64,000 nucleotides of DNA from the NCBI GenBank assembly GCA_050948825.1, contig JBMNEO010000010.1, positions 52,740 through 116,739 of the forward strand, in the 5' to 3' direction. The notes beneath the pieces were generated by a model that worked only from the letters and a program-made list of their open reading frames with translations, was not told the origin of the DNA and ran no database searches. This stretch comes from Dethiobacteria bacterium (lineage in GTDB: Bacteria; Bacillota; Dethiobacteria; DTU022; UBA8154). This document shows, piece after piece, positions 1 to 64,000 of the stretch (positions within the stretch are counted from its first letter, which is position 1; each line of letters opens with the position of its first letter). The translations under genes and the position numbers were made by a program.

Positions 1-831
1 ACCGGGGAACTCTGGTTTAAGGTGCCGCCGACGATCAGGATTACCTATCACGGCAATCTGCCGCCGTGGGTTGGAGGAAAAGATCTTATCTTATATACTA
101 TTGGCAAACTCGGGGTCGATGGGGCGCGTTATGCTGCGTTGGAATTCAGCGGCCCCGCAATTGGTAAGCTGAGTATGGACGCGCGCTTTACCATTTCCAA
201 TATGGCGATTGAGGCCGGTGCCAAAGCAGGGCTTATTTCGCCGGACGAGGTAACCCGCAAATACCTTCAGGGTAGGGCAGCAAGGCCGTATAACGCCGTA
301 CTGGGTGATGATGACGCTCCGGCAGCGGAGGAATACAACTGGGATGTGGAAAGCCTGGAGCCGCAGGTTTCGCTTCCGTTTAGCCCGGCTAATGCGCAGC
401 CCGTCTCCAGTGTAGCCGGAACTGAGATAGATCAGGTGGTAATCGGATCATGTACCAACGGGCGGATCGAGGATTTGCGCCAGGCAGCAGCTCTTTTAAA
501 GGGCAGGAAGGTTCATCCCCGGGTGCGTCTCTTAATCATACCCGCTACCCAGGCAATTTATCTGCAGGCTATGCGTGAAGGATTGCTGGAGATTTTTGCC
601 GAAGCGGAGGCTGCTGTGAGCACTCCCACATGCGGGCCCTGTCTGGGAGGCCACATGGGTATACTGGCTGCAGGGGAAGTGGCTGTGGCTACCACCAATC
701 GTAATTTTGTCGGGCGCATGGGCCATCCCGAAAGCCGGGTATACCTGGCCGGCCCTGCTGTGGCGGCGGCTTCGGCGGTATCCGGTGTTATTGCTCATCC
801 CGGGGATATCGGAGGAGGTGAAGCGAGGTGA
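1..831 (+). CDS. leuC: 3-isopropylmalate dehydratase/homoaconitase-family large subunit (5'-truncated by window)
   Basis: Frame open from base 1 (TGELWFKVP); aconitase-family motifs IGSCTNGRIEDL, PTCGPCLGGH, TNRNFVGRMG; overlaps leuD start. Confidence 0.92.
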   Translation, partial: TGELWFKVPPTIRITYHGNLPPWVGGKDLILYTIGKLGVDGARYAALEFSGPAIGKLSMDARFTISNMAIEAGAKAGLISPDEVTRKYLQGRAARPYNAVLGDDDAPAAEEYNWDVESLEPQVSLPFSPANAQPVSSVAGTEIDQVVIGSCTNGRIEDLRQAAALLKGRKVHPRVRLLIIPATQAIYLQAMREGLLEIFAEAEAAVSTPTCGPCLGGHMGILAAGEVAVATTNRNFVGRMGHPESRVYLAGPAVAAASAVSGVIAHPGDIGGGEAR

Positions 832-1328
832 GCATCTTAAAAGGCAAGGTTTGGACTTTTGGCAACGATATTGATACGGATGCGATTATCCCGGCCCGCT
901 ATCTGAATACTTCCGATCCAGGCGAGCTGGCTCTGCATTGTATGGAGGATGCTGATCCATCATTTGTAGCCAAGGCATCTCCCGGTGACATTATCGTTGC
1001 CGGTAAAAATTTCGGCTGCGGCAGTTCCCGGGAACACGCCCCTCTGGCGATTAAGGCGGCAGGGATAGGCTGTGTCATAGCCGAAAACTTTGCGCGTATT
1101 TTTTATCGCAATGCAATTAATATTGGGCTTCCTATTCTCGAGTCGGCAGAAGCCGCAGCTTTTTTGAAAGAAGGGCAACAGGTGGAGATCAACCTGGAAG
1201 AGGGGAAAATCAGTGAGCTTTCCAGCGGCCGTACCTTCACTGCAGTTCCTTTTCCTCCTTTTATGCAGGGAATAATGGCCAAAGGCGGCCTTATTAACTA
1301 TATCAGGGAGAAACAGAATAAAAAGTAA
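828..1328 (+). CDS. leuD: 3-isopropylmalate dehydratase small subunit
   Basis: DIDTDAIIPARYL, NFGCGSSREHA, FARIFYRNAINIGLP motifs; SD GGAGGTG upstream. Confidence 0.93.
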   Translation: MSILKGKVWTFGNDIDTDAIIPARYLNTSDPGELALHCMEDADPSFVAKASPGDIIVAGKNFGCGSSREHAPLAIKAAGIGCVIAENFARIFYRNAINIGLPILESAEAAAFLKEGQQVEINLEEGKISELSSGRTFTAVPFPPFMQGIMAKGGLINYIREKQNKK

Positions 1329-1412
1329 TTAAATAAAGTAAACTCATTGTTGAGGAAGGAGGTGTTAGCCTGTCCTGTGTTTCGTGGATTGGGGCAGCAG
1401 GGGCAGGCAATT

Positions 1413-3500
1413 ATGAAAAATTATAACACCGGGCAGATACGAAACGTAGCTTTAATATCACATGGAGGGGCGGGGAAAACATCCCTGGCGGAGGCAATGC
1501 TCTATACTTCGGGGGCGATCACCCGCCTGGGCAAAGTAGAAGCAGGCAATACTACCACGGATTACGATCCGGATGAAATCAAAAGGCAGGTAACGATCAG
1601 TACTGCACTGGCTCCCCTGGAGTGGAACGGGGTAAAAATCAATTTGCTCGATACCCCGGGGTATTTTGACTTTGTAGGCGAAGTGCAGGGGGCGCTGCGG
1701 GTAGCCGATAGCGCAGTTATTGTAGTCTGTGCCGTCTCCGGAGTGGAAGTGGGCACTGAAAAAGTTTGGAGTTATGCGGATAAGTATAACCTGCCGCGAT
1801 TGGTTTTTATTAATAAGTTAGACCGGGAAAATGCCAATTTTAGCGCCGTTTTGGAACAGCTGCGCACCTTTTTCGGTCTGAAGGTTTTCCCGTTGCAGTT
1901 TCCCCTGGGGGAGGAAAATTCTTTCCGCGGGGTAGTAGATCTTGTTAAAATGAAGGCCCTTGTCTACACCGATAAGGAAGGCCTTAAAGTGCAAGAGGAG
2001 GATATCCCGGAGGATCTGCTGGAAAAGGCGGAAGAACTTCGTGAAAAAGTTATCGAAGCGGCAGCCGAATCAGATGATGAGCTGATGGAAAAATATCTGG
2101 AAGAGGAAGCCCTGGATGAGGAAGAAATAAATGTCGCGCTGCGCAAAGGGACGCTGGAGGGCAGGATAGTACCAGTCCTCTGTGGCTCAGGAACAATGAA
2201 TTACGGTATACAGCCTTTGCTGGATCTGATACAGAGCGCGCTGCCTTCCCCGCTGGATAAACCTCCCGCAAAAGGTACCGCCCCCAACAAGGAAGAAGAA
2301 GTAATCAAAAAAGCCGATATAAATGAACCCCTCTCAGCTCTGGTTTTTAAGACGCTGGCGGACCCTTATGTGGGCAGAGTAAATTATTTTCGGGTAAATT
2401 CAGGAGTATTAAAAGCCGATGCCCAGGTATATAATTTTAACAAAGAGAAGATGGAGCGTATCGGAAGTGTTTTCTTTATGCGGGGGAAAAACCAGTTGCA
2501 GACAGATAAAATTGTTGCCGGAGATATCGGTGCTGTAGCCAAGTTGGCCGTGACCGGCACGGGGGATACGCTGGGCGATAAAGGCAGCCCCGTTATTTTC
2601 CCGCCGATAGATTTTCCTGCTCCGGTAATTAGTTTTGCTGTTGAGCCAAAATCCAAGGGCGATGAAGAAAAGGTGGGCGCAGGCCTGCACCGTTTTCTGG
2701 AGGAGGATCCGACTTTCCGGGTGGAAAGAAATACGGAAACGAAGCAGATCCTTATCTCCGGTATGGGGGATACCCACCTCGATGTTATAGTAGAGCGTTT
2801 GGCCAAAAAATTCGGTGTGGAAGTCAATCTTACGCCGCCTAAAATTCCCTATAAAGAAACCATTCGCGGGACATCCAAAAAAGAGGGTAAATATAAGAAG
2901 CAGAGCGGTGGCCGTGGCCAGTACGGGCATGTTTTTCTGGAGATAAGCCCACTGCCCCGGGGTGAAGGCTTCGTTTTTGAAGATAAGATTGTCGGTGGTG
3001 TTGTACCCCGTCAGTATATACCGGCTGTGGAGAAGGGTGTTGTCGAAGCCATGGAGGAAGGCAACCTGGCCGGTTATCCGATAGTGGATATCAAGGTTGC
3101 CCTTTATGACGGTTCTTTTCATACGGTAGACTCATCCGAGATGGCTTTTAAAATTGCTGCTTCCATGTCGTTAAGGGGCGCTATCGATCAGGCTGATCCC
3201 GTTCTCCTTGAGCCGATCATGGATGTAGAGGTAACCGTTCCGGAAAATTTTATGGGCGATATAATGGGTGATCTGAACAGCAGAAGGGGCCGCATTCAGG
3301 GGATGATCCCCGGTGAAGGCGAACAGACGATCAAGGCGCAGGCTCCCATGGCTGAAATGTATGATTATGCGATAGATTTACGCTCAATGACGCAGGGGAG
3401 AGGCTCTTTCTCAATAAAATTTTCTCATTACGAAGAAGTTCCATTCCAGGAAGCGGAGAAAATTATTGCCGCTGCTAAAGCTGAAAAAGAAGGAAATTAA
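1413..3500 (+). CDS. fusA: Elongation factor G paralog (EF-G2-like, outside the str operon)
   Basis: IRNVALISHGGAGKT, DTPGYFDF, NKLD, KQSGGRGQYGHV, DGSFHTVDSSEMAF, RSMTQGRG; divergent G1/G3 motifs typical of the second EF-G; start set at MKNY (ATG 1413). Confidence 0.9.
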   Translation: MKNYNTGQIRNVALISHGGAGKTSLAEAMLYTSGAITRLGKVEAGNTTTDYDPDEIKRQVTISTALAPLEWNGVKINLLDTPGYFDFVGEVQGALRVADSAVIVVCAVSGVEVGTEKVWSYADKYNLPRLVFINKLDRENANFSAVLEQLRTFFGLKVFPLQFPLGEENSFRGVVDLVKMKALVYTDKEGLKVQEEDIPEDLLEKAEELREKVIEAAAESDDELMEKYLEEEALDEEEINVALRKGTLEGRIVPVLCGSGTMNYGIQPLLDLIQSALPSPLDKPPAKGTAPNKEEEVIKKADINEPLSALVFKTLADPYVGRVNYFRVNSGVLKADAQVYNFNKEKMERIGSVFFMRGKNQLQTDKIVAGDIGAVAKLAVTGTGDTLGDKGSPVIFPPIDFPAPVISFAVEPKSKGDEEKVGAGLHRFLEEDPTFRVERNTETKQILISGMGDTHLDVIVERLAKKFGVEVNLTPPKIPYKETIRGTSKKEGKYKKQSGGRGQYGHVFLEISPLPRGEGFVFEDKIVGGVVPRQYIPAVEKGVVEAMEEGNLAGYPIVDIKVALYDGSFHTVDSSEMAFKIAASMSLRGAIDQADPVLLEPIMDVEVTVPENFMGDIMGDLNSRRGRIQGMIPGEGEQTIKAQAPMAEMYDYAIDLRSMTQGRGSFSIKFSHYEEVPFQEAEKIIAAAKAEKEGN

Positions 3501-3524
3501 GGTTTTTGACAAACCAAAAGCGGA

Positions 3525-3551
3525 AAGCTCCCCGGATTAGGCGGGGAGCTT
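3525..3551 (+). terminator. GC-rich hairpin after EF-G paralog (possible terminator, weak U-tail)
   Basis: AAGCTCCCC...GGGGAGCTT 9-bp inverted repeat. Confidence 0.35.
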
Positions 3552-3567
3552 CCTCAACTTCAAAGGG

Positions 3568-4680
3568 GTGAAGATCTTGGCCGGCAAAATAAGAATAGGC
3601 GTTTTATTTGGGGGACGTTCAGGTGAACACGCCGTTTCGCTGCTTTCTGCCGCCTCGGTCATGGCCGCGATGGATAAAAACAAATATGATATTATTCCCA
3701 TAGGTATTACAGAAGATGGCCGGTGGCTGGCGGGGGGAGACCCGCTCCAGGCGCTGCGGAAAAAAGAATTAACGCGGGGATGTTTTCCCGCTTCGCTGGT
3801 AACCAATCCTCTGGAACCGGGGCTGTTCCTTTTTGAGGGCGATAAGGCGGTTGAATTTATTCCCCTGGATGTGGTTTTTCCTGTCCTTCACGGGCCTTAC
3901 GGGGAAGACGGCACTGTTCAAGGTTTGCTTGAGCTGGCAGGGATACCCTATGTAGGCGCAGGTGTTCTCTCCTCCGCCGCAGGGATGGATAAAGAGGTGA
4001 TGAAAATCCTTTTCCAGCATAGCGGGCTTCCCGTTGCCGATTTTATTGCCTTTAAGGATCACCGATGGGGGAAGGATAGCAGCTCGATTATTGAATTGAT
4101 CGAGGGGAAAATAGGTTATCCCTGTTTTATCAAACCTGCCAATTTGGGGTCCAGCGTGGGCGTAAGCAAAGCTTTCGGACAGGAGGAGCTTAGAGCAGGG
4201 ATAGAAGCGGCCTTGAGTTATGACAGAAAAGTAATTGTAGAGACCTTTATCGACGGGCGGGAAATAGAATGCAGCGTCCTGGGAGGCGACGAACCGGTTT
4301 CATCAATCCCCGGAGAGATTATCCCCAGCGGCGATTTTTATGATTACCGGGCAAAGTATATCGATAACCGCTCCAGGCTGATAATTCCCGCACCCCTGGA
4401 AGCGGAGGCTGCGGGAAAAATAAGGCGGTATGCTATACAGGCTTTTCAGGCTGTAGAATGCAGCGGCCTGGGGAGAGTTGACTTTTTTTACCGGGAGAAA
4501 GAAAAGGAGATCTACGTCAGCGAGATCAACACCATGCCGGGGTTTACAGAGATCAGCATGTATCCCAGGCTGTGGGAGCATAGCGGCATACCCTACGGGG
4601 AACTGATCGACAAACTGGTGGAGATTGCCCTGGAGAGACAGCGGCAAAAAAGCAGGCTCCTGACCGGATATAAAATATAG
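3568..4680 (+). CDS. ddl: D-alanine--D-alanine ligase
   Basis: [47 protein letters not shown]; start may be TTG 3577. Confidence 0.95.
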
Positions 4681-4860
4681 CTAAATGTCCATGGTAAAAA
4701 TGCAGTGGGTCCGGTAAATCCTAAATATTGATTATGTAAAAAATGTATTCTGCAACTTGTTAACAATTTTTTTATGTAGTAAAATATGACCAGCATAATC
4801 GTAAATAAAACTCAAATATTGCTATATGGCAAGGTTTTGGAAAATAGCAGGAGGTTGTTA

Positions 4861-5748
4861 GTGATGATCGAGAAAGGAACATTCAGGGGAAAAGAAGGAA
4901 TAGCCGAGATACAAAAAGGCGGAGTTATTATGGATGTTACCAGCCCCGAGCAGGCTAAAATTGCTGAAGCGGCAGGTGCGGTGGCGGTAATGGCCCTGGA
5001 AAGAGTACCGGCGGATATCAGGGCTGCCGGCGGTGTGGCGCGTATGGCGGATCCCCAAATTATTCAGGAGATTATGGACGCTGTTACTATCCCTGTTATG
5101 GCCAAGTGCCGTATAGGGCATTTTGTCGAAGCGCAGATACTGGAAGCCCTGGGTATAGATTATATAGATGAAAGTGAAGTTCTTACTCCTGCGGATGAAA
5201 AGTATCATATTAATAAACACCAATTTACGGTACCTTTTGTCTGTGGCTGCAGGGACCTGGGCGAAGCCCTGCGCCGTATTGGGGAAGGCGCATCCATGAT
5301 TCGCACCAAAGGCGAGCCGGGGACCGGCAATGTGGTTGAGGCGGTGCGGCATATGCGCCGGGTGATGGATGAGATTCGGCAGGTGCAGGGCACCCCCGAT
5401 GATGAACTCATGACGCTTGCCAAGGAGATGGGAGCCCCTTACGAGCTGGTCCTGGAGGTTAAAAAACTGGGGAGGTTACCGGTAGCCAATTTTGCTGCCG
5501 GGGGAGTTGCCACTCCTGCTGATGCGGCATTGATGATGCAGCTGGGGTCAGACGGGGTTTTTGTAGGCTCCGGCATTTTTAAGTCCAAGGAACCGGAGAA
5601 AAGGGCAAAGGCTATTGTTGAAGCGACTTTGCACTTCGATAATCCCGAGCTTTTGGCGAGGATTTCCCGCGGGCTGGGCGAAGCGATGCCGGGGATCGAT
5701 ATCAAGCTGCTGGCCGATTCGGAACGTATGCAGATCAGGGGAGTATAG
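4861..5748 (+). CDS. pdxS: Pyridoxal 5'-phosphate synthase lyase subunit
   Basis: [40 protein letters not shown]; SD AGGAGG before GTG 4861. Confidence 0.96.
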
Positions 5749-5841
5749 GGTTTATAGGGGTCAGGCTTGAAATATTTACTTATTCAAACTTGAGGGAGCC
5801 TCATGGGTTGATGGTTTTTGATGATACTAGATGATGCTATT

Positions 5842-5866
5842 GAAAGGGTTTATGCCCTTTCTTTTT
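5842..5866 (+). terminator. Probable intrinsic terminator after pdxS
   Basis: GAAAGGGT-TTAT-GCCCTTTC followed by T-run. Confidence 0.5.
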
Positions 5867-5931
5867 CATTTATTTTCAAAAAGGAATCCCGGGATAAATC
5901 AAGAATATAACCATTTAGCACATGTAATGCC

Positions 5932-6038
5932 TGCGACATCGGGGACTGCGACATCGGGGACGGTTCTCCCTGTCGCATTCTCCCCTTGTGCGACACCGGG
6001 ACGGTTCTTGCGACAGGGGGACGGTTCTTGTTGTCGCA
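5932..6038. repeat. Cluster of REP-like palindromes (TGCGACA...GGGACGGTTCT...TGTCGCA)
   Basis: Three full cores plus a truncated unit, read directly. Confidence 0.85.
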
Positions 6039-6133
6039 CTTTCGAATTTCTATCAGATAAATATTTCAATGAAATAAGGCTTTTCACATTATAAATATTT
6101 CAGAGATATTATAAGGCTCTTCATTGGCATTGA

Positions 6134-6166
6134 ATGCGACAGGGAGAACCGTCCCCGGTGTCGCAC
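6134..6166. repeat. REP-like palindrome, reverse orientation
   Basis: TGCGACAGGG-AGAACCGTCCC-CGGTGTCGCA. Confidence 0.85.
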
Positions 6167-6244
6167 AAGTGTGCCGGAAATATCCCGGGGAAGATCGACA
6201 ATCCTGGATGGAGTGAAACGTTTTGCTGGATGGGGTGAACCATT

Positions 6245-6847
6245 ATGGACGATCTGTTATTAAAAAATGCATTGCACGTTAATTCCCTGGATGAGTGGCG
6301 GGAACTTTGCCTCAACTGCCGGCGCTGCCCGCTACGGAAAGGGGCTACGAATGTAGTCTTTGGCGAGGGCGACCCGCATGCCGGGATTATGTTTATAGGT
6401 GAAGGTCCGGGCGGCGAGGAAGATAAAATGGGCCGTCCGTTTGTGGGCGCGGCCGGCAGGCTGCTCGATCGCATTATTGCTGCCGCCGGCTGGAAGAGGG
6501 AGGAGGTCTATATTGCCAATATCGTTAAGTGCCGTCCCCCCGGAAACCGCAACCCGTTGCAGGATGAGATTGAGATCTGTTATCCTCTTCTGGAGAAACA
6601 GATTGAGCTGATCGATCCGCAGATTATTGTAACGCTTGGTGCCGTCTCTGCAAAGGTACTCCTTGGTTCCCCGAACTTATATATAACCAAAGAACGGGGA
6701 AAATGGCATCAATTTGGCAGTCGCATGCTTATGCCTACATTTCACCCGGCAGCTCTTTTACGCGATCCGGCGAAAAAACGTCCCGTATGGGAGGATATCA
6801 AGCAGGTAGTAGCCCTTTATAGTGAAATTAACCCGAAGGGGAACTGA
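6245..6847 (+). CDS. Uracil-DNA glycosylase family 4 (Fe-S)
   Basis: CxxC, GEGPG, PFVGAAG, NIVKCRPPGNR, TFHPAALLR. Confidence 0.93.
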   Translation: MDDLLLKNALHVNSLDEWRELCLNCRRCPLRKGATNVVFGEGDPHAGIMFIGEGPGGEEDKMGRPFVGAAGRLLDRIIAAAGWKREEVYIANIVKCRPPGNRNPLQDEIEICYPLLEKQIELIDPQIIVTLGAVSAKVLLGSPNLYITKERGKWHQFGSRMLMPTFHPAALLRDPAKKRPVWEDIKQVVALYSEINPKGN

Positions 6848-6852
6848 AATAT

Positions 6853-7542
6853 ATGATGTATGGAAAAATTTTACTGGTCGAGGACGAAAAAACCCTGGCT
6901 AAAGCGCTCAAGTTCAGCCTTGAAAAAGAAGGTTTTAAGGTTGATGTTGCCTATGATGGTGAAGAAGCCCTGCAGGCCCTCGCCGGGGGTTATCCGGATC
7001 TTGTTATTCTTGACCTGATGCTCCCTAAAATTGACGGCTATGAGGTCTGCCGTGAGATCCGTCGCAGGTCGGATCTGCCGATCATCATGCTCACAGCGCG
7101 GGATGAGGCGATCGATAAAATTCTCGGGCTGGAGCTGGGAGCGGATGATTATATGACCAAGCCTTTTAATACGCGCGAGCTTTTAGCGCGTATTAAGGCT
7201 ATTTTACGCCGTGCCGGCCAGGGGGGAACTGCGGGGAAAAAAAATATTAAACTGGGAGACCTGGAAATAGATCTTATTAAACACAAAGTTGTAATTAGAG
7301 GCCGCGAGGTGTCGCTTACTTCCAAAGAGTACGCCCTGCTCAGCTTTTTGGCTTCCAACCCCGGGAGGGTTTATTCCCGGGAGCAGCTTCTTGAAGAAGC
7401 CTGGGGTTATGTTTCCGCAAGTGATTTGCGCACTGTAGATGTCCATATCAGGCATTTAAGGGAGAAAATTGAGGAGCGCCCGGCAGATCCAAGTTTTATT
7501 CTTACTGTCTGGGGTGCAGGCTATAAATTTAGGGAGGGGTAA
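6853..7542 (+). CDS. OmpR/PhoB-family response regulator
   Basis: Receiver (LVEDE, LDLMLP, ADDYMTKPF) plus winged helix (RTVDVHIRHLREK, TVWGAGYKF). Confidence 0.93.
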   Translation: MMYGKILLVEDEKTLAKALKFSLEKEGFKVDVAYDGEEALQALAGGYPDLVILDLMLPKIDGYEVCREIRRRSDLPIIMLTARDEAIDKILGLELGADDYMTKPFNTRELLARIKAILRRAGQGGTAGKKNIKLGDLEIDLIKHKVVIRGREVSLTSKEYALLSFLASNPGRVYSREQLLEEAWGYVSASDLRTVDVHIRHLREKIEERPADPSFILTVWGAGYKFREG

Positions 7543-7555
7543 ACCCGGGTTTATT

Positions 7556-9016
7556 ATGTTAAATAGTATTCGCCTGAGGATGACAATAACTTATCTCCTG
7601 CTTATTGTGGCGATTATGCTGGCAACGGGGATTGTGCTTTTAAATATGCTTGAAAAGCATTATCTCTCCTCCGAGGAAGAAAACATCGAGCGGACCGGCA
7701 GGTTGGCCGCCCAATCTATTATTTCCTATTTGAGGGATGATGCTGATCCGGTTCTCCTGAGCAGTGTTGCTGAGAATATCAGCCACCAGATTAATGCCAG
7801 GGTTATTATTGTCAGCACAGATAACCTTGTTTTGGGAGATTCGGTGCGCATTGGAGGGCTTTCAGGTTCAAAAATTGAACGCCCCGAAATTCAGGATGCT
7901 CTTAAGCTGGAAAAAGGATGCAGTGTTCAGTACAGTCATATCTCCAAGCAGTGGGTTCTCCAGGTGGCGGTTCCCGCAAGGGAAGAGGATGGCACTCCAC
8001 TGGGGGTTATTTTCCTTGCTTCCTCCCTCAATCCTGTCTATGCAACGCTTGCGGCTGTTCAACGGTTTCTCCTAATGTTTACTTTCCTTGCGCTGCTTTT
8101 TGCCGGTGTTCTTGTTGTTCTCTTTTCACATCATCTGACGGGACCGATTAAAAGGCTTACGAGCGCCGCGCAGCAGATGGCTGAGGGCAAACTTGACCAG
8201 CAGATACCCGTAACCTCCAGAGATGAAATAGGCCGGCTGGCGCAGCAATTTAATGTTATGGCCAGCAGAATTATGGAGACGAACCAGCGCTTGACGCGCT
8301 TTGTGGCGGATGTATCCCATGAACTGAGAACACCGCTGGCTTCTATACACCTCTGCCTGCAATCAATGCAGGAATACGAGATGAAACCTGAAGAGCAAAA
8401 GGAATTTTTGGATGATATTTACCATGAAACCCAGCGGTTAATATATCTTGTTGAAGATCTCCTGGAGATGACCAGAAGACAGGAAGTAGCCGAGAAAATG
8501 GAGGTATTTTCTTTAAAAGCTCTCCTGGAAGGAGTACTGGCCTCCATACAGCCCCGTGTGGATCGTAAGGAGTTAAAGCTATTTACGGAAATTGACGAAA
8601 AGCTTCCTTTGCTGAACGTATCCCCGGAAGCCCTGAAAAGGGTTCTTTTTAACCTTTTGGACAATGCTATAAAGTATACTCCCTCCGGCGGATGGCTGAA
8701 GCTTATCGCCGAGAGCGATGAAAATAACGTTCGTGTCACTGTGCAGGATACGGGTTGCGGCATTCCGGAAGAGGCAATTCCTTATATTTTCGAGCGCTTT
8801 TACAGGGTGGATAAAGCCAGGTCCCGTTATCTGGGCGGAACAGGTTTGGGGTTGGCCATTTGCAAGGAGATAATTGAGCATTATGGAGGGGAAATCGGAC
8901 TGGAAGAAAGCCAGGAAGATAAAGGAAGTACTTTTTACTTTATCCTGCCCGTGGAAAGAAGTATACAGGAATACCGCGAAGAGCTGCAGGTAGTGGAAAG
9001 TCCCGAACCGGTATAG
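7556..9016 (+). CDS. Membrane sensor histidine kinase (2 TM, HAMP, HisKA, HATPase)
   Basis: ADVSHELRTPL, NLLDNAIKY, DTGCGI, FERFYRVDKARSR, GTGLGL; start set at ATG 7556. Confidence 0.93.
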   Translation: MLNSIRLRMTITYLLLIVAIMLATGIVLLNMLEKHYLSSEEENIERTGRLAAQSIISYLRDDADPVLLSSVAENISHQINARVIIVSTDNLVLGDSVRIGGLSGSKIERPEIQDALKLEKGCSVQYSHISKQWVLQVAVPAREEDGTPLGVIFLASSLNPVYATLAAVQRFLLMFTFLALLFAGVLVVLFSHHLTGPIKRLTSAAQQMAEGKLDQQIPVTSRDEIGRLAQQFNVMASRIMETNQRLTRFVADVSHELRTPLASIHLCLQSMQEYEMKPEEQKEFLDDIYHETQRLIYLVEDLLEMTRRQEVAEKMEVFSLKALLEGVLASIQPRVDRKELKLFTEIDEKLPLLNVSPEALKRVLFNLLDNAIKYTPSGGWLKLIAESDENNVRVTVQDTGCGIPEEAIPYIFERFYRVDKARSRYLGGTGLGLAICKEIIEHYGGEIGLEESQEDKGSTFYFILPVERSIQEYREELQVVESPEPV

Positions 9017-9055
9017 TGTGAGCGGCTATCAAAAAAAAGACAAAGAGGTTAGGTT

Positions 9056-11155
9056 GTGCTCCAGACATTGCTTTGCCGGATATGGAAGAACTTAATAAAT
9101 AGCAGCAGAAAGCTCATAGTTGTTTTTATGCTCCTGCCGTCTTTGTTATTTATTTCTGCCTGCATGCCCAAGGTTCCTCCCCCACAGGGGGAGTCACCGA
9201 TTGAACCGGTGGTAAGCGGTCTGGAAAATTCAGACGAGCAGTTTCTCCGCGGCCGTTTTTCCGTAGTAAACCCTGAGATGACAGTTTATTCCCTGTCGAT
9301 ATCCGATACGGGCGGCAGTATCCTTTTCAGCCTGGATTCACGTTCTGTAAATATGATTGATGATCAGGGACAGCTAAAATGGGAATTTACCCCTGAAGGC
9401 CTTCCTTTATCCGCCGTGCTGACACCTGATGGGCGTTACCTGGCTGCAGGCACAGATCAGGGCAGGGTATATTTCATTAACGATAGCGGACGTGTTCTCT
9501 GGGAAAACTATTATACGGGGAAAGTTGAGCAGCTTGCCCTGGCTGATGACGGAGCTTATTTGGCGTTTTCGCTGGCAGGAGAAGACGGGCATACTCTTTA
9601 TCTCCTGGACCAATGGGGAACAACGCTTCAGGAGAAGAAAACAGGTCCTTTGCTCAAACTGAACATCCTGCCCGGGGGCGATATCTGTTATCTTGAAAAA
9701 GGGGAGGAGGTCAATACTGTTGTATACCTGAGAGGGGGGGAGGTTGTCTTTGAGGAAGAAGCTTTGCTAGCTTCCACATCCGGCTGCGGGAATTATGCCG
9801 TTATCTATAACGGCGATAAAATAAATCTATACAGACTCAATATCCATGCAAAACCCCGGTTGATCTCTACTTGTTCGGCAAGCGACAAGATCAGCTGGCT
9901 GGAGATTGCCGATAATGGAGAACGTATCTTTGCCTACAGCGCTTTTTCCGGATCCGGCAGTAACCTTTTTGTATTTCATAAAGAAGGTTACTTGCTCTGG
10001 GACAAGCGGATTCCCGGCGGATCCCTTTTGGATATCTCCTATTATGGAGAGAGGATTGTGGCTTCTTCCTGGCAGGAATACAGTGATGATTTTAGTAAAG
10101 TGCTCGTTTTTGACAGCAACGGCAATATTCTGCAGAAACTGGAGATGGCAACCAGGATAGAAAAACTGGCCCTGTCGGGTAACGGCAACATTCTCGCTCT
10201 TGCCGGCAATGACGGTAATATCTTTGTTATGGATATTCCCGTTCACAGGTTCCTGACTGCGGAGACAGATTTAAACGAAGAGAACGAAACGGAGAAAGAA
10301 ATTTACCATCCGGTAACATTTAACGTTCCTGCAGATGTAGCGTACCTGGTGCTTTATTTTTTTGATGAAGAAGCTGCGCACCTTATTCCTGTAAACCGCG
10401 GGATTAAAAAAAATCAGATGACCATGCAGATTGCAATAAACGAACTGATAAAGGGGCCGCGGCGCTTAAGCAATCTTTCCCGTACCATTCCCAAGGATAC
10501 CGCTATCAGTATTGCTCTTAATGAAGGTATTGTAACTATTGACCTTCCGGAAGAACTGAGCAAATTGGGTGATGCAAGCCAGATAACGGGTATTTTCAAT
10601 TCTCTTATCTCTACTATTTCACAGTTTCCCTACGTAACGGGGATACGTTTTTTGCTGTCGGGTGAAGAAGCCGCAACATTTGGTGCTACAGGCCTTTCTC
10701 TAGATAGGACTTTCCCTTCACGTTCTCCGGGGAAAAATACAAAACTGATTTATCTTCCGTACCGTTCCGGTGAACAATACTACCTGCTTCCCCGTGAGGT
10801 AATACAGCTGGGGCACAAACCATTCACCCCCGAGGAGATGGTTAATATGGTTCTGAAGGAAAGCAGGCTTTTATTTAATGAAGTTCCGGAACTGACTAAA
10901 GTTGAGCTGCAGGAAGATCGTATTGTTCTGGATTGGACATCTTCAATAATAAAAATGTTTCCATCCGGAGGCAGCCCGGAACAAAAAGCGCTGGCAGCTC
11001 TTTTTGTAGATGCGCTGTTGCTTACACTAGGGGAGAATTTACCGCCGGACCGCCTGGTTTTTCAAGTGGAGGGCAGAACCTGGCGGCTTCCGGCCGAATA
11101 TTCTATGTTGAATCTGGAAATCAGCCGTCCTTTTTATATTAACCCCGAGCAATAA
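9056..11155 (+). CDS. Predicted lipoprotein: beta-propeller (PQQ/WD40-like) plus GerMN-like domains
   Basis: Lipobox-like LFISAC; repeated G-x-x-x-W blades (GQLKWE, GRVLWE, GYLLWD); GerMN-like LYFFD..HLIPV.R, AINELIKGP, TISQFPYV..IRFL. Confidence 0.7.
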   Translation: MLQTLLCRIWKNLINSSRKLIVVFMLLPSLLFISACMPKVPPPQGESPIEPVVSGLENSDEQFLRGRFSVVNPEMTVYSLSISDTGGSILFSLDSRSVNMIDDQGQLKWEFTPEGLPLSAVLTPDGRYLAAGTDQGRVYFINDSGRVLWENYYTGKVEQLALADDGAYLAFSLAGEDGHTLYLLDQWGTTLQEKKTGPLLKLNILPGGDICYLEKGEEVNTVVYLRGGEVVFEEEALLASTSGCGNYAVIYNGDKINLYRLNIHAKPRLISTCSASDKISWLEIADNGERIFAYSAFSGSGSNLFVFHKEGYLLWDKRIPGGSLLDISYYGERIVASSWQEYSDDFSKVLVFDSNGNILQKLEMATRIEKLALSGNGNILALAGNDGNIFVMDIPVHRFLTAETDLNEENETEKEIYHPVTFNVPADVAYLVLYFFDEEAAHLIPVNRGIKKNQMTMQIAINELIKGPRRLSNLSRTIPKDTAISIALNEGIVTIDLPEELSKLGDASQITGIFNSLISTISQFPYVTGIRFLLSGEEAATFGATGLSLDRTFPSRSPGKNTKLIYLPYRSGEQYYLLPREVIQLGHKPFTPEEMVNMVLKESRLLFNEVPELTKVELQEDRIVLDWTSSIIKMFPSGGSPEQKALAALFVDALLLTLGENLPPDRLVFQVEGRTWRLPAEYSMLNLEISRPFYINPEQ

Positions 11156-11283
11156 TTGCCTTATGGAATTGTATTCCTTCCACAGTTAAGGTAGAATAAT
11201 GAAAAGGATAAGTTATTATTATACTACTTTTTATGACAAAATTTTTTCTCAACGCTGTAATGCAAATTTCAATTTAAAGGGAC

Positions 11284-13035
11284 GTGATCGGTTTGCTTAC
11301 CTTTAAAGAAGAGATCGCTGGTTTACTTTCTTCACTGACAGCGATGAGTCCTGCCGAGGTCGCTTCGTTGTTGGAAATCCCTCCTGAGGCGGGAATGGGG
11401 GAGTATGCTTTTCCCTGCTTTGCGCTGGCGCGCCTGCAAAAAAAACCTCCGCATATTATTGCTGCCGAGCTTGCAGATCAGATAAAGCCGGGTAGTTTTT
11501 CAGGAGAAGCTCAGAATAAAGGCCCTTATCTCAATTTCTATATCGACCGCCTTTATCTCTTTAAAAAGCTATTACCTGAGATAATCGATATCGGTGCCGG
11601 TTATGGGAAAGAGGAAGAGCATAACCATACAGTAGTTATTGATTATTCCGCGCCCAATATTGCCAAACCTTTTGGTGTAGGACATCTGCGTTCCACTGTT
11701 ATCGGCAGTGCCCTTTACCGGCTTTACAGGGCACTGGGATACCGCGTGGTGGGTATTAACCATATTGGCGATTGGGGAACGCAGTTTGGTAAATTAATCG
11801 TGGCTTTCCGCCGCTGGGGCAACAGCTCTGAGCTGGAAAAAGATCCTGTACATTATCTTTACCAGCTCTACGTGCAATTTCACCAGGAAGCGGAAAAAGA
11901 GCCTGAGCTTGATGAGGAAGCGCGTTACTGGTTCAGGCAGCTTGAGTTAGAGGACGAGGATGCTGTGGGTATGTGGGAGCATTTTCGCGGTTTGAGTCTC
12001 ATCGAATTCCAGCGTTTGTACAGGTTGATGGGTATTGAATTCGATTCCTATCAAGGGGAAAGCTTTTATAACGACATGCTGGACGGAACGGTAGAGCTGG
12101 TGCGGGAGAAAGGCTTGCTAAAGGAAAGCGAGGGGGCCTTGCTGGCGGATCTGGAGCCTCACGGGCTGCCACCCTGTCTGCTGCGCAAGAAAGACGGCGC
12201 AGCGCTGTATATGACCAGGGACCTTGCTGCGGCAATTTACAGGTATAAAAAATATCGCTTTAGTAAACTTCTGTATGTAGTTGGGGCAGAACAAACACTG
12301 CACTTCAAGCAGTTTTTTAAGCTGCTCGAGCTGATGGGTTTCCCCTGGGCCGGTGATTGTGTCCACGTTCCTTTCGGCTTGATTCATTTTAAGGATGGAA
12401 GGATGTCTACACGTGAGGGGAAAGTGATCTTTCTTGAGGAAGTAATTGACAAAGCGGTTGATATGGCGCAAAATATTATCCGCGAGAAGAATCCCGACCT
12501 GGCCAATAAAGAAGAGGCCGCAAAAATGGTTGGCCTGGGAGCGATAATATTCGGGGATCTCGTTAATGATCGTATCAAGGATGTAGAGTTCGACTGGGAT
12601 AAAGTGCTGGATTTCTCCGGAGAAACGGCACCCTATATTCAATATGCCCATGCGCGCATCTGCAGTATTTTGAGAAAGGCAAAGGGGGGAAATGTAACTG
12701 CAGATCCTGAGAAAGGGCGTTTGGCTGGCGGGCAGGCCGGTGAACTGGTTAGGGCGGAGGGCTTATTGGAAGCTCCCGAAGAAGAGCAGCTTTTGATAAC
12801 CCTTGCGCGTTTTAAGGAACAAATACGGCGCGCCGCGGAGGAATACCGTCCTTCTTTCCTGGCCCGCTATCTTCTTGACCTGGCCAGGGATTTTAATAAA
12901 TTTTACCACAATTGCCCTGTTCTTACGGCTGCCGACGGTCTAAAAGAGGCAAGGCTGCTGTTGATTGATGGTGTACGTGTTGTCCTGCATAACGGACTTG
13001 ACCTTTTGGGGATTGAAGCTCCGGAAGAAATGTAA
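11284..13035 (+). CDS. argS: Arginine--tRNA ligase
   Basis: DYSAPNIAKPFGVGHLRS (HIGH-like), NHIGDWGTQFG, RMSTREG, PYIQYAHARICSI. Confidence 0.96.
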   Translation: MIGLLTFKEEIAGLLSSLTAMSPAEVASLLEIPPEAGMGEYAFPCFALARLQKKPPHIIAAELADQIKPGSFSGEAQNKGPYLNFYIDRLYLFKKLLPEIIDIGAGYGKEEEHNHTVVIDYSAPNIAKPFGVGHLRSTVIGSALYRLYRALGYRVVGINHIGDWGTQFGKLIVAFRRWGNSSELEKDPVHYLYQLYVQFHQEAEKEPELDEEARYWFRQLELEDEDAVGMWEHFRGLSLIEFQRLYRLMGIEFDSYQGESFYNDMLDGTVELVREKGLLKESEGALLADLEPHGLPPCLLRKKDGAALYMTRDLAAAIYRYKKYRFSKLLYVVGAEQTLHFKQFFKLLELMGFPWAGDCVHVPFGLIHFKDGRMSTREGKVIFLEEVIDKAVDMAQNIIREKNPDLANKEEAAKMVGLGAIIFGDLVNDRIKDVEFDWDKVLDFSGETAPYIQYAHARICSILRKAKGGNVTADPEKGRLAGGQAGELVRAEGLLEAPEEEQLLITLARFKEQIRRAAEEYRPSFLARYLLDLARDFNKFYHNCPVLTAADGLKEARLLLIDGVRVVLHNGLDLLGIEAPEEM

Positions 13036-13082
13036 ACAATCCGGAAGAAATGTAAACATTAATGTAAACATTTATGAAGTAG

Positions 13083-14381
13083 GTGGAAAAATTGCTGGAT
13101 TTACGTTTTGTCAGGGAAAACATTCCGGCGGTACGCCGGGCGATAGAGACCAAAGGCGAACAAGCAGCTCTGGATGATTTTCTGCGTCTGGATACGAAGC
13201 GGAGAGAACTGTTGCAGGAAGTAGAGGAGCTAAAACACCGGCGCAACGTTGTTTCCAAGGACGTGGGCAGGCTGAAAAAGGAAGGGCGGGATGCGGCGGA
13301 GCTAGTGGAGAAGATGCGCCTTGTAAATGAACGCATTAAAGAACTGGACGAAGAACAAAGGCAAATTGATACCACCATGGAAGAGATACTCTTACATATT
13401 CCCAATCTGCCTGATCCTGAGGTTCCCGTAGGAACGAACGAAGAGGACAACAAGGAAGTTCGCCGCTGGGGGGACGTCCCGCAATTTGAATTTAGCGCCA
13501 GGCCTCACTGGGAGCTGGGAGAACAGCTGGGGATATTGGATTTCCCCCGAGCCGGGAAAATAACCGGTTCGCGGTTTGTGCTTTACCGGGGAGAAGGTGC
13601 CCGCCTGGAAAGGGCTTTAATTAATTTCATGCTTGACCTGCATACCTCCGAGCACGGCTACAAAGAGATTTTCCCTCCCTTTTTAGTCCACAGCCGGAGC
13701 ATGCTCGGCACCGGGCAGCTTCCGAAGTTTGCCGAGGATGCCTTCAATGTAGCCGGGACGGAGTACTGGCTGATTCCTACGGCCGAGGTGCCGGTAACCA
13801 ACTTGCACCGCGAGGAGATTCTGGAGAAGGAGCAGCTGCCCCTTTATTACGTTGCTTACAGTGCCTGCTTTAGGGCTGAAGCCGGCGCTCACGGCAGGGA
13901 CACCCGGGGGCTGATCAGGCAGCACCAGTTTAATAAGGTGGAGCTGGTCAAATTCACATTACCGGAAGATTCCAGCGAGGAGCTGGAGAAGCTGGTAAAC
14001 AATGCGGAGAAGGTGCTGCAGCTTTTGGGGATACCGTACCGGGTAATGCTCATGTGTACGGGCGACCTGGGGTTTGCAGCGGCCAAAAAATTCGATCTGG
14101 AGATCTGGTATCCCGCTTACAATGCCTACCGCGAAGTATCCTCCTGCAGCAATTTCCGTGATTTTCAGGCCCGCCGGGCAGGGATACGTTTTCGCCCCGC
14201 TCCGGGGGCGAGGGCGGAATTTGTCCATACACTGAACGGGTCCGGTGTTGCCATCGGGCGGACGCTGGCCGCTGTCCTGGAAAACTACCAGCAGGAAGAT
14301 GGTAGCGTCGTTATTCCGGAAGTGTTGCGCCCCTATTTTCCTAAGGATCACGAAGGGATTATCAGGCCGGAACAGGCTTAA
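13083..14381 (+). CDS. serS: Serine--tRNA ligase
   Basis: N-terminal coiled coil; [35 protein letters not shown]. Confidence 0.97.
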
Positions 14382-14535
14382 GGCTGCACGCGATTGATTC
14401 AACTTCTAAGAAATGGCTGTCGATAATTTGTGGACATCTGCAATCTCCGATTGGAATTAGGGATTCGGATCCGGAACCGGATTTGGGATTCGGGTTTTGG
14501 ATTGTTCCCCGGTGTCATTTTGGATTGCTCCTCGG

Positions 14536-14564
14536 TTGACAGTGTTGCCGTCTTGTGCTATACT
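14536..14564 (+). promoter_or_regulatory. SigA-type promoter of tRNA cluster
   Basis: TTGACA-N17-TATACT with extended TG. Confidence 0.75.
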
Positions 14565-14607
14565 CATGCTACGGAAAGGGGCCGGCGGTTTTTCCTGGGA
14601 ACAACCG

Positions 14608-14695
14608 GGAGGGGTGTCCGAGCGGTTTAAGGAGCCGGTCTTGAAAACCGGTGACTCGACAAGAGCCGTGGGTTCGAATCCCACCCCCTCCGCCA
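14608..14695 (+). tRNA. tRNA-Ser(TGA)
   Basis: Cloverleaf with long variable arm, anticodon loop CT-TGA-AA, TTCGAAT, 3' GCCA. Confidence 0.95.
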
Positions 14696-14718
14696 AAAAG
14701 AGAATGAGGGAAAAATGC

Positions 14719-14813
14719 GGAGAGATGGCCGAGCCGGTCGAAGGCGGTCGCCTGCTAAGCGATTAAGCGGGTTAAAGCTCGCTTCGTGGGTTCGAATCCC
14801 ACTCTCTCCGCCA
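14719..14813 (+). tRNA. tRNA-Ser(GCT)
   Basis: Anticodon loop CT-GCT-AA, long variable arm, 3' GCCA. Confidence 0.95.
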
Positions 14814-14819
14814 CAATAT

Positions 14820-14896
<77 letters not shown>

Positions 14897-14912
14897 TGAT
14901 TATTATAAATTT

Positions 14913-14948
14913 AAGGCTTGGGATAAATAAATCCCCAGGCCTTTTTTT
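14913..14948 (+). terminator. Intrinsic terminator of tRNA cluster
   Basis: AGGCTTGGG...CCCAGGCCT followed by T7. Confidence 0.65.
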
Positions 14949-15110
14949 ATTGATTTGATATTCTAAAAGGGAAAAGCGACATTTATTCGGAAGAGATGCT
15001 GCCCTGGGGCGGATTATTTCAATTTAAAAGTACGCCATAATTGCATAGAAGTGAACATAGTAATAAACATGTTGTATTTTAAAAACCAGTTTTTCAGGGA
15101 ACACAGCTAA

Positions 15111-16010
15111 ATGAACGATGGTTATGTAAAAGTAATCATGGCTTCGATAATATGGGGAACAATTGGCATTTTTGCCCGTTGGAGCGGTGCCGATCCGCTG
15201 CTATTATCCTTTTCACGTTCTTTCCTGACTGTTCCGGCACTGCTTCTTTTCTTATATTGCAAGCGTGAAGCTCTTCCCTGGCTCCGTGCCAGAGATTTTT
15301 TTCCGGTAATTATCAGCGGTGTGTTTCGGGCTGCAGGTTTGTACTTTTATTTTGTTGCAATAAGCCTGACTTCCCTGTGTTATACATTGATTATATTTTA
15401 TCTGGCCCCTGTTATGATCGTCCTGTTAGGCCCGTTATTTATCGGGGAAAGGTTCGAAAAGAACAGCCTGTATGCACTCTTTATTGCCGTTTGCGGCATT
15501 GTGTTTGTCCTTATATCGATCTTCGATGACCATTTCTCCGCTGTACAGCTAAACGGGATTATAAATGCCTTCTTGGGAGCTGTATGTTTTGCATTTACCG
15601 TAACAATCGCTAAAGGGTTAAAAAAAGTAAATGGTTTGGCTCTGACCTTTTATCAAATGCTTGTGGCGGCAGTCTGCTTGCTGCCTTTTCTTAATATCCG
15701 GGAAGCACTGGTATATATCCTTAAAATTGATGCATTTAAGATCTCCAGCTTGTTATTGCTGGGGATTATGCATACCGCTTTAGCTTATGCCATCTATCAT
15801 GAAGGCCTGAAAGTGGTAAAAATACAGCATGCCGGCATTTTCCTTTATCTGGACCCGGTCGTCGCATCAATACTGGGGTATCTGATTTTCCGGGAAACAA
15901 TTAGCCTGTCGGGGTTTCTCGGGGCGTTTCTAATAATAGCTGCGGGAATTGTCGTGACCGTCGAAAGTATAGGAAATAATACTGGAATTATTGGCAGAAA
16001 TAGGTGTTGA
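15111..16010 (+). CDS. EamA/DMT-family transporter
   Basis: About 10 hydrophobic segments in two repeats; IIWGTIGIF, YLAPV, YLDPV, GYLIFRE. Confidence 0.88.
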   Translation: MNDGYVKVIMASIIWGTIGIFARWSGADPLLLSFSRSFLTVPALLLFLYCKREALPWLRARDFFPVIISGVFRAAGLYFYFVAISLTSLCYTLIIFYLAPVMIVLLGPLFIGERFEKNSLYALFIAVCGIVFVLISIFDDHFSAVQLNGIINAFLGAVCFAFTVTIAKGLKKVNGLALTFYQMLVAAVCLLPFLNIREALVYILKIDAFKISSLLLLGIMHTALAYAIYHEGLKVVKIQHAGIFLYLDPVVASILGYLIFRETISLSGFLGAFLIIAAGIVVTVESIGNNTGIIGRNRC

Positions 16011-16219
16011 TTGTGCTATTAAAAACTCAATAGGGATTTATTTATCCGGTATTGCATCGGTTTCGGGTTTGCAGCCTCAAGGCGCATGAGTATAGCGCTT
16101 GTTTTTTACCTTGTCGGCTTTGTTATTAGGTTCGTTATTACTTGTATCCACGGGCGCCTGTTTTTAATTTCCTCGTGTATTGCTCTGCAGAATGTGTCTG
16201 TAGGTAACTGAAGCCGGTA

Positions 16220-17455
16220 TTAGCGTTGTTCCTTCAGCTCCGGAGGGAGCATTTTTTCTTCATCGGTAAAAAAGAAAATAACAGATGCCAGTATCACAGC
16301 GAGTCCGGCGATAGGCAGGAAAGTTGCATGGATATTGATATCCAGTAAGGTGGCGATTAGATAAGGTGCCGCCGCGGCACCCAGGCAGCGGGCGCTGCCA
16401 AAAATAGTGGTCATGATTCCCCGGTGGCTGCGGGAAGATACTGCCGAGCCAATGGTGTCCAGTACCGGCAGGAGCAGCCCTGCACTAAATCCTATCAGTA
16501 CTAGATTCGGCCAGATAAGTTTGGTAGAGTAAATATAGGGAACAAGGAAAAGGGAAACCCCAGAAATCAGGAGTCCGGCGGCCAGGGTGACGCGCGGTCC
16601 GATTTTTGTGGAGATCACCGGCGTGAAATAAGCGGTTACCATCATTGCGGCTACCGGAATGGCTATGATTAACCCGTGGATGACGGTCCCATCGGGGATT
16701 TTTTGGCCAATGAATTCACCCACCCAAAACATAGTCCCAAACAGGAATAATATGCCGGAAAAGGATGCAAGAAGAGCGAGGATGTTATGCAAATTTAGCA
16801 GCTGGGATAGTGAACCCAGTTCAGAGCGAAGCGAGACCTTTTCCTGCTGTTGTGGTTCTTTGATGGAAAACCAGAATAAGAAAGCAACCGGAAAGGAAAT
16901 AATGGGGTAGACAAAAAAGGGGGCATACCAGCCCAGCAGCCCTGCAATTCCCCCGATAATCGGGCTGGAAAGTTTCCCCAGGCCGTTTGCTATTTCCAGG
17001 AAGCCCATCACCCTGGTTCTTTCCTGACTCTGAAAAATATCACCGGCCAGCGCAACAGCCAGATACATAGGTGTTGCTGAGCCGACTCCCTGTAAAAAGC
17101 GGAAAAATAGCACCGTCCGGAAAGGGTTTTCCAACATTAGCAGCGCTGCTCCGGCCAGCCCTCCTGCTGCACCGTAAAGGAAAATAGAAGGAACGACGAT
17201 CTTTTTCCTTCCCCACCTGTCCGCCAGGATACCGCCAAAGGGATTTAATAAAGCGGCAGTAAAAGATACTATGACAAACATCAGCGATATTTCTTGCAGC
17301 GTCAGGCCAAGCGCTTTTCTCATCTGTGGGAAAACCGGCAAAAGCATCGTATTGGCCATGATCATAATCGAGGTTGATGCCCCCAGTGACAGGACCTTTA
17401 AATTTGTTGTCGTTTCCATAACAAATAAAAGCTCGAAATTGCCTTCAAACAGCAT
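16220..17455 (-). CDS. MFS transporter
   Basis: Motif A GILADRWGRKK, FRFLQGVG, about 12 TM; start may be METT (about 17419). Confidence 0.9.
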   Translation of the reverse strand: MLFEGNFELLFVMETTTNLKVLSLGASTSIMIMANTMLLPVFPQMRKALGLTLQEISLMFVIVSFTAALLNPFGGILADRWGRKKIVVPSIFLYGAAGGLAGAALLMLENPFRTVLFFRFLQGVGSATPMYLAVALAGDIFQSQERTRVMGFLEIANGLGKLSSPIIGGIAGLLGWYAPFFVYPIISFPVAFLFWFSIKEPQQQEKVSLRSELGSLSQLLNLHNILALLASFSGILFLFGTMFWVGEFIGQKIPDGTVIHGLIIAIPVAAMMVTAYFTPVISTKIGPRVTLAAGLLISGVSLFLVPYIYSTKLIWPNLVLIGFSAGLLLPVLDTIGSAVSSRSHRGIMTTIFGSARCLGAAAAPYLIATLLDINIHATFLPIAGLAVILASVIFFFTDEEKMLPPELKEQR

Positions 17456-17822
17456 TTCGAAGCTTTCCTTCCATTGTATTCTTTTACACCTGCGAACCCG
17501 GCGGGTAAGCGGGTAAGCGGTTAATCCGGCGGGTATTAATGATTATACTGGTAATCAAGGAACAATAATAATTTAATTAACACTGCGGAAAAAAAGTAAC
17601 AACTGCACCATCATTATTTTTTACATTAGACGCTTTATATATTACTGATTGCCGGCAAAAATAATAATATATCCCTCCCCGCCTTAAACAAGATGGCATT
17701 ATCACAGATTAAACACACAATAATATAAAATTGATGGTATAGTATAATGTTATATGATATAATTCCAAAAGTTGGCTGGAATCAAGAAAAGGAATCGGAA
17801 TCAAGGGGATGGTTAATTCAGA

Positions 17823-18281
17823 ATGATATGGAATGATGAACGATATATGGAGGTAGCGCTGGAGTTGGCCGAAGAAGCGTTTAAGCGCGGGGAAGTGCCT
17901 ATCGGCGCGGTGCTGGTAAGGGATGGGGAAATATTATCTCAAAACCACAACCGCCGTGAGGAATTAAAAGATGCCACGGCGCATGCGGAAATTCTCGTTC
18001 TGCGCGAGGCGGGGGGACTGCTGGGAAGCTGGCGCCTGCTGGGGACCACGCTATATGTTACGCTGGAACCGTGTCCGATGTGTGCCGGCGCCCTCGTGCA
18101 AGCCAGGGTATCCCGCCTTGTTTTCGGGGCACGGGATCCCAAGGGAGGCGCGGCCGTTTCGCTTTACAATATTCCTGTGGACCCCAGATTGAACCATCGC
18201 CTTGAGGTGGAAGAGGGTATCCTGAGTGAAAGATGTGCTTCTTTGCTGCAGAATTTTTTTAAAGAACGTCGCGAGAAATAA
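17823..18281 (+). CDS. tadA: tRNA adenosine(34) deaminase
   Basis: GEVPIGAV, TAHAE, TLEPCPMCAGA; syntenic with serS/SRP/dnaX. Confidence 0.95.
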   Translation: MIWNDERYMEVALELAEEAFKRGEVPIGAVLVRDGEILSQNHNRREELKDATAHAEILVLREAGGLLGSWRLLGTTLYVTLEPCPMCAGALVQARVSRLVFGARDPKGGAAVSLYNIPVDPRLNHRLEVEEGILSERCASLLQNFFKERREK

Positions 18282-18449
18282 GTAGTTATGCTAGAATAGT
18301 ATTAGTATGCATTAAGTATCAGTGCTTATAAAGTGAATTCATAATTCTAATCTTTATCGGTTCGTTCTCGCTGTCATTCGGGCTTCTTTACACGTTTTCA
18401 GTACTGTTGTATAATAAATATTACAGTCCGCAATAAGTAATCTTAGTAT

Positions 18450-18541
18450 GGAGAGATGGCCGAGTCCGGTTGAAGGCGCACGACTCGAAATCGTGTAACG
18501 GTTGACCCCGTTCGTGGGTTCAAATCCCACTCTCTCCGCCA
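18450..18541 (+). tRNA. tRNA-Ser(CGA)
   Basis: Anticodon loop CT-CGA-AA, long variable arm, 3' GCCA. Confidence 0.95.
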
Positions 18542-18554
18542 GAAGAAACCTTAC

Positions 18555-18611
18555 GAGTAGACAGGGAAGGGTTTTAGCCGAGGATCGGCCAAAACCCTTC
18601 CCTGTCTACTC
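18555..18611. repeat. Long hairpin (21-bp perfect arms) after tRNA-Ser(CGA)
   Basis: GAGTAGACAGGGAAGGGTTTT / AAAACCCTTCCCTGTCTACTC. Confidence 0.85.
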
Positions 18612-18912
18612 ACTGCATTTTTCTACTCCAGCCAATCTGGCTGCAGAACCGCTGTCGAAACATTTATTTTTTTCCAATATGCCCTTTTGTTCGCTTGTGA
18701 TAGGGATGAAGTTCTTTGGGGAGGCATACTCTATTTTTTCGAAAAGGGCGGTGTTAGGACCATGTACCCTCGGCAGAGCATAACAAGGACATGTCGGTTG
18801 GCGGGTTCTGACAGCTGCGATAGGAGAACCGTCCCTTCTTTCGGTGTACTCTATCAAGTTAGTTCCAGCATAAAAAACTTTTCTTATTCATTTTTCATTT
18901 CTCTGCAGGAGC

Positions 18913-18941
18913 TTGCAATTGTATTTTGTTTATGGTAGAGT
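18913..18941 (+). promoter_or_regulatory. SigA-type promoter of cold-shock gene (long 5' UTR)
   Basis: TTGCAA-N17-TAGAGT with extended TG. Confidence 0.5.
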
Positions 18942-19066
18942 AATTTGGAATTAAAAAGATGAGAAGAACTTAAACGAACTTAAGGCCTCTTAACATAGCA
19001 AGGACAAAGTATGTTTGTGTTATTCCGCTTTTTGATTCAAAAAATATTAAGGAGGCCTGCCATTAT

Positions 19067-19264
19067 ATGGAAGGTAAAGTTAAATGGTTTAATTCAGAGA
19101 AAGGATACGGATTTATTGAAAGAAGCGAAGGCGGAGATGTATTCGTTCACTTTTCAGCGATCCAGACCGATGGGTTTAAAACATTAGAAGAAGGGCAAAG
19201 CGTAAAATTTGACGTTGTCGAAGGCAATCGCGGCCTTCAAGCGGCTAACGTTGTTCCTTTATAA
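19067..19264 (+). CDS. cspA: Cold-shock protein
   Basis: GKVKWFN, KGYGFI (RNP1), VFVHFSAI (RNP2); SD AAGGAGG. Confidence 0.96.
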
Positions 19265-19276
19265 GATTTCCAAGCC

Positions 19277-19309
19277 GTGCGACAGAGGGGACGGTTCTCT
19301 CTGTCGCAC
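19277..19309. repeat. REP-like palindrome, may also act as cspA terminator
   Basis: GTGCGACAGAG-GGGACGGTTCT-CTCTGTCGCAC followed by T-rich tail. Confidence 0.85.
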
Positions 19310-19608
19310 TATTTTTATTACTGGGAATGTGGTAGCTACAACATAAGAACTGCCGCTTGCTGCAGACCCTGCCGCACAATGGGATGAAATTCAGTTTTTA
19401 TACTATTCAACACACAGCGCATAAAGATGGAATTTTGTAATAGTTTTACCAGTATAGTGCCGGAGTGCTGGTTGGAGGTTGACACTAAAACTACCTGTGC
19501 GAGCGACAGGGTGTGAACATTCTTTCTGTAAATGGCAATAATCTCCATTGTTTAATGGGGATTATTGCCATTTACACGGGTGTTCATTCAACCTCTACTA
19601 AAACACCC

Positions 19609-19690
19609 GTGCGACAGCAAGAACCGTCCCCGCTGTCGCAGTCCCCGCTGTCGCAGCAGTGCGACAGCGAGAACCGTCCCCGTTGTCGCA
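19609..19690. repeat. REP-like palindrome cluster
   Basis: Two AGAACCGTCCC cores in TGCGACA/TGTCGCA arms plus a partial duplication. Confidence 0.85.
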
Positions 19691-19700
19691 TTCCGTTGCT

Positions 19701-20792
19701 TTATTTTTCAGTATTAACGTTAATCTTTGTATTGCCTCTTGCCTGACGCAGGGATATGCTATGTGTTCCTTCTCCCCAGCTTTTTACGGCTTTCAGCCAG
19801 GGTTTTACGCTTTGTGGCGCGGCCAATTCCTGGTCTGTGCTTTTGTGCCCGGTCATCTTTTCTTCCTGAATTTCAAGCAGGTCCCATGTTACATTGCCCT
19901 GCAGATCCCCCTGCCTTAGTATTTCCACCGCCAGGCGGGCATCTTCTGCCGAATCAAGGTACACCTGTGAATTATTCCCCTCGTGGTTTATGGACCAGTT
20001 GCTTTTTACAGCCGGCAGGTGGAGCTGAAGATTCCCCCGGGCTTTGAGGACCTCTACATTAATTGTTTCAGGAATGAGCACGGTTATTTCCTGGTCTGTT
20101 ACCTCGTGGTGGAACAGGAGATGATGCGGGTTGGCAGGACGGAAGATTTTTACGTAGAGGGTGTTCCCTAAATACTCCCCTTTTACCAATTGCTCCTTCG
20201 CATAGGCTTCCGCTTCTTCTTCCGAGGGGAAATACCCTTTGTAAATAGCGGATATTTTAATCTCATCACCTTCGTATGCCTTTAAAACCACTTCCCCGCT
20301 TTCCACTTCAAGGGAAAGGGACTGCAAACTGTCGTTAATGCTGCAAGACAATTTTTCTTCTTCGACTACCCGGGCGCTGGAAAGGAAAAACCTTTGTGCC
20401 GCTGCGAACAGCCCTGACGATTCAAGGAAATAAAACCCCGCGCCGGCTGCCAGGAACACTATGACCAGGAAAATGCTAAGAAAATCATAAGTGAAACGAA
20501 ACCTGCTCTTCTTGGAAAAGGTCAGCGAGTTAAAAAGGATTATCTCTAGCCCGAGAACAATGATCAGCAACGGCCAAAAATTAACGATATAGTATAAAAT
20601 GTCAACCTCGAAAAACCTGCCAAGGATTAGAAATAACCCCAGGGCAATTAGCGTTAACCCCATGGAAAAGGTTCCTACTCTCCAGTATCTTATTTCGCTG
20701 TTTTGTCTTGCAGGCCGGGGGTGGGCTGTTTGTGGAGCCGGGCCGGGGGTGCTCCGGCTTTGCGCATTCTGTTCACTATTGTTCTTCTGCAC
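19701..20792 (-). CDS. Membrane protein, LiaF/LiaG-like (N-terminal TMs plus DUF4097-like beta domain)
   Basis: WRVGTFSMGLTLI, FWPLLIIVLGLEI, then a beta-rich soluble part; last gene of ECF operon. Confidence 0.6.
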   Translation of the reverse strand: MQKNNSEQNAQSRSTPGPAPQTAHPRPARQNSEIRYWRVGTFSMGLTLIALGLFLILGRFFEVDILYYIVNFWPLLIIVLGLEIILFNSLTFSKKSRFRFTYDFLSIFLVIVFLAAGAGFYFLESSGLFAAAQRFFLSSARVVEEEKLSCSINDSLQSLSLEVESGEVVLKAYEGDEIKISAIYKGYFPSEEEAEAYAKEQLVKGEYLGNTLYVKIFRPANPHHLLFHHEVTDQEITVLIPETINVEVLKARGNLQLHLPAVKSNWSINHEGNNSQVYLDSAEDARLAVEILRQGDLQGNVTWDLLEIQEEKMTGHKSTDQELAAPQSVKPWLKAVKSWGEGTHSISLRQARGNTKINVNTEK

Positions 20793-21255
20793 TGTTTTTC
20801 ACCTTCTTTCCCCGCAGAATAAAGACCCCCAGTGCAATTAACAATACCGCCGTTAAAAGGGAACGAAAGTCGTACCAACCGGTGTCAAAATAAAGGGACC
20901 ACAAACGCCCGAGGTGGCGATCTGCCAGCAGATAAGCTCCGAGCACGATGAGGCCCCACCCCAGCCAGGGTTGTTTTACCCTCAAAGCCTCCCATTTAAT
21001 AAGCGGTTCATCGACAATCTCGCCATAGAGGGTGTAATCCCTTGTTTTTTGCAGAGCATCGAAAAGGCCGTAGAACCAGATGATGGGAAGCCAGAAAGGA
21101 AACCCCAGCCGCAGAAAATCAACTAAAAATATCGAGCCGAAAAAAAGGATCATAAACTGGAGCCCGCGGTTCATCGCTCCCAGGTAAAGATGGCCTACCC
21201 CGGGAACAAAGGAGAGAAAAAGCGTTAGGATAAAACTGGGTTTTCCGTGTTGCAT
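20776..21255 (-). CDS. Small multi-TM membrane protein of ECF-sigma operon
   Basis: SFVPGVGHLYLG..RG motif, WFYGLFDA, 4 TM. Confidence 0.7.
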   Translation of the reverse strand: MQHGKPSFILTLFLSFVPGVGHLYLGAMNRGLQFMILFFGSIFLVDFLRLGFPFWLPIIWFYGLFDALQKTRDYTLYGEIVDEPLIKWEALRVKQPWLGWGLIVLGAYLLADRHLGRLWSLYFDTGWYDFRSLLTAVLLIALGVFILRGKKVKNSAEEQ

Positions 21256-21288
21256 AATTGATACCCCCTTATAGTAATCTGTTTTCTC

Positions 21289-21705
21289 CTAAATAAAGTT
21301 TAAAAAATCTCTTAATCTATCCAATAAAGAATGGAAATAGTAATCCGATATAATAAACCGATCAAAGTACTGCAGTTCCCCCGGCAGCCGGGAGATGTAA
21401 TCAAAAAACCCAAAGTGAACCAGGATTACGGTGATGCACGCCGCAGCCGCATAGTGGAGCCATGCCCAGGCCCACACGTTTCTTTTTTCTTTGAAAGAGC
21501 TAGTTTCCGGCAAGCCGACCATGACCCGATCAACAAAACCAGAGGGCGGGGATTCCAGGTTGTTTTCCAGACAGCCTATGAAGAGCTGCAGGCAGTGCTC
21601 GCAGGTTTGCAGGGCTTTTCTGTATTCTTCTTCATTTTCAATCTTCCCCTCTGTATAATCCGCCCAGTTAAGATGTTGATGTTCGGGGCATTTCATTCTT
21701 TTCAC
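21289..21705 (-). CDS. Putative zinc-binding anti-sigma factor
   Basis: CxxC (TCEHC) N-terminal domain plus one TM (HYAAAACIT), directly after ECF sigma. Confidence 0.7.
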   Translation of the reverse strand: MKRMKCPEHQHLNWADYTEGKIENEEEYRKALQTCEHCLQLFIGCLENNLESPPSGFVDRVMVGLPETSSFKEKRNVWAWAWLHYAAAACITVILVHFGFFDYISRLPGELQYFDRFIISDYYFHSLLDRLRDFLNFI

Positions 21706-22243
21706 CTCCCGGCTCCACTTTTTTCAGCATTGCTTTTGCCCTGTATATTCTGGACTCTATCGTCTTCACCGAGACCTTTTCCTTGCCGGCCATTTCCCTG
21801 TAAGTCTTTCGCTTAATGTAATGTTCAAGAATTGCCCGCCGGTAAATATCTGGAAGGTTTTCAATCTTCCTGTAAAGTTCGGACTGCTCTTCGAGCTTAA
21901 TTACGGCTTCTTGCGGATCGAGGTCCTCTGGAATACTGTTCCGCGTGTATATCTCCTGCTCATCGCGCAGGAGGCGATGGCGCTTTTCCTGCCGGCAGTA
22001 ATCGAGAGATTTGTTCACTGTTATGCGAACGAGCCAGGTTGAGAAAGAAGCCTGAAAACGAAAACTGCTCAGGGAGCGGAAAGCTTGCCAGAAGGCCTCC
22101 TGGGAGATATCCTCAGCCGCAGCGGGATCTCTGACAATCTTTAGGGCTGTCGTATAGACTAATTTGCTGTATTTAATAACCAGCGGCTGAAAGGCGGCTT
22201 TTTCGCCCTTCAGGACTCTGGCTAACAATTGCTTCTCTTGAAT
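21668..22243 (-). CDS. ECF (SigW-like) RNA polymerase sigma factor
   Basis: AEDISQEAF, FSTWLVRI.VN (region 2), SVKTIESRIYRAK (region 4); start uncertain (ATT 22243 lies behind the SD; ORF track extends to 22432). Confidence 0.9.
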   Translation of the reverse strand: MQEKQLLARVLKGEKAAFQPLVIKYSKLVYTTALKIVRDPAAAEDISQEAFWQAFRSLSSFRFQASFSTWLVRITVNKSLDYCRQEKRHRLLRDEQEIYTRNSIPEDLDPQEAVIKLEEQSELYRKIENLPDIYRRAILEHYIKRKTYREMAGKEKVSVKTIESRIYRAKAMLKKVEPGGEKNEMPRTSTS

Positions 22244-22547
22244 AACTGCCGCCCCCCTTCGGCCTTCTATATTGTTAGACGTTTTAATTTTTAATTTCAC
22301 TGCATGCAAATGAAGTAGGGATAGAAGTAGAAGTAGGAATATTAGAAGAAATATAGAAACCTTATTATATCTGTCAGTATTTAAGGCCTGGGTATCAAAA
22401 ACAATCCAATTACCTGGTATGAAATATTGCATGATCCATTATCCTACAACAGGCGCTATTAATCCAGCCGGTACAGGGAGGAAGATCATAGTTGATAACA
22501 TGTTAATAGAGCCTTTTTGCCCGAAGCAACCGCTGTAACAACAGATA

Positions 22548-22577
22548 TTGACATATGCTCATTAACTGGGTTACAAT
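22548..22577 (+). promoter_or_regulatory. SigA-type promoter upstream of yqeB (about 200-nt leader)
   Basis: TTGACA-N18-TACAAT. Confidence 0.55.
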
Positions 22578-22791
22578 TTAATCAGAAAATGAGAGAGCAG
22601 GATGCGGGCATCTTCTGCCATGCCGAAGTGCAGAAATAATGGTGTTGTTAACGTGAAAAAAGCTTAAAAATATATACCATAGATCACAGATCACCAACTC
22701 TAATAGATGTTTTTAAAGCTGTTAGAGTTATCTCGGATGTCGGTAGTATTCACAATGCGGTGAAAGTAGTCATTGGAGGAGTTGATAAAAG

Positions 22792-23604
22792 GTGAGACAG
22801 TTACCATCAAAAGTATTGATCAAAGGTGCCGGGGATCTGGCCAGCGGGACCGCCCACCGCCTGTGGCAGGCCGGATTTGATGTTGTCATGCTGGAGCTGC
22901 CGCAACCGCTTGTCGTTAGGCGCAGCGTCTCTTTTGCTTCTGCCGTTTATGGGGGTTCCGTGTCCATTGAAGGGGTTGAAGCGAGGTGTTGCCGGGGGGT
23001 CGAAGAAGCCGACCGCATAGAGGACTTGCTGGAAAAACGAATTATACCCGTATTTATCGATCCGGAGGGTAAGTTGATACAAATCTATCAACCCGATGTT
23101 CTGGTTGACGCCATTCTGGCCAAAAGAAATACAGGCACTTCTATTGGCGATGCGCCCCTTGTTATAGGGCTGGGCCCCGGTTTTGCAGCAGGGAAGGATG
23201 TCCATGCCGTTATTGAAACCCAGCGAGGCCATGATCTGGGCAGAGTAATCTATGAAGGTTGTGCCGCCCCAAACACGGGCGTGCCCGGCGATATAGCAGG
23301 CTTTGCACTGGAAAGGGTGCTGCGGGCACCGGCTGCAGGGGTATTTACAACCCTGAAAAAAATTGGCGACCTTGTTGAAGAAGGCGAGACAGTTGCTGCT
23401 GTAAACGATGTACCCGTTAAGGCGGCAATAAGCGGTGTTCTACGCGGTTTACTTTATCCCGGCCTGGAGGTTGGACCGGGGGCAAAAATTGGAGATATCG
23501 ATCCACGCGGGAAAGAAATAGCTGTTCATACCATTTCTGATAAAGCGAGATCCATAGCGGGAGGGGTGCTGGAGGCAATTTTACATTTGTCATATAACCG
23601 GTGA
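22792..23604 (+). CDS. yqeB: Selenium-dependent molybdenum hydroxylase accessory protein YqeB
   Basis: KGAGDLASG, VDAILAKRN, IGLGPGF, ETQRGHDLG, KIGDIDPR, ISDKARSIAGGVLEA. Confidence 0.92.
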   Translation: MRQLPSKVLIKGAGDLASGTAHRLWQAGFDVVMLELPQPLVVRRSVSFASAVYGGSVSIEGVEARCCRGVEEADRIEDLLEKRIIPVFIDPEGKLIQIYQPDVLVDAILAKRNTGTSIGDAPLVIGLGPGFAAGKDVHAVIETQRGHDLGRVIYEGCAAPNTGVPGDIAGFALERVLRAPAAGVFTTLKKIGDLVEEGETVAAVNDVPVKAAISGVLRGLLYPGLEVGPGAKIGDIDPRGKEIAVHTISDKARSIAGGVLEAILHLSYNR

Positions 23605-23625
23605 TTATATAGCACTTTATTATTA

Positions 23626-23793
23626 TGGCTCCACTGTAAAAATTCCATTTTGATTAACTTGTTTCAAAAGTGGAGAGATAATATTCGTTTTCCTTATTTT
23701 ATTATGCTGCAAACAAGTAAAGACCTCAAAATTTTTAAAAGTGGGGATCTCTCAAATTCAATTCATTAATAATGATTTATGCAGTGGAATCAA
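23626..23793. mobile_element. MITE-like non-coding element, copy 1
   Basis: Imperfect TIRs TCCACTGTAAAAAT / ATTTATGCAGTGGA; aligns by eye in reverse orientation to 42671-42827. Confidence 0.6.
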
Positions 23794-23892
23794 TTGTGGA
23801 ATCAATTATATATAATGCTTTGTCTCCATTAGGTTTGGTAGTATTTAGCGGTGCTTTAGCTGTAGTATTTCAATTAAAAATTTTTCCCGGGG

Positions 23893-24729
23893 GTGTGTAA
23901 ATTGATGGAAAAAGATATTTTTGAACACCTTAGTAAGATGGCAGGAAACGCGGAACCTGCCGCCCTTGTTACGATTATAGAATCAACCGGATCTGCTCCG
24001 GGTAAAACGGGCTTTAAAATGCTGGTTGATCTTGAAGGTAATACATTGGGTACCGTTGGCGGCGGCCGGATTGAGGCGACAGTAATCCAGGAAGCAGTAG
24101 AGGCCATTAAAAAAAATGCCTCCCAAATCAGAAAGTACAGGCTGGATAATGAACAAGCCGGAGGGTTGGGAATGATCTGCGGCGGGGATGTAACGGTTTT
24201 TATCGACGTAATTATCCCTCCGGAATCACTTCTCATCATCGGAGCAGGGCATATTGCCCAGCCCCTCGCAGCCATGGCGAAAATTGTGGGTTTTCATGTG
24301 ACCGTGATGGATGACAGGGAGGAATTCTGCAACAGCGAAAGATTTCCGACGGCAGATCAGTGCCTGGTTGGAGAGATACCGGAGCTGCTGCAGAATTGGA
24401 AGATAACCAGGAATACTTACATTACCATTGTAACGCGTGGCCACGAACACGATCAGATAGCCCTGGAAAAAACTCTCCTTTCCGGAGCTTATTATTTGGG
24501 GATGATCGGTAGCGAAATTAAAGTTCAAACGATATATAATAACTTAATGGAAAAAGGTTTTTCCGAAAAAGACCTGGAGAAAGTGCATGCTCCTATCGGT
24601 CTGGATATCAAAGCCATTACCGCAGAAGAGATCGCCGTCAGCATCCTTGCACAGTTAATATTTGAAAAGAACAAGGCTAAAGCTTATAAAGGGGTAAAGT
24701 TTAAAAATAACAACACCTGTCCGGCTTGA
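23893..24729 (+). CDS. xdhC: XdhC/CoxI-family Moco chaperone
   Basis: GSAPGK, GTVGGG, GMICGG, GAGHIA, VTRGH, GMIGS, HAPIGLDI, EIAVSI. Confidence 0.9.
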   Translation: MCKLMEKDIFEHLSKMAGNAEPAALVTIIESTGSAPGKTGFKMLVDLEGNTLGTVGGGRIEATVIQEAVEAIKKNASQIRKYRLDNEQAGGLGMICGGDVTVFIDVIIPPESLLIIGAGHIAQPLAAMAKIVGFHVTVMDDREEFCNSERFPTADQCLVGEIPELLQNWKITRNTYITIVTRGHEHDQIALEKTLLSGAYYLGMIGSEIKVQTIYNNLMEKGFSEKDLEKVHAPIGLDIKAITAEEIAVSILAQLIFEKNKAKAYKGVKFKNNNTCPA

Positions 24730-24999
24730 CAGCTTTGAAATAATAGTATATTTTTAGATTTGAAAGTTTCTAAAGTTATAGTAGCTTTACTAATAAGCGC
24801 AAGCACCGAGTATTAATCATTAATGCCTACGCATTAAGCGCCAGGTATTCAGGCCCTTAATCCTGAACCCTTGTGTTAACTTATCAATACTTTTTTGCGT
24901 TCCCATAAACAACGATGTACGATTATATGCTATATCGCCGGGTTTTGTGTGAGCATGTGGAGGCATTTGTTAATTTATTTAAAGAGCCATGACCTATGC

Positions 25000-25056
25000 C
25001 ACCGTTATACTTATATACATATAACGTCTCGTTATATGTATATAAGTATAACGGTG
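25000..25056. promoter_or_regulatory. Perfect 27-bp inverted repeat; each arm a ModE-like operator
   Basis: CACCGTTATACTTATATACATATAACG-TCT-reverse complement; each arm contains CGTTATA-N10-TATAACG. Confidence 0.6.
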
Positions 25057-25178
25057 ATGAAAGGCGCATATAGATAATATACAGCGTGATTGAAAACTTG
25101 CAGCGGGTATATCTGTTTTCATTCCACACCGAACAGAACCAAATTATTTATATTAGCGATTGGAGAGTTGATGTCGCA

Positions 25179-25841
25179 GTGAAGAAAAACTTGTTTTTAG
25201 AAGGAAATATCCGTCTGGGAAAATCTGCACTGATTCGAGAAATCCTGCTTCCCTTTTTTCCCAAAGTGGGAGGAATTTTTGTGCAGAGGATATTTATCGG
25301 GGAGCGGTATGTCGCGTTTAAATTGCATCCGATAAAAGAAGTGGCGGATTATCGGCTGAATCTATACGTGAACAGTTTAAGTGAAGTGAACAACCTTTTT
25401 CTTTACAGCGACAGCCGGGGTAAATGGCGGCCAAACAAAGAAGTTTTTGAAAACAGCGGGGTTGCATACCTGAAGGAAAGTGTCGAAAAAAACAAGCATT
25501 TAATACTGCTGGATGAATTGGGAGGGGTGGAGCTTGGCTGCCCTGCTTTTATGGAGGCGGTTATGATGGTGTTAAACAGTAAAATCCCCGTGCTTGGTGT
25601 TTTAAAATCCCGGCGAAATGCAGAAAAGCTGGGTGCAGCCCTGGCGGGTAAACAGGCGGGTAATTGCGCGGACAGTGCGTCCGCTGTTTTTGCGGAAAAA
25701 AAAGAAAAGGGGGGTTACGAGGCCTCTTTCCTGCAGCTTATCAAATCCCATCCGGAGCTTGACCTTTTACGTGTTACCGAAAACAATGTTCCGGAAGTCC
25801 AAAGCAAAGTAAAAAAATTTGTGGAGAGGGCCGTTTCGTGA
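25179..25841 (+). CDS. P-loop NTPase (NTPase_1/THEP1-like)
   Basis: LFLEGNIRLGKS Walker A, LILLDELGGVE Walker B; GTG 25179 after GGAGAG. Confidence 0.75.
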   Translation: MKKNLFLEGNIRLGKSALIREILLPFFPKVGGIFVQRIFIGERYVAFKLHPIKEVADYRLNLYVNSLSEVNNLFLYSDSRGKWRPNKEVFENSGVAYLKESVEKNKHLILLDELGGVELGCPAFMEAVMMVLNSKIPVLGVLKSRRNAEKLGAALAGKQAGNCADSASAVFAEKKEKGGYEASFLQLIKSHPELDLLRVTENNVPEVQSKVKKFVERAVS

Positions 25842-26608
25842 GCGTGATGAAAGAATGGACGGACGAACAAATTTTAAATTATTACCTGGGAATCGAGCAC
25901 AGCGATTACCCGCGGGTGTTCTGGGATGCCATGCGGCCGCATCTTGCCGGTTGCACATCCTTGATTGATATCGGGAGCGGCCCGGGAGCATTTACACTGG
26001 TTGCTGCCCGGGATGGTTTTCATGTTCAGGCGGTAGATATAAACAAAAAAAACCTCGATGCCCTGCAGAAGAAAATAAAAGAGCTGGAGTTGGGAAAGGT
26101 AAAGCTTATTTACGGCGATTGGCTGGAGACGGAGGCGGAAAAATGCGATGCGGCTGTCTGTGCATATAGTTTTGGCGGCAGAATCGGCACCGCCCAGGGG
26201 TTTAACAAAATATTTGAGATTGCCGGAAAGGTTGCCTTCTTTATTTCTCCTTATGCAAGCGTTCAAACTGATTTCTTAACCGGAGAGCTCTACAATAAAA
26301 TGGGGATAGAGCCTCCTTCTTTCAGTGGTGACTACCGCGACCTCCTGCAGTTGTTACAAAATCAGGGGAAGGAGGTTGAGTGTAAAATATTCGAATATGA
26401 TTTTGGCATGCCCCTGGCAAGTAAGGATGAGCTCGACAACTGCGTCCTTTACTTGGGAGAAAAACTGGGGCTGCCCCCTACAGATCTTTTTAAGGAGCAT
26501 CTTCAAAAAATTATCACCATGCGAAACGGCCTTTACTGGGTGCCCAACCCCAGGAAAAGCGCCATGATAATCTGGAAAGGGAGAAGTGAAACAAATGACA
26601 ATGATTAA
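25838..26608 (+). CDS. Class I SAM-dependent methyltransferase
   Basis: LIDIGSGPG motif I, AVD motif II; overlaps NTPase stop. Confidence 0.85.
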   Translation: MSVMKEWTDEQILNYYLGIEHSDYPRVFWDAMRPHLAGCTSLIDIGSGPGAFTLVAARDGFHVQAVDINKKNLDALQKKIKELELGKVKLIYGDWLETEAEKCDAAVCAYSFGGRIGTAQGFNKIFEIAGKVAFFISPYASVQTDFLTGELYNKMGIEPPSFSGDYRDLLQLLQNQGKEVECKIFEYDFGMPLASKDELDNCVLYLGEKLGLPPTDLFKEHLQKIITMRNGLYWVPNPRKSAMIIWKGRSETNDND

Positions 26609-27176
26609 CAGATTTTTTATCAGGTTTACTACCTTTGACTTCGTGATTATTGCACTTTTATCAGCTTGCGGGATTGCTACAAAACCTTTTGTCAGGTTTT
26701 TGGCCCAGATATTTACGGGAACCCTGATCCCCATCGGAACGGTAGCCGGTATCTTTTATATGCTCTGGATTGTCCTGGCCTGCGCTATTGTAAAAAAAAG
26801 GGGAACGGCTATTTTAGTCGGCATTGTGCAATCAGTTTTGGTAGTGGTATTTGACATGCTCGGCAACCGCGGTTTGGCTAACCTTCTGGTTTACGTCGTC
26901 CCCGGAGTCACCCTGGAGCTCGCGATGCTGGCCTTCCCGCATTATGTTTCTACGCTTTTCAGCTCGTTTACCGCAGGTGCGGTGTGCAACGCTACCGGTT
27001 CGTTTATCGTTAGCGTGGTTTTTATGCGCCTGGCTTTTATTCCCATGCTGGTTTCATTAATTGTATCCGGGATTTTTGGAGGAATTGGGGGAATTGTGGG
27101 CTATAAGTTATACGCTGTGGTTAACAGTTTAAAGGGCACGGCAAGAGAATACAGCGAAGGAGAAACGCAAGATTAG
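26586..27176 (+). CDS. ECF transporter S (substrate-binding) component, specificity unknown
   Basis: About 190 aa, 6 TM, D..IIALLSA first helix; followed by two ATPases and a T component. Confidence 0.8.
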   Translation: MKQMTMINRFFIRFTTFDFVIIALLSACGIATKPFVRFLAQIFTGTLIPIGTVAGIFYMLWIVLACAIVKKRGTAILVGIVQSVLVVVFDMLGNRGLANLLVYVVPGVTLELAMLAFPHYVSTLFSSFTAGAVCNATGSFIVSVVFMRLAFIPMLVSLIVSGIFGGIGGIVGYKLYAVVNSLKGTAREYSEGETQD

Positions 27177-27223
27177 GTCAAGGCCAAGAAAATAAAAATA
27201 CTGGTGGTGTATAAGCGAAAAGC

Positions 27224-27964
27224 ATGGAAAGCATGGAGCGCCTGAAGGTAGAACATTTATGGTACACATATGAAGGGGGGAATCAGCCGGTTTTAAAAGA
27301 TATTACCTTCAAACTTCTTCAAGGGGAAGCCCTGGGGATTATCGGGCTGAACGGCAGCGGCAAGACCACCATGAGTTACTGCCTTTGCGGCATTATTCCC
27401 CATTACCTGAAGGGAACGCTGGAAGGGCGGGTACTGGTTAACGGAAAAGATACCAGGGAGATCCCTTTATATCAGCTGACCACAGAAATAGGAATTGTCC
27501 TGCAGGATCCGGGTATCCAGCTGCTGATGCCCACGGTAGAGGATGATATTGCCTTTGCCCTGGAGAACCACAACCTCCCCCGCGAGGAGATCAGGGAGCG
27601 TATATACAGGACTATGGAAACGGTGGGCATTACCGGGCTTAAAGACGAAAATCCCAACAACTTGTCGGGAGGCGAGAAACAGCTGGTCGCGCTGGCCACC
27701 GTACTGGCTTTAAACCCGTCCATTATTATTTTTGATGAATCGCTTTCAATGCTTGACGAGCTGGCGGCGCAAAGGATTATAGCGGTCATGCAGAGGTTAA
27801 AAGATGAGGGAACCACACAGGTTATTATCGACCATACTATGAAAGGCTTTGAAGTGTACGACAAAATTTTTATTCTGGAAGAGGGCCGGATTATCTACCG
27901 GGGTTCAAAAGATTTTGCCCTGCGGAATAAAGAGTTTTTAAGGGAACACAGGTTCTTTTTCTAG
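27224..27964 (+). CDS. ECF transporter ATPase (EcfA)
   Basis: GLNGSGKT, LQDP Q-loop, LSGGEKQ, IFDE. Confidence 0.88.
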   Translation: MESMERLKVEHLWYTYEGGNQPVLKDITFKLLQGEALGIIGLNGSGKTTMSYCLCGIIPHYLKGTLEGRVLVNGKDTREIPLYQLTTEIGIVLQDPGIQLLMPTVEDDIAFALENHNLPREEIRERIYRTMETVGITGLKDENPNNLSGGEKQLVALATVLALNPSIIIFDESLSMLDELAAQRIIAVMQRLKDEGTTQVIIDHTMKGFEVYDKIFILEEGRIIYRGSKDFALRNKEFLREHRFFF

Positions 27965-28005
27965 CGCCAAATTATTGCTGAAGTAATCACGTAGCCGGAG
28001 GTGCT

Positions 28006-28686
28006 GTGGTGGCTTTCATTTCACTGCAGGAAGTGAGCTATACTTACAACGGGCGGAAAGAGGCCGCTGTAAAAAATATTTCTCTTAATATAGAAGAAGG
28101 AGAAAAGATTTCTCTTACCGGTTTAAACGGCAGCGGTAAATCTACGTTGGCCAGGCTGATGCTTGGCCTTCTCAAGCCCCAAGCGGGAAAGATCGTTCTT
28201 GACGGCCTCCCGCTGGGGAAATATTCCCTTGTAAAGATTGGGGAAAAAGTGGGTTATGTTGTTCAAAACCCCAGCCAGATGCTCTTTAATACGAGCGTCT
28301 TTAACGAAATCGCCTTTGGCTTGAAATGGAAGGGCAAGGGAAAGGATGAGGTTTACCAGCTCTGTAAAAAATACCTGGAGTTCTTTGAACTGTGGCACCT
28401 GCGGGACAAGCTCCCATTTAATTTGAGCGAAGGACAGAAACAGCTGGTGGTGATCTGCGCTGTATTGGCCTTGCAGCCCCGTTATCTGATTCTGGATGAG
28501 CCGACGAAGAGCATCGACACTTTTCGGAAAAAAAGATTAAAGGATATTTTGCAGGAAATCTGGAGCCTCGGTACCGGAATTATGGTTATCAGCCACGATA
28601 TGGATTTTCTAGCAGACTTTGACGGCAGAAGGATACACATGGTAAAAGGTGAGGTTGTGGAAGATGCGCGTAGATATCAGAACTAA
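28006..28686 (+). CDS. ECF transporter ATPase (EcfA')
   Basis: GLNGSGKS, QNP, LSEGQKQ, LILDEPT, ISHD. Confidence 0.88.
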   Translation: MVAFISLQEVSYTYNGRKEAAVKNISLNIEEGEKISLTGLNGSGKSTLARLMLGLLKPQAGKIVLDGLPLGKYSLVKIGEKVGYVVQNPSQMLFNTSVFNEIAFGLKWKGKGKDEVYQLCKKYLEFFELWHLRDKLPFNLSEGQKQLVVICAVLALQPRYLILDEPTKSIDTFRKKRLKDILQEIWSLGTGIMVISHDMDFLADFDGRRIHMVKGEVVEDARRYQN

Positions 28687-29386
28687 ACTCCTTATAGTGG
28701 CAATTTTTTCCGTTTTGGCCCTGGCATACCAGGATCCCCGGATCCTGGGTATGATCCTGCTTTTGAACCTGTTGACAATTATACTCTTCAGGGTGCCGCT
28801 GCATATTTTTCACGGCTTTAAAGGCTTTATCTTTATGTATGCCGTATTAATGGTTATCCAGAGCTTTTTCGTGAGAGACGGGGAACCGCTGCTCCAGATG
28901 GGTAACATCTACCTTTTAACAACTGATGGAGTTCTTTACGGGATATCCATAATGTTGCGTTTTTTTATACTGGCCGGTTCGGGATTAATATTATTGAATT
29001 GCAACACTGCGGAGTTGATCCTGGCACTGGTCAAATTGCGCATTCCTTACGAGATTGTCTTTATGATACAGTTAGGAATCAGGTTTATTCCGGTATTCAT
29101 GGGCGAACTGCAAAATATCTTTCACGGTATCCAGCTGCGAGGCGTAGACCTGCGCCGGGTATATAAAAGAAAAGTAATCAAAGTATATGTCGGCATTTTC
29201 TCCCCGGTTATCTATAGCGTCTGGCAGAAGGCCGAAAAGCTTTCTATCCTGCTGGAACTTCGCGGCTTTCGCAATTCCTCCACCAGGACATATTACAGAG
29301 ATATATCCCTGGGAAGAATTGATTATGTAATAATGACCCTTTCCTTAATTATCACCGCAGCACTCGTCTACGCAGTGCGACACTAG
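28649..29386 (+). CDS. ecfT: ECF transporter T component
   Basis: DIRTKL, RFIP, two xRG motifs (QLRG, ELRGF); stop codon lies inside a REP-like repeat. Confidence 0.88.
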   Translation: MRLWKMRVDIRTKLLIVAIFSVLALAYQDPRILGMILLLNLLTIILFRVPLHIFHGFKGFIFMYAVLMVIQSFFVRDGEPLLQMGNIYLLTTDGVLYGISIMLRFFILAGSGLILLNCNTAELILALVKLRIPYEIVFMIQLGIRFIPVFMGELQNIFHGIQLRGVDLRRVYKRKVIKVYVGIFSPVIYSVWQKAEKLSILLELRGFRNSSTRTYYRDISLGRIDYVIMTLSLIITAALVYAVRH

Positions 29387-29462
29387 GGACGGTTCTCCCT
29401 GTCGCAAATGCGACAGGGAGAACCGTCCCTAGTGTCGCAGAGAGAACCGGTGCTAGTGTCGC
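29376..29462. repeat. Inverted pair of REP-like palindromes plus partial third
   Basis: TGCGACACTAGGGACGGTTCTCCCTGTCGCA then its reverse complement. Confidence 0.85.
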
Positions 29463-29767
29463 GAGTGTTGCGTACTTTTTTTCTCGCACATGGTATGCTG
29501 CTGTGTTATAATGTTAATGGAAAAGGACAACTCTTACACTTCCGGTTAATTAGTTGCGAGCCCTTAAGCCAGTTTTTTTCCAATTATCTTATCTTGGGCC
29601 GCTTAAGCTGCAGGTCAAGCAGGCCATAATTTTTAGCCATGGGAACGTTTTATGGAGAGGAAGGAACCGTGCTCATGGCATGTTTTGATCACGGGATCCG
29701 GCATGCCCTGACACTGTATAAGTTCCGGTATTGCCTGGCACTGTATTTTAAAATGGGGGGGTATCTT

Positions 29768-32700
29768 ATGTTAAGCAAAGTACGCAGAGTATTTGTAGAA
29801 AAGCGAAAAGGATACAATATTGAAGCCCGCAGCCTCTATGAAGAACTCAAAGAGTACCTGGGAATCAAAGGGCTGGAAGACGTGAGGGTTTTGAACCGCT
29901 ACGATATTTCCGGCATTACGGATGAGGAGTATGCCAGGGCGCGGAATATTATTTTTTCCGAGCCGGCTGTGGATCTGGTTTACGACGAAGTATTTCCGGT
30001 AAACGAAGATGAAAGGGTATTTGCTTTAGAGTATCTCCCGGGTCAGTTTGACCAGCGCGCCGATTCAGCAGCCCAGTGCGTGCAGGTTCTTACCCAGAGG
30101 GAACGTCCGGATATTCTATCCGCTAAAGTGATAATTCTCAAGGGTGATATTACCGACGAAGAATTGGAGAAGGTTAAGGGCTACTGCATCAACCCGATCG
30201 AGTGCCGGGAAGCCTCCCCGGATAAGCGGTCAAGTTTGGCAATGGAAACGGAAACCCCGGATGATGTGCAGATTCTTGAGGGTTTTAACGGGAAGACCCC
30301 GGCCGAATTACAGGCTTTTTCAGATGATCTGGGCCTGGCTATGAGCTTTGATGACCTGGTGTTTTGCCAGGAATATTTCAGGGACAGGGAAAAAAGGGAA
30401 CCCACTATAACGGAGATCAAAGTGATCGATACCTACTGGTCCGATCACTGCCGTCACACTACCTTTTTAACAAAGATTGAAGACGTAAAAATCGAAAAGG
30501 GCCGCTACAGCGAGCCTATTGAGAAGGCTTACGGCGAATACCTTGCCTCCAGGAATCATGTCTATGGTAGCCAGGATAAAGATATCTGCCTGATGGATAT
30601 CGCACTGATGGGGATGAAGGAGCTACGGAAAAAAGGTCTGCTGCAGGATCTGGACGAGTCCGACGAGATCAACGCCTGCAGTATCGTCGTTAATGCTGAA
30701 ATAAACGGTAAAAACGAAGAATGGCTGGTCATGTTCAAGAACGAAACCCATAATCACCCTACAGAAATTGAGCCTTTCGGCGGTGCGGCTACCTGCCTGG
30801 GCGGTGCGATCAGGGATCCGCTCTCCGGCAGATCTTATGTTTATCAGGCGATGCGGGTGACCGGCTGCGCGGATCCCAGGGCAAAGTATGAGGATACCCT
30901 TCCCGGCAAGTTGCCCCAGAGGAGGATCACTACCCTGGCGGCAGCCGGGTATAGCTCCTACGGGAACCAGATCGGCCTGCCGGCCGGCCAGGTTGCGGAG
31001 ATCTACGACCAGGGTTTTCTGGCCAAGAGAATGGAACTCGGTGCTGTAATCGGCGCTGCTCCCAGAGAAAATGTTGTGCGGGAAAAACCCGCCCCGGGCG
31101 ATCTAATTCTGCTGGTGGGCGGGAGAACCGGCCGTGACGGCTGTGGGGGTGCCACCGGATCTTCCAAGGAGCATACGGTTGATTCGCTCTTCACCTGTGA
31201 AGCAGAAGTTCAAAAGGGTAACGCCCCAACAGAGAGAAATCTTCAGAGGCTCTTCAGAGAACCTGCGGTCAGCAGAATGATAAAAAAATGCAACGACTTC
31301 GGCGCCGGTGGCGTTTCGGTAGCTGTCGGCGAGCTGGCCGCCGGCCTGGATATAAACCTGGACGCTGTTCCTAAAAAATATGAGGGACTGGACGGGACGG
31401 AGCTGGCCATTTCAGAATCCCAGGAACGGATGGCTGTGGTAGTGGCGCCCGAGAACCTGGATGCCTTCTCCAGCGCTGCTGCCGGGGAAAACCTGGAGGT
31501 TACCCCCATTGCGAGAGTGACCGCAGGCCGCAGGCTGAAGATTTCCTGGCGAGGCAAGCCCATCGTGGATATCTCCAGGGATTTCCTTGATACTAATGGG
31601 GTTAAGCAAAAAATAAGGGTTGCGGCAGCTTCACCGGTTGAAGAAGAAAACTATTTCGGGTATCTTCCCGATGCGATAAAAAAGCGGCTGCCCGATCTGA
31701 AGGAAGCATGGCTGGCAAATCTAAAAGATCTAAACGTTTGTAGCCAGAAAGGATTGGTGGAAAGATTTGACAGCACCGTCGGCGCCTCTACAGTGCTGCT
31801 GCCTCTGGGAGGAAAGTACCAGACGACGCCTGCCGAAGGGATGGTTGCCAAGTTGCCGGTTCTTTCCGGCGATACCACCACAGCAACAATCATGACCTTT
31901 GGTTACAATCCTGCACTGGCCGGCTGGAGCCCCTTCCACGGCGCGTTCTATGCCGTCATTGAGGCTGTGACCAAAGCGGTAGCACTGGGGGGAGATTACC
32001 GCAGCCTGCGCCTTACCCTCCAGGAATATTTTGAAAAACTGGGCCAGGATCCATCCAGGTGGGGCAAACCCTTCAGCGCCCTGCTGGGAGCTTTTTATGC
32101 CCAGAAGAAGCTGGGCATCCCGGCTATCGGCGGAAAGGACAGTATGTCCGGCACTTTTATGGACCTGCATGTGCCGCCCACGCTCGTTGCTTTTGCGGTG
32201 GGCGTGGTTGACGCGGAACGTGTCGTATCCGGGGAATTCAAGCGTCCGGGCAGCAAGGTTGTGCTGCTTCCCGTAACCAGGGATGAAAAAGCAATGCCCG
32301 ATTTTAACAAGCTGGAGCGCAATTTTGCTAAAGTTGCCGAACTGATAAACTCGGGGGCAGTGCTTTCCTCCTGCAGCGTAAGGATCGGGGGGCTGGCGGC
32401 GGCGGTTTCCAAAATGGCCTTCGGTAACCGCATCGGAATGAGTTTTGCCTCTACCGTTGCTGATGGCGATCCGGCCTCCCTTTTTCGTGCCGACTATGGC
32501 TCCCTCATTTTAGAGCTGGATGGGCAAGCGGATCTGGAGGAGACTTTTGGTGATGTCGATTACCGCCTGCTCGGTTACACCGCGGAAAAGCCGGCAATCA
32601 CCCTGCATGGTGTCGAGATCGGTCTTGAAGAAGCATGTGCGGCCTGGGACGAACCCCTGTCGGGGATCTTTCCAACTAAGGCGGCATCCCTTCCGGATGA

Positions 32701-33556
32701 GCCCCGGGAGATAACATATACGGCAAGAAATAAGCAGAGGCCAAAAATCAAGAAGACCAGGCCGCTGGTGTTTATGCCCGTATTTCCGGGGACGAACTGC
32801 GAATATGATCTGGCCGGAGCTTTTCAGCGGGCAGGCGGGGATGTAGACGCACTGGTAATAAAAAATCTTACCCCGGCGGATGTGGATGAATCCATTCGTG
32901 AAATGGCCAGGAGAATCGAAAAGGCGCAGATCGTTGCAATTCCCGGTGGGTCTAGCGCCGGCGATGAGCCGGACGGTTCTGGAAAATTTATCGCCGTCAT
33001 CTTCAGGAACCCCCTGATCAGTGAAGCGGTGATGAAACTCTTGAAGGAGCGGGACGGGCTGATGCTGGGTATCTGTAACGGCTTTCAGGCTCTGATCAAA
33101 CTGGGCCTGGTTCCTTACGGGGAAATAGTCGAGAGGACTCCGGACAGCCCTGCCCTCACATTTAACCGTATTGGCCACCACATTTCCCGCCAGGTGCGCA
33201 CGAAAGTGGTCTCCACCCTTTCCCCCTGGTTCAGCAACGTGGAAGCTGGGGCGGTCCATACCCTCGCCGTTTCTCATGGAGAAGGAAGGTTTGTGGCATC
33301 TGAGGCGTTGATAAAAAAACTAATCCAAAACGGTCAGATTTGCACCCAGTATGTTGATTTTGACGGAAGGCCGAGCAGCGACATACATTTCAATCCCAAC
33401 GGCTCGGATGAGGCGGTAGAGGGCATTACCAGCCCAGACGGGCGGGTGCTGGGCAAAATGGCCCATTCCGAAAGAATCGGTCGCTATGTTGCCGTCAATG
33501 TTCCCGGGGAAAAAGACCAGCGCATCTTTGAGGCTGGCATAAATTACTTCCGGTAG
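29768..33556 (+). CDS. purL: Phosphoribosylformylglycinamidine synthase, single-chain clostridial type
   Basis: WSDHCRH, ETHNHPT, DFGAGG, SESQER, FPGTNCE, GICNGFQ, SHGEG; SD GGGGGG before ATG 29768. Confidence 0.95.
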   Translation: MLSKVRRVFVEKRKGYNIEARSLYEELKEYLGIKGLEDVRVLNRYDISGITDEEYARARNIIFSEPAVDLVYDEVFPVNEDERVFALEYLPGQFDQRADSAAQCVQVLTQRERPDILSAKVIILKGDITDEELEKVKGYCINPIECREASPDKRSSLAMETETPDDVQILEGFNGKTPAELQAFSDDLGLAMSFDDLVFCQEYFRDREKREPTITEIKVIDTYWSDHCRHTTFLTKIEDVKIEKGRYSEPIEKAYGEYLASRNHVYGSQDKDICLMDIALMGMKELRKKGLLQDLDESDEINACSIVVNAEINGKNEEWLVMFKNETHNHPTEIEPFGGAATCLGGAIRDPLSGRSYVYQAMRVTGCADPRAKYEDTLPGKLPQRRITTLAAAGYSSYGNQIGLPAGQVAEIYDQGFLAKRMELGAVIGAAPRENVVREKPAPGDLILLVGGRTGRDGCGGATGSSKEHTVDSLFTCEAEVQKGNAPTERNLQRLFREPAVSRMIKKCNDFGAGGVSVAVGELAAGLDINLDAVPKKYEGLDGTELAISESQERMAVVVAPENLDAFSSAAAGENLEVTPIARVTAGRRLKISWRGKPIVDISRDFLDTNGVKQKIRVAAASPVEEENYFGYLPDAIKKRLPDLKEAWLANLKDLNVCSQKGLVERFDSTVGASTVLLPLGGKYQTTPAEGMVAKLPVLSGDTTTATIMTFGYNPALAGWSPFHGAFYAVIEAVTKAVALGGDYRSLRLTLQEYFEKLGQDPSRWGKPFSALLGAFYAQKKLGIPAIGGKDSMSGTFMDLHVPPTLVAFAVGVVDAERVVSGEFKRPGSKVVLLPVTRDEKAMPDFNKLERNFAKVAELINSGAVLSSCSVRIGGLAAAVSKMAFGNRIGMSFASTVADGDPASLFRADYGSLILELDGQADLEETFGDVDYRLLGYTAEKPAITLHGVEIGLEEACAAWDEPLSGIFPTKAASLPDEPREITYTARNKQRPKIKKTRPLVFMPVFPGTNCEYDLAGAFQRAGGDVDALVIKNLTPADVDESIREMARRIEKAQIVAIPGGSSAGDEPDGSGKFIAVIFRNPLISEAVMKLLKERDGLMLGICNGFQALIKLGLVPYGEIVERTPDSPALTFNRIGHHISRQVRTKVVSTLSPWFSNVEAGAVHTLAVSHGEGRFVASEALIKKLIQNGQICTQYVDFDGRPSSDIHFNPNGSDEAVEGITSPDGRVLGKMAHSERIGRYVAVNVPGEKDQRIFEAGINYFR

Positions 33557-33782
33557 GAATTGCTATTTCTCGTGCGTTTAGACGGCGTTTGCTCAAGCCT
33601 AAATCTTTTGCGGTTTACTGATTGTCATCTTTTTTCAAGCAGGCAATGGGCAACGTAAAATTTCTTCCGTTCATCCAGTGTCATTGATAATTCATCCTTT
33701 AGTTTTTTACTAGGTGACATTTTCCCTGAAATATTTCAAAGTGGCTTTTCAACAGATTAAACACACCTAATTTTCTGGAGCC

Positions 33783-33811
33783 TTGCAAAAAGGACCGGTT
33801 TGGGTTAAAAT
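33783..33811 (+). promoter_or_regulatory. SigA-type promoter of tRNA-Ser/SRP RNA
   Basis: TTGCAA-N17-TAAAAT. Confidence 0.6.
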
Positions 33812-33857
33812 AAAGAAGTAGTTTGTAGAATAATTAAGTGTTAAAATGGAGCCCTGC

Positions 33858-33950
33858 GGAGAGATGGCTGAGTTGGACGAAGGCGCTCGCCTGGAAAGCG
33901 AGTAGACGGCGAACACCGTCTCGAGGGTTCGAATCCCTCTCTCTCCGCCA
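33858..33950 (+). tRNA. tRNA-Ser(GGA)
   Basis: Anticodon loop CT-GGA-AA, long variable arm, 3' GCCA. Confidence 0.95.
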
Positions 33951-33987
33951 TTTTTTTCTTTTCTCTTAATGTGATGCCAATAAATTT

Positions 33988-34257
33988 GGTCGTGCTAGAT
34001 GGGGAGGTAGCGGTGCCCTGAACCTGCAACCCGCTAAAGCAGGATTGAATTCCTACCCCCGGCCCTTAGCTTTACAGGGTCTGCCTCCGGTAAGTGGTGA
34101 AGAAGCCCTGGTCCTGTGCGGCATAAGCCCATAAACCCCGTCAGGTCCGGGAGGAAGCAGCGGTAAGTGGTGACTTGTGGGTGCCACAGGGGCGCTGGGG
34201 CTGAGCAAACTGCCGGAGTTCCGCCTGGGGGGCGGGGTCAAAGGTAGGTGCACGACC
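33988..34257 (+). ncRNA. ffs: Large bacterial SRP RNA
   Basis: Helix 8 TCAGGTCCGGGAGGAAGCAGC, Alu-like 5' domain, paired ends GGTCGTGC/GCACGACC, upstream of dnaX. Confidence 0.95.
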
Positions 34258-34593
34258 ATTAATATTAAATTACTGTAAAGCAGTAAGAAACCGGGAACCA
34301 GAACACTTCAGAAATTCGTTTCAGCTACTAAGGTCGATTATTATGATTCATTATATGAAGAATAGAATATAGATTTCTGGTTCCCTGGTTCCTGAATACA
34401 CGAATACACATATATCAAGTAAATGTTCAATTACAAAGTAAATGTTCCATATATTCATATATATTAAGATTAAACATCGTTGTTTGAAAAACCGCCAAGC
34501 CAGGGCAGACGCCCTTCCGTGTCGCTGGCGGTTTTTTAGAACAAAGTCGATTCATAGAGCGGGTACATCATATTAGGAAGCGGGGTTATTTCA

Positions 34594-36672
34594 TTGTCCT
34601 CCCAAAGCCCTGGAAATACAGCATACAAAGCACTGTACCGCAGCTGGCGGCCGCAGTTCTTCTCCGAAGTTGTGGGACAGGAGCATGTTGTCCGCACGCT
34701 GCAGAACGCCCTTGCAGCGGGGCGTGTAGCTCACGCTTACCTTTTTTGCGGCCTCAGGGGCACCGGGAAAACAACGATGGCCAAACTGCTGGCCAAGGCT
34801 CTCAACTGCCTGGAGGGGATTAACCCGGAGCCCTGTGGCAGATGCCGTTCCTGCCAGGAGGTCATGGACGGCCGTAATATGGATGTGCTGGAGATCGATG
34901 CTGCTTCCAACCGCGGGATAGACGAGATTCGCGATCTGCGGGACAAGGCCCGCTATGCTGCAGCGCAGAACAGGTTCAAGGTTTATATCATAGATGAAGT
35001 GCACATGCTCACTAATGAGGCGTTTAACGCCCTGCTAAAAATCCTCGAAGAGCCGCCGCCGGGTGTGGTTTTCATCCTGGCCACTACCGAAGTATACAAA
35101 CTTCCCCTGACGGTTGTTTCACGCTGCCAGCGTTTTGACTTTCATCTGCTGGAAGGTAAACAGGTTGTGGGGCGCCTCCAGGAGGTTGCCCGCGGGATGG
35201 ATTTTACCGTCGGGGAGGAAACCCTCTATCTGCTGGCGCGCCAGGCAGAGGGATCGATGCGGGATGCGCTTGGCTTTCTGGAACAGTGCAAGGCTTATGG
35301 CGGTGAAAAGGTTAGCTACAGCGAAGCGCTGGAGATTCTCGGTCTTACCGCGCCGGAGGCAATCTACAATTTGTTACAGGCGGTTGTTGAAGGAGATAAC
35401 CTTTCGGGGCTGGTTGCAATCGATGAGGTGGTGAGCAAGGGCAAGGATTTGCAGCGCTTTTTGCGGGAGATGACCCTGTACCTGCGCCGGCTGGTTCTAC
35501 TTCAGTCCGGCAGCGATGAAGAAAAGACCCTTCATGATGTGCCCGGTTTAAAGCCCTACCTGCTCAGGCATAAGGATAAATTTAATGACTTCGTTTTACT
35601 GGAGATGCTTGAGATCCTGCAGGACCTCAGCGGCAAGCTCAGGAATTCGTCACAGCCTTCGTTTCTCCTGGAACTGGCTTTCTTGCGTCTGGTGCGGGCC
35701 TACCGCTTTCGCGATTATCTTTCTCCGGAGTCGCTTCTAAGCCGCCTGGAAGAGCTGGAAGAAAAGCTCCAAACAGCCGGTCTGGGAGGGCTAAATGCTG
35801 GAAGCGGAGTTGAAAAGCAGGTTTTGGGGAAAGAAAAGCCGGCTACCCGGTCCGAAAAGGTTGCTACTGCAATTAACGATTCTGTCCCCGATGAAACACT
35901 GCCGCCGGCCGCCGGAAAAGCACCGGCAGGAAAGGAAGCAGCTTCAGGATTGGGGAAGGCAGCAGCCCCGGAAGGGGACGCGGATCCCTTAAAAGGAAAT
36001 GCTCATTCTTTTGCGAATGCTTATTCTCCTGCGGGCGGCTCCGGCAAAATTGAAATTAAGGAACCGGAACGGGAACCGGACCGAGAAGTTGATGTAGAAC
36101 AGCTGAGAGAAATATGGGATAATAAGCTGTTGCCGGAGATAAAAAAACAGCACAAGCATAATGTTTATGCCCTGCTGCAGGACGGCCGCCCTTTTTCCTG
36201 CAAAAAGGGAATCTTTACCATCTGCTTGCCTCCGGGATATAGCTTTCATAAGGGAAGAATAGAATCAACCCGTAATAAAAAATATATAGAATCTATGCTG
36301 AAAAACCTGCTCGGTTATGCTGTGGATTTGAGGGTTATTATGCAGGAAATGCCTGGAGATAATGGCAACAAGTTTGGCCCGCAAGAAGAAATCATACATG
36401 AAGAAATCATACATGAAGGAATTACACGAGAAGTAAATGCGGAAGAAAACACAGCAGGGAAAAACGCCCAACCGCTGAATGGCAGCGGCGTGGGCGGCGA
36501 GGCCGGGGGCGGGGCCGGGGGCGTCCAATCAAGCGGGGATAATGATAATTTTATCCGGGAGATGCTTGAGCTTTTCAATGGCAAGCTCATTGAAACTGGC
36601 GGGAATGAACTTAAATCCCGCGATTTCTGGTCCTTTAGTATTGATTCCGTACCTGAAGAAACGGATGAATAA
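34594..36672 (+). CDS. dnaX: DNA polymerase III gamma/tau
   Basis: ALYR.WRP, GLRGTGKT, EIDAASN, IIDEVHML, SRCQRF; long low-complexity C-terminal region. Confidence 0.95.
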   Translation: MSSQSPGNTAYKALYRSWRPQFFSEVVGQEHVVRTLQNALAAGRVAHAYLFCGLRGTGKTTMAKLLAKALNCLEGINPEPCGRCRSCQEVMDGRNMDVLEIDAASNRGIDEIRDLRDKARYAAAQNRFKVYIIDEVHMLTNEAFNALLKILEEPPPGVVFILATTEVYKLPLTVVSRCQRFDFHLLEGKQVVGRLQEVARGMDFTVGEETLYLLARQAEGSMRDALGFLEQCKAYGGEKVSYSEALEILGLTAPEAIYNLLQAVVEGDNLSGLVAIDEVVSKGKDLQRFLREMTLYLRRLVLLQSGSDEEKTLHDVPGLKPYLLRHKDKFNDFVLLEMLEILQDLSGKLRNSSQPSFLLELAFLRLVRAYRFRDYLSPESLLSRLEELEEKLQTAGLGGLNAGSGVEKQVLGKEKPATRSEKVATAINDSVPDETLPPAAGKAPAGKEAASGLGKAAAPEGDADPLKGNAHSFANAYSPAGGSGKIEIKEPEREPDREVDVEQLREIWDNKLLPEIKKQHKHNVYALLQDGRPFSCKKGIFTICLPPGYSFHKGRIESTRNKKYIESMLKNLLGYAVDLRVIMQEMPGDNGNKFGPQEEIIHEEIIHEGITREVNAEENTAGKNAQPLNGSGVGGEAGGGAGGVQSSGDNDNFIREMLELFNGKLIETGGNELKSRDFWSFSIDSVPEETDE

Positions 36673-36702
36673 GAACACCGGTGATGAAAGGAGATAGAAA
36701 AA

Positions 36703-37023
36703 ATGGCAAACGGTAAAATGGGCAAGATGCTCAAACAGATGCAAAAAGTTCAGGCAGAAATGCTAAAGATGCAGGAAGACCTTGCTAAACGCACTGTAGA
36801 GTCTACCAGCGGGGGTGGAGCGGTGCGCGCCGTGGTCAGCGGTTCTAAGGAACTGGTTGAGCTACAGATTGATCCCGAGATCCTCAAGGACGAAGAGGCG
36901 GAGATGATCCAGGATCTTGTGATTAGCGCGGTTAACGAAGCTCTTCGCCAAGCCGATAAAATGGTCAACACAGAAATGCAGAAAATTGCCGGCATGCCGG
37001 GTCTGCCAAAAGATTTATTCTAA
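36703..37023 (+). CDS. ybaB: YbaB/EbfC nucleoid-associated protein
   Basis: SGGGAV, DLVISAVNEA; between dnaX and recR. Confidence 0.93.
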   Translation: MANGKMGKMLKQMQKVQAEMLKMQEDLAKRTVESTSGGGAVRAVVSGSKELVELQIDPEILKDEEAEMIQDLVISAVNEALRQADKMVNTEMQKIAGMPGLPKDLF

Positions 37024-37055
37024 ACCGGCCATTTTTCAGGAAAGTTGGTAAATAT

Positions 37056-37652
37056 ATGCTTTTTTCTCCCTCAATTACAAGATTGGTTGAAGTTTTTCGA
37101 CGCCTGCCTGGCATTGGGCCTAAAACGGCCCTGCGCCTGACTTTTTTTGTTTTAACGATGAAAAATGAAGAAGTGCAGGAGATGGCCCGTGCTTTAGTGG
37201 AAGCCAAGAAGCGGGTAAGGTATTGTAGCCGCTGCCGGAACCTTACTGAAGATGAGCTTTGCCCTGTCTGCAGGGACGAGCGTCGCGATAAAGCCCTGCT
37301 CTGTGTGGTTCAGGAACCGCGGGATATGATGGTTATTGAAAAAACGGGGCAGTTCAAAGGCAGGTATTTTATCCTTCACGGGGCTCTCTCCCCGGTGGAA
37401 GGGATCGGCCCCGACGAACTGATGATTCCGCAGCTCCTGCGGCTTATAAAGGATAAAAGGATCGAAGAGGTCGTTATCGCCACCAATCCCAACGTCGAGG
37501 GCGACGCCACGGCCTATTATATCGCCGGGGCCGCAAAGCCTCTGGGGATCAGGGTAACGCGCATCGGTTTCGGTCTTCCGGTGGGCGGGGATCTGGAATA
37601 TGCCGACGAACTGACAATGACCCGCGCCCTGGAGAGCAGAAGAGAGATGTAG
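37056..37652 (+). CDS. recR: Recombination protein RecR
   Basis: LPGIGPKTA HhH, C4 zinc finger, NPNVEGDAT, GLPVGGDLEY. Confidence 0.96.
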   Translation: MLFSPSITRLVEVFRRLPGIGPKTALRLTFFVLTMKNEEVQEMARALVEAKKRVRYCSRCRNLTEDELCPVCRDERRDKALLCVVQEPRDMMVIEKTGQFKGRYFILHGALSPVEGIGPDELMIPQLLRLIKDKRIEEVVIATNPNVEGDATAYYIAGAAKPLGIRVTRIGFGLPVGGDLEYADELTMTRALESRREM

Positions 37653-37957
37653 GGGACGGTTCTTGACTTGCCTGTTAAAATATAGTATTAATTTGTAGTA
37701 TATGGATAAAGATAGCCAAATGGAGTGATTCAACAAATACAGAGAACTAAGGAAATACACTTCATTGAAGTTAAAGGAAACAGGGGATCTTTTAGGAGGA
37801 TTAATTGAATCTCGAGTATCGAGTAAGCAGGATTAAAAAAACTAAAGAGCAAGGGCAAGGGCAAGAACAAGAACCGTCCCTAGCTTGCCCGAACCTAGCT
37901 TGCCCGAAAAAGGCAAGAGCAAGAACCGTCCCCGACTTGCGCGTCCCCGACTTGCGC
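37650..37957. repeat. REP-like repeats, GCAAG/CTTGC-arm variant (37650-37672 and 37848-37957)
   Basis: Same GGGACGGTTCT core with different arms and slippage duplications. Confidence 0.75.
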
Positions 37958-38796
37958 TACGTATAGTTCATTACCAGCACCTCATCAATTCCCCCCCGCC
38001 TTTCGGCTTTTGAATTTATTGCCCTCTTGGCTGTAATTATTTCTATCCGGTAATCCCTGTAAAGGTTTTTTATAAAATCTGTAGCCGAGTTGGAGAGAAG
38101 GAACTTTATGCCCTTCTCGTTCAACTTGTCACATGCTTTTTTTAACCTTATTTGTTCATCCCGGTCAAATCCACCTTTTACATAACCGGTAAAGCTCGAG
38201 GTATCTGAAACCGGGTAATAGGGAGGATCAAGGTAAACAAATGCCCCTTTCCCCGCTTCTTTTAAAACTTCCCCAAAATCCCTGCAGGTAAAAGTAACCC
38301 TGGCCTGACAAAAATAATTGCTCACTGCTTTTAAAGCTGTTTCGTTGACAATATTTGGGTTTTTGTAATTCCCAAAAGGTGTGTTAAATTCCCCGGACTT
38401 GTTAACCCTGAATAATCCATTGTAGCAGGTCTTATTTAAATAAATAATCCTTGATGCTCTTTGGACTGGCGTAAGCTTACCATACTTATCCTTATTGCGG
38501 TCAAGCTCTCGTATCTTATAATAATAGTCTTTCTCGTTCCTATGTTGCTTCAGCTCCTCGATTAGCTCCTCAACGTTATCCTTTATAACCTTATAAAGGT
38601 TTATTAGCTCGCTGTTGATGTCATTAACAACTGCCTCTTCCGGTTGTAGCGCGAATAAAACTGCCCCGCCGCCGAGGAAAGGCTCGTAATAGATTGAGTA
38701 ATCCGGGACGTATTTTGTTATTTGGTCTATTACTTGTCGTTTTCCGCCGGCCCATTTTACTACAGGTGCCACCAATTTATTTATTACCATGATCAT
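37957..38796 (-). CDS. dam: DNA adenine methyltransferase (Dam/DpnM family), no cognate nuclease seen
   Basis: KWAGGK, EPFLGGG, NDIN, GLFRVN, YLDPPY, LSNS. Confidence 0.92.
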   Translation of the reverse strand: MIMVINKLVAPVVKWAGGKRQVIDQITKYVPDYSIYYEPFLGGGAVLFALQPEEAVVNDINSELINLYKVIKDNVEELIEELKQHRNEKDYYYKIRELDRNKDKYGKLTPVQRASRIIYLNKTCYNGLFRVNKSGEFNTPFGNYKNPNIVNETALKAVSNYFCQARVTFTCRDFGEVLKEAGKGAFVYLDPPYYPVSDTSSFTGYVKGGFDRDEQIRLKKACDKLNEKGIKFLLSNSATDFIKNLYRDYRIEIITAKRAINSKAERRGGIDEVLVMNYT

Positions 38797-38892
38797 CCCT
38801 TTTTAATTCATAAAAATTACTAGATTGTTTGTGTTTAAACCAATGTTTTGCGAAATCCTCGTCAACTCTTTTTGATACAGAGTTGTTAATTA

Positions 38893-38920
38893 ATTCGACA
38901 AATATTGTATAAAACCTGCT
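38893..38920 (-). promoter_or_regulatory. SigH-like promoter with overlapping Spo0A box upstream of dam
   Basis: Minus strand GCAGG-N18-GAAT containing TGTCGAA. Confidence 0.45.
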
Positions 38921-39068
38921 AATAACACCAGGCGGATGAACATTGCGGGGTGAAACATTCCGATAAGCGCTTCACCCCGGGTGGAACTATTTCGGAAAGC
39001 GCCTTACTGTGGGTATAAAGCATTTTCCTCCTGTCAATAATAGAATTAAAAAGGGAGGATGAAAAACC

Positions 39069-40064
39069 GTGGGGCGATTTTTATTATCAGCCATTATTTT
39101 ATTTGTCATTGGCGGTATTTTTTTTATGGTTCCTGAGCGGGAGACTCCAACTCCGGAGAACCCTTTTTTAACCCTCCAACATATAATGAAACTGGCAGAA
39201 GCTTCTATTGTTGAAGGTGAAATCCATTACTGGGCATCGCTTGGTCCATCCCCGGAAAGCCTTTCCCTGGAGGATCTTGAATCCAGGGCGGATGAACTCC
39301 TGGGACGTATTGTCAATCAGGACCAAGAATGTGTTTCCGTTGCGGAGAATATTTCTACGAGATCAGCCGGCATAAAGAACTCAGCTGAGCAAGGCAGTTC
39401 AAGTGGTTCGGGTGTGTATGGCAGCTCAGTGAGCTTAAGTGGTTCAGATGACTCAAGCAGCTCAAGCGTTCCAAGCGATTCAAAAAGCGATGCGTTTTTC
39501 GAACCCGAAGACAAAAAGGGATTCGCCCACGCTGTATACCGTTTCGGAGAGTCCGCAGTGGACCTAAAGGAAGGAGAAGACTCCTCTCCCGAATATATGG
39601 TGGTTGAGAGGGAGCAAGAACTGTTTTCCGGGGGTCACGCCAGGCTTTTGCTGCAGCATATGGATCAGGATGGCCAAAAGGTTATGCACCTGCAGCTTAC
39701 CATTACCCGGCAAGGCGATACAGATCAGCTGGGCGATCTGGTTTCCCGGCTCCCTGCAGCTCTCAAATCGGAAGCTGAAAGCAGCAATCTATCCCTTTGC
39801 CTGATGGGGCATATTGATGGAGAACTGAATCCGGCGCAGATGGAACAACTGGCACAGGGCATTACTCGCCAAATAGGCGGGGAGCAGGTCCAGAGTGTTC
39901 AAGATGGGGCTATGGTAAGCGTTACCGGTTATACCCCTGAACTGGGGGATTATTTGAAGGCGGAAAACCTGCGAATCAATCTCAACCTGGCCATGCGTTA
40001 CGATGATTACCTTGGTAAAACTGTCATCTGGGCTGGAACTCCGCTCATAGCAGGGCAGTATTAG
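39069..40064 (+). CDS. ywmB: YwmB-family (TATA-binding-like fold) protein with Ser-rich insertion
   Basis: VSVTGYTP, INLNLAMRY, GTPLI..Y C-terminus; upstream of murA. Confidence 0.75.
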   Translation: MGRFLLSAIILFVIGGIFFMVPERETPTPENPFLTLQHIMKLAEASIVEGEIHYWASLGPSPESLSLEDLESRADELLGRIVNQDQECVSVAENISTRSAGIKNSAEQGSSSGSGVYGSSVSLSGSDDSSSSSVPSDSKSDAFFEPEDKKGFAHAVYRFGESAVDLKEGEDSSPEYMVVEREQELFSGGHARLLLQHMDQDGQKVMHLQLTITRQGDTDQLGDLVSRLPAALKSEAESSNLSLCLMGHIDGELNPAQMEQLAQGITRQIGGEQVQSVQDGAMVSVTGYTPELGDYLKAENLRINLNLAMRYDDYLGKTVIWAGTPLIAGQY

Positions 40065-40089
40065 CGGGCAGTACCGGGGAGGTATTTAT

Positions 40090-41352
40090 TTGGAAAGGAT
40101 AATCGTAGAAGGGGGCGTCCCGCTCATGGGGCGGGTTAGGATAAAAGGTGCAAAAAATGCCTGTCTGCCTATGATGGCTGCTTCCCTTTTAACTCCGGAA
40201 AGCGTGGTCCTGGAAGATGTGCCGGACCTGGAGGATGTTCGTACAATGTCCCGGCTTTTAAAAGCCCTCGGCGTGGAAATTTTTCGTGATCGCAAAAACG
40301 AGCGCATCGTTTTAAATTCCCGCCGCCTGATTTCTTCAACGGCTCCGTTCGGCCCGGTGCGCCGCATGCGGGCTTCATTTTTGGTTATGGGCCCCCTGCT
40401 GGCCAGAGAAGGGCACTCCCGTGTTTCCTTTCCCGGAGGTTGCGCAATAGGTATGAGACCTATAGACCTGCACCTGAAAGGCCTGGAAGTAATGGGGGCA
40501 CAGTTTACAATGGATGAAGGTTATATCGAAGCAGAAACGCCATGTCTGCAGGGTGCTACGGTTTATTTGGATTATCCCAGCGTAGGCGCTACCGAAAATA
40601 TTCTTATGGCCGCTGTTCTAGCCCGGGGGACAACCGTTATTGAAAACGCCGCTGCTGAGCCGGAGGTTGTTGATCTTGCCAACTTCCTGAACAGCTTGGG
40701 GGCGAGGATTATAGGGGCGGGGACGCCCCTTATTCGGGTGGAGGGCGTTACTTCATTAAAAGGCGGGAGTTACAGGGTTATCCCAGATCGCATTGAGGCA
40801 GGTACTTTTATGATCGCCGCTGCTATCAGCGGTGGAGATATCATTCTGGAAAATGTTATCAGCGAACATTTAACTGCGGTAATCGCCAAGCTACAGGAAA
40901 CAGGGGCGCTTGTGGAAGAACCCCGGAAAGGGCTGCTGCGCGTGAGATCTCGGGGACGCCCCGTGCCGGTGGATATTAAAACCCTGCCTTATCCCGGCTT
41001 TCCCACGGACCTGCAGCCCCAGTTCATGGCCTTGCTCTCCCTGGCCTTAGGTACCAGCGTTATCTCGGAGACGGTCTTCGAAAAGCGTTTTATGCACGTT
41101 GCAGAGATTGCCCGTATGGGGGCAAAGATCCGCATTGAAGAGCGAACGGCTATCGTCACCGGGCAGCCGTTGTTGCAGGGGGCAGTAGTTCGCGCTCCCG
41201 ACCTCAGGGGAGGCGCGGCCCTGGTACTATCAGCTCTTGCCGCAAGAGGTATTTCTGAAATAAGGGGTGTCGAGCACATCCGGCGCGGGTACAGCCGCCT
41301 GGTTGGGCGCCTCAGGTCTCTGGGCGGGCGAGTTTATATGTTGCCAGCCTGA
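40090..41352 (+). CDS. murA: UDP-N-acetylglucosamine 1-carboxyvinyltransferase
   Basis: GAKNA, MRAS, PGGCAIG.RP (Cys type), PDRIEAGT, PGFPTD. Confidence 0.96.
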   Translation: MERIIVEGGVPLMGRVRIKGAKNACLPMMAASLLTPESVVLEDVPDLEDVRTMSRLLKALGVEIFRDRKNERIVLNSRRLISSTAPFGPVRRMRASFLVMGPLLAREGHSRVSFPGGCAIGMRPIDLHLKGLEVMGAQFTMDEGYIEAETPCLQGATVYLDYPSVGATENILMAAVLARGTTVIENAAAEPEVVDLANFLNSLGARIIGAGTPLIRVEGVTSLKGGSYRVIPDRIEAGTFMIAAAISGGDIILENVISEHLTAVIAKLQETGALVEEPRKGLLRVRSRGRPVPVDIKTLPYPGFPTDLQPQFMALLSLALGTSVISETVFEKRFMHVAEIARMGAKIRIEERTAIVTGQPLLQGAVVRAPDLRGGAALVLSALAARGISEIRGVEHIRRGYSRLVGRLRSLGGRVYMLPA

Positions 41353-42366
41353 TGTGGAAAAAGAGCTAATCTCCGTACCCGGATAATAGTATTTGATAAT
41401 AGTGGTATAGTCATCTCCCTCTTTAGCCATCCCATCCGCACCGTACTGGCACATGCCCACTCCATGGCCGTACCCCCTGGTGCTGAAAATAATTTTTTTC
41501 CCCTCCACTCTCCATTGAAAGGAGGTCGAGGGCAACCCCAGCAGGCTGCGCACGTCTGTTCCGCTGTACCTTTGCCCGGGTTTTCCGATATTCAGGGACA
41601 GATTGCGCCCGCTTTTACTGCGCTGGACCACCTCCAGTAGCGGGGTGTTGCCCTCAGCCAGTACCGGAATCGCCTCCTTTTTGTTATTGAACGCAGCTGC
41701 AAATGACGAGAGCTCCATTGCTATCTCCTGCCTGTAGTGTGGTGAATGCCGGCAGTAGCTGCACTCCACACTCTGCAGATATGGACCGCCGCCTCCACTC
41801 CATACATCCCACGCATTTTCAGTCATCCCCCCGCAGGTGGAATGATAGACTGCCGGGATGAGGTTGCCCCCATATGTTACGACGAGCCCGCCGGTTGAGC
41901 TGACCGCTTTCCGGATTTTCTCCAGGTTTGCAGGCGCATCTTCGGGTGGCCATTTTCCCAGCGCTTGCTGATCATCTTCCCAGGCCTGACAACACGCGGC
42001 GTCCGTACAGAGATCTGCCCCCGGATGATTCCGGCAGCCCTCACCTCCCAGATCCAGAGACTTGTGCAGTGTGTAGGTGCGCGTAACAACGGCCTGGGCT
42101 TTCAGGGCTTCCAAATTAAAAGCGGCCGGCATCTCTGCGGCAACCGCGCCTGCAAGATACTCTTCCAGCTCAATCTCCCTGATCTCCCCCTGGTCGGCAA
42201 GATAAACCCGGAGTATTAAATCTTCTTCTGTAATCAGAGCTGGCTCTGTGCCCTCGGGTTTTGGCGTCACTTCTTCGTCCCACTTCCACCAGTTTTCAAC
42301 CAGCACAGCCGGAAGAAGTATCAACACCAGAGTCATAAAAAATATGTAAAGCAGAAGTGTTTTCAA
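41230..42366 (-). CDS. spoIID: Stage II sporulation protein D (lytic transglycosylase)
   Basis: LEEYL.G.VAAEMP, EALKAQA, YHSTCGG.TE, GYGHGVGMCQYGA, YYPG. Confidence 0.92.
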   Translation of the reverse strand: MKTLLLYIFFMTLVLILLPAVLVENWWKWDEEVTPKPEGTEPALITEEDLILRVYLADQGEIREIELEEYLAGAVAAEMPAAFNLEALKAQAVVTRTYTLHKSLDLGGEGCRNHPGADLCTDAACCQAWEDDQQALGKWPPEDAPANLEKIRKAVSSTGGLVVTYGGNLIPAVYHSTCGGMTENAWDVWSGGGGPYLQSVECSYCRHSPHYRQEIAMELSSFAAAFNNKKEAIPVLAEGNTPLLEVVQRSKSGRNLSLNIGKPGQRYSGTDVRSLLGLPSTSFQWRVEGKKIIFSTRGYGHGVGMCQYGADGMAKEGDDYTTIIKYYYPGTEISSFSTSGWQHINSPAQRPEAPNQAAVPAPDVLDTPYFRNTSCGKS

Positions 42367-42377
42367 TTTTCCCTCCT

Positions 42378-42408
42378 TGCGACACTAGGGACGGTTCTCG
42401 CTGTCGCA
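42378..42408. repeat. REP-like palindrome abutting the spoIID SD
   Basis: TGCGACACTAGGGACGGTTCTCGCTGTCGCA. Confidence 0.85.
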
Positions 42409-42670
42409 TTCATACAATAAAGTAATCAAGGGGGACGGTTATAATAATTACCTTGCAATGCTTTTTGCTGTTGCCCACATTGCCGATCGCTAGGTCGGGA
42501 AGTACAGGACTTTTTACGCCCTTTTTCCCGTAAAATCATTTTATGACAGGTCAATTAATTTATTTTATTAATAGTAATTTGTAATTATGAAAGAGTAACA
42601 AATTGATATAATCGCCCCTTATTGATTCTGTGTATGGGGATTGCCGGGCTCCAAGGCTTCTGAACTATCC

Positions 42671-42827
42671 CAAAAAGTCATTATCTATGAATTGAATTTG
42701 AGAAATCACCGCTTATAAAATTAAAAGGCCTTTCTTGTTTGCAGCGTTGATATAAATTAGAAAAACGAACATTGTCTCCCCACTTTTGAAAAATGATAAC
42801 TAAAATGGATTTTTGCAGTGGGATCAA
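42671..42827. mobile_element. MITE-like non-coding element, copy 2 (inverted, one end degenerate)
   Basis: Shared blocks with the reverse complement of 23626-23793: ATGAATTGAATTTGAGA, CTTGTTTGCAGC, CCACTTTTGAAA, AAAATGGA..TTTT.CAGTGG. Confidence 0.6.
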
Positions 42828-42833
42828 CATTGG

Positions 42834-42862
42834 GATTAAAAAACTTTAGTATGGGCATAATA
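42834..42862 (+). promoter_or_regulatory. SigF-like promoter of spoIIQ-like gene
   Basis: GATTA-N15-GGCATAATA; spoIIQ is SigF-dependent in characterized Bacillota. Confidence 0.5.
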
Positions 42863-42885
42863 TCCTCTAATGGAGGTGAAAACCA

Positions 42886-44070
42886 ATGTCTATATTGACA
42901 AAATGGAAGAATGCTTTGGTTAACCAATTGAATGCCTTTCGAATAAAGGACAGGCATAGCAAAAAAGAGGGGAGCCCCTCCCCGGGCGGTTCACCGCTAA
43001 ACGAATCTAGAGATAAATGGATAAAAATATTTTCAAGGCGCAGCGTTATCCTGGCAGGAGTGTACCTCGTTCTAGTGGTTCTGCTTCTATCCCTGGCGGT
43101 TTTACGGTGGGGTAAGATCCCTTTCCCGGAAATCCCGGGTGTTAAAAGGGAGATGGGTGATGTTTTGCCCGGTGGAGGTGAAACAGGGGAGATCCAGTTA
43201 GAAAGCGAAGGGGAGATACCCGCTCCGAATCAGCAGGTGGAAAACGGGGGGAAAAGCGCTAATCCTTCCTCTTTGGCGGAAGGATGGCTGACCCTGGATA
43301 CGGGCAATGAAGAAGGACAGGGCAGCGAAAGAGAGCCGGGTATTGAAGGCGGCCAGGCAGAGAAGGGAAAAGAGGCGCCGTTAGAAGAGGGCCTTACAGC
43401 TGTACAGGCTAGAGATATTTATTTGTCGCAAGCCGCTTCCCCTCTGCCGGAATGGTCTTTGCACAGCCCTTTTAATGCCTATAACAGTTACAGGCTTCCC
43501 TCCGGAGGCGTGCTGCACAGCTTTTCGCGCGGCGTTTATTTCAGAGCAACGCCCGGTGCGCCAGTCTCTGCGCTGTGGGACGGTTATGTGGTAAAAGCGA
43601 GCGGGGAAGACAGTCCTTACAGTAACTCCGTGCTCATCAAACACGATGGCGGTTTCACGAGCTATTACGGAAACCTGTGGGAAGTCTGGGTAGAAGAAGG
43701 CAGATTTATTAACAGGGGGGAAAATATCGGCCTCATGCCGCATAATCCTCCGCACGGGACCCTGGCAGTGAGTACATCAAACGTTTACCGGGAAAGTAAC
43801 GCCGACGCAAATCGCGAAAGTAACACTGTTCGGGACCGCGAGCTTCAGCAGGTACCTATCCGAACTATCTTGAGCGGTTACCGCGGAGGGGATATTGTCG
43901 AATCATGGTGCGGGGAAATGATATACGGTGATGAAAAACAGGCCGATTCAGCAGATAATATGGTATCTGCCCCCTTATTCTATGAAGAGAGCCCCCTTCT
44001 TTATGTAGAGGTTCGTTTTTCAAACAACAGTTTTCTGGATCCCCTCGAGTTCATCCCTGCGAGGAATTAA
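42886..44070 (+). CDS. spoIIQ: SpoIIQ-like degenerate M23 (LytM) membrane protein
   Basis: One TM, IKHDGG..SYYGNL, YVEVR..DP; metal ligands degenerate; position before spoIIID. Confidence 0.65.
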   Translation: MSILTKWKNALVNQLNAFRIKDRHSKKEGSPSPGGSPLNESRDKWIKIFSRRSVILAGVYLVLVVLLLSLAVLRWGKIPFPEIPGVKREMGDVLPGGGETGEIQLESEGEIPAPNQQVENGGKSANPSSLAEGWLTLDTGNEEGQGSEREPGIEGGQAEKGKEAPLEEGLTAVQARDIYLSQAASPLPEWSLHSPFNAYNSYRLPSGGVLHSFSRGVYFRATPGAPVSALWDGYVVKASGEDSPYSNSVLIKHDGGFTSYYGNLWEVWVEEGRFINRGENIGLMPHNPPHGTLAVSTSNVYRESNADANRESNTVRDRELQQVPIRTILSGYRGGDIVESWCGEMIYGDEKQADSADNMVSAPLFYEESPLLYVEVRFSNNSFLDPLEFIPARN

Positions 44071-44122
44071 TTATGTCTTTTGCACATATAAATTTACAAA
44101 TGCCAGTGAAGGGGGCAGCTCC

Positions 44123-44401
44123 ATGCAGGATTATATTCTCCAAAGAGTAATGGAAATTACCAATTATATCATGGAGACAGGCTTTACCGTGCGGCAGACA
44201 GCCCAGGTCTTTGGGGTTAGTAAAAGTACGGTTCACAAAGACGTTACTGAACGCCTTCCGCAGATAAATGAACATTTATTTCGGGAGGTGCGTAAGATAC
44301 TGGAAAGAAATAAAGCAGAGCGTCATCTGCGGGGTGGTGAAGCTACCCGCCGCAAATATCTTTATGAAGAGGATCTGCAGGAAAAGGCAATCAACAAATA
44401 A
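44123..44401 (+). CDS. spoIIID: Sporulation regulator SpoIIID
   Basis: TVRQTA..FGVSKSTVHKD, ERHLRGGEAT. Confidence 0.96.
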   Translation: MQDYILQRVMEITNYIMETGFTVRQTAQVFGVSKSTVHKDVTERLPQINEHLFREVRKILERNKAERHLRGGEATRRKYLYEEDLQEKAINK

Positions 44402-44434
44402 TTTTTCCCAATTTTAAGCAAACCTGTTAAAAAT

Positions 44435-44462
44435 AGAGGAAAACATCCCGTGAATGGAGAAT
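44435..44462 (+). promoter_or_regulatory. SigH-like promoter upstream of mbl
   Basis: AGAGGAAAA-N12-GGAGAAT. Confidence 0.4.
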
Positions 44463-44542
44463 TAATTCGCTAAATAAACCTTTTAACTTGAAAGGGAAAT
44501 AATTCCAGTAATATTTTTAGCATAGGGGAGAGGTGTAAGGTA

Positions 44543-45571
44543 ATGGGCTTGTTAACAGATATGGGCATTGATCTTGGGACCGCAACTGTACTGGTTTATT
44601 TGAAAGGAAAAGGTATTGTCCTGAATGAGCCCTCTGTTGTTGCCATAGATCAGCAGACCGGGAAAGTACTGGCCGTGGGGGGAGACGCTCAAAAGATGCT
44701 GGGAAGGACCCCGGGCAACATTATCGCCATCCGACCTTTGCGTGAGGGCGTCATAGCCGATTTTGATGCTACTGAGATTATGTTGAAGTATTTTATCTTT
44801 GAAGTATGCAAAAGGAGGCGGCTTTTCAGGCCGCGCGTTGTGGTCTGTATTCCAGCAGGGACGACTTCCGTAGAAAAGAAGGCGGTTATTGAAGCTGTTG
44901 CCAGAACAGGTGCCAAGGAGGCCTATCTGATCGAGGAGCCGCGAGCTGCAGCCCTGGGCGCGGGCCTTGATATTTTTGAGCCCAGCGGGAACATGGTGGT
45001 GGATATTGGCGGAGGGACTACAGATATAGCTGTCCTCTCTATGGGCGAAACAGTGGTTTCATGCAGCGTCCGCGTAGGCGGGGACAAGTTTGATGATGCC
45101 ATTACCCGTTATCTTAAAAAAGAGAAAAATATCCTTATCGGAGAACGTTCTGCCGAAACCTTAAAGAAAGAAATAGGGTCTGCCTGCCCGGGAAGCCGTT
45201 CTTTAAAGACAGAGGTTCGCGGCCGCGACATGGTCAGCGGTTTGCCCCGCTCACTTGAAGTAAGCACGGAAATGATTCTGGAAGCAACCAACGAACCCCT
45301 CTGGATAATTATCCAGGGCATCCGACAGGTTTTGGAAAAAACCCCTCCCGAGCTGGCCGGTGATATATATGATAAGGGGATTGTTATTACCGGTGGTGGT
45401 GCTTTACTGGACGGCCTGAGCAGGGTGATCGCCGAACAGACAGGTGTCCCCGTATATCTGGCGGATGATCCTGTTGCGAGCGTTGCTCTGGGCACCGGAA
45501 AAGCCCTGGATGTCCTTGATCGCATATCGGGAACCCTTATTTCTACCAGGACGATCTCAGCGGCTTTATGA
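44543..45571 (+). CDS. mbl: MreB-like actin (Mbl by synteny)
   Basis: GIDLGTA, NEPSVVA, DIGGGTT, TGGGALL; follows spoIIID. Confidence 0.9.
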   Translation: MGLLTDMGIDLGTATVLVYLKGKGIVLNEPSVVAIDQQTGKVLAVGGDAQKMLGRTPGNIIAIRPLREGVIADFDATEIMLKYFIFEVCKRRRLFRPRVVVCIPAGTTSVEKKAVIEAVARTGAKEAYLIEEPRAAALGAGLDIFEPSGNMVVDIGGGTTDIAVLSMGETVVSCSVRVGGDKFDDAITRYLKKEKNILIGERSAETLKKEIGSACPGSRSLKTEVRGRDMVSGLPRSLEVSTEMILEATNEPLWIIIQGIRQVLEKTPPELAGDIYDKGIVITGGGALLDGLSRVIAEQTGVPVYLADDPVASVALGTGKALDVLDRISGTLISTRTISAAL

Positions 45572-45677
45572 TTGTCTTGCGGTCCAAATCCGGAAAAATT
45601 GCTTTATCAATAAGTAAATCAATTAGTAATTAATAACTCTAGCCATACGCAGCCACTGCTGAACACCTTGCGGAGCA

Positions 45678-45705
45678 AATAAACGGACAGCTATGTCCGT
45701 TTATT
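45678..45705. terminator. Probable bidirectional terminator between convergent genes
   Basis: AATAAACGGACA-GCTA-TGTCCGTTTATT perfect 12-bp stem. Confidence 0.65.
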
Positions 45706-45774
45706 ATTTAGGAGCTTTTTAAAGTTCGTTAACGGAGGTTAGCAAGCTTCGGGAGGAATAACGGGAGAAATAAG

Positions 45775-48153
45775 TTATGTCTGTCGGCGATACTTTCGGC
45801 GATACTTATTATCTTGGTAGCCATACAGCTTTGCAGCCAGATAGAAAAGAACCAGCCCCAGCAGCAGCCCCATTGCCGCTCCATAAACAGTGCCCAGCAG
45901 GGAAAGGCTTACCGGGCGGTGCAGGTGCATAAAAGTGTTGAAAAGAGAGATCTGCCCCAGCAATCCGAGCACCAGCGCCAGCGGTTTTGCCCCCCTGATG
46001 CCTGCAGGGTAGAGCGCTGCCATCAGGAAAAGCCCGGGATGGCCGATGAGGAACTCCTTAAACCTTGGCCGCGCTATGAAGATTATCTCCAGCTGACGCC
46101 GTAAGGCCAGCTCAATTTCGCTCACCGGAAGAAGGGGGATGTTCCCACCTCGCACGAGATAGACCAGCAATACCCCACCGGCCAGAACAAGAGCAAACAA
46201 GTACTTGACCTTTACCTCCTTATTCAGCAATTCCGTTATTTCGTTCCACAGGCCCCCTCTTTTTTGCTGCAAAATAAACAGCCCGAGCACGATAAAGGGT
46301 CCGACCTGGGATATTTTAACCCCGCCGAAGGCCTCAATTTTTAAAATATACTCTGTGCTCCCCAGGATGCCGGAAGCTGCAAGCGCACCCCCTGCGGAAA
46401 AGAGCGTACAGCATAAAAATCCCTTCACGATTTCCGTTAAATAGCCTCGTTCTCTGCATTTTGAAAAAGCGGGTTCCAGGAAGAGAATAACACCCAGAGT
46501 CGGGAAAACAAGGGATGCAAGCAGGGCTGTGCCCTTTTCCAGGAAGATCGCTGAGGGCAGGCGGCTCAGCAACAGCGAAGAACCTCCTCCTGCAGCGATA
46601 GCCGGTGCCCAGCTATTATAGAGCATGGGTAAAGCAGCGGCTGCAAGGAAAAGACAGATGCTTAAGGCAATAAATACCCTTTCTTTCTGTTGGTTCAGCC
46701 GTGCTTTTATGCGCTGCTCCTTTGTTACGAAGGCCTGCGAGGTGATTGCTGTTTCGGCAGGCGTTATTTCCGGCTTTGTTACCCCTGTTACCCCTGTTAC
46801 GCCTGCTGCTCCTGTTGCACATGACATTCCTGTTACCTCCGCCGCCCCGGTTTCTCCTGTTATTCCTGCTGCTCCTGTTGACCCTTCCACTCTTGTTATC
46901 CCAATTTTTCTGGAAACTCCTTGTCTGGAGGTTCTATGTTTCCTTTTTTTCTTTCCCGGAAGTGGCAGGTTGGTTCTTCCCAGGAGGAAGAGCCCGGCCA
47001 GGAAGGCAGCTGAAACTGCTACTCCGGCAAAAAGCAACGCTTGCACTCCTGGATGGATGTTGAAAATGGAGAAAGGCGAGCATTCTCCCACTTCAAACCC
47101 TGCTCTTTCCAGGTCGTCTGCCACTCTCTTTATAAAAGGAAGATAGGCGGGTAACTCCCCGCGCGGGTCGAGTTCCGGGAAGGGGTTGAGCAGTAGCAAC
47201 CTCACGCTGCGTTCCTGAACAGCTCGCAGAAACCGTTCGCTCGCGCGTTCTTCTCCCAGCTGTCCAAGCTCGGCGGTAGGGATTTGGTGCGTCCGTACAA
47301 CCCTGTAATCCAGCTGCGAGGCGAGCCCCCTCAAGCCTTTTCCCGCAGTAAATTCCACGTTTCCCAGGGTGAGCTCTTTTTCCGCAAACAGAACTCCAGT
47401 GTCTCCCCGGGGTGCGGGATAAGTAAATGACGGGGAAGGAAAGGCTACCGGTCCCAGAATGATTTCCTCTTCTTCGATGATTATCTCCAGCTGCGAAGCA
47501 AGCGCACTCCAGTATTGTTCACTTATTTCCGGTGTAAGCCGCGAAGGTGCATAAAAATGTGGAATGATTCTTAACCCGGCAGCGTTCCAGAGCCGCATCT
47601 GTTCACGCGGCATGATCAGGGGTAATTCTTCCATAACAGGGATATAGCTGTTAGGGATAAAAAGAGGTTCGTTACCGGTCAGGGAAGCAACGCTCTTAAC
47701 CTGCTCGGCTTTTATTGTCTCCCCGAGCAGTGATAAAAGGGCCGCCTGCAAGATTTCATGGAGCTCTTTTTCTTCAGTGAGAATAAATAATCCTCCGGGC
47801 AGATTCCCCCCGGGCAGTTCGCCATAACCGTCCAGGACGCCCAGCGCTTGCAGACGCCGGATTTCAGACACGTCCAGAAGAGTAATTCGTCCCATGCCCT
47901 CCAGTTCTGCTATGGTGAGAGGACGCACGCCCACAGCTGTGCACCCGGCTTTTTTAAGGTCCTCCAATTGGTTTGCCGTATTAAACCCGTTCTGCTGCGG
48001 GCTTTCTGCGAACAGCAGGCGGGAGTCAACGGCAAGTTCAACCTGTTGGTTATAATTATGCAATAAATGGCGCTGGACGGCGGCCCAGGCGCCTGCTGCC
48101 ACGGACATAATGAGGAGCACTGCAAAAATTGTTTTTATTACCGGTCGCATCAT
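45775..48153 (-). CDS. DUF5693-family membrane protein
   Basis: RAVQERSVR, FGGVK, RPRFKEFLIGHP, GQISLFNTFMHLH motifs. Confidence 0.8.
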   Translation of the reverse strand: MMRPVIKTIFAVLLIMSVAAGAWAAVQRHLLHNYNQQVELAVDSRLLFAESPQQNGFNTANQLEDLKKAGCTAVGVRPLTIAELEGMGRITLLDVSEIRRLQALGVLDGYGELPGGNLPGGLFILTEEKELHEILQAALLSLLGETIKAEQVKSVASLTGNEPLFIPNSYIPVMEELPLIMPREQMRLWNAAGLRIIPHFYAPSRLTPEISEQYWSALASQLEIIIEEEEIILGPVAFPSPSFTYPAPRGDTGVLFAEKELTLGNVEFTAGKGLRGLASQLDYRVVRTHQIPTAELGQLGEERASERFLRAVQERSVRLLLLNPFPELDPRGELPAYLPFIKRVADDLERAGFEVGECSPFSIFNIHPGVQALLFAGVAVSAAFLAGLFLLGRTNLPLPGKKKRKHRTSRQGVSRKIGITRVEGSTGAAGITGETGAAEVTGMSCATGAAGVTGVTGVTKPEITPAETAITSQAFVTKEQRIKARLNQQKERVFIALSICLFLAAAALPMLYNSWAPAIAAGGGSSLLLSRLPSAIFLEKGTALLASLVFPTLGVILFLEPAFSKCRERGYLTEIVKGFLCCTLFSAGGALAASGILGSTEYILKIEAFGGVKISQVGPFIVLGLFILQQKRGGLWNEITELLNKEVKVKYLFALVLAGGVLLVYLVRGGNIPLLPVSEIELALRRQLEIIFIARPRFKEFLIGHPGLFLMAALYPAGIRGAKPLALVLGLLGQISLFNTFMHLHRPVSLSLLGTVYGAAMGLLLGLVLFYLAAKLYGYQDNKYRRKYRRQT

Positions 48154-48226
48154 ATTCTGCCTTTCCCCCTATTTTCCGCAGGAAGCATACAGGAAGCCAA
48201 AATCATAAATAGAGCTTAAATAAAGA

Positions 48227-48306
48227 AGGAAATAATAGGGCATAAGGATAAATAATTAGGATAAATAATCAAGATAATAATTAGGAAATAATCAGGATAA
48301 ATAATT
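48227..48306. repeat. Degenerate minisatellite (AGGATAAATAAT)
   Basis: About six 11-13-nt units in a divergent intergenic region. Confidence 0.75.
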
Positions 48307-48427
48307 TCTTGATCAGACCCACCGGTTCCTGCCTTTAAATTTATAGATTCAGTATATACAACAATCACCAATGTAGCAAGACTATTTCCTCAGGCTACTT
48401 CTTCCACCCTTAAGGAGGGACTCGAAA

Positions 48428-49492
48428 ATGGATGAGCATGAATATATCGGACATTTGCATATCCACTCCACCTTTTCCGACGGCAGCGCCACAGTGCCGG
48501 AGATTGCCGCAGATGCTGCAAAAGCAGGCCTTGACTTTATCGTTATTACCGACCACAATACCCTGGAAGGGTTGGACCGGGGGCTGGAAGGCCGGCATGA
48601 AGGCGTACTTGTTCTTTTCGGTACCGAAATAAATTTGCGCAAAAACCACTATCTAGCTTTTGGTGTCCGCGCAAAAGTACCCCAAAACGAGGAGGATCCC
48701 CAGCAGGTCATCGATGCTGTCAACGGCCTTGGGGGATTCGGGTACCTTGCTCATCCTGTTGAGAAGAGCAACCCGGTTTTTTTGCAGGGGCGCTTTTATC
48801 CCTGGGACAAGTGGGATGTAAGCGGCTTTACAGGACTGGAGATCTGGAATTTTGGCTCCCTATGGAGATCCGCCTTTCGGAACAAGCTGCAGGCCTTTTT
48901 TTTGTATTTTACCGACCCTTACAGGGGAGCCCGCTATCCCGATCCTCAGGGCCTTAATCTGTGGGATTCGCTGAGCCGCGAGCGGCCTCTGGTAGCCTTT
49001 GCAGGCAGCGATGCCCACGGGATTAAGGTGCGGTTTGGACCCTTTAAGCTAAAATTATTTCCGTACGATTTTCTTTTCCGCACCTTGAACACGCATATCC
49101 TTTTGGAGGAAGAGCTTTATGCAGAGATAGATCGGGCGCGGGGGCAGGTTTTTGATGCCCTGCGCGCGGGGCGTTTTTTCATCGGCAGCGATTACCTGGG
49201 GCAGACCCGTGGGTTCAGGTTTACTGCCGGTAATGGCGATAAAGACGAAGTATCCATGGGGCAGGAGTTCCCTTTTTCATCAACAACCGGCCTGCATATT
49301 GTTTCTCCTTCGCCGCGGGGCCTGATCCGTATTATCAAAAACGGCCGGCTCTTCCACGAAAGCCGCCTGCAGGAGATACGTTTCAAGGTAACAGAACCGG
49401 GGACTTATCGCGTGGAGGTGCACCGCCGTATCCTGCTGGGGAGGCATCTTCCCTGGATTTATAGCAACCCTATATATATAAACCAGGGATAA
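48428..49492 (+). CDS. PHP-domain metallohydrolase (CehA/McbA-like)
   Basis: LHIHSTFSDG, ITDHN, AHP, GSDAH, WIYSNPI. Confidence 0.85.
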   Translation: MDEHEYIGHLHIHSTFSDGSATVPEIAADAAKAGLDFIVITDHNTLEGLDRGLEGRHEGVLVLFGTEINLRKNHYLAFGVRAKVPQNEEDPQQVIDAVNGLGGFGYLAHPVEKSNPVFLQGRFYPWDKWDVSGFTGLEIWNFGSLWRSAFRNKLQAFFLYFTDPYRGARYPDPQGLNLWDSLSRERPLVAFAGSDAHGIKVRFGPFKLKLFPYDFLFRTLNTHILLEEELYAEIDRARGQVFDALRAGRFFIGSDYLGQTRGFRFTAGNGDKDEVSMGQEFPFSSTTGLHIVSPSPRGLIRIIKNGRLFHESRLQEIRFKVTEPGTYRVEVHRRILLGRHLPWIYSNPIYINQG

Positions 49493-49704
49493 ACAGCATT
49501 TTTCCCCCTCTGTCAGCGCACTGTGATTCAGGCTGTAATATACTTTCAATAGCGGGAGCAACGGCTTTTTAAGCGGGAGCATGGGATTCCATCGAGGTAC
49601 TGAGAACAAAATCCAGAAACGTTCAAGCTTTTCAAGCTTTTTAGCCATTACAATTAGGGGAGAGTAGAAAACAGAAAAAGTAGGATTTATAAAAAATTCA
49701 AAAA

Positions 49705-49727
49705 GGGCAAGAGCAAGAACCGTCCCC
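49705..49727. repeat. Half REP-like unit (GCAAG variant) just upstream of the ade SD
   Basis: GGGCAAGAGCAAGAACCGTCCCC. Confidence 0.7.
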
Positions 49728-49739
49728 ATAAAAAGAGAG

Positions 49740-51587
49740 GTGTCAGTAATGAATCTACAGGAAAGGGTGCAGCTAATTAGGACAGCCACCGGCCGGGAAA
49801 AGGCCGATTTGGCAGTTGTTAACGGGACGCTGATCAATGTTTATACCGGGGAACTGCTGGAAGGGTACGGGGTGGCTGTTAAGGGAGAGCGGATTGTCTA
49901 CGTGGGAAAAGAAGCCGGGGAGATGGTGGGACCTGACACAACCGTAATTGATGCTGCTGGGAAAATGCTCGTTCCCGGATTTATCGACACCCATGCGCAT
50001 ATGTGCTTCTTCTGTCCGGCCAGCGAGTTTCTTCGCTACTCCATGAGGGGGGGCACTACCACCATTGTCACCGAGCTAATTGAGGTATCCTTCCCGCTCG
50101 GATTCCAGGGAATTATTGAATACCTGGAGTCATGCAGAAACCAACCGGTGAAGATCTTTGGCGTTATCCCGCCTATGCTTACCCTCAGCTCCGGAAGGAA
50201 AAAAATAATTGACAAAGAACAGCTCAGGGAGCTCCTCCGCCGTGATGATGTCCTGGGGCTGGGGGAATCCTACTGGCTGCCGGTACTGGAAGAGGATCGC
50301 AGGATGCTTGAACTTTTCCAGGCAACTATTGAGGCCGGGAAAATAGTTGCCGGCCATTCCGCCGGGGCAAAGGGTGCCAAGCTTGCCGCCTATGCCGCCG
50401 CCGGCGTTCACTCCTGCCACGAGCCCATTACAGCGGAGGAAGTGCTCGAACGGCTGCGTTTGGGCTTGTATGTCCTGGCCAGGGAAGGGGAAACCCGCCA
50501 GGATCTTGAAGATATCTCCAGGATAAAGGATATGAAGGTTGACCTGCAGAACCTTGCTCTGGTTACAGATGGCATAGCCCTCAGACAGCTGGTTGAAAAA
50601 GGCCATATGGAGGCCGTACTGCAAAAGGCCATCGATCTCGGATTTAATCCCGTTACTGCCATTCAGATGGTAACCATCAATCCCGCCAGATACCTGGGCC
50701 TGGATGACCGTATCGGCGGGATTGCTCCGGGCAAATATGCCGATATCGTTGTGCTTCCGGATCTGCAGCACATAAAAGCGGAATATGTCATCAGCAACGG
50801 GTATGTGATTGCGCAGGATAGAGAGCTGCGCGTGCAGCCGAAAAAATATGTTTTTCCCGCATGGACACGCCATGCAATTCATCTGACAAAAAAATATTCG
50901 CCGGATGATTTTTTGATTCAGGTTTCCGGCGGTAGGGGCGCCCCCGGGAGCGGTGAAGGCTTTCTCAGTGAAAGCTCTCCGGCCATTCCCGGAGCAGGCC
51001 ACACAGAAGGCCTTGCAACCGGTTCCATAGAGGTCAGGGTTATCGATCAGGTTGCGGAGCTGGTAACGCAGGAGATACGCTGTGCAGTACCGCTTGCCGG
51101 GGGGCGGGTTGAAGCGGACCCCGCAAGGGATCTTTTGAAAATATCCTGCATTGATTTTCAGGCTTCCCCCGGAAAGCAGTTTGTAGGCTTGATCAGGGGT
51201 TTTAAGTTGAAAAAGGGAGCGATCGCGACCAGCATGGCCTGGGATCTCACAAATATTGTCGCGATCGGGGTTGCTGACGAGGATCTGTCGCTGGCGGTGA
51301 ACAGGGTGATCGAGCTGCAGGGCGGGGCGGTTGTTTGCGCTGACGGCCGGGTCCTGGCCGAGATTCCCCTGCCCATCGGGGGTTATTTAAGCGATTCTCC
51401 GCTTGAAGAGCTTCTCCGGCAGGGGGAAGAGCTTCAGGAGGCTGCCGCCGGCCTGGGCTCTCCCTTTCCCAATACGCATCTGACCCTGATGACTCTTACC
51501 TCCCCTGCGATTCCTTTTTTCCGGATCTGCGAGGAGGGGTTATTTGATATCCGCACCAACAGCCGGGTTGAATTTGTTGTCTGCTAA
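49740..51587 (+). CDS. ade: Adenine deaminase family protein
   Basis: PGFIDTHAH, GH, CHE, VTD, TINPA, GKYAD, C-terminal Ade domain (LPIGG). Confidence 0.82.
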   Translation: MSVMNLQERVQLIRTATGREKADLAVVNGTLINVYTGELLEGYGVAVKGERIVYVGKEAGEMVGPDTTVIDAAGKMLVPGFIDTHAHMCFFCPASEFLRYSMRGGTTTIVTELIEVSFPLGFQGIIEYLESCRNQPVKIFGVIPPMLTLSSGRKKIIDKEQLRELLRRDDVLGLGESYWLPVLEEDRRMLELFQATIEAGKIVAGHSAGAKGAKLAAYAAAGVHSCHEPITAEEVLERLRLGLYVLAREGETRQDLEDISRIKDMKVDLQNLALVTDGIALRQLVEKGHMEAVLQKAIDLGFNPVTAIQMVTINPARYLGLDDRIGGIAPGKYADIVVLPDLQHIKAEYVISNGYVIAQDRELRVQPKKYVFPAWTRHAIHLTKKYSPDDFLIQVSGGRGAPGSGEGFLSESSPAIPGAGHTEGLATGSIEVRVIDQVAELVTQEIRCAVPLAGGRVEADPARDLLKISCIDFQASPGKQFVGLIRGFKLKKGAIATSMAWDLTNIVAIGVADEDLSLAVNRVIELQGGAVVCADGRVLAEIPLPIGGYLSDSPLEELLRQGEELQEAAAGLGSPFPNTHLTLMTLTSPAIPFFRICEEGLFDIRTNSRVEFVVC

Positions 51588-51995
51588 AGAAAAACAAAAA
51601 AATGAGCCTTGCATTTTTTGAAAATGATGAGATAATATGGCTTGTACAGCGCAACCAAAATACCCTGCTATACGTTTATATTATTTAGAAGCGCCTAGAG
51701 CGCCGCTTGGAAAAGATTACCTTGGTCTTGTTGAAGGGATTTATCTCTGTGATAAAGAAATTTAGTGTGATAAACGTGATAAACTTAGTGTGATAAAGAT
51801 ACTTAAAAAGAAAACGTAGTTATTTTTGGTTACTTTAGTTTCCGGCAACTTCATTTCCGGCATTTTTAGACCGATGCTTTTAGTTGCTTGCTTATGGTGG
51901 CTATTGCCGGGCAGATTACTGTAGTAAATCCGGCCGGAAGATTGTTACAGGTAAATTCGGCTGGCAGATTACTGAAAGACAGGAGACAATATTTT

Positions 51996-53078
51996 ATGTT
52001 GGAATTTATAGTACCGGCTCTTGCTTTTGGACTGGCCTTTCTGCTTACCCCCTTATTCAGGCACCTGGCTTTTAGGGTCGGGGCTATGGACCAACCCAAT
52101 TCGCGGAAGATACACCATCAGGCGATGCCTCTTCTCGGTGGCGCAGCCATATATGCATCCTTCTGGGTTTCTGCGGCGGTTATACTTTACTTTTTTGACG
52201 GCGGGGGTCAGTTCTGGGGCCTGTTCTTGGGCAGCACCCTGATCTTTGCACTGGGGCTCTACGATGACCTGCGGGGCCTTTCCTATAAGGCAAAGTTTAT
52301 TGGACAGTTTGCGGCAGCCCTTTTCCTGCTGGCCTATAATGTCAGGATTGAGTTTATTACCCTTCCGTTTCAGGATATTATCTTCCTGGGTATTTTTATC
52401 ATACCCCTTACCCTGTTATGGGTGGTGGGGATTACAAATGCCGTGAACCTTATCGACGGTGTTGATGGGCTCGCTACCGGGGTTTCAGTTATTGCCGCCG
52501 TGGTTATCTTTGCCCTCACCTGGGACGAATTCCACCTGGTTCCGGTTTTGGCACTCATTTTAGCCGGAGCCGCCCTGGGCTTTTTGCCGCACAACTTTTC
52601 ACCGGCGCGTATTTTCCTCGGCGATGCCGGAAGCCTTTTTTTGGGCTTTATGCTGGCCGGCTTTGCCATTATGGGCCTGACCAAGCAGGCCACCTTTACC
52701 ACCCTTGTTATCCCTGTACTTGTTTTCGGGCTTCCCATCACGGATACTTTTTATGCCATGTGGAGGCGTTTTAGAAGCAACAAGCCGATTTTCCAGGCGG
52801 ACAATGGCCATATTCACCACCGGCTGCTGAATGTAGGGCTTACCACCCGACAGACGGTTATGGTCCTCTATACCTGCAGCATTTATTTTGGCGCTGCCGC
52901 AATACTATTCCACCATTTTTCCGGTATCGGCAATTATCTTTTCCTCGTTATTTTTGCCCTTTTTCTCCTGGGGATTAAACATCTGGATAATCTCAGCAGT
53001 ATCTTAACTGCGGTAAACGGCTCCCATTATTCCGGCAAGCCCGAAAAGCCGCATAAGGATTACAATCAAGGGTTATAA
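51996..53078 (+). CDS. tagO: Undecaprenyl-phosphate GlcNAc-1-phosphate transferase (TagO/WecA)
   Basis: RKIH..MPLLGG, GLYDD, NLIDGVDG, FLGDAG, HIHHRL; start set at ATG 51996. Confidence 0.88.
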   Translation: MLEFIVPALAFGLAFLLTPLFRHLAFRVGAMDQPNSRKIHHQAMPLLGGAAIYASFWVSAAVILYFFDGGGQFWGLFLGSTLIFALGLYDDLRGLSYKAKFIGQFAAALFLLAYNVRIEFITLPFQDIIFLGIFIIPLTLLWVVGITNAVNLIDGVDGLATGVSVIAAVVIFALTWDEFHLVPVLALILAGAALGFLPHNFSPARIFLGDAGSLFLGFMLAGFAIMGLTKQATFTTLVIPVLVFGLPITDTFYAMWRRFRSNKPIFQADNGHIHHRLLNVGLTTRQTVMVLYTCSIYFGAAAILFHHFSGIGNYLFLVIFALFLLGIKHLDNLSSILTAVNGSHYSGKPEKPHKDYNQGL

Positions 53079-53131
53079 ATAAAATATGTCCAATATATAA
53101 TATCGTACGAAATGGAAAAGGAATATCCACC

Positions 53132-54295
53132 ATGCAAGAGTTAAAAATATTGAGTATTGTGGGGACTCGCCCCGAGGGGATTAAGATGGCCCCGCTGATC
53201 CGTATTTTAGAGAAAACTGCGGAGATAAATTCCGTTCTCTGTCTAACTGCCCAGCACCGGGAGATGCTCGACCAGGTGCTTTCGCTTTTTAAGATACAGC
53301 CCCGCTACGACCTCAATCTTATGAAAGAAAGCCAGAGCCTGACCCATATCACGGCGCGTGCGCTCGAAGGTCTGGAAAAAATAATCCTGCGGGAGAAGCC
53401 GCAGATGGTGCTCGTCCAGGGAGATACAACCACTACCATGGCAGGGTCTCTTGCGGCATTCTACCACAAAATCCCGGTCGGGCATGTAGAGGCCGGGCTG
53501 CGCACCTGGGATAAATACGCCCCCTTTCCGGAGGAGATCAACCGCCGGATAAACAGCGTCATCGCCGAGCTGCACTTTGCGCCTACAGATATATCCCGCC
53601 AAAACCTGCTGCGGGAGGGTCTTCCGGCGGAAAAGATTTTTGTGACCGGAAATACGGTCATTGATGCCCTGAAAACCACAGTGCAGCCGGATTTTGTATT
53701 TGACGATCCCTTCCTGAGGGAATTTGATTTTGATTCCTCGAGGGTCCTGCTGGTCGAGGCTCACCGGCGCGAAAATTTAGGCCGTCCGCTGCAGGAGATC
53801 TGCCTTGCCCTCCTTGACCTGCTGCAGGCCTTTCCCGATACTTTTCTGTTCTTTCCCGTGCATAAAAACCCGGCCGTACGGAGCACGGTTTATCAATACC
53901 TGGAGGGGCATCCCAGGGCCCGCCTCCTGGAACCGCTTGATGCTTTTTCATTTCATAACCTCATGGCCCGCTCTTACCTGATCCTTACCGATTCCGGGGG
54001 GATCCAGGAAGAGGCCCCCGCTCTGGGGAGACCGGTCCTTGTTCTGCGCGATGTTACCGAGCGCCCCGAAGCCCTGGCGGCGGGTACCGCTCTTTTAGCC
54101 GGAACGAATCGGGAAGCGATCGTTAAAATGGCCTCCGGGCTGCTGCGGGACAGCTCTACTTATGCCGCTATGGCCCGTGCTGCCAATCCCTATGGAGATG
54201 GTATGGCCTCAGAGCGGATTCGCGATATCATCCTCCACTATTTCGGGCGGCGGAGATCACTGCCGGAACCATTCAGCCCGGTTAGCCCTGATTAA
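53132..54295 (+). CDS. wecB: UDP-GlcNAc 2-epimerase (non-hydrolyzing)
   Basis: GTRPEGIK, QGDT, HVEAGLR, HRREN, TDSGGIQEEA, NPYGDG. Confidence 0.95.
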   Translation: MQELKILSIVGTRPEGIKMAPLIRILEKTAEINSVLCLTAQHREMLDQVLSLFKIQPRYDLNLMKESQSLTHITARALEGLEKIILREKPQMVLVQGDTTTTMAGSLAAFYHKIPVGHVEAGLRTWDKYAPFPEEINRRINSVIAELHFAPTDISRQNLLREGLPAEKIFVTGNTVIDALKTTVQPDFVFDDPFLREFDFDSSRVLLVEAHRRENLGRPLQEICLALLDLLQAFPDTFLFFPVHKNPAVRSTVYQYLEGHPRARLLEPLDAFSFHNLMARSYLILTDSGGIQEEAPALGRPVLVLRDVTERPEALAAGTALLAGTNREAIVKMASGLLRDSSTYAAMARAANPYGDGMASERIRDIILHYFGRRRSLPEPFSPVSPD

Positions 54296-54426
54296 TAAAC
54301 AACCTGCAATGCTATTAACCACCAGCCTAATTCTATTTAGCCCTTTAATTTATATGAAAAAAAGAAGGATTATCCAATTATGTACAGAAATACTCTTATC
54401 ATTAAAAGGGCAGGAAGATAAAAAAT

Positions 54427-55644
54427 ATGAATAACTTTTATAAAACTTTAACTATTGCATTCTTATCGGCTTTTGTTTTCGGGTTGGTCATGCAATCTAT
54501 TCCTCCTATACTGCCCATTTTAATCGAGGAAATAGGGCTCTCCCATACGCAGGGGGGGGCACTGATGAGCCTCTTTGCCCTTCCCGGTATATTTTTCTCC
54601 ATACCGGGAGGTGTGCTTGCCGACTTTTATGGGCCGCGGAAAATAGGCATGTATTCCCTGTTAATTATGATTGCCGGTACGCTCATCGTTGCAACGGGGG
54701 CATCCTATACTACTCTGGCCCTGGGAAGGTTTATCGCCGGTATCGGTGGCACTACCATCATCATCATTGCCGCCCAGTCCATCTCCGGGGGATTTGAAGG
54801 GAATAAAAGCAGGGGAATAGGGCTGGGGATTTTCAATGCCGGGGTTCCTGCGGGAGTAATATTTTCTCTGAATGTTTTCAATCGCCTTGCCGTTGCCTGG
54901 GATAATTGGCAATTGCCTATTCTAATTTCGGCTTTTTTCTGCCTGGTTGTCCTGTTTCTGCTCTGGAGATACAGGGGAATTGAAACAGCTTTTAATAGTT
55001 CTGAAGAAAAAGCCGGCTTTCACCAAAAAGGGCGTCCCGATTACCTGGAAAGCTTTAGAAACCTGGGAAGCTACGGAAGCATTTGGATAGTCGGTCTTAT
55101 CTGGTTTCTTTTTCTGTGTGCCAGGACTGCCGCGCTGACTTTTGGGCCGGACTTTTTCATAACCGTTGGTTACGGCTATGCCTATGCCGGATTTTTGGCC
55201 AGCCTGTTTGCCTTGGGCTCACTATTTATTTCCCCCATCGCCGGTTATATTATTGATAAAACCGGAAAAACGGAGCTGTACTTGATTACGGGAGGAGCTA
55301 TACTCGTCCTTCTGCATGTACTGCTTGTAACCTCTCCGTGGCATTTTCCCATAGCGTTTGTCATCGGAGTGGTGGGTGCGCTTTTCCCTTTTTCTGTCTT
55401 TTACTTTGTTCCCCTGCTTCTCCCACAGGAAAAACTTGGAAAGGGTTTGGGTGTGTTGCGGATCTGTGAAAATGCCGGCATACTGATTGGCCCATTTTTT
55501 GTCGGCTTAATCTATGACCTGACCATATCCTATTTTTACTGCTTCATGCTGATAGCCGCCTTTTTCCTGGGGACGGTTGCAAGCTCCATAGCGCTGAAGA
55601 TTTCTTTGAAAAAACCCCCTTGTCTTGAAAAGAACTATGAATAA
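54427..55644 (+). CDS. MFS transporter
   Basis: GVLADFYGPR motif A, GRFIAGIG, about 12 TM. Confidence 0.88.
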   Translation: MNNFYKTLTIAFLSAFVFGLVMQSIPPILPILIEEIGLSHTQGGALMSLFALPGIFFSIPGGVLADFYGPRKIGMYSLLIMIAGTLIVATGASYTTLALGRFIAGIGGTTIIIIAAQSISGGFEGNKSRGIGLGIFNAGVPAGVIFSLNVFNRLAVAWDNWQLPILISAFFCLVVLFLLWRYRGIETAFNSSEEKAGFHQKGRPDYLESFRNLGSYGSIWIVGLIWFLFLCARTAALTFGPDFFITVGYGYAYAGFLASLFALGSLFISPIAGYIIDKTGKTELYLITGGAILVLLHVLLVTSPWHFPIAFVIGVVGALFPFSVFYFVPLLLPQEKLGKGLGVLRICENAGILIGPFFVGLIYDLTISYFYCFMLIAAFFLGTVASSIALKISLKKPPCLEKNYE

Positions 55645-55677
55645 ATCTTAGCTGAGGGAGAATCAATAAATCTTCGG

Positions 55678-55706
55678 TAGACAGGGATATAATAATGTGA
55701 TATTCT
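55678..55706 (+). promoter_or_regulatory. SigA-type promoter of cob operon
   Basis: TAGACA-N17-TATTCT with extended TG, just 5' of the riboswitch. Confidence 0.5.
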
Positions 55707-55726
55707 AAAGCAAAGAAAATATTGTG

Positions 55727-55884
55727 CATCCGGGTGTCAAAAGACTTAATAGGGAAGCCGGTGAAAGTCCGGCGTGGTCCCGCCACTGTAAGCGGCGAGT
55801 TCTCCCGCAAAAGCCACTGGTCCCAAGGGGCTGGGAAGGTTGGGGGAAAACGTTGACCCGCAAGCCAGGAGACCTGCCCAGATG
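55727..55884 (+). ncRNA. Cobalamin riboswitch
   Basis: AATAGGGAA.CCGGTG.AA.TCCGG, CCCGCCACTGT, GCCACTG, GGGAAGG, B12 box AGCCAGGAGACCTGCC. Confidence 0.95.
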
Positions 55885-55962
55885 CGAGTTCGGCCCCCTT
55901 CGGGTAAAAGGGCAAGGCGAGTGGTAGAACCGCGCGAATTTCCCGTGGTTTTTTTGTTAGGC

Positions 55963-56001
55963 AAACCCCAGCTTGTTTACCTCAGGAGGCTGGGGTTTTT
56001 T
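55963..56001 (+). terminator. Riboswitch expression-platform terminator
   Basis: AAACCCCAGC...GCTGGGGTTTTTT; a second hairpin plus T-run at 55928-55955. Confidence 0.65.
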
Positions 56002-56107
56002 GGTGGAGCGGCGCGGTGTAGCTCGTTTCCGGGTTCGCGCAGACAGGTTCTACCGCTCATCCTGGCTATACGCTATAATGCTTTAGGAGTGTGATGATGG
56101 ATTGGGT

Positions 56108-57071
56108 GTGAAGAAGTATACAACAGCGATGCTGGTTCTGTTGATTTTGGTTCTATTGATGTTGGCCATGTTCTGCGGCGGTTGTGGTGGGCCGGCGAAT
56201 GTTGCTGGTGAAAATGCCGGAAGCGGAAGCGGAGCTGACGCCCCGGGCGAAGGTTATCGATCAGGCCGGCAGGGAGCTGGTCCTTTATAGGGTTCCGCAG
56301 AGGATAGTCTCCCTTTCGCCGGCCAATACGGAGTTCGCCTGTGCCCTGGGGCTGGGAGAGCGGTTGGTGGGGGTGACCGACTACTGCGACTACCCTCCGG
56401 GGGTTGAGGATAAACCAAAGGTGGGGGGGTTTGCCGATCCCAACCTGGAACAGATTATTGCCATGGAGCCGGAGCTCGTCCTGGCGGGAGATATGCACTC
56501 TGATGTGACGGAAAAGCTTGAGGATATGGGGATAGCGGTACTCGTTTTAACCCCGGTAACCCTGGATGATGTCTACGCATCGCTGGAGCTGCTGGCGGAG
56601 GTAACGGACTCCGATGAGGAATGCGCAGAGCTGACTGCAAAGATGCAGGAGCGCATCGGAGCGGTGCAGGATGCGCTTGCCTCCCTGGATGAAAGGGAGC
56701 GGGTACGCGTTTATTTTGAGATCTATGCCGACCCGCTGATGAGTGTGGGGAAGCGGTCTGTGATCCACGAAATTATTACCCTTGCCGGGGGAGCGAACAT
56801 CTTTGCCGATGTTGATGATACTTACCCAACCGTCAGCGCGGAAGCCGTGGTCAATAGAAACCCGCAGATTATCCTTTTCCCCAACTATCACGGAACGGAG
56901 GAATTATTGTCCGGGCTGCTGCAGGAGCGTCCGGGCTGGAGCAAGATATCCGCAATTGCCAGCGGACGGGTTCACGGTGTCGATAATGACGCTTTTTCCC
57001 GGCCCGGCCCGCGAATTGTCGATGCGGTGGAAGAGGCGGCAAGGATCTTTTACCCCGCACTCTTCGAATAA
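56108..57071 (+). pseudogene. btuF: Cobalamin-binding lipoprotein BtuF, frameshifted between signal peptide and mature domain
   Basis: Signal/lipobox MKKY...CGGC in one frame; VIDQAGR..PQRIVSLSPANTE, RPGPR in another. Confidence 0.75.
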
Positions 57072-57203
57072 ATAGGAATAAAGGAATAGCAAGAAAAAAA
57101 TCTGCTGGTTTCCAACACCAAACATTCTAGATTCTGAATGTTGGACTCTAGATACAGCCGATTCTGAATACATAACATAGTCTTTTGTCGCAAGGAGGCA
57201 CAC

Positions 57204-57800
57204 ATGGAGGATACAAGAGGCAAGCTTATACTGGTTACAGGAGGGGCGCGCAGCGGTAAGAGCACTTTTGCGGAAAACTGCGCCCGGGAGGCCTCCAAAA
57301 GGGTAGTATATATCGCTACCGCGGCCGGGGATGATGAAGAGATGCGCAGACGCATTGCAGCTCACCGGCAGCGGCGCCCAAAGCATTTTATTACTATAGA
57401 AGAGCGCTATTATCCCCACCTTGTCCTGGAAAAGGAAGGGCGGGGGGACACCTTTATTCTCCTGGACTGCCTGACGCTGCTGCTGAGCAACCACCTCATA
57501 AAGGAGGCCTACGGGGAAGGCGGGGCAGAGCGGAACCAAGGGGAAATACTGGCCGATGCTGCGGAGCAGGAGAGGGTGATGGAACGGATACTGGAGTATT
57601 TCGGCAGCCTCTCCCTTTTAATGCGCAGCAGCCCGGCCGATGTCCTTGTGGTGACAAACGAGGTCGGTATGGGCCTGGTTCCGGAGTACCCCCTGAGCAG
57701 GGTCTTTCGCGATCTTTCGGGGAGGGCCAACCAGATCATGGCTTCCCGCGCGGATGAGGTCTGGTTCACGGTCTGCGGAATTCCCCAAAGAATTAAGTAA
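57204..57800 (+). CDS. cobU: Adenosylcobinamide kinase/guanylyltransferase
   Basis: TGGARSGKS, YIAT, LLDCLT, VTNEVG.G, FRD..G.ANQ. Confidence 0.95.
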   Translation: MEDTRGKLILVTGGARSGKSTFAENCAREASKRVVYIATAAGDDEEMRRRIAAHRQRRPKHFITIEERYYPHLVLEKEGRGDTFILLDCLTLLLSNHLIKEAYGEGGAERNQGEILADAAEQERVMERILEYFGSLSLLMRSSPADVLVVTNEVGMGLVPEYPLSRVFRDLSGRANQIMASRADEVWFTVCGIPQRIK

Positions 57801-57935
57801 ATGCGACATCGGGGACGGTTCTCCCTGTCGCATTATGCAGAGAGTGCGACACTAGGGACGGTTCTCCCTGTCGCATGACATTGGAGACGTGCGACACTAG
57901 GGACGGTTCTCACTGTCGCATGACATTGGAGACGT
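57801..57935. repeat. Three REP-like palindromes, last two in a 45-bp tandem duplication
   Basis: Cores at about 57812, 57855, 57900. Confidence 0.85.
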
Positions 57936-58008
57936 TTTCACTTTTGCACTTTGCAGAGAGAATACCCAGAAAGAACACCCTTAAAATAGTGAATAAAGAC
58001 GAGGTTAA

Positions 58009-59001
58009 ATGATGGGAATGTGGTTTGATTTAGGAGCGCTTATTCTGGCGTTTGGTCTCGACCTCCTTCTGGGGGACCCCCGCTGCCTCCCCCACCCGGT
58101 CAGGGCAATCGGCGGGGCTGTTCTCATCCTCGAGGGGCTTTCCCGCAGGTTGTTCCATAGCGCGGCGGGCTTGAGGTTTGCCGGGGGGGTGATTGTCTTT
58201 CTGGTTGCCGGGGGCTGCGCTGCGGCGGCCTTTTACGCTCTGAAGTATGCATTTTACCTGCATTTCCTGCCGGGGATGCTGCTTTCGATCTACCTTTACT
58301 ATGCGATGATCGCCACCGGGGATATGCTCCGGCATGTACGGCCGGTAGAGGCTGCGTTTGCGGGGGATAACCTTCCCCTGGCAAGGGAGCGGGCAGGCCT
58401 GCTCGTCAGCCGGGATACCGCCGGCCTTGACGAGGAAGGGGTTGTCAGGGCTGCCCTGGAAAGCCTGTTTGAAAACGCTGCCGACGGCGTGGTTGCCCCG
58501 CTCTTTTATGCAGCCCTGGGTGGGCCGGCCCTGGCGGTTTTATACAAAGCAGTAAACACTATGGATTCTATGCTGGGTTACAGGACGCCGCGCTACTTTT
58601 ACCTGGGCTGGGCGTCGGCGCGTGCAGATGATCTGTTGAGCTATATACCCGCCCGCCTTACCGCATTGCTTTTTATCCTGGCTGGGGCGCTTGGCCGCCT
58701 TAACTGGAAACAGGGCTGGAGAACGCTCCTGCAGGACAGAAAGAAACACGATAGCCCGAACAGTGCGTGGCCGGAAGCTGCCGCTGCCGGGGTTCTGGGA
58801 ATCAGGCTCGGCGGGCGCGATCGTTATCACGGGAAGGAGATTAGCCGCCCGCACCTGAACAGTACCGGCAGACCCCCCTGCCGGCGAGATTTTGCCCCGG
58901 CGCTTGCCCTATTCAAGGGTGTATCCCTTTTGGCATTACTAGCGGCGCTGGCGCTGATGATGATGGTTTTTTGGTGGGGCGCAATACCGTGGTTCGCTTA
59001 A
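58009..59001 (+). CDS. cbiB: Adenosylcobinamide-phosphate synthase
   Basis: GDP..PHPV, VSRDT, ESLFEN..DG, NTMDSMLGY, SPNSAWPEA. Confidence 0.94.
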   Translation: MMGMWFDLGALILAFGLDLLLGDPRCLPHPVRAIGGAVLILEGLSRRLFHSAAGLRFAGGVIVFLVAGGCAAAAFYALKYAFYLHFLPGMLLSIYLYYAMIATGDMLRHVRPVEAAFAGDNLPLARERAGLLVSRDTAGLDEEGVVRAALESLFENAADGVVAPLFYAALGGPALAVLYKAVNTMDSMLGYRTPRYFYLGWASARADDLLSYIPARLTALLFILAGALGRLNWKQGWRTLLQDRKKHDSPNSAWPEAAAAGVLGIRLGGRDRYHGKEISRPHLNSTGRPPCRRDFAPALALFKGVSLLALLAALALMMMVFWWGAIPWFA

Positions 59002-59279
59002 AAAATGGCACAGGCAGGTTTTACTCCCGGTTTCTGTACCGGTTTTGGTATAGGAATTAGCGCATGAGACATTCCAATGAAAAAGCTTTATTCTCAATTG
59101 TTTTATACAATGTACGCATCTTTTGCCTGTTGATAACGATATTTTAACATTATATACTGTTTTCAGTAAGGCTTTCCTGAGAAGTAACGACAGAAAATGC
59201 AGGGACCTTGATTTGTTATAATTTTAGTTCTCATAGTATTATTGCTATTGCTATCATATTGCCGCAAGGGGGTTGGGCT

Positions 59280-60032
59280 GTGAAGAAATTTTGTCTGGCA
59301 CTTTCCTTTTTAACGATCTTCCCCTGCAGTCCGCGTTCCCCAATCGAACGCGGGGAACTGGCTGCTGCAGCTGCTTACTTTCCCTTGGTCGGCGCGATGC
59401 TGGGGCTGTTCATGGGGGGCGCTGTTTATCTGCTGCGCCTGCTAATACCCTCCGGCCCGCTGGCGGCGCTGGTCCTTGCCGCGTCATTTCTCTTAACGCG
59501 TGGGCTGCACCTTGACGGCCTGGCCGATACCGCCGACGGACTTATAGGGGCGATGGACAGGGAAAAAGCGCTGAAGATCATGCGGGACAGCGTTGTCGGC
59601 TCGATGGGGGTTTGTGCGCTTCTCTTCGTCTACCTCTTTAAATATGCTGCCCTGCTTGCCGTGGACACCCCTTTTTTCCCTCTGGCCATATTCTCTCTTC
59701 CGTTTTGCGGCCGCTGGGCGATGGTTCTGGCCGGCGCGGCATTTGCCCCTGCCAGGCCGGATGGCCTGGGAAACCAGTTTATTGGAGAGCTGGGGTGGAA
59801 GCATTTTCTGTATGCTTCATTTTTTGGGGCCGCGGTCATCGCGGCAACAGTCTGTTTTTGCAGTCATTTTATTTTCCCCATGCTCTGCGGAATTGCAGTA
59901 GCTTTTACTCTCTCGCTGCTCCTTTCCGTCTATGCCGCAGGGAGGCTTGGCGGTTTGACCGGGGATATCCTCGGTGCTGTGAACGAAATAGCCGAAGCGG
60001 GCTTTTTGCTGGGGGTGATCATCTGGAACTGA
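59280..60032 (+). CDS. cobS: Adenosylcobinamide-GDP ribazoletransferase (cobalamin synthase)
   Basis: GLHLDGLADTADG, IMRDS..G, GGLTGDILGA; GTG 59280. Confidence 0.94.
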   Translation: MKKFCLALSFLTIFPCSPRSPIERGELAAAAAYFPLVGAMLGLFMGGAVYLLRLLIPSGPLAALVLAASFLLTRGLHLDGLADTADGLIGAMDREKALKIMRDSVVGSMGVCALLFVYLFKYAALLAVDTPFFPLAIFSLPFCGRWAMVLAGAAFAPARPDGLGNQFIGELGWKHFLYASFFGAAVIAATVCFCSHFIFPMLCGIAVAFTLSLLLSVYAAGRLGGLTGDILGAVNEIAEAGFLLGVIIWN

Positions 60033-60295
60033 AAGGCGAAAGGATTACAGGAAACGGGAAAGGCAACAGAAAAACTAACAAAAGAACTGAAGGGGGAGGG
60101 AAGCCTTGGGATTTGATAAGGTTGAAAATAGGCTTGCCATGAAAGGAAATTCCGTAGGCAGGGATCCCTTGATCGGTAAAGCAGTGCCTAATGACCGCAT
60201 GGGCGGGGCTCTGAAAAGTCGGGAGACCGCCGGTGAACATGCCTCTGGCAGGAAGTCCATGGTGGAGCTTATAAATGACAGAGATTCCGTAGAAG

Positions 60296-61550
60296 ATGGG
60301 GGGGTACATAGGCGAAAGCGCAAAAATCATCGGGAAGGCCGCGGGCGAGGAGACCGGCGGCCACGGGGGCAATGTCTATGCCGCCGCGGCGGCGCACGGC
60401 CTCAGGCCGGAGGATTTTTACGATTTCAGCAGCAATATCAACCCGCTCGGGCCGCCGCCGGGGCTGCTTCCCGAGTTAAAAAGACATCTTGAGCGGGAAA
60501 TCTGTCGCTATCCCGCACCCCAGGCCGCCCCGTTCCGCGGTGCCCTGGCCCGGGAGCTGGGCATCCCCGAGGAGCACCTGCTGATCGGCAATGGTGCCAA
60601 CGAGCTCATTCACCTGTTTTTTCTCTGGAAAAGGCCGAAAAAGGTGCTTATCCCCGCGCCGACTTTTTCCGAATACGAGAGGGCGGCGCGGTTGGCCGGG
60701 GCAGAGGTGGAGTATTTCCGCCTCCTGCCTGAAGAGGTGCTGTCCGAAGAAAAACTTGCCGCACAAATACAAACCGCACAAGCACAAATGGATGGCAGCG
60801 ATTTAATTGTCTTTTGCAACCCCAACAATCCGACGGGGATGTTTTACCCGCGGGATCTGCTGGAAGACATTGTCCTGGCAGCAGGGGAAAAAGGTGCGGC
60901 GGTCTTCATTGACGAGAGCTTTTTCCCCTTTACGGGGCGCCCTGCCATGGAAAGCTTTTCCGGATCTATTTTCCGATCTGCCTTCTACCCGGGTCCTGTT
61001 GACTCCTGCCCGGAAACCGGTGATCTTCGCCCGACCTCCGGCACCGAAACTGAAAATACGGGGGTCAGTTATGGCAACCTCTGGGTGGCCACCTCGCTGA
61101 CCAAGCTCTGGGCACTGCCCGGCCTTCGCCTTGGCTACCTGCTTGGCCCCCCGGAAGGCATCAGGAGCTTAACCGAAAACGGCGATCCCTGGAGGGTTAA
61201 CGCTCTTGCCCAGCGGGCGGGGAGTTACTGCCTTTTCCAAAAACAGTATCTGGAGGATTCACTGGAGCTGGTCAAAAGGGAGCGGGAATTCCTGCTGCGG
61301 GAACTGGAAAAAATTGAAGGACTGAAGGTTTACCCGGGGGAGGCCAATTACCTCCTCCTCAGGGGATGTGTCCTGCGGCTTCTCCAGCGCTGACCTCTGC
61401 CGGAAACTCGCCGCCCGCGGGATCCTGATCCGCGATGCCTCGAACTTCCCCGGCCTCGACGGCAGCTACTTCCGCATTGCGGTCCGCCCGCGGTCGGAAA
61501 ACCTTCGCCTGCTTTCCGCATTGCAGGATTACTTATGCGGGGTTATGTAA
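60296..61550 (+). pseudogene. cobD: Threonine-phosphate decarboxylase CobD, frameshifted near C-terminus (possibly also at a G7 tract at the 5' end)
   Basis: HGGN, DFSSNINPLG, CNPNNPTG, SLTK..LPGLRLGY; conserved tail GILIRDASNFPGL..YFRIAVR is in another frame (61368-61550). Confidence 0.8.
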
Positions 61551-61736
61551 TTAAAATAAAAAAAGTGTTTTTTAGAATCGGTATAATCACACAAACGGTG
61601 CAGGCTCAGCTTGCGGCCCTTTTTATAGAGGAGCGCCTCCTGCCAGGGCTGGCCGGCGCGGAAAAATGGCCTGTGCAACCAGGAAGATAGCGAAGCTGCA
61701 CCGTTGCAAAAATTTTGGAGGTAACTATGATATTAA

Positions 61737-62828
61737 ATGGAAAGAATAAGAAAAACGCTTTCCCAGATTAAACCCCTGGACCGGGAGGCCATGGAAAAAG
61801 TACAGCAAAGGCTGGATATGCTCACCAAGCCGCAGGGCAGCCTGGGGCGCCTGGAGGCGCTCGCCGTGCAGCTTGCCGGGATTACCGGGAGCAGTTTCCC
61901 CCCGGGGGTCAAGAAAAAGGTGGTGCTCTTTGCCGCCGACCACGGGGTGGTGCGCGAGGGCGTCAGCGCCTACCCGCAGGAGGTTACCGTGCAGATGGTC
62001 GCCAACATCGTTAACGGCGGCGCGGCGATCAATGTCCTCTCCCGCCAGGCGGGGGCGCAGGTCAGGGTGATCGACATCGGCGTGGGCTCAGAGATGAGCC
62101 TCGATGGTATCACCAGAGCAAAGGTGAGGCCCGGCACGGGTAATTTCAGCAGGGAAGAGGCTATGAGCCGCCGGGAAGCGGAAGAGGCGTTGCTGGTGGG
62201 GATCTCCGCCGCCGAAGAGGAGGTAACCTCCGGTACCCGGCTTCTGGCGACGGGAGAAATGGGAATCGGCAACACGACGGCCAGCAGCGCGGTAATGGCT
62301 GCCCTCACCGGTTACGATCCTGCACTGGTTGTGGGCAGGGGGACGGGGCTGGATGACGCGCAGCTGGAAAATAAGGTGCGCATCGTGGAGAGGGCGCTTG
62401 CCCTTCACAAGCCCGATCCTGCCGACCCGCTAGCCGTGCTGAACAAGGTGGGCGGGCTAGAGATCGCCGGCCTTGCAGGGCTGATCCTGGGTGCTGCTTC
62501 TTTGCGCTGCCCGGTTATAATCGACGGCTTTATTTCCACGGTTGCCTCCCTGATGGCGGTAAAAATGAGCCCCCTGGCAGCAGAATACCTGATTCCCTCT
62601 CATCTTTCCCAGGAATCAGGGCATGCCCTTCTGCTGAACCATATGGAGCTCAACCCCTATATCAACCTGGAGATGCGCCTGGGGGAAGGGACCGGTGCTG
62701 TCCTGGCGATGCACCTTGTCGAAGCGGCGGCGCGTATCCTGCAGGAGATGGCCACCTTTGACGAGGCCGGTGTCAGCAATAAAGAGTCTGCTGGAAAAGA
62801 GTCCGGCTGCAAGAAGGAGCAGGTGTAA
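61737..62828 (+). CDS. cobT: Nicotinate-nucleotide--dimethylbenzimidazole phosphoribosyltransferase
   Basis: TKPQGSLGRLE, AADHGV, GEMGIGNTT, DGFI, MRLGEGTGA. Confidence 0.96.
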   Translation: MERIRKTLSQIKPLDREAMEKVQQRLDMLTKPQGSLGRLEALAVQLAGITGSSFPPGVKKKVVLFAADHGVVREGVSAYPQEVTVQMVANIVNGGAAINVLSRQAGAQVRVIDIGVGSEMSLDGITRAKVRPGTGNFSREEAMSRREAEEALLVGISAAEEEVTSGTRLLATGEMGIGNTTASSAVMAALTGYDPALVVGRGTGLDDAQLENKVRIVERALALHKPDPADPLAVLNKVGGLEIAGLAGLILGAASLRCPVIIDGFISTVASLMAVKMSPLAAEYLIPSHLSQESGHALLLNHMELNPYINLEMRLGEGTGAVLAMHLVEAAARILQEMATFDEAGVSNKESAGKESGCKKEQV

Positions 62829-62906
62829 AAGGTGTAAGTAAAGGTTGCTCATAACAGGGTTCATAACAGAGGAGAACGATGAATAGAACTGTGAGGAAGA
62901 CAGCAA

Positions 62907-63506
62907 ATGAAAATCTATCTTGTCCGGCACGGGTTGACGGAATCGAACAAACAAAAACACTATACCGGGTGGACCGATGTGGAGCTTGCCCCCGAAGGGG
63001 TCGCACAGGTGGAGGCGCTGGCCGCCGGATTCTCCGGCATGAAAATCGCCGGGCTTTTCAGCAGCGACCTGCGCCGCGCCATAAAGACGGCGGAGATCAT
63101 CGGTTCCGGCCATGGATTGAAGCCGGAGCCGAGCCCGCAGCTCAGGGAGATAAATTTTGGGCTTTGGGAAGGCCTTCGCTATGAAGAAATAATAGCCTCT
63201 TACGAGAATGAAATGCGCCGCTGGTACGATGATCCCTTTTTGTGCGCTCCACCGGGAGGTGAAGACCTGCGCCAGGTTTTCGCCAGAGCTCACTCGTTCC
63301 TGGACGGCCTCTGGAACCGGGAAGACGGGGAAGGCACCTTTGTCGTTGTCAGTCACGGCGGGACGATCCGCAGCGTCCTGCACCACTACCTGGGGCTGGA
63401 AAAAAACCGTTTCTTTGAGCTGACCGTAGATAACGCCGCGGTGAGCCTGCTGGAGAAAGACGCTCAGGGGACCGTCCGGGTATCCTATATGAACAAACGC
63501 CTGTAA
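62907..63506 (+). CDS. cobC: Alpha-ribazole phosphatase (histidine phosphatase)
   Basis: LVRHG, SSDLRRA, EINFG.WEG, VSHGG; cob operon context. Confidence 0.85.
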   Translation: MKIYLVRHGLTESNKQKHYTGWTDVELAPEGVAQVEALAAGFSGMKIAGLFSSDLRRAIKTAEIIGSGHGLKPEPSPQLREINFGLWEGLRYEEIIASYENEMRRWYDDPFLCAPPGGEDLRQVFARAHSFLDGLWNREDGEGTFVVVSHGGTIRSVLHHYLGLEKNRFFELTVDNAAVSLLEKDAQGTVRVSYMNKRL

Positions 63507-63618
63507 AAGGGCTCTCAACTTATTAACAGGGCTGAAATATGTGATAACAGGGCCACAAATAATGTGATAAAAGCCGTTGTATTAGGCATCATGTGCAAGT
63601 GAGGGGGTTCGCTGATCT

Positions 63619-64000
63619 ATGGAAGGAAAAGCCGGAGAAAAAGTCTTTGTATCCTGGAGCGGGGGGAAGGATGCCTACCTGGCGCTGCTCAAGGCCAGGG
63701 AACAGGGGCTGCATGTTTATACCTTGGCGACTTTTATAAGCACGGGAGGGGAGAGCATGTCCCATGCCCTACATCCGGGGCTGCTGCAGGAACAGGCCGC
63801 CGCCCTGGGCTTGCCCCTGGAGATGGAAAGGGTGACCTGGGAGAGCTACGAAGAAGGATTCATGCGGCTTGCGGGCAGGCTGAGGGGAAAAGGGATTCGT
63901 GGCGGGGTCTTCGGCGATATCAACCTGCCCCAGCACCGGGAATGGGTGGAGCAGGCCTGTGGGCGCGCCGCCCTTACAGCTTACCTGCCGCTGTGGGGGA
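63619..64000 (+). CDS. PP-loop ATP pyrophosphatase, diphthine-ammonia-ligase (Dph6)-like, 3'-truncated by window
   Basis: Own translation (absent from ORF track): MEGKAGEKVFVSWSGGKDAYLAL...GGVFGDI...HREWVEQAC...PLW. Confidence 0.85.
   Translation, partial: MEGKAGEKVFVSWSGGKDAYLALLKAREQGLHVYTLATFISTGGESMSHALHPGLLQEQAAALGLPLEMERVTWESYEEGFMRLAGRLRGKGIRGGVFGDINLPQHREWVEQACGRAALTAYLPLWG

Follow-up and report, generated by a model that had tools for sequence, protein, structure and literature searches.

Introduction

At positions 22792-29386 of the window (the whole stretch of DNA that was analysed, 64,000 nucleotides long, from a Dethiobacteria bacterium), genes for molybdenum hydroxylase maturation and Moco insertion are followed by a six-gene unit that encodes an ECF transporter. 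The question raised by this locus is what that transporter imports. Moco is usually regarded as made by each cell, not taken up, and a search of the literature found no bacterial Moco transporter. Here, we lean towards the view that the six-gene unit is a group I ECF importer within a molybdenum regulon and takes up a molybdopterin-type compound. The most likely substrate forms would be: (i) Moco/Tuco; (ii) metal-free MPT; or (iii) a dephosphorylated or precursor form.

Gene organization and protein families

All the genes of the locus lie on the forward strand. The first one, yqeB (22792-23604), encodes a maturation protein for selenium-dependent molybdenum hydroxylases (TIGR03309, 362.9 bits; cut-off 220), for which a Pfam search returned no family. 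It is followed by a gene for a Moco insertion chaperone of the XdhC family (23893-24729), with the domains XdhC_C (PF13478, 149.3 bits) and XdhC_CoxI (PF02625, 70.3 bits); its best NCBIfam match, NF045664 XdhC_rel_AOR, stays at 298 bits under a cut-off of 350, and TIGR02964 is likewise below its cut-off.

The six-gene unit comprises: (i) a THEP1-like P-loop NTPase of the NTPase_1 family (25086-25841; PF03266, 52.6 bits), for which the alignment of homologues makes the GTG at 25179, preceded by a GGAGAG Shine-Dalgarno sequence, a likelier start than 25086; (ii) a class I SAM-dependent small-molecule methyltransferase with a lid domain (25838-26608; Methyltransf_25/31/11); (iii) the ECF S component (26586-27176); (iv) an EcfA ATPase (27224-27964; ABC_tran, 91 bits); (v) an EcfA' ATPase (28006-28686; ABC_tran, 108 bits); and (vi) the EcfT transmembrane component (28649-29386; CbiQ PF02361, 106.1 bits). 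The best NCBIfam matches of the two ATPases are under the equivalog cut-offs: ECF_ATPase_1 for EcfA (215.5 bits; cut-off 315), and ECF_ATPase_1 (176 bits) and ECF_ATPase_2 (173 bits) for EcfA'. In the list of open reading frames, genes overlap at three junctions: NTPase/methyltransferase by 4 nt, methyltransferase/S by 23 nt and A'/T by 38 nt. The layout described by an earlier, sequence-only reading of this DNA (co-oriented yqeB and xdhC, then a tight six-gene unit with three overlaps) is thus confirmed by the list and by the family searches, and the contiguous, overlapping genes for a PF09819 S component, two EcfA-type ATPases and EcfT make up a group I (dedicated) ECF system.

The S component scores 45.8 bits against PF09819 (cut-off 25.2), has 55 close homologues and falls in a distinct clade of this YkoE-like family, here called tier 1. 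Its profile (A1) had no match in the PDB at E up to 10, the solved YkoE (5edl) included. Near the operon, the Rfam search gave no family at gathering score, neither a TPP riboswitch nor RF01055, and between 22300 and 25300 no credible match even at E up to 10. Classification of the S component, a check put forward in the sequence-only reading, came out in favour of that reading: it belongs to the YkoE family but forms a separate clade.

Regarding the accessory enzymes, 20 homologues of the NTPase keep Walker A (GxxxxGKS) and the Walker B residues DE without exception; the AF2 model of the NTPase (pLDDT 87.7) has THEP1 (1ye8) as best fold match (E 6.9e-7). Pfam domain, motifs and modelled fold place the protein in the NTPase_1/THEP1 family, its activity being predicted. 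With THEP1/NTPCR (NTPase_1, PF03266) it shares the fold and the P-loop motifs, but it differs from them in its inserts, among them a low-confidence loop at residues 159-178 of the model, and in being paired with a methyltransferase. When homologues of the latter are aligned, the D-x-G-x-G-P-G motif varies little or not at all; this glycine-rich SAM motif and the Rossmann-like fold predicted by AF2 (pLDDT 91.3) point to a class I SAM methyltransferase. HNMT, OxaG and TmtA/GtmA are its fold matches (E ~1e-11 to 1e-12), which are generic, as are those of the NTPase, and no specific NCBIfam subfamily model reached its cut-off. We know of nothing in Moco chemistry that calls for a methyltransferase.

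As for expression, metatranscriptome contigs from three studies span the operon (one bridges NTPase-methyltransferase-S and another A-A'-T) and also cover yqeB; this support is weak because such libraries may contain DNA. DNA of the window occurs in metagenome and metatranscriptome runs whose records give anaerobic digesters and bioreactors as the source.

Conservation and gene neighbourhood

The order NTPase-methyltransferase-S-A-A'-T recurs in 22 other loci, all from Clostridia metagenome-assembled genomes (MAGs), with the methyltransferase present in 21 of them (it is absent from L011). The co-occurrence of homologues with Mo/W genes, put forward in the sequence-only reading, was borne out: yqeB and/or xdhC lie directly upstream of the unit in 8/22 loci, and yqeB is found in 20/22 of the genomes. 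Other genes nearby are yqeC, mocA, xdh, tupABC, MOT1 and Mop genes; for instance, genes for xdh subunits, yqeC and mocA lie in the neighbourhood of L013, and tupABC, MOT1 and a gene for a TOBE protein in that of L011. In a sample of the class, yqeB was present in 15/17 tier-1 genomes versus 62/132 others. Since those 62 genomes have yqeB and not the unit, the unit is dispensable for selenium-dependent hydroxylases. The window genome itself encodes five enzymes of the xanthine dehydrogenase family and a selD with an in-frame TGA.

Regulation by ModE-type operators

Ahead of the NTPase gene lie two tandem boxes of 24 bp each: box 1 (25003-25026; CGTTATA-N10-TATAACG, 0 mismatches; matrix score 35.2) and box 2 (25030-25053; matrix score 35.4). 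Together they form a 57-nt perfect palindrome (25000-25056). When the 2.0-Mb genome was scanned with the matrix, only these two boxes scored above 20, the next best site reaching 18.5. Tandem boxes are likewise found in L001 and L002. The family box, CGTTATAC-N8-GTATAACG, precedes the six-gene unit in 19/22 loci (at most 3 mismatches over 14 fixed positions, in the 330 nt ahead of the NTPase gene), with a chance expectation that we estimate at ~0.01 per locus. The recurring gene order and the conservation of the box are more than chance.

The E. coli ModE consensus, as it stands in the available excerpt of PMC545781, is ATCGNTATATA-N6-TATATANCGAT, and the family box has in common with it the 24-bp span and the CGnTATA/TATAnCG ends. 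Elsewhere, the same box precedes: (i) modA (L092), modABC (L001:2213) and a ModA-like gene (L102), in three genomes; (ii) xdhC in three genomes (L094, L103 and L104); (iii) yqeC-yqeB in L018 and L020; and (iv) one molyb_syn gene (L099) and one ModE-N gene (L017). The palindromes previously described as ModE-like are therefore real ModE-type operators, by consensus match and by the molybdenum genes found behind the same box. As the box also heads modABC, xdhC, yqeC-yqeB and a gene for the ModE DNA-binding domain only, the unit is part of a molybdenum regulon. The matrix scan found no box ahead of tupABC or MOT1 in the window's own genome.

Small ModE-N genes are present in L013, L017, L018, L019 and L020. 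The linked regulators, of 107-133 aa, match TIGR00637 only, at 62-78 bits (cut-off 98.5), and consist of the DNA-binding domain alone; unlike full-length ModE, they have no molybdate-binding Mop domains. Stand-alone Mop/TOBE proteins do exist. The closest such regulator copy in the window genome adjoins a yqeC-mocA fusion on another contig.

The sister clade and the loss of moaA and moaC

A sister clade of S components, ~40% identical to that of the window, is split from it with an ultrafast bootstrap of 77. Its operons run OxM-S-(phosphodiesterase)-OxM-A-A'-T-MobB-like, where OxM stands for a secreted Oxidored_molyb-like protein and the phosphodiesterase is secreted as well; some loci also encode MoeA or an APH-like kinase. 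The NTPase-methyltransferase pair sometimes heads or flanks these operons (L040, L077-L082); it is fused as one protein in G138, and G139 has a similar match in an unannotated 416-aa frame. Among 15 long family members scanned, the S component was fused to Oxidored_molyb in four and to Phosphodiest in three, and the window genome has one S::OxM fusion. This sister clade is linked to AOR and tungsten, yqeB being present in only 4/19 of its genomes.

The RF01055 (Moco/Tuco) riboswitch heads the sister operon in 9/15 loci, so that the suggested linkage to Moco riboswitches was seen for the sister clade; in this the sister operons resemble the known Moco/Tuco-riboswitch operons (PMC2408646), whereas the window's operon has no riboswitch. 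The two riboswitch alignments shown both lack P3, an element tied to the tungsten cofactor in the available part of Regulski et al. (2008; PMC2408646). In that same part, a riboswitch-controlled operon of Syntrophomonas wolfei includes genes of unknown function, and no ECF or cofactor transporter is named.

The idea that the window genome might lack moaA and moaC was refuted: both are present (344.9 and 201.3 bits, respectively), together with moeA, mobA and mocA. In consequence, import would supplement synthesis and uptake would not be obligatory. With moaC in 16/17 tier-1 genomes as well, salvage is not needed to explain the supply of Moco there. The sister clade differs in this respect. Within the limits that MAG incompleteness sets on all gene-absence calls, family f6 has the sister system in 7/7 moaC-less genomes (90-99% complete) versus 4/16 moaC-positive ones; those seven have no moaA above the cut-off and carry 16 AOR genes. 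The independent family f16 has moaC in 0/4 genomes and AOR in 3/4, and these three carry the ECF cluster and the NTPase-methyltransferase pair. The sister-system genomes without moaA/moaC (seven of f6 and three of f16) thus encode tungstopterin AOR enzymes. MoaE was not found either, but it was equally missing from G000 and from 3/4 moaC-positive controls.

The riboswitches of the sister clade and its loss of moaA/moaC with AOR retained argue for import of a molybdopterin-type compound. Hence, the proposal that the S component imports Moco/W-pterin or a precursor is supported by genomic inference; of the computational checks put forward with it, all but the one on moaA/moaC came out in its favour. 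As a counterpoint, the auxotrophy and riboswitch evidence stems from the sister clade, not from the window's clade, and the secreted Oxidored_molyb and phosphodiesterase genes of the sister operons are absent from the window's operon.

Alternative substrates and roles

Control by ModE or by the Moco riboswitch fits a metal transporter equally well. The ECF system could import molybdate/tungstate, or a sulfidic form (thiomolybdate/thiotungstate) that ModA/TupA handle poorly, with the methyltransferase and the NTPase dealing with the ligand or by-products. The operator common to the operon and modABC, the riboswitch control of both sister operons and tupABC (L032 has two riboswitches) and the origin of the runs, if digesters and bioreactors are assumed to be sulfidic, speak for it. 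All the same, we hold this alternative to be unlikely: the known substrates of S components with this fold are organic micronutrients, the unit-bearing genomes already have Tup, Mod or MOT1 transporters, and metal import explains neither why AOR-bearing genomes without moaA/moaC keep the sister system nor the phosphodiesterase and Oxidored_molyb-like fusions. Compared with the ModE regulon and ModABC/TupABC, the unit shares the operator type (with modABC, in relatives) and an expected Mo/W response, but it is built as an ECF system and has no classical binding protein, and its probable substrate is a pterin cofactor, not an oxyanion.

The tight linkage to yqeB/yqeC (adjacent in 8/22 loci), the TGA-containing selD and weak methyltransferase matches to TehB and MduS (E ~1e-4) could instead indicate that the window's clade imports another factor for selenium-dependent molybdenum hydroxylases, such as a selenium compound on which the methyltransferase acts. 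This is improbable, given that the sister clade goes with AOR/tungsten and not with yqeB, that the regulator is of ModE type and that the TehB/MduS matches fall far under every cut-off.

More doubtful still is a reverse or non-import role, in which an ECF-type exporter would supply cofactor to extracytoplasmic Oxidored_molyb-domain proteins. Many such secreted or wall-bound proteins lie beside sister systems and, in the window genome, at C10:17000-37000, but 6/7 of the small Oxidored_molyb-like proteins inspected have no cysteine outside the signal/lipobox region and are therefore unlikely to be Mo enzymes; besides, genomes without moaA/moaC would have nothing to export, and the window's operon has no secreted Oxidored_molyb or phosphodiesterase gene.

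Least probable of all is thiamine/HMP transport of the usual YkoE type, with the Mo genes as chance neighbours: it agrees with PF09819 membership and with the match of the genome's other PF09819 protein to 5edl_A (E 3.2e-13), and it is opposed by a ModE-type operator in place of a TPP riboswitch, by the failure of the S profile to reach YkoE and by a Mo/W linkage consistent across lineages, with no thiamine-gene context. YkoEDC (group I ECF, thiamine/HMP) has in common with the window's operon the S family, dedicated A/A'/T in one operon and a vitamin-type uptake logic; the window's operon has no TPP riboswitch and no YkoF, encodes A and A' as separate genes, and has a ModE-type operator, NTPase and methyltransferase genes first, and an S clade beyond profile reach.

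Proposed mechanism and implications

Under the preferred reading, uptake of a molybdopterin-type compound, a regulator with only the ModE DNA-binding domain would bind the two upstream boxes and keep the operon off while Mo/W or cofactor suffices. On derepression, the pterin would be bound by the S component and driven inward by EcfAA'T, to become the cytoplasmic substrate of the co-translated NTPase and methyltransferase. The NTPase might, at a guess, re-phosphorylate or otherwise handle it. The product would then feed the XdhC/YqeB/YqeC/MocA maturation of the five xanthine-dehydrogenase-family enzymes. Salvage of phosphorylated cofactors follows a similar logic: dephosphorylation or cleavage outside, uptake, and re-activation inside. 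The sister systems are alike in that the importer goes with a secreted phosphodiesterase/phosphatase and, in the cytoplasm, with an APH-like kinase or P-loop proteins (MobB-like, NTPase_1); our literature search found no such salvage pathway described for molybdopterin.

We give even chances to the broader proposal that the clade of the window and the sister clade under riboswitch control constitute the first bacterial uptake system for Mo/W pterin cofactors, which permits Moco/Tuco-auxotrophic anaerobes to exist, and that the ModE-controlled NTPase-methyltransferase pair of the window re-activates salvaged pterin for selenium-dependent molybdenum hydroxylases. If true, this would provide a handle for studies of cofactor delivery and a first physiological context for THEP1-type NTPases. 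It would also explain genomes that keep tungsto-/molybdo-enzymes without moaA/moaC, and Moco/Tuco would join the micronutrients shared in anaerobic communities.

The Candidate Importer and Its Surroundings

Two genes on the forward strand of the window precede the candidate ECF importer: (i) yqeB (22792-23604), which scores 362.9 bits against TIGR03309 (cut-off 220); and (ii) xdhC (23893-24729), with its XdhC_CoxI and XdhC_C domains. According to the window's ORF list, a gap of 357 nt separates xdhC from six packed genes, also on the forward strand, which form the unit: (i) an NTPase (25086-25841; NTPase_1, 52.6 bits); (ii) a generic class I methyltransferase (25838-26608); (iii) an S component (26586-27176; PF09819, 45.8 bits); (iv) ATPase A (27224-27964); (v) ATPase A' (28006-28686), like ATPase A an ABC ATPase whose best NCBIfam model is an ECF ATPase; and (vi) a T component (28649-29386; CbiQ, 106 bits). 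The family scans concur with the names given to yqeB, xdhC and the unit in the sequence-only reading, and the overlapping stops and starts that it claimed at three junctions are indeed present in the ORF list (4, 23 and 38 nt). Alignment of homologues suggests that the likelier start of the NTPase is GTG 25179, with a GGAGAG Shine-Dalgarno sequence before it.

The locus is flanked by housekeeping genes, i.e., tadA, tRNAs and a sigma factor upstream, and purL, the SRP RNA, dnaX and recR downstream. A purine link through the neighbouring purL was rejected: among the other loci, purL lies 3' of the unit in L001 and L002 alone, the two closest relatives, and, hence, it is not counted as a member of the module. 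Between the T component and purL, there is a 73-aa ORF without family (29408-29629) which is kept (64%) only in L002. Elsewhere in the window, a cobalamin riboswitch (55715-55895; 124 bits) stands ahead of a binding-protein gene, after which come cobU, cbiB/cobD, cobS, an aminotransferase gene, cobT and a phosphatase gene (56184-63506); riboswitch and cob genes (55715-63506) are a corrinoid salvage/remodelling cluster.

Three studies yielded metatranscriptome contigs over yqeB, xdhC and the unit, one of which runs from the NTPase-methyltransferase pair into the S gene (25528-26592), while another bridges A, A' and T (27277-29342). These contigs are weak evidence of transcription, as library DNA contamination is possible and they give no transcript ends. 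Contig ends fall at 24956 and 25004 and coverage starts again at 25105, either side of a palindrome; the inverted repeat may have caused this break during assembly.

Conservation and Gene Neighbourhood

The S-component family is small. A search of 5.8 billion proteins returned 55 homologues (E <=1e-3; 47-91% identity), all from uncultured Bacillota, and only 258 proteins among 1.84 billion representatives match the S profile at E <=1e-3 (38 at E <=1e-30). A scan of species genomes led to 22 loci. By tblastn, the NTPase, S, A and A' genes are found in all of them wherever the contig permits, the T gene in 20 (the contigs of L005 and L010 end ahead of it) and the methyltransferase gene in 21 (L011 is without it).

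The sequence-only reading raised the question of whether homologues are linked to molybdenum or tungsten (Mo/W) genes, and they are: yqeB and/or xdhC stand directly 5' of the unit in 8 of the 22 loci (L001, L002, L011, L013, L018, L019, L020 and L022), and xdh, yqeC, tup-like and MOT1 genes occur in some loci. Pfam annotation of neighbours covered 142 ORFs, with L001, L002, L003 and L009 outside that scan. The following arrangements can be distinguished: (i) L013, where genes for the FAD, FeS and Mo subunits of xdh lie upstream, and those downstream encode YqeC, a MobA-like transferase and an HTH_1 protein of 112 aa; (ii) L018 and L020, with the order small HTH_1, yqeC, yqeB, xdhC, unit; (iii) L017, with a small HTH_1 gene immediately 5' of the unit; (iv) L011, where an HTH_1::PBP fusion, a TupA-like binding protein, a permease, an ATPase, MOT1 and a TOBE protein are encoded ahead of yqeB; and (v) L016 and L021, where the unit lies downstream of a recurrent anaerobe cluster of NifU_N, Nitro_FeMo-Co (NifX-like), NUBPL/ParA, CbiA+Fer4, DUF134 and DUF5320 genes. 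The neighbours of the remaining nine scanned loci are unrelated. A few kb 5' of the unit, L005, L008 and probably L009 have ZIP and FUR genes.

As for co-occurrence, yqeB is above cut-off in 20 of the 22 genomes holding unit loci. In a class sample of 149 genomes, matches to the S profile form two tiers: (i) tier 1, the clade of the window (at least 245 bits), in 17 genomes including the window's own (G000); and (ii) tier 2, a sister clade of about 40% identity (147-197 bits), in 19 genomes. A tree of 33 S proteins parts both clades with an ultrafast bootstrap of 77 and an SH-aLRT of 100 (L037 was left out). The yqeB gene is found in 15 of the 17 tier-1 genomes (missing from G097, 82% complete, and G043, 96% complete), in 4 of the 19 tier-2 genomes and in 77 of the 149 overall, and it is common without the unit (62 of 132 genomes); these genomes are kin rather than independent cases.

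Operator and Molybdenum Regulon

Between xdhC and the NTPase gene lies a perfect palindrome of 57 nt (25000-25056) which contains two boxes (25003-25026 and 25030-25053), each of 24 bp with the form CGTTATA-N10-TATAACG. In span and ends, the boxes are like the E. coli ModE consensus, given as ATCGNTATATA-N6-TATATANCGAT in PMC545781, and the ModE-like palindromes already noticed ahead of the unit thus stand. No Rfam family reaches its gathering score at the palindrome. No riboswitch, whether the Moco riboswitch considered in the sequence-only reading or any other, was found upstream of the window operon by gathering-score or permissive Rfam scan, the latter matching the palindrome hairpin to microRNA models only (spurious). 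Scan counts for promoters (18 vs 13.1, sd 4.0) and terminators (17 vs 8.1, sd 2.7) were not clearly above those of shuffles.

With up to three mismatches allowed across 14 fixed positions, the window and 19 of the 22 loci have a box within 330 nt 5' of the NTPase gene, there being none within that distance in L004, L013 and L022. A matrix derived from 22 sites scores above 20, in the whole 2.0 Mb of G000, only at the two boxes of the window.

The matrix scan of the loci also places the box 5' of the gene for ModE-N, a small protein with only the ModE DNA-binding domain, in L017, and between the ModE-N gene and yqeC-yqeB-xdhC in L018 and L020. When the pattern was searched for in 21 of the genomes (at most one mismatch, followed by NCBIfam annotation of the context), the box turned up at further loci: (i) 5' of modA in L092, and of modA-modB-modC at L001:2213; (ii) 5' of a ModA-like gene in L102, itself 3' of a ModE-N::TupA-like fusion; (iii) between yqeB and xdhC in L094; (iv) between the genes for the XDH Mo subunit and XdhC in L103 and L104, the latter being the head of the L013 operon; and (v) 5' of a molyb_syn gene in L099. 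Since a reversed-pattern control gave 0-4 matches per genome too, isolated extra sites were counted only before Mo-related genes. In G000, no box was found before tupABC or the MOT1-like gene. For the small HTH_1 proteins of the loci, the ModE DNA-binding domain is the only match (TIGR00637, 62-73 bits, under the cut-off of 98.5); the closest copy of this regulator in G000, on contig C7 and adjoining a YqeC-MocA fusion, is 51-58% identical to the unit-linked regulators elsewhere. The sites of the operator mark out a molybdenum regulon.

The Sister Clade

None of the ten tier-2 loci has a box, and the NTPase-methyltransferase pair is found in only one of them (L040). Their gene order is: one or more small Oxidored_molyb-like proteins (OxM), S, a phosphodiesterase (PF01663), OxM, A, A', T and a MobB-like protein. 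Furthermore, MoeA is present in L036 and an APH-like kinase in L035, and there is tupAB nearby in L032, and a ModA-like protein and a PBP_like regulator in L033. The small OxM proteins start with a lipoprotein signal or a membrane anchor, beyond which cysteine is absent in six of the seven read; the phosphodiesterases, as read from their sequences, are likewise membrane-anchored. Both have the look of extracytoplasmic proteins for binding and processing, not of Mo enzymes. A scan of 15 long family members gave four S::Oxidored_molyb and three S::phosphodiesterase fusions.

Of 15 sister-type loci, 9 have the riboswitch for the Mo/W pterin cofactors Moco and Tuco (RF01055) at the head of the operon (L032, L035, L036, L037, L038, L039, L079, L081 and L082); in this Rfam search it was not found at L033, L034, L040, L041 (where the contig is cut), L077 and L078. 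A second aptamer lies 5' of tupA in L032. The P3 stem is missing from both alignments displayed (L039 and L037), and Regulski et al. (PMC2408646) tie the form without P3 to the tungsten cofactor.

A second ECF system of G000, again of the PF09819 type, lies outside the window, at C10:17000-52800 (L042 and L029). Its S::Oxidored_molyb fusion (L042:16567-17652), on the same contig and 35-55 kb upstream of the window unit, is surrounded by genes for a fused AA' ATPase, a T component and an APH-like kinase. Ahead of the system, many wall-associated proteins with an Oxidored_molyb domain are encoded, along with a purple acid phosphatase; after it come modD, genes for a second ModE-N and a molybdopterin oxidoreductase, then moeA, an AOR-like gene, molyb_syn and Mop. 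With its N-terminal part, the fusion matches the solved YkoE 5edl_A (E 3.2e-13) and, with its C-terminal part, weakly, a sulfite dehydrogenase (E 0.0079); in the tree, this fusion, L077 and L078 are on long branches. A ModE-like box of a different flavour is seen at L029:7641.

The NTPase-Methyltransferase Pair

The NTPase-methyltransferase pair accompanies this family of transporters. In L040 it stands at the head of the sister-type operon, and in L079, L081 and L082 it flanks that operon. In L077 it lies 5' of an S gene beside XDH genes, with a box and a ModE-N gene ahead of it; in L078 it lies 3' of an S gene, and in L076 it adjoins xdhC. Genome G138 encodes an NTPase_1::methyltransferase fusion of 408 aa (L090:5953-7179), with a ZIP metal transporter gene immediately upstream of it, and G139 has a similar NTPase match inside a 416-aa frame. 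At L075:9029-10965 (genome G042), a Moco riboswitch (10190-10307) and then an ABC ATPase gene come after a methyltransferase homologue, and no S component was found near the homologue in this stretch.

Homologue alignments show both proteins to be conserved with their motifs intact, and their folds are predicted with confidence (pLDDT 87.7 for the NTPase and 91.3 for the methyltransferase). The NTPase fold resembles THEP1 and human NTPCR, its search matches being generic. The methyltransferase fold resembles lid-bearing small-molecule methyltransferases (HNMT, OxaG and the dithiol S-methyltransferases TmtA/GtmA) at 11-16% identity, with hundreds of others scoring alike, and this predicted likeness is a lead only. 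A protein-atlas search with the methyltransferase gave generic matches only, and a complex prediction for both proteins scored 0.00, which speaks neither for nor against binding.

Apparent Loss of Cofactor Synthesis

The Moco synthesis gene moaC is present in 125 of the 149 class genomes and in 16 of the 23 genomes of family f6. All seven f6 genomes without it (G137, G138, G139, G151, G152, G158 and G159; four genera, 90-99% complete) carry the tier-2 system, versus 4 of the 16 moaC-positive ones. None of the seven has moaA above cut-off (best 70.8 bits vs 284), MoeA is found in four, and they hold 16 genes of the AOR family of tungstopterin enzymes, 1-3 each. In f16, an unrelated family of the same phylum, moaC is found in none of four genomes (G343, G178, G552 and G529; 97-99% complete), three of which have AOR genes (G529 is without). 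These three carry OxM-S-(phosphodiesterase)-OxM-A-A'-T-MobB-like, with the NTPase-methyltransferase pair divergent from it. Pterin-dependent enzymes are thus encoded in all the listed moaC-less genomes except G529. With moaA searched in the seven f6 genomes only, the moaC-less f6 and AOR-bearing f16 genomes are apparent pterin-cofactor auxotrophs.

The absence of MoaE was discarded as a sign of auxotrophy: it is absent from the seven f6 genomes, yet also from G000 and three of four moaC-positive controls; a MoaE-like ORF of G154 has no homologue in G000. In these three relatives and in G000, which has moaA and moaC, the search found no MoaE (PF02391), and their MPT synthase is either too divergent for it or replaced.

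The auxotrophy pattern does not hold for the window's own clade. As many as 16 of the 17 tier-1 genomes have moaC, and the possibility, entertained in the sequence-only reading, that the window's genome lacks moaA and moaC is contradicted by the presence of both above cut-off. Furthermore, G000 has moeA, mobA, a yqeC-mocA fusion, selD, tupABC and five XDH-family loci. Its selD (C11:5392-6321) has one in-frame TGA, and a selenoprotein SelD fits selenium use alongside yqeB/yqeC.

Substrate and Role

Three independent lines of genomic evidence give good support to a link between the module and Mo/W: (i) the gene neighbourhood; (ii) the shared ModE-type operator; and (iii) the riboswitch control of the sister clade. 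On balance, a pterin-type compound would be the moderately probable substrate of the transporter, because the partners of the sister clade include a Moco-binding-domain fold, a nucleotide pyrophosphatase, MobB, MoeA and a kinase and, above all, because this clade is present in all seven f6 genomes without moaA and moaC and in three f16 genomes. The main rival, uptake of a metal by the ECF module, appears improbable.

In full-text literature searches, no ECF or other bacterial transporter for Moco or molybdopterin was found, and collections of the RegPrecise type and riboswitch-paper supplements may already have such operons under "unknown transporter"; the matches on Moco uptake were mostly from nematodes or other eukaryotes, plus an E. 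coli metabolic model and secretion-system work. The known ECF substrate classes, as reportedly listed by Rodionov et al. in 2009, served as the comparison here.

If a pterin-type compound is what the transporter imports, uptake would supplement synthesis of the cofactor in the window's clade, and the control by the Mo regulon would fit the scavenging of ready-made, metal-loaded cofactor under molybdenum scarcity.

Follow-up and report, generated by a model that had tools for sequence, protein, structure and literature searches.

Within the window analysed here, a stretch of 64,000 nucleotides from the Dethiobacteria genome G000 (2.0 Mb in 12 contigs, 90.7% complete), an operon encoding an NTPase, a methyltransferase and an ECF transporter is preceded by a perfect palindrome. 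What is this palindrome, which protein might read it, and what does it say about the operon behind it? The best explanation overall, which we regard as probable, is that it consists of paired ModE-type operators, that these would be occupied by ModE_N dimers and control the NTPase/methyltransferase/ECF operon, and that the operon is a member of a molybdenum regulon.

Two boxes in one palindrome

The arms of the palindrome (25000-25026 and 25030-25056) are 27 nt long, lie 3 nt apart and are 100% complementary, and the whole reads CACCGTTATACTTATATACATATAACG-TCT-CGTTATATGTATATAAGTATAACGGTG. As a preliminary description of this DNA had claimed, the 27-bp inverted repeat is perfect, and each arm contains one 24-bp box of the form CGTTATA-N10-TATAACG (Table 1), which is itself palindromic at 20 of 24 positions. 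The repeat also occurs in contigs from other sequencing runs. Base composition predicts 0.012 exact boxes per genome. As single-stranded DNA, 25000-25056 folds with -26.5 kcal/mol (z = -10.4), and none of 200 shuffles folded as well.

Table 1. Features at the palindrome and its surroundings. Positions are those of the window, except for the last two rows (genome:contig:positions).
Feature	Position	Strand	Remarks
yqeB, selenium-dependent molybdenum cofactor biosynthesis protein	22792..23604	+	TIGR03309, 362.9 bits, cutoff 220
XdhC-family maturation factor	23893..24729	+	PF13478/PF02625; NF045664 298 bits, below cutoff 350
Sigma-70-like promoter match	24726..24754	+	TTGACA-17-TATTTT; directly after the xdhC stop; genus-conserved
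Perfect palindrome	25000..25056	.	Two 27-nt arms and a 3-nt spacer
Box 1, predicted ModE-type operator	25003..25026	.	CGTTATACTTATATACATATAACG
Spacer separating the boxes	25027..25029	.	TCT; T>C at 25027 in the contigs of two other runs
Box 2	25030..25053	.	Exact reverse complement of box 1
Genus-conserved block (3/3 genomes), not a box	25057..25086	+	-10-like GATAAT/TAATAT at 25073-25080
P-loop NTPase, first gene of the operon	25179..25841	+	PF03266; start GTG 25179 after GGAGAG
SAM-dependent methyltransferase	25838..26608	+	Generic class I matches only
ECF S component	26586..27176	+	PF09819
ECF ATPase A	27224..27964	+	
ECF ATPase A'	28006..28686	+	
ECF T component, CbiQ family	28649..29386	+	
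ModE_N paralogue, 131 aa	G000:C10:39635-39967		After modD
ModE_N, 133 aa	G000:C7:154724-155122		Directly before a yqeC::mocA fusion

Chimeric reads can yield palindromes, and the contigs of one run (X13) break immediately before the repeat. The probability that the palindrome is an assembly fold-back artefact, named in the preliminary description as a possible refutation, or a chance repeat is nonetheless practically negligible. A single contig of run X10 spans 24600-25497 and crosses the whole repeat in one piece, a contig of run X13 spans 24968-25500, and the sole difference in these contigs is the T>C change in the 3-nt spacer, with both arms unchanged. Among the runs listed, 20 from 14 studies contain the stretch; they are labelled as metagenomes of anaerobic digesters or bioreactors. 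Both boxes also occur in two further genomes of the genus, and the outcome of the 200 shuffles likewise argues against chance.

A census of perfect hairpin-type repeats (arm at least 14, loop at most 10) places the palindrome seventh in length among 36 in the genome and makes it the longest outside a GC-rich REP-like family, to which all six longer ones belong. At least 10 such REP-like palindromes are spread across the genome. One of them, with perfect 31-bp arms (29376-29439, or G000:C10:82115-82178; TGCGACA...GGGGACGGTTCTC...), lies directly after the ECF T gene, and a homologue of the REP-associated tyrosine transposase is found at locus L033 of a relative.

ModE boxes are textbook knowledge in Proteobacteria, and experimental tests exist for one methanogen. 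The likeness of the arms to ModE operators, proposed in the preliminary description, is well supported at the level of sequence, by the geometry of the boxes, by the molybdenum loci at which relatives carry them and by the ModE_N genes considered below. Each box has the 24-bp geometry CGNTATATA-N6-TATATANCG and matches 13 of the 16 specified positions of the E. coli ModE consensus, ATCGNTATATA-N6-TATATANCGAT (PMC545781). Shared with the E. coli operator are the 24-bp inverted repeat, the CG ends and the TATA cores (CGNTATA-N10-TATANCG), as well as the location, which in relatives is at or next to the starts of Mo-uptake genes, as at the modABCD and moaABCDE promoters of E. coli. By contrast, the inner positions are AC/GT in the box consensus of the Dethiobacteria lineage studied, CGTTATAC-N8-GTATAACG, and TA/TA in E. 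coli, and two boxes are adjacent here. The boxes also match, at 11-12 of 14 positions, the ModE motif of M. acetivorans, RTTATGT-N8-RCATAAY, which is needed for binding according to EMSA (PMC12327845). The 7-N8-7 geometry and the RTTAT...ATAAY core are the same, whereas half-site positions 6-7 are GT there and AC here. As described for M. acetivorans, several sites may precede one operon and metal transporters are part of the regulon (PMC12327845). A candidate site given for Desulfovibrio, CGGTCACG-N14-CGTGACCG, is unlike the box here (PMC545781).

Paired boxes are also found further afield. When one genome per species was scanned for two exact boxes 2-6 bp apart, two records resulted, one from a Bacillota MAG whose boxes are identical to those of a congener and one from an Alphaproteobacteria MAG (L053). 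The latter has two exact copies of CGTTATA-N10-TATAACG, separated by 6 bp, immediately before modA/modB/modC, and thus shares the paired arrangement with the locus studied here but differs from it in its target, a classical molybdate transporter, and in the start-to-start distance of the boxes, which is 30 bp instead of 27. An apparent third box overlaps the exact pair before modABC in L053 (2975-3054).

In the three of three genus genomes that have the locus, both boxes are the best-conserved part of the 450-bp spacer between xdhC and the operon. The preliminary description had added weaker copies on either side, and these did not withstand closer analysis. The look-alike at 24913-24937 has 4/16 mismatches and a spacer one base too long and is not kept in the two congeners; we judge it a chance match (168 equally good matches occur in the genome, with about 0.04 expected per 450 bp). 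At 25065-25086 no match with 6 or fewer mismatches was obtained at any spacer from 4 to 11, and these positions belong instead to the conserved block listed in Table 1, which could be a core promoter or another site. The sigma-70-like match after xdhC could, judging from its sequence, be an operon promoter with a long leader. Small open reading frames over the repeat (24895-25077 on the plus strand, 24923-25129 on the minus strand) contain no Pfam family, and we regard them as spurious. In the stretch from xdhC to the boxes, two copies of TAAGCGC lie 41 bp from each other (24794-24844), and the aligned stretch of congener G002 contains several TAAGCGC/TAAGTGC copies, possibly another site or an RNA element. 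Metatranscriptome contigs from one sample (X15, X16) cover 24600-24956 and 25074/25105-25419 and leave the palindrome uncovered, a gap that gives no information on transcription start, as these are contigs of a single sample and can break at palindromes.

The arms could also be read as one structure. With 27 perfect, AT-rich pairs, a 3-nt loop and -26.5 kcal/mol, the repeat would form a long hairpin, and the stem would sit in leader RNA if the promoter at 24726-24754 were used. It is very improbable, however, that the functional unit is such a hairpin or cruciform, whether as a DNA cruciform, as an RNA terminator, attenuator or processing stem, or as a recombination site. An intrinsic-terminator scan made no call at the repeat, and neither strand has a T-run after it. 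A search of the spacer against Rfam returned no family at gathering score, so that we rejected the idea of a riboswitch or another RNA family there; at a lax threshold the palindrome matched only sub-threshold miRNA-hairpin models, which are spurious, and there was one snoRNA match with E 0.8. Elsewhere in the window, matches at gathering score are a cobalamin riboswitch (55715-55895, 124 bits), an SRP RNA (33990-34255) and five tRNAs.

Comparison within the genus bears most directly on the hairpin. Complementarity between the boxes is 24/24 here, plus 3 nt beyond the boxes, versus 19/24 and 20/24 in the congeners, and the hairpin energies there are -14.3 and -13.8 kcal/mol. This congener complementarity is about that of two near-palindromic boxes alone (self-palindromy 18-22/24), and the differences fall into the unconstrained centre, with no compensatory changes. 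In most genomes, moreover, the box is single. Since the stem is not conserved and the box mostly occurs once, selection appears to act on the boxes and not on a long stem. The cruciform suggested in the preliminary description is thus physically possible, given the folding energy, but the long hairpin is not conserved and lacks comparative support. The perfect 57-bp symmetry is probably, as the sequence comparison suggests, a mutational by-product and not a selected feature. Two near-palindromic boxes would have been homogenised recently in this lineage, one arm on the other, for example by template switching, a mechanism of quasi-palindrome correction that is able to homogenise arms.

The box in related genomes and the operon downstream

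In the family, the exact box is present in 15 of 33 genomes, versus 1 of 33 for a reversed control pattern; in the order, the numbers are 26 of 115 and 2 of 115. The family has 24 exact boxes, distributed over 22 loci, which were analysed as 8-kb stretches (99 flanking open reading frames of L033-L048 were annotated with NCBIfam and 21 more with Pfam). At seven loci the box precedes an NTPase/transporter operon. Six have it before an operon of MoeA-like, XdhC-family, short ModE_N and YqeC::MocA genes, sometimes running into modA, and at three it stands directly before modABC. At two loci it follows yqeB at a contig end, at two it precedes the gene of a DUF364 protein together with an SsuA-like ABC transporter, in the neighbourhood of MrpORP genes, and two loci are uninformative. 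Genes of modABC or of Moco maturation adjoin the box at 11 of the 22 loci, and it is because of its loci in relatives that we take the box as the signal of a molybdenum regulon. At the two DUF364 loci (L038, G016:C87; L040, G005:C53; box at 4001-4024 in both), the protein is annotated as 'putative heavy-metal chelation', and MinD-like Fe-S ATPases are encoded nearby together with the MrpORP genes.

A one-mismatch search of the family is less informative. The control pattern then matched in 23 of 33 genomes, so that one-mismatch matches are noise unless their context supports them. Context supports two, box 1 of G001 and a site 40 bp before modA in G015.

In G000 itself, scans for exact boxes and for matches with up to 3/14 or 4/16 mismatches found no further box. 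Targeted scans upstream of modA, tupA, the XDH genes, the MoeA-like gene, modD, both ModE_N genes, mop and yqeB also found none, and the best matches upstream of modA, tupA, the MoeA-like gene, modD and both ModE_N genes had 5/16 mismatches. The idea that the same box would stand before modABC/tupABC of this genome therefore fails, with at least 5/16 mismatches there. Since the box occurs at one locus only in G000, its assignment to a regulon rests on the relatives. The modABC genes of G000 (C9:239094-242729), which have no box, are preceded by a gene encoding an HTH domain with a periplasmic-binding-protein-like (PBP) part; this protein is 44% identical to one encoded before modABC in G046 and could be a TaoR/TunR-type regulator. 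Our literature search found no description of a ModE-type regulon or of ModE boxes in Bacillota, which is not proof of their absence.

The centre of the palindrome is located 150 bp 5' of the likely NTPase start codon, GTG 25179, and purL lies 3' of the operon end at 29386. Orthologues of the NTPase were present in 14 of 41 relatives searched. Among the 10 genomes with a match at E<=1e-40, eight (six from the family itself plus a single one from each of two others) have a box with up to 2/16 mismatches directly upstream of the orthologue; the other two are the most distant of the ten, with 40-43% identity. The composition of the operon varies. It comprises NTPase, methyltransferase, S, A and A' in G010, and NTPase, S, A, A' and T, without a methyltransferase, in G021. 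G004 has a methyltransferase remnant, and no S component was present among the open reading frames examined there. In G044 (L033, G044:C17:23555-31578), the box, at 4001-4024, has a divergent NTPase_1 gene on one side and a type II ABC importer on the other; the importer consists of a BtuC-like permease, an ATPase and a Peripla_BP_2 binding protein and is followed by a methyltransferase. The pair of NTPase and methyltransferase is thus associated with two transporter classes. The molybdate importer MolBC is one of the type II importers (PMC4245157).

A role of the downstream ECF unit connected with Mo/W, as claimed in the preliminary description, is supported in that the box ties this unit to molybdenum metabolism through its position before modABC and Moco operons in relatives. 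A more far-reaching reading, which we put forward tentatively and consider possible rather than likely, is that the NTPase and ECF module constitutes an unrecognised system for Mo/W acquisition or cofactor salvage, governed by a sensor-less ModE-domain protein that would read molybdenum status via a partner or a metabolite. A literature search for ECF transporters with a Mo/W or Moco-related substrate found none, which again is not proof of absence. In the protein atlas, the cluster structurally nearest to the S component consists of PF09819 proteins, 36% of which also carry PF00174 (Oxidored_molyb). This co-carriage links the type of S component to molybdoenzymes as a lead only.

A candidate regulator without a sensor domain

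No full-length ModE is encoded in G000. Two genes encode the ModE N-terminal domain only (Table 1), and both proteins match TIGR00637 with 62-72 bits (E 4e-17 to 4e-20), which is below the curated cutoff of 98.5. The best solved match of the protein encoded on contig C7 is PDB 2ijl (E 7.5e-12), a stand-alone protein of 135 aa that was deposited under the name 'Molybdenum-binding transcriptional repressor'; the match to E. coli ModE (1b9m/1o7l) has E 1.5e-8. In our literature search, no regulon was found on record for 2ijl-type proteins. TOBE is absent from the 131- and 133-aa ModE_N proteins, and the only TOBE match of the genome is a separate 75-aa Mop protein. Of the ModE/TOBE regulator expected in the preliminary description, the ModE part is thus encoded and co-occurs with the sites, but it lacks the TOBE/Mop sensor domain. 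A split sensor composed of ModE_N and Mop was considered and rejected; Mop orthologues are present in 10 of 33 family genomes, but among the 13 genomes carrying box and regulator together only 4 have one.

The 133-aa protein encoded on C7 is, on comparative sequence evidence, most likely the cognate regulator of the boxes. Its identity to the short ModE_N proteins encoded within the box-controlled operons of relatives is 59-68%, versus 34% to the other paralogue and 31% to the N-terminal parts of ModE_N::TupA-like fusions. The recognition-helix regions differ in sequence, with SYSQAW in the C7 protein, SYRAAW in the second paralogue and SYRYSW/SYRYAW in the fusions. Of the 33 family genomes, 13 have both the exact box and a C7-type orthologue, two the regulator only, two the box only and 16 neither (Fisher p 1.7e-5); of the 115 order genomes, 21 have both, 26 the regulator only, five the box only and 63 neither (Fisher p 6e-6), these p-values overstating the case because kin genomes are not independent. 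Incomplete assemblies and the requirement for an exact match may explain part of the 26 regulator-only and five box-only genomes of the order. In relatives the regulator gene lies inside a box-preceded operon, the usual sign of autoregulation, whereas in G000 this operon is dispersed and the region upstream of the regulator gene contains no box.

We consider it unlikely that the boxes are instead operators of a different regulator, be it the second ModE_N paralogue encoded on C10, the TaoR/TunR-like protein with HTH and PBP parts, or an unrelated factor. A second ModE_N gene does exist, with a recognition helix distinct from that of the C7 protein, the HTH+PBP gene is directly upstream of modABC on C9, and an HTH_17+PBP family regulating Mo/W transport is cited in PMC11980592. 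In two relatives (L035, L041), the box also adjoins a gene for a ModE_N::TupA-like fusion. However, ModE_N::PBP fusions and the second paralogue type are present in many genomes without a box, and the fusion is absent from G000, whereas the C7 type is encoded inside box-controlled operons and co-occurs with the box.

Proposed mode of control and implications

If the C7-type protein is the regulator, each 24-bp box would hold one dimer of a small winged-helix protein that corresponds to the N-terminal DNA-binding domain of ModE alone. Occupancy of the boxes would control transcription of the NTPase/methyltransferase/ECF operon (25179-29386), and the operon would thereby join a regulon that in relatives includes modABC and the Moco-maturation operon (MoeA-like, XdhC, ModE_N, YqeC::MocA). 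Binding would repress, as suggested by boxes that overlap or abut the core promoter. In E. coli, ModE represses modABCD, a role stated in PMC11980592 and PMC11672702.

At single-box loci outside the genus, 10 of 16 boxes end 27-33 nt before an RBS-preceded start codon, and transcription would thus start in the box or a few bases after it. The gene-proximal half-site contains a -10-like hexamer, TATAAC. This geometry, as read from the sequence, points to repression by promoter occlusion. The arrangement in the genus is different. Two boxes are present in all three of the genomes with the locus, the first box of G001 with one mismatch, and they are located 98-160 bp before the start codon (125 nt here), versus about 30 elsewhere. 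A hypothetical transcription start near 25085, as would fit the conserved -10-like block that comes after the boxes, would put the box centres at approximately -44 and -71, an activator-like geometry. Repression is more likely than activation here, although not by much. Control by the two boxes may be cooperative, as the preliminary description proposed. Their start-to-start distance, 27 bp here, 28 bp in both congeners and 30 bp in the alphaproteobacterium, corresponds to 206, 240 and 309 degrees of helical rotation, so that neither strict phasing nor a fixed face-to-face contact between the boxes is suggested.

The signal would be molybdenum/tungsten status, sensed by a route other than Mop/TOBE. 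Because the regulator has no TOBE/Mop domain, we infer its responsiveness to Mo/W from the content of the regulon, and such responsiveness is not to be assumed even for ModE homologues. E. coli ModE is activated by molybdate binding to its Mop domain (PMC11672702), and both molybdate-binding Mop domains are missing from the presumed regulator here. The ModE of M. acetivorans keeps one Mop subdomain, unlike the protein here, and its DNA affinity is reported to be unchanged by molybdate in vitro (PMC12327845); sensing may thus be indirect there too. Stand-alone ModE domains of Desulfovibrio species (PMC545781) and PDB 2ijl share with the C7 protein the single N-terminal domain without a sensor, and for the Desulfovibrio domains the route of molybdenum sensing is stated to be unclear (PMC545781).

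In conclusion, ModE-type operators are a kind of site that is already known, and their placement before an NTPase/ECF operon provides a functional lead. The palindrome also provides a clean natural example in which two near-palindromic operators gained perfect symmetry in a single lineage. Within one order of Bacillota from anaerobic digesters, a sensor-less ModE_N protein can be traced together with its box across 21 genomes, so that the question of how molybdenum is sensed by a ModE domain lacking Mop can be put to a concrete system. The box also serves as a lead to the function of an uncharacterised ECF transporter that is encoded together with a THEP1-like NTPase and a methyltransferase, as in eight genomes from three families it connects the operon with the uptake of molybdate and the maturation of Moco.
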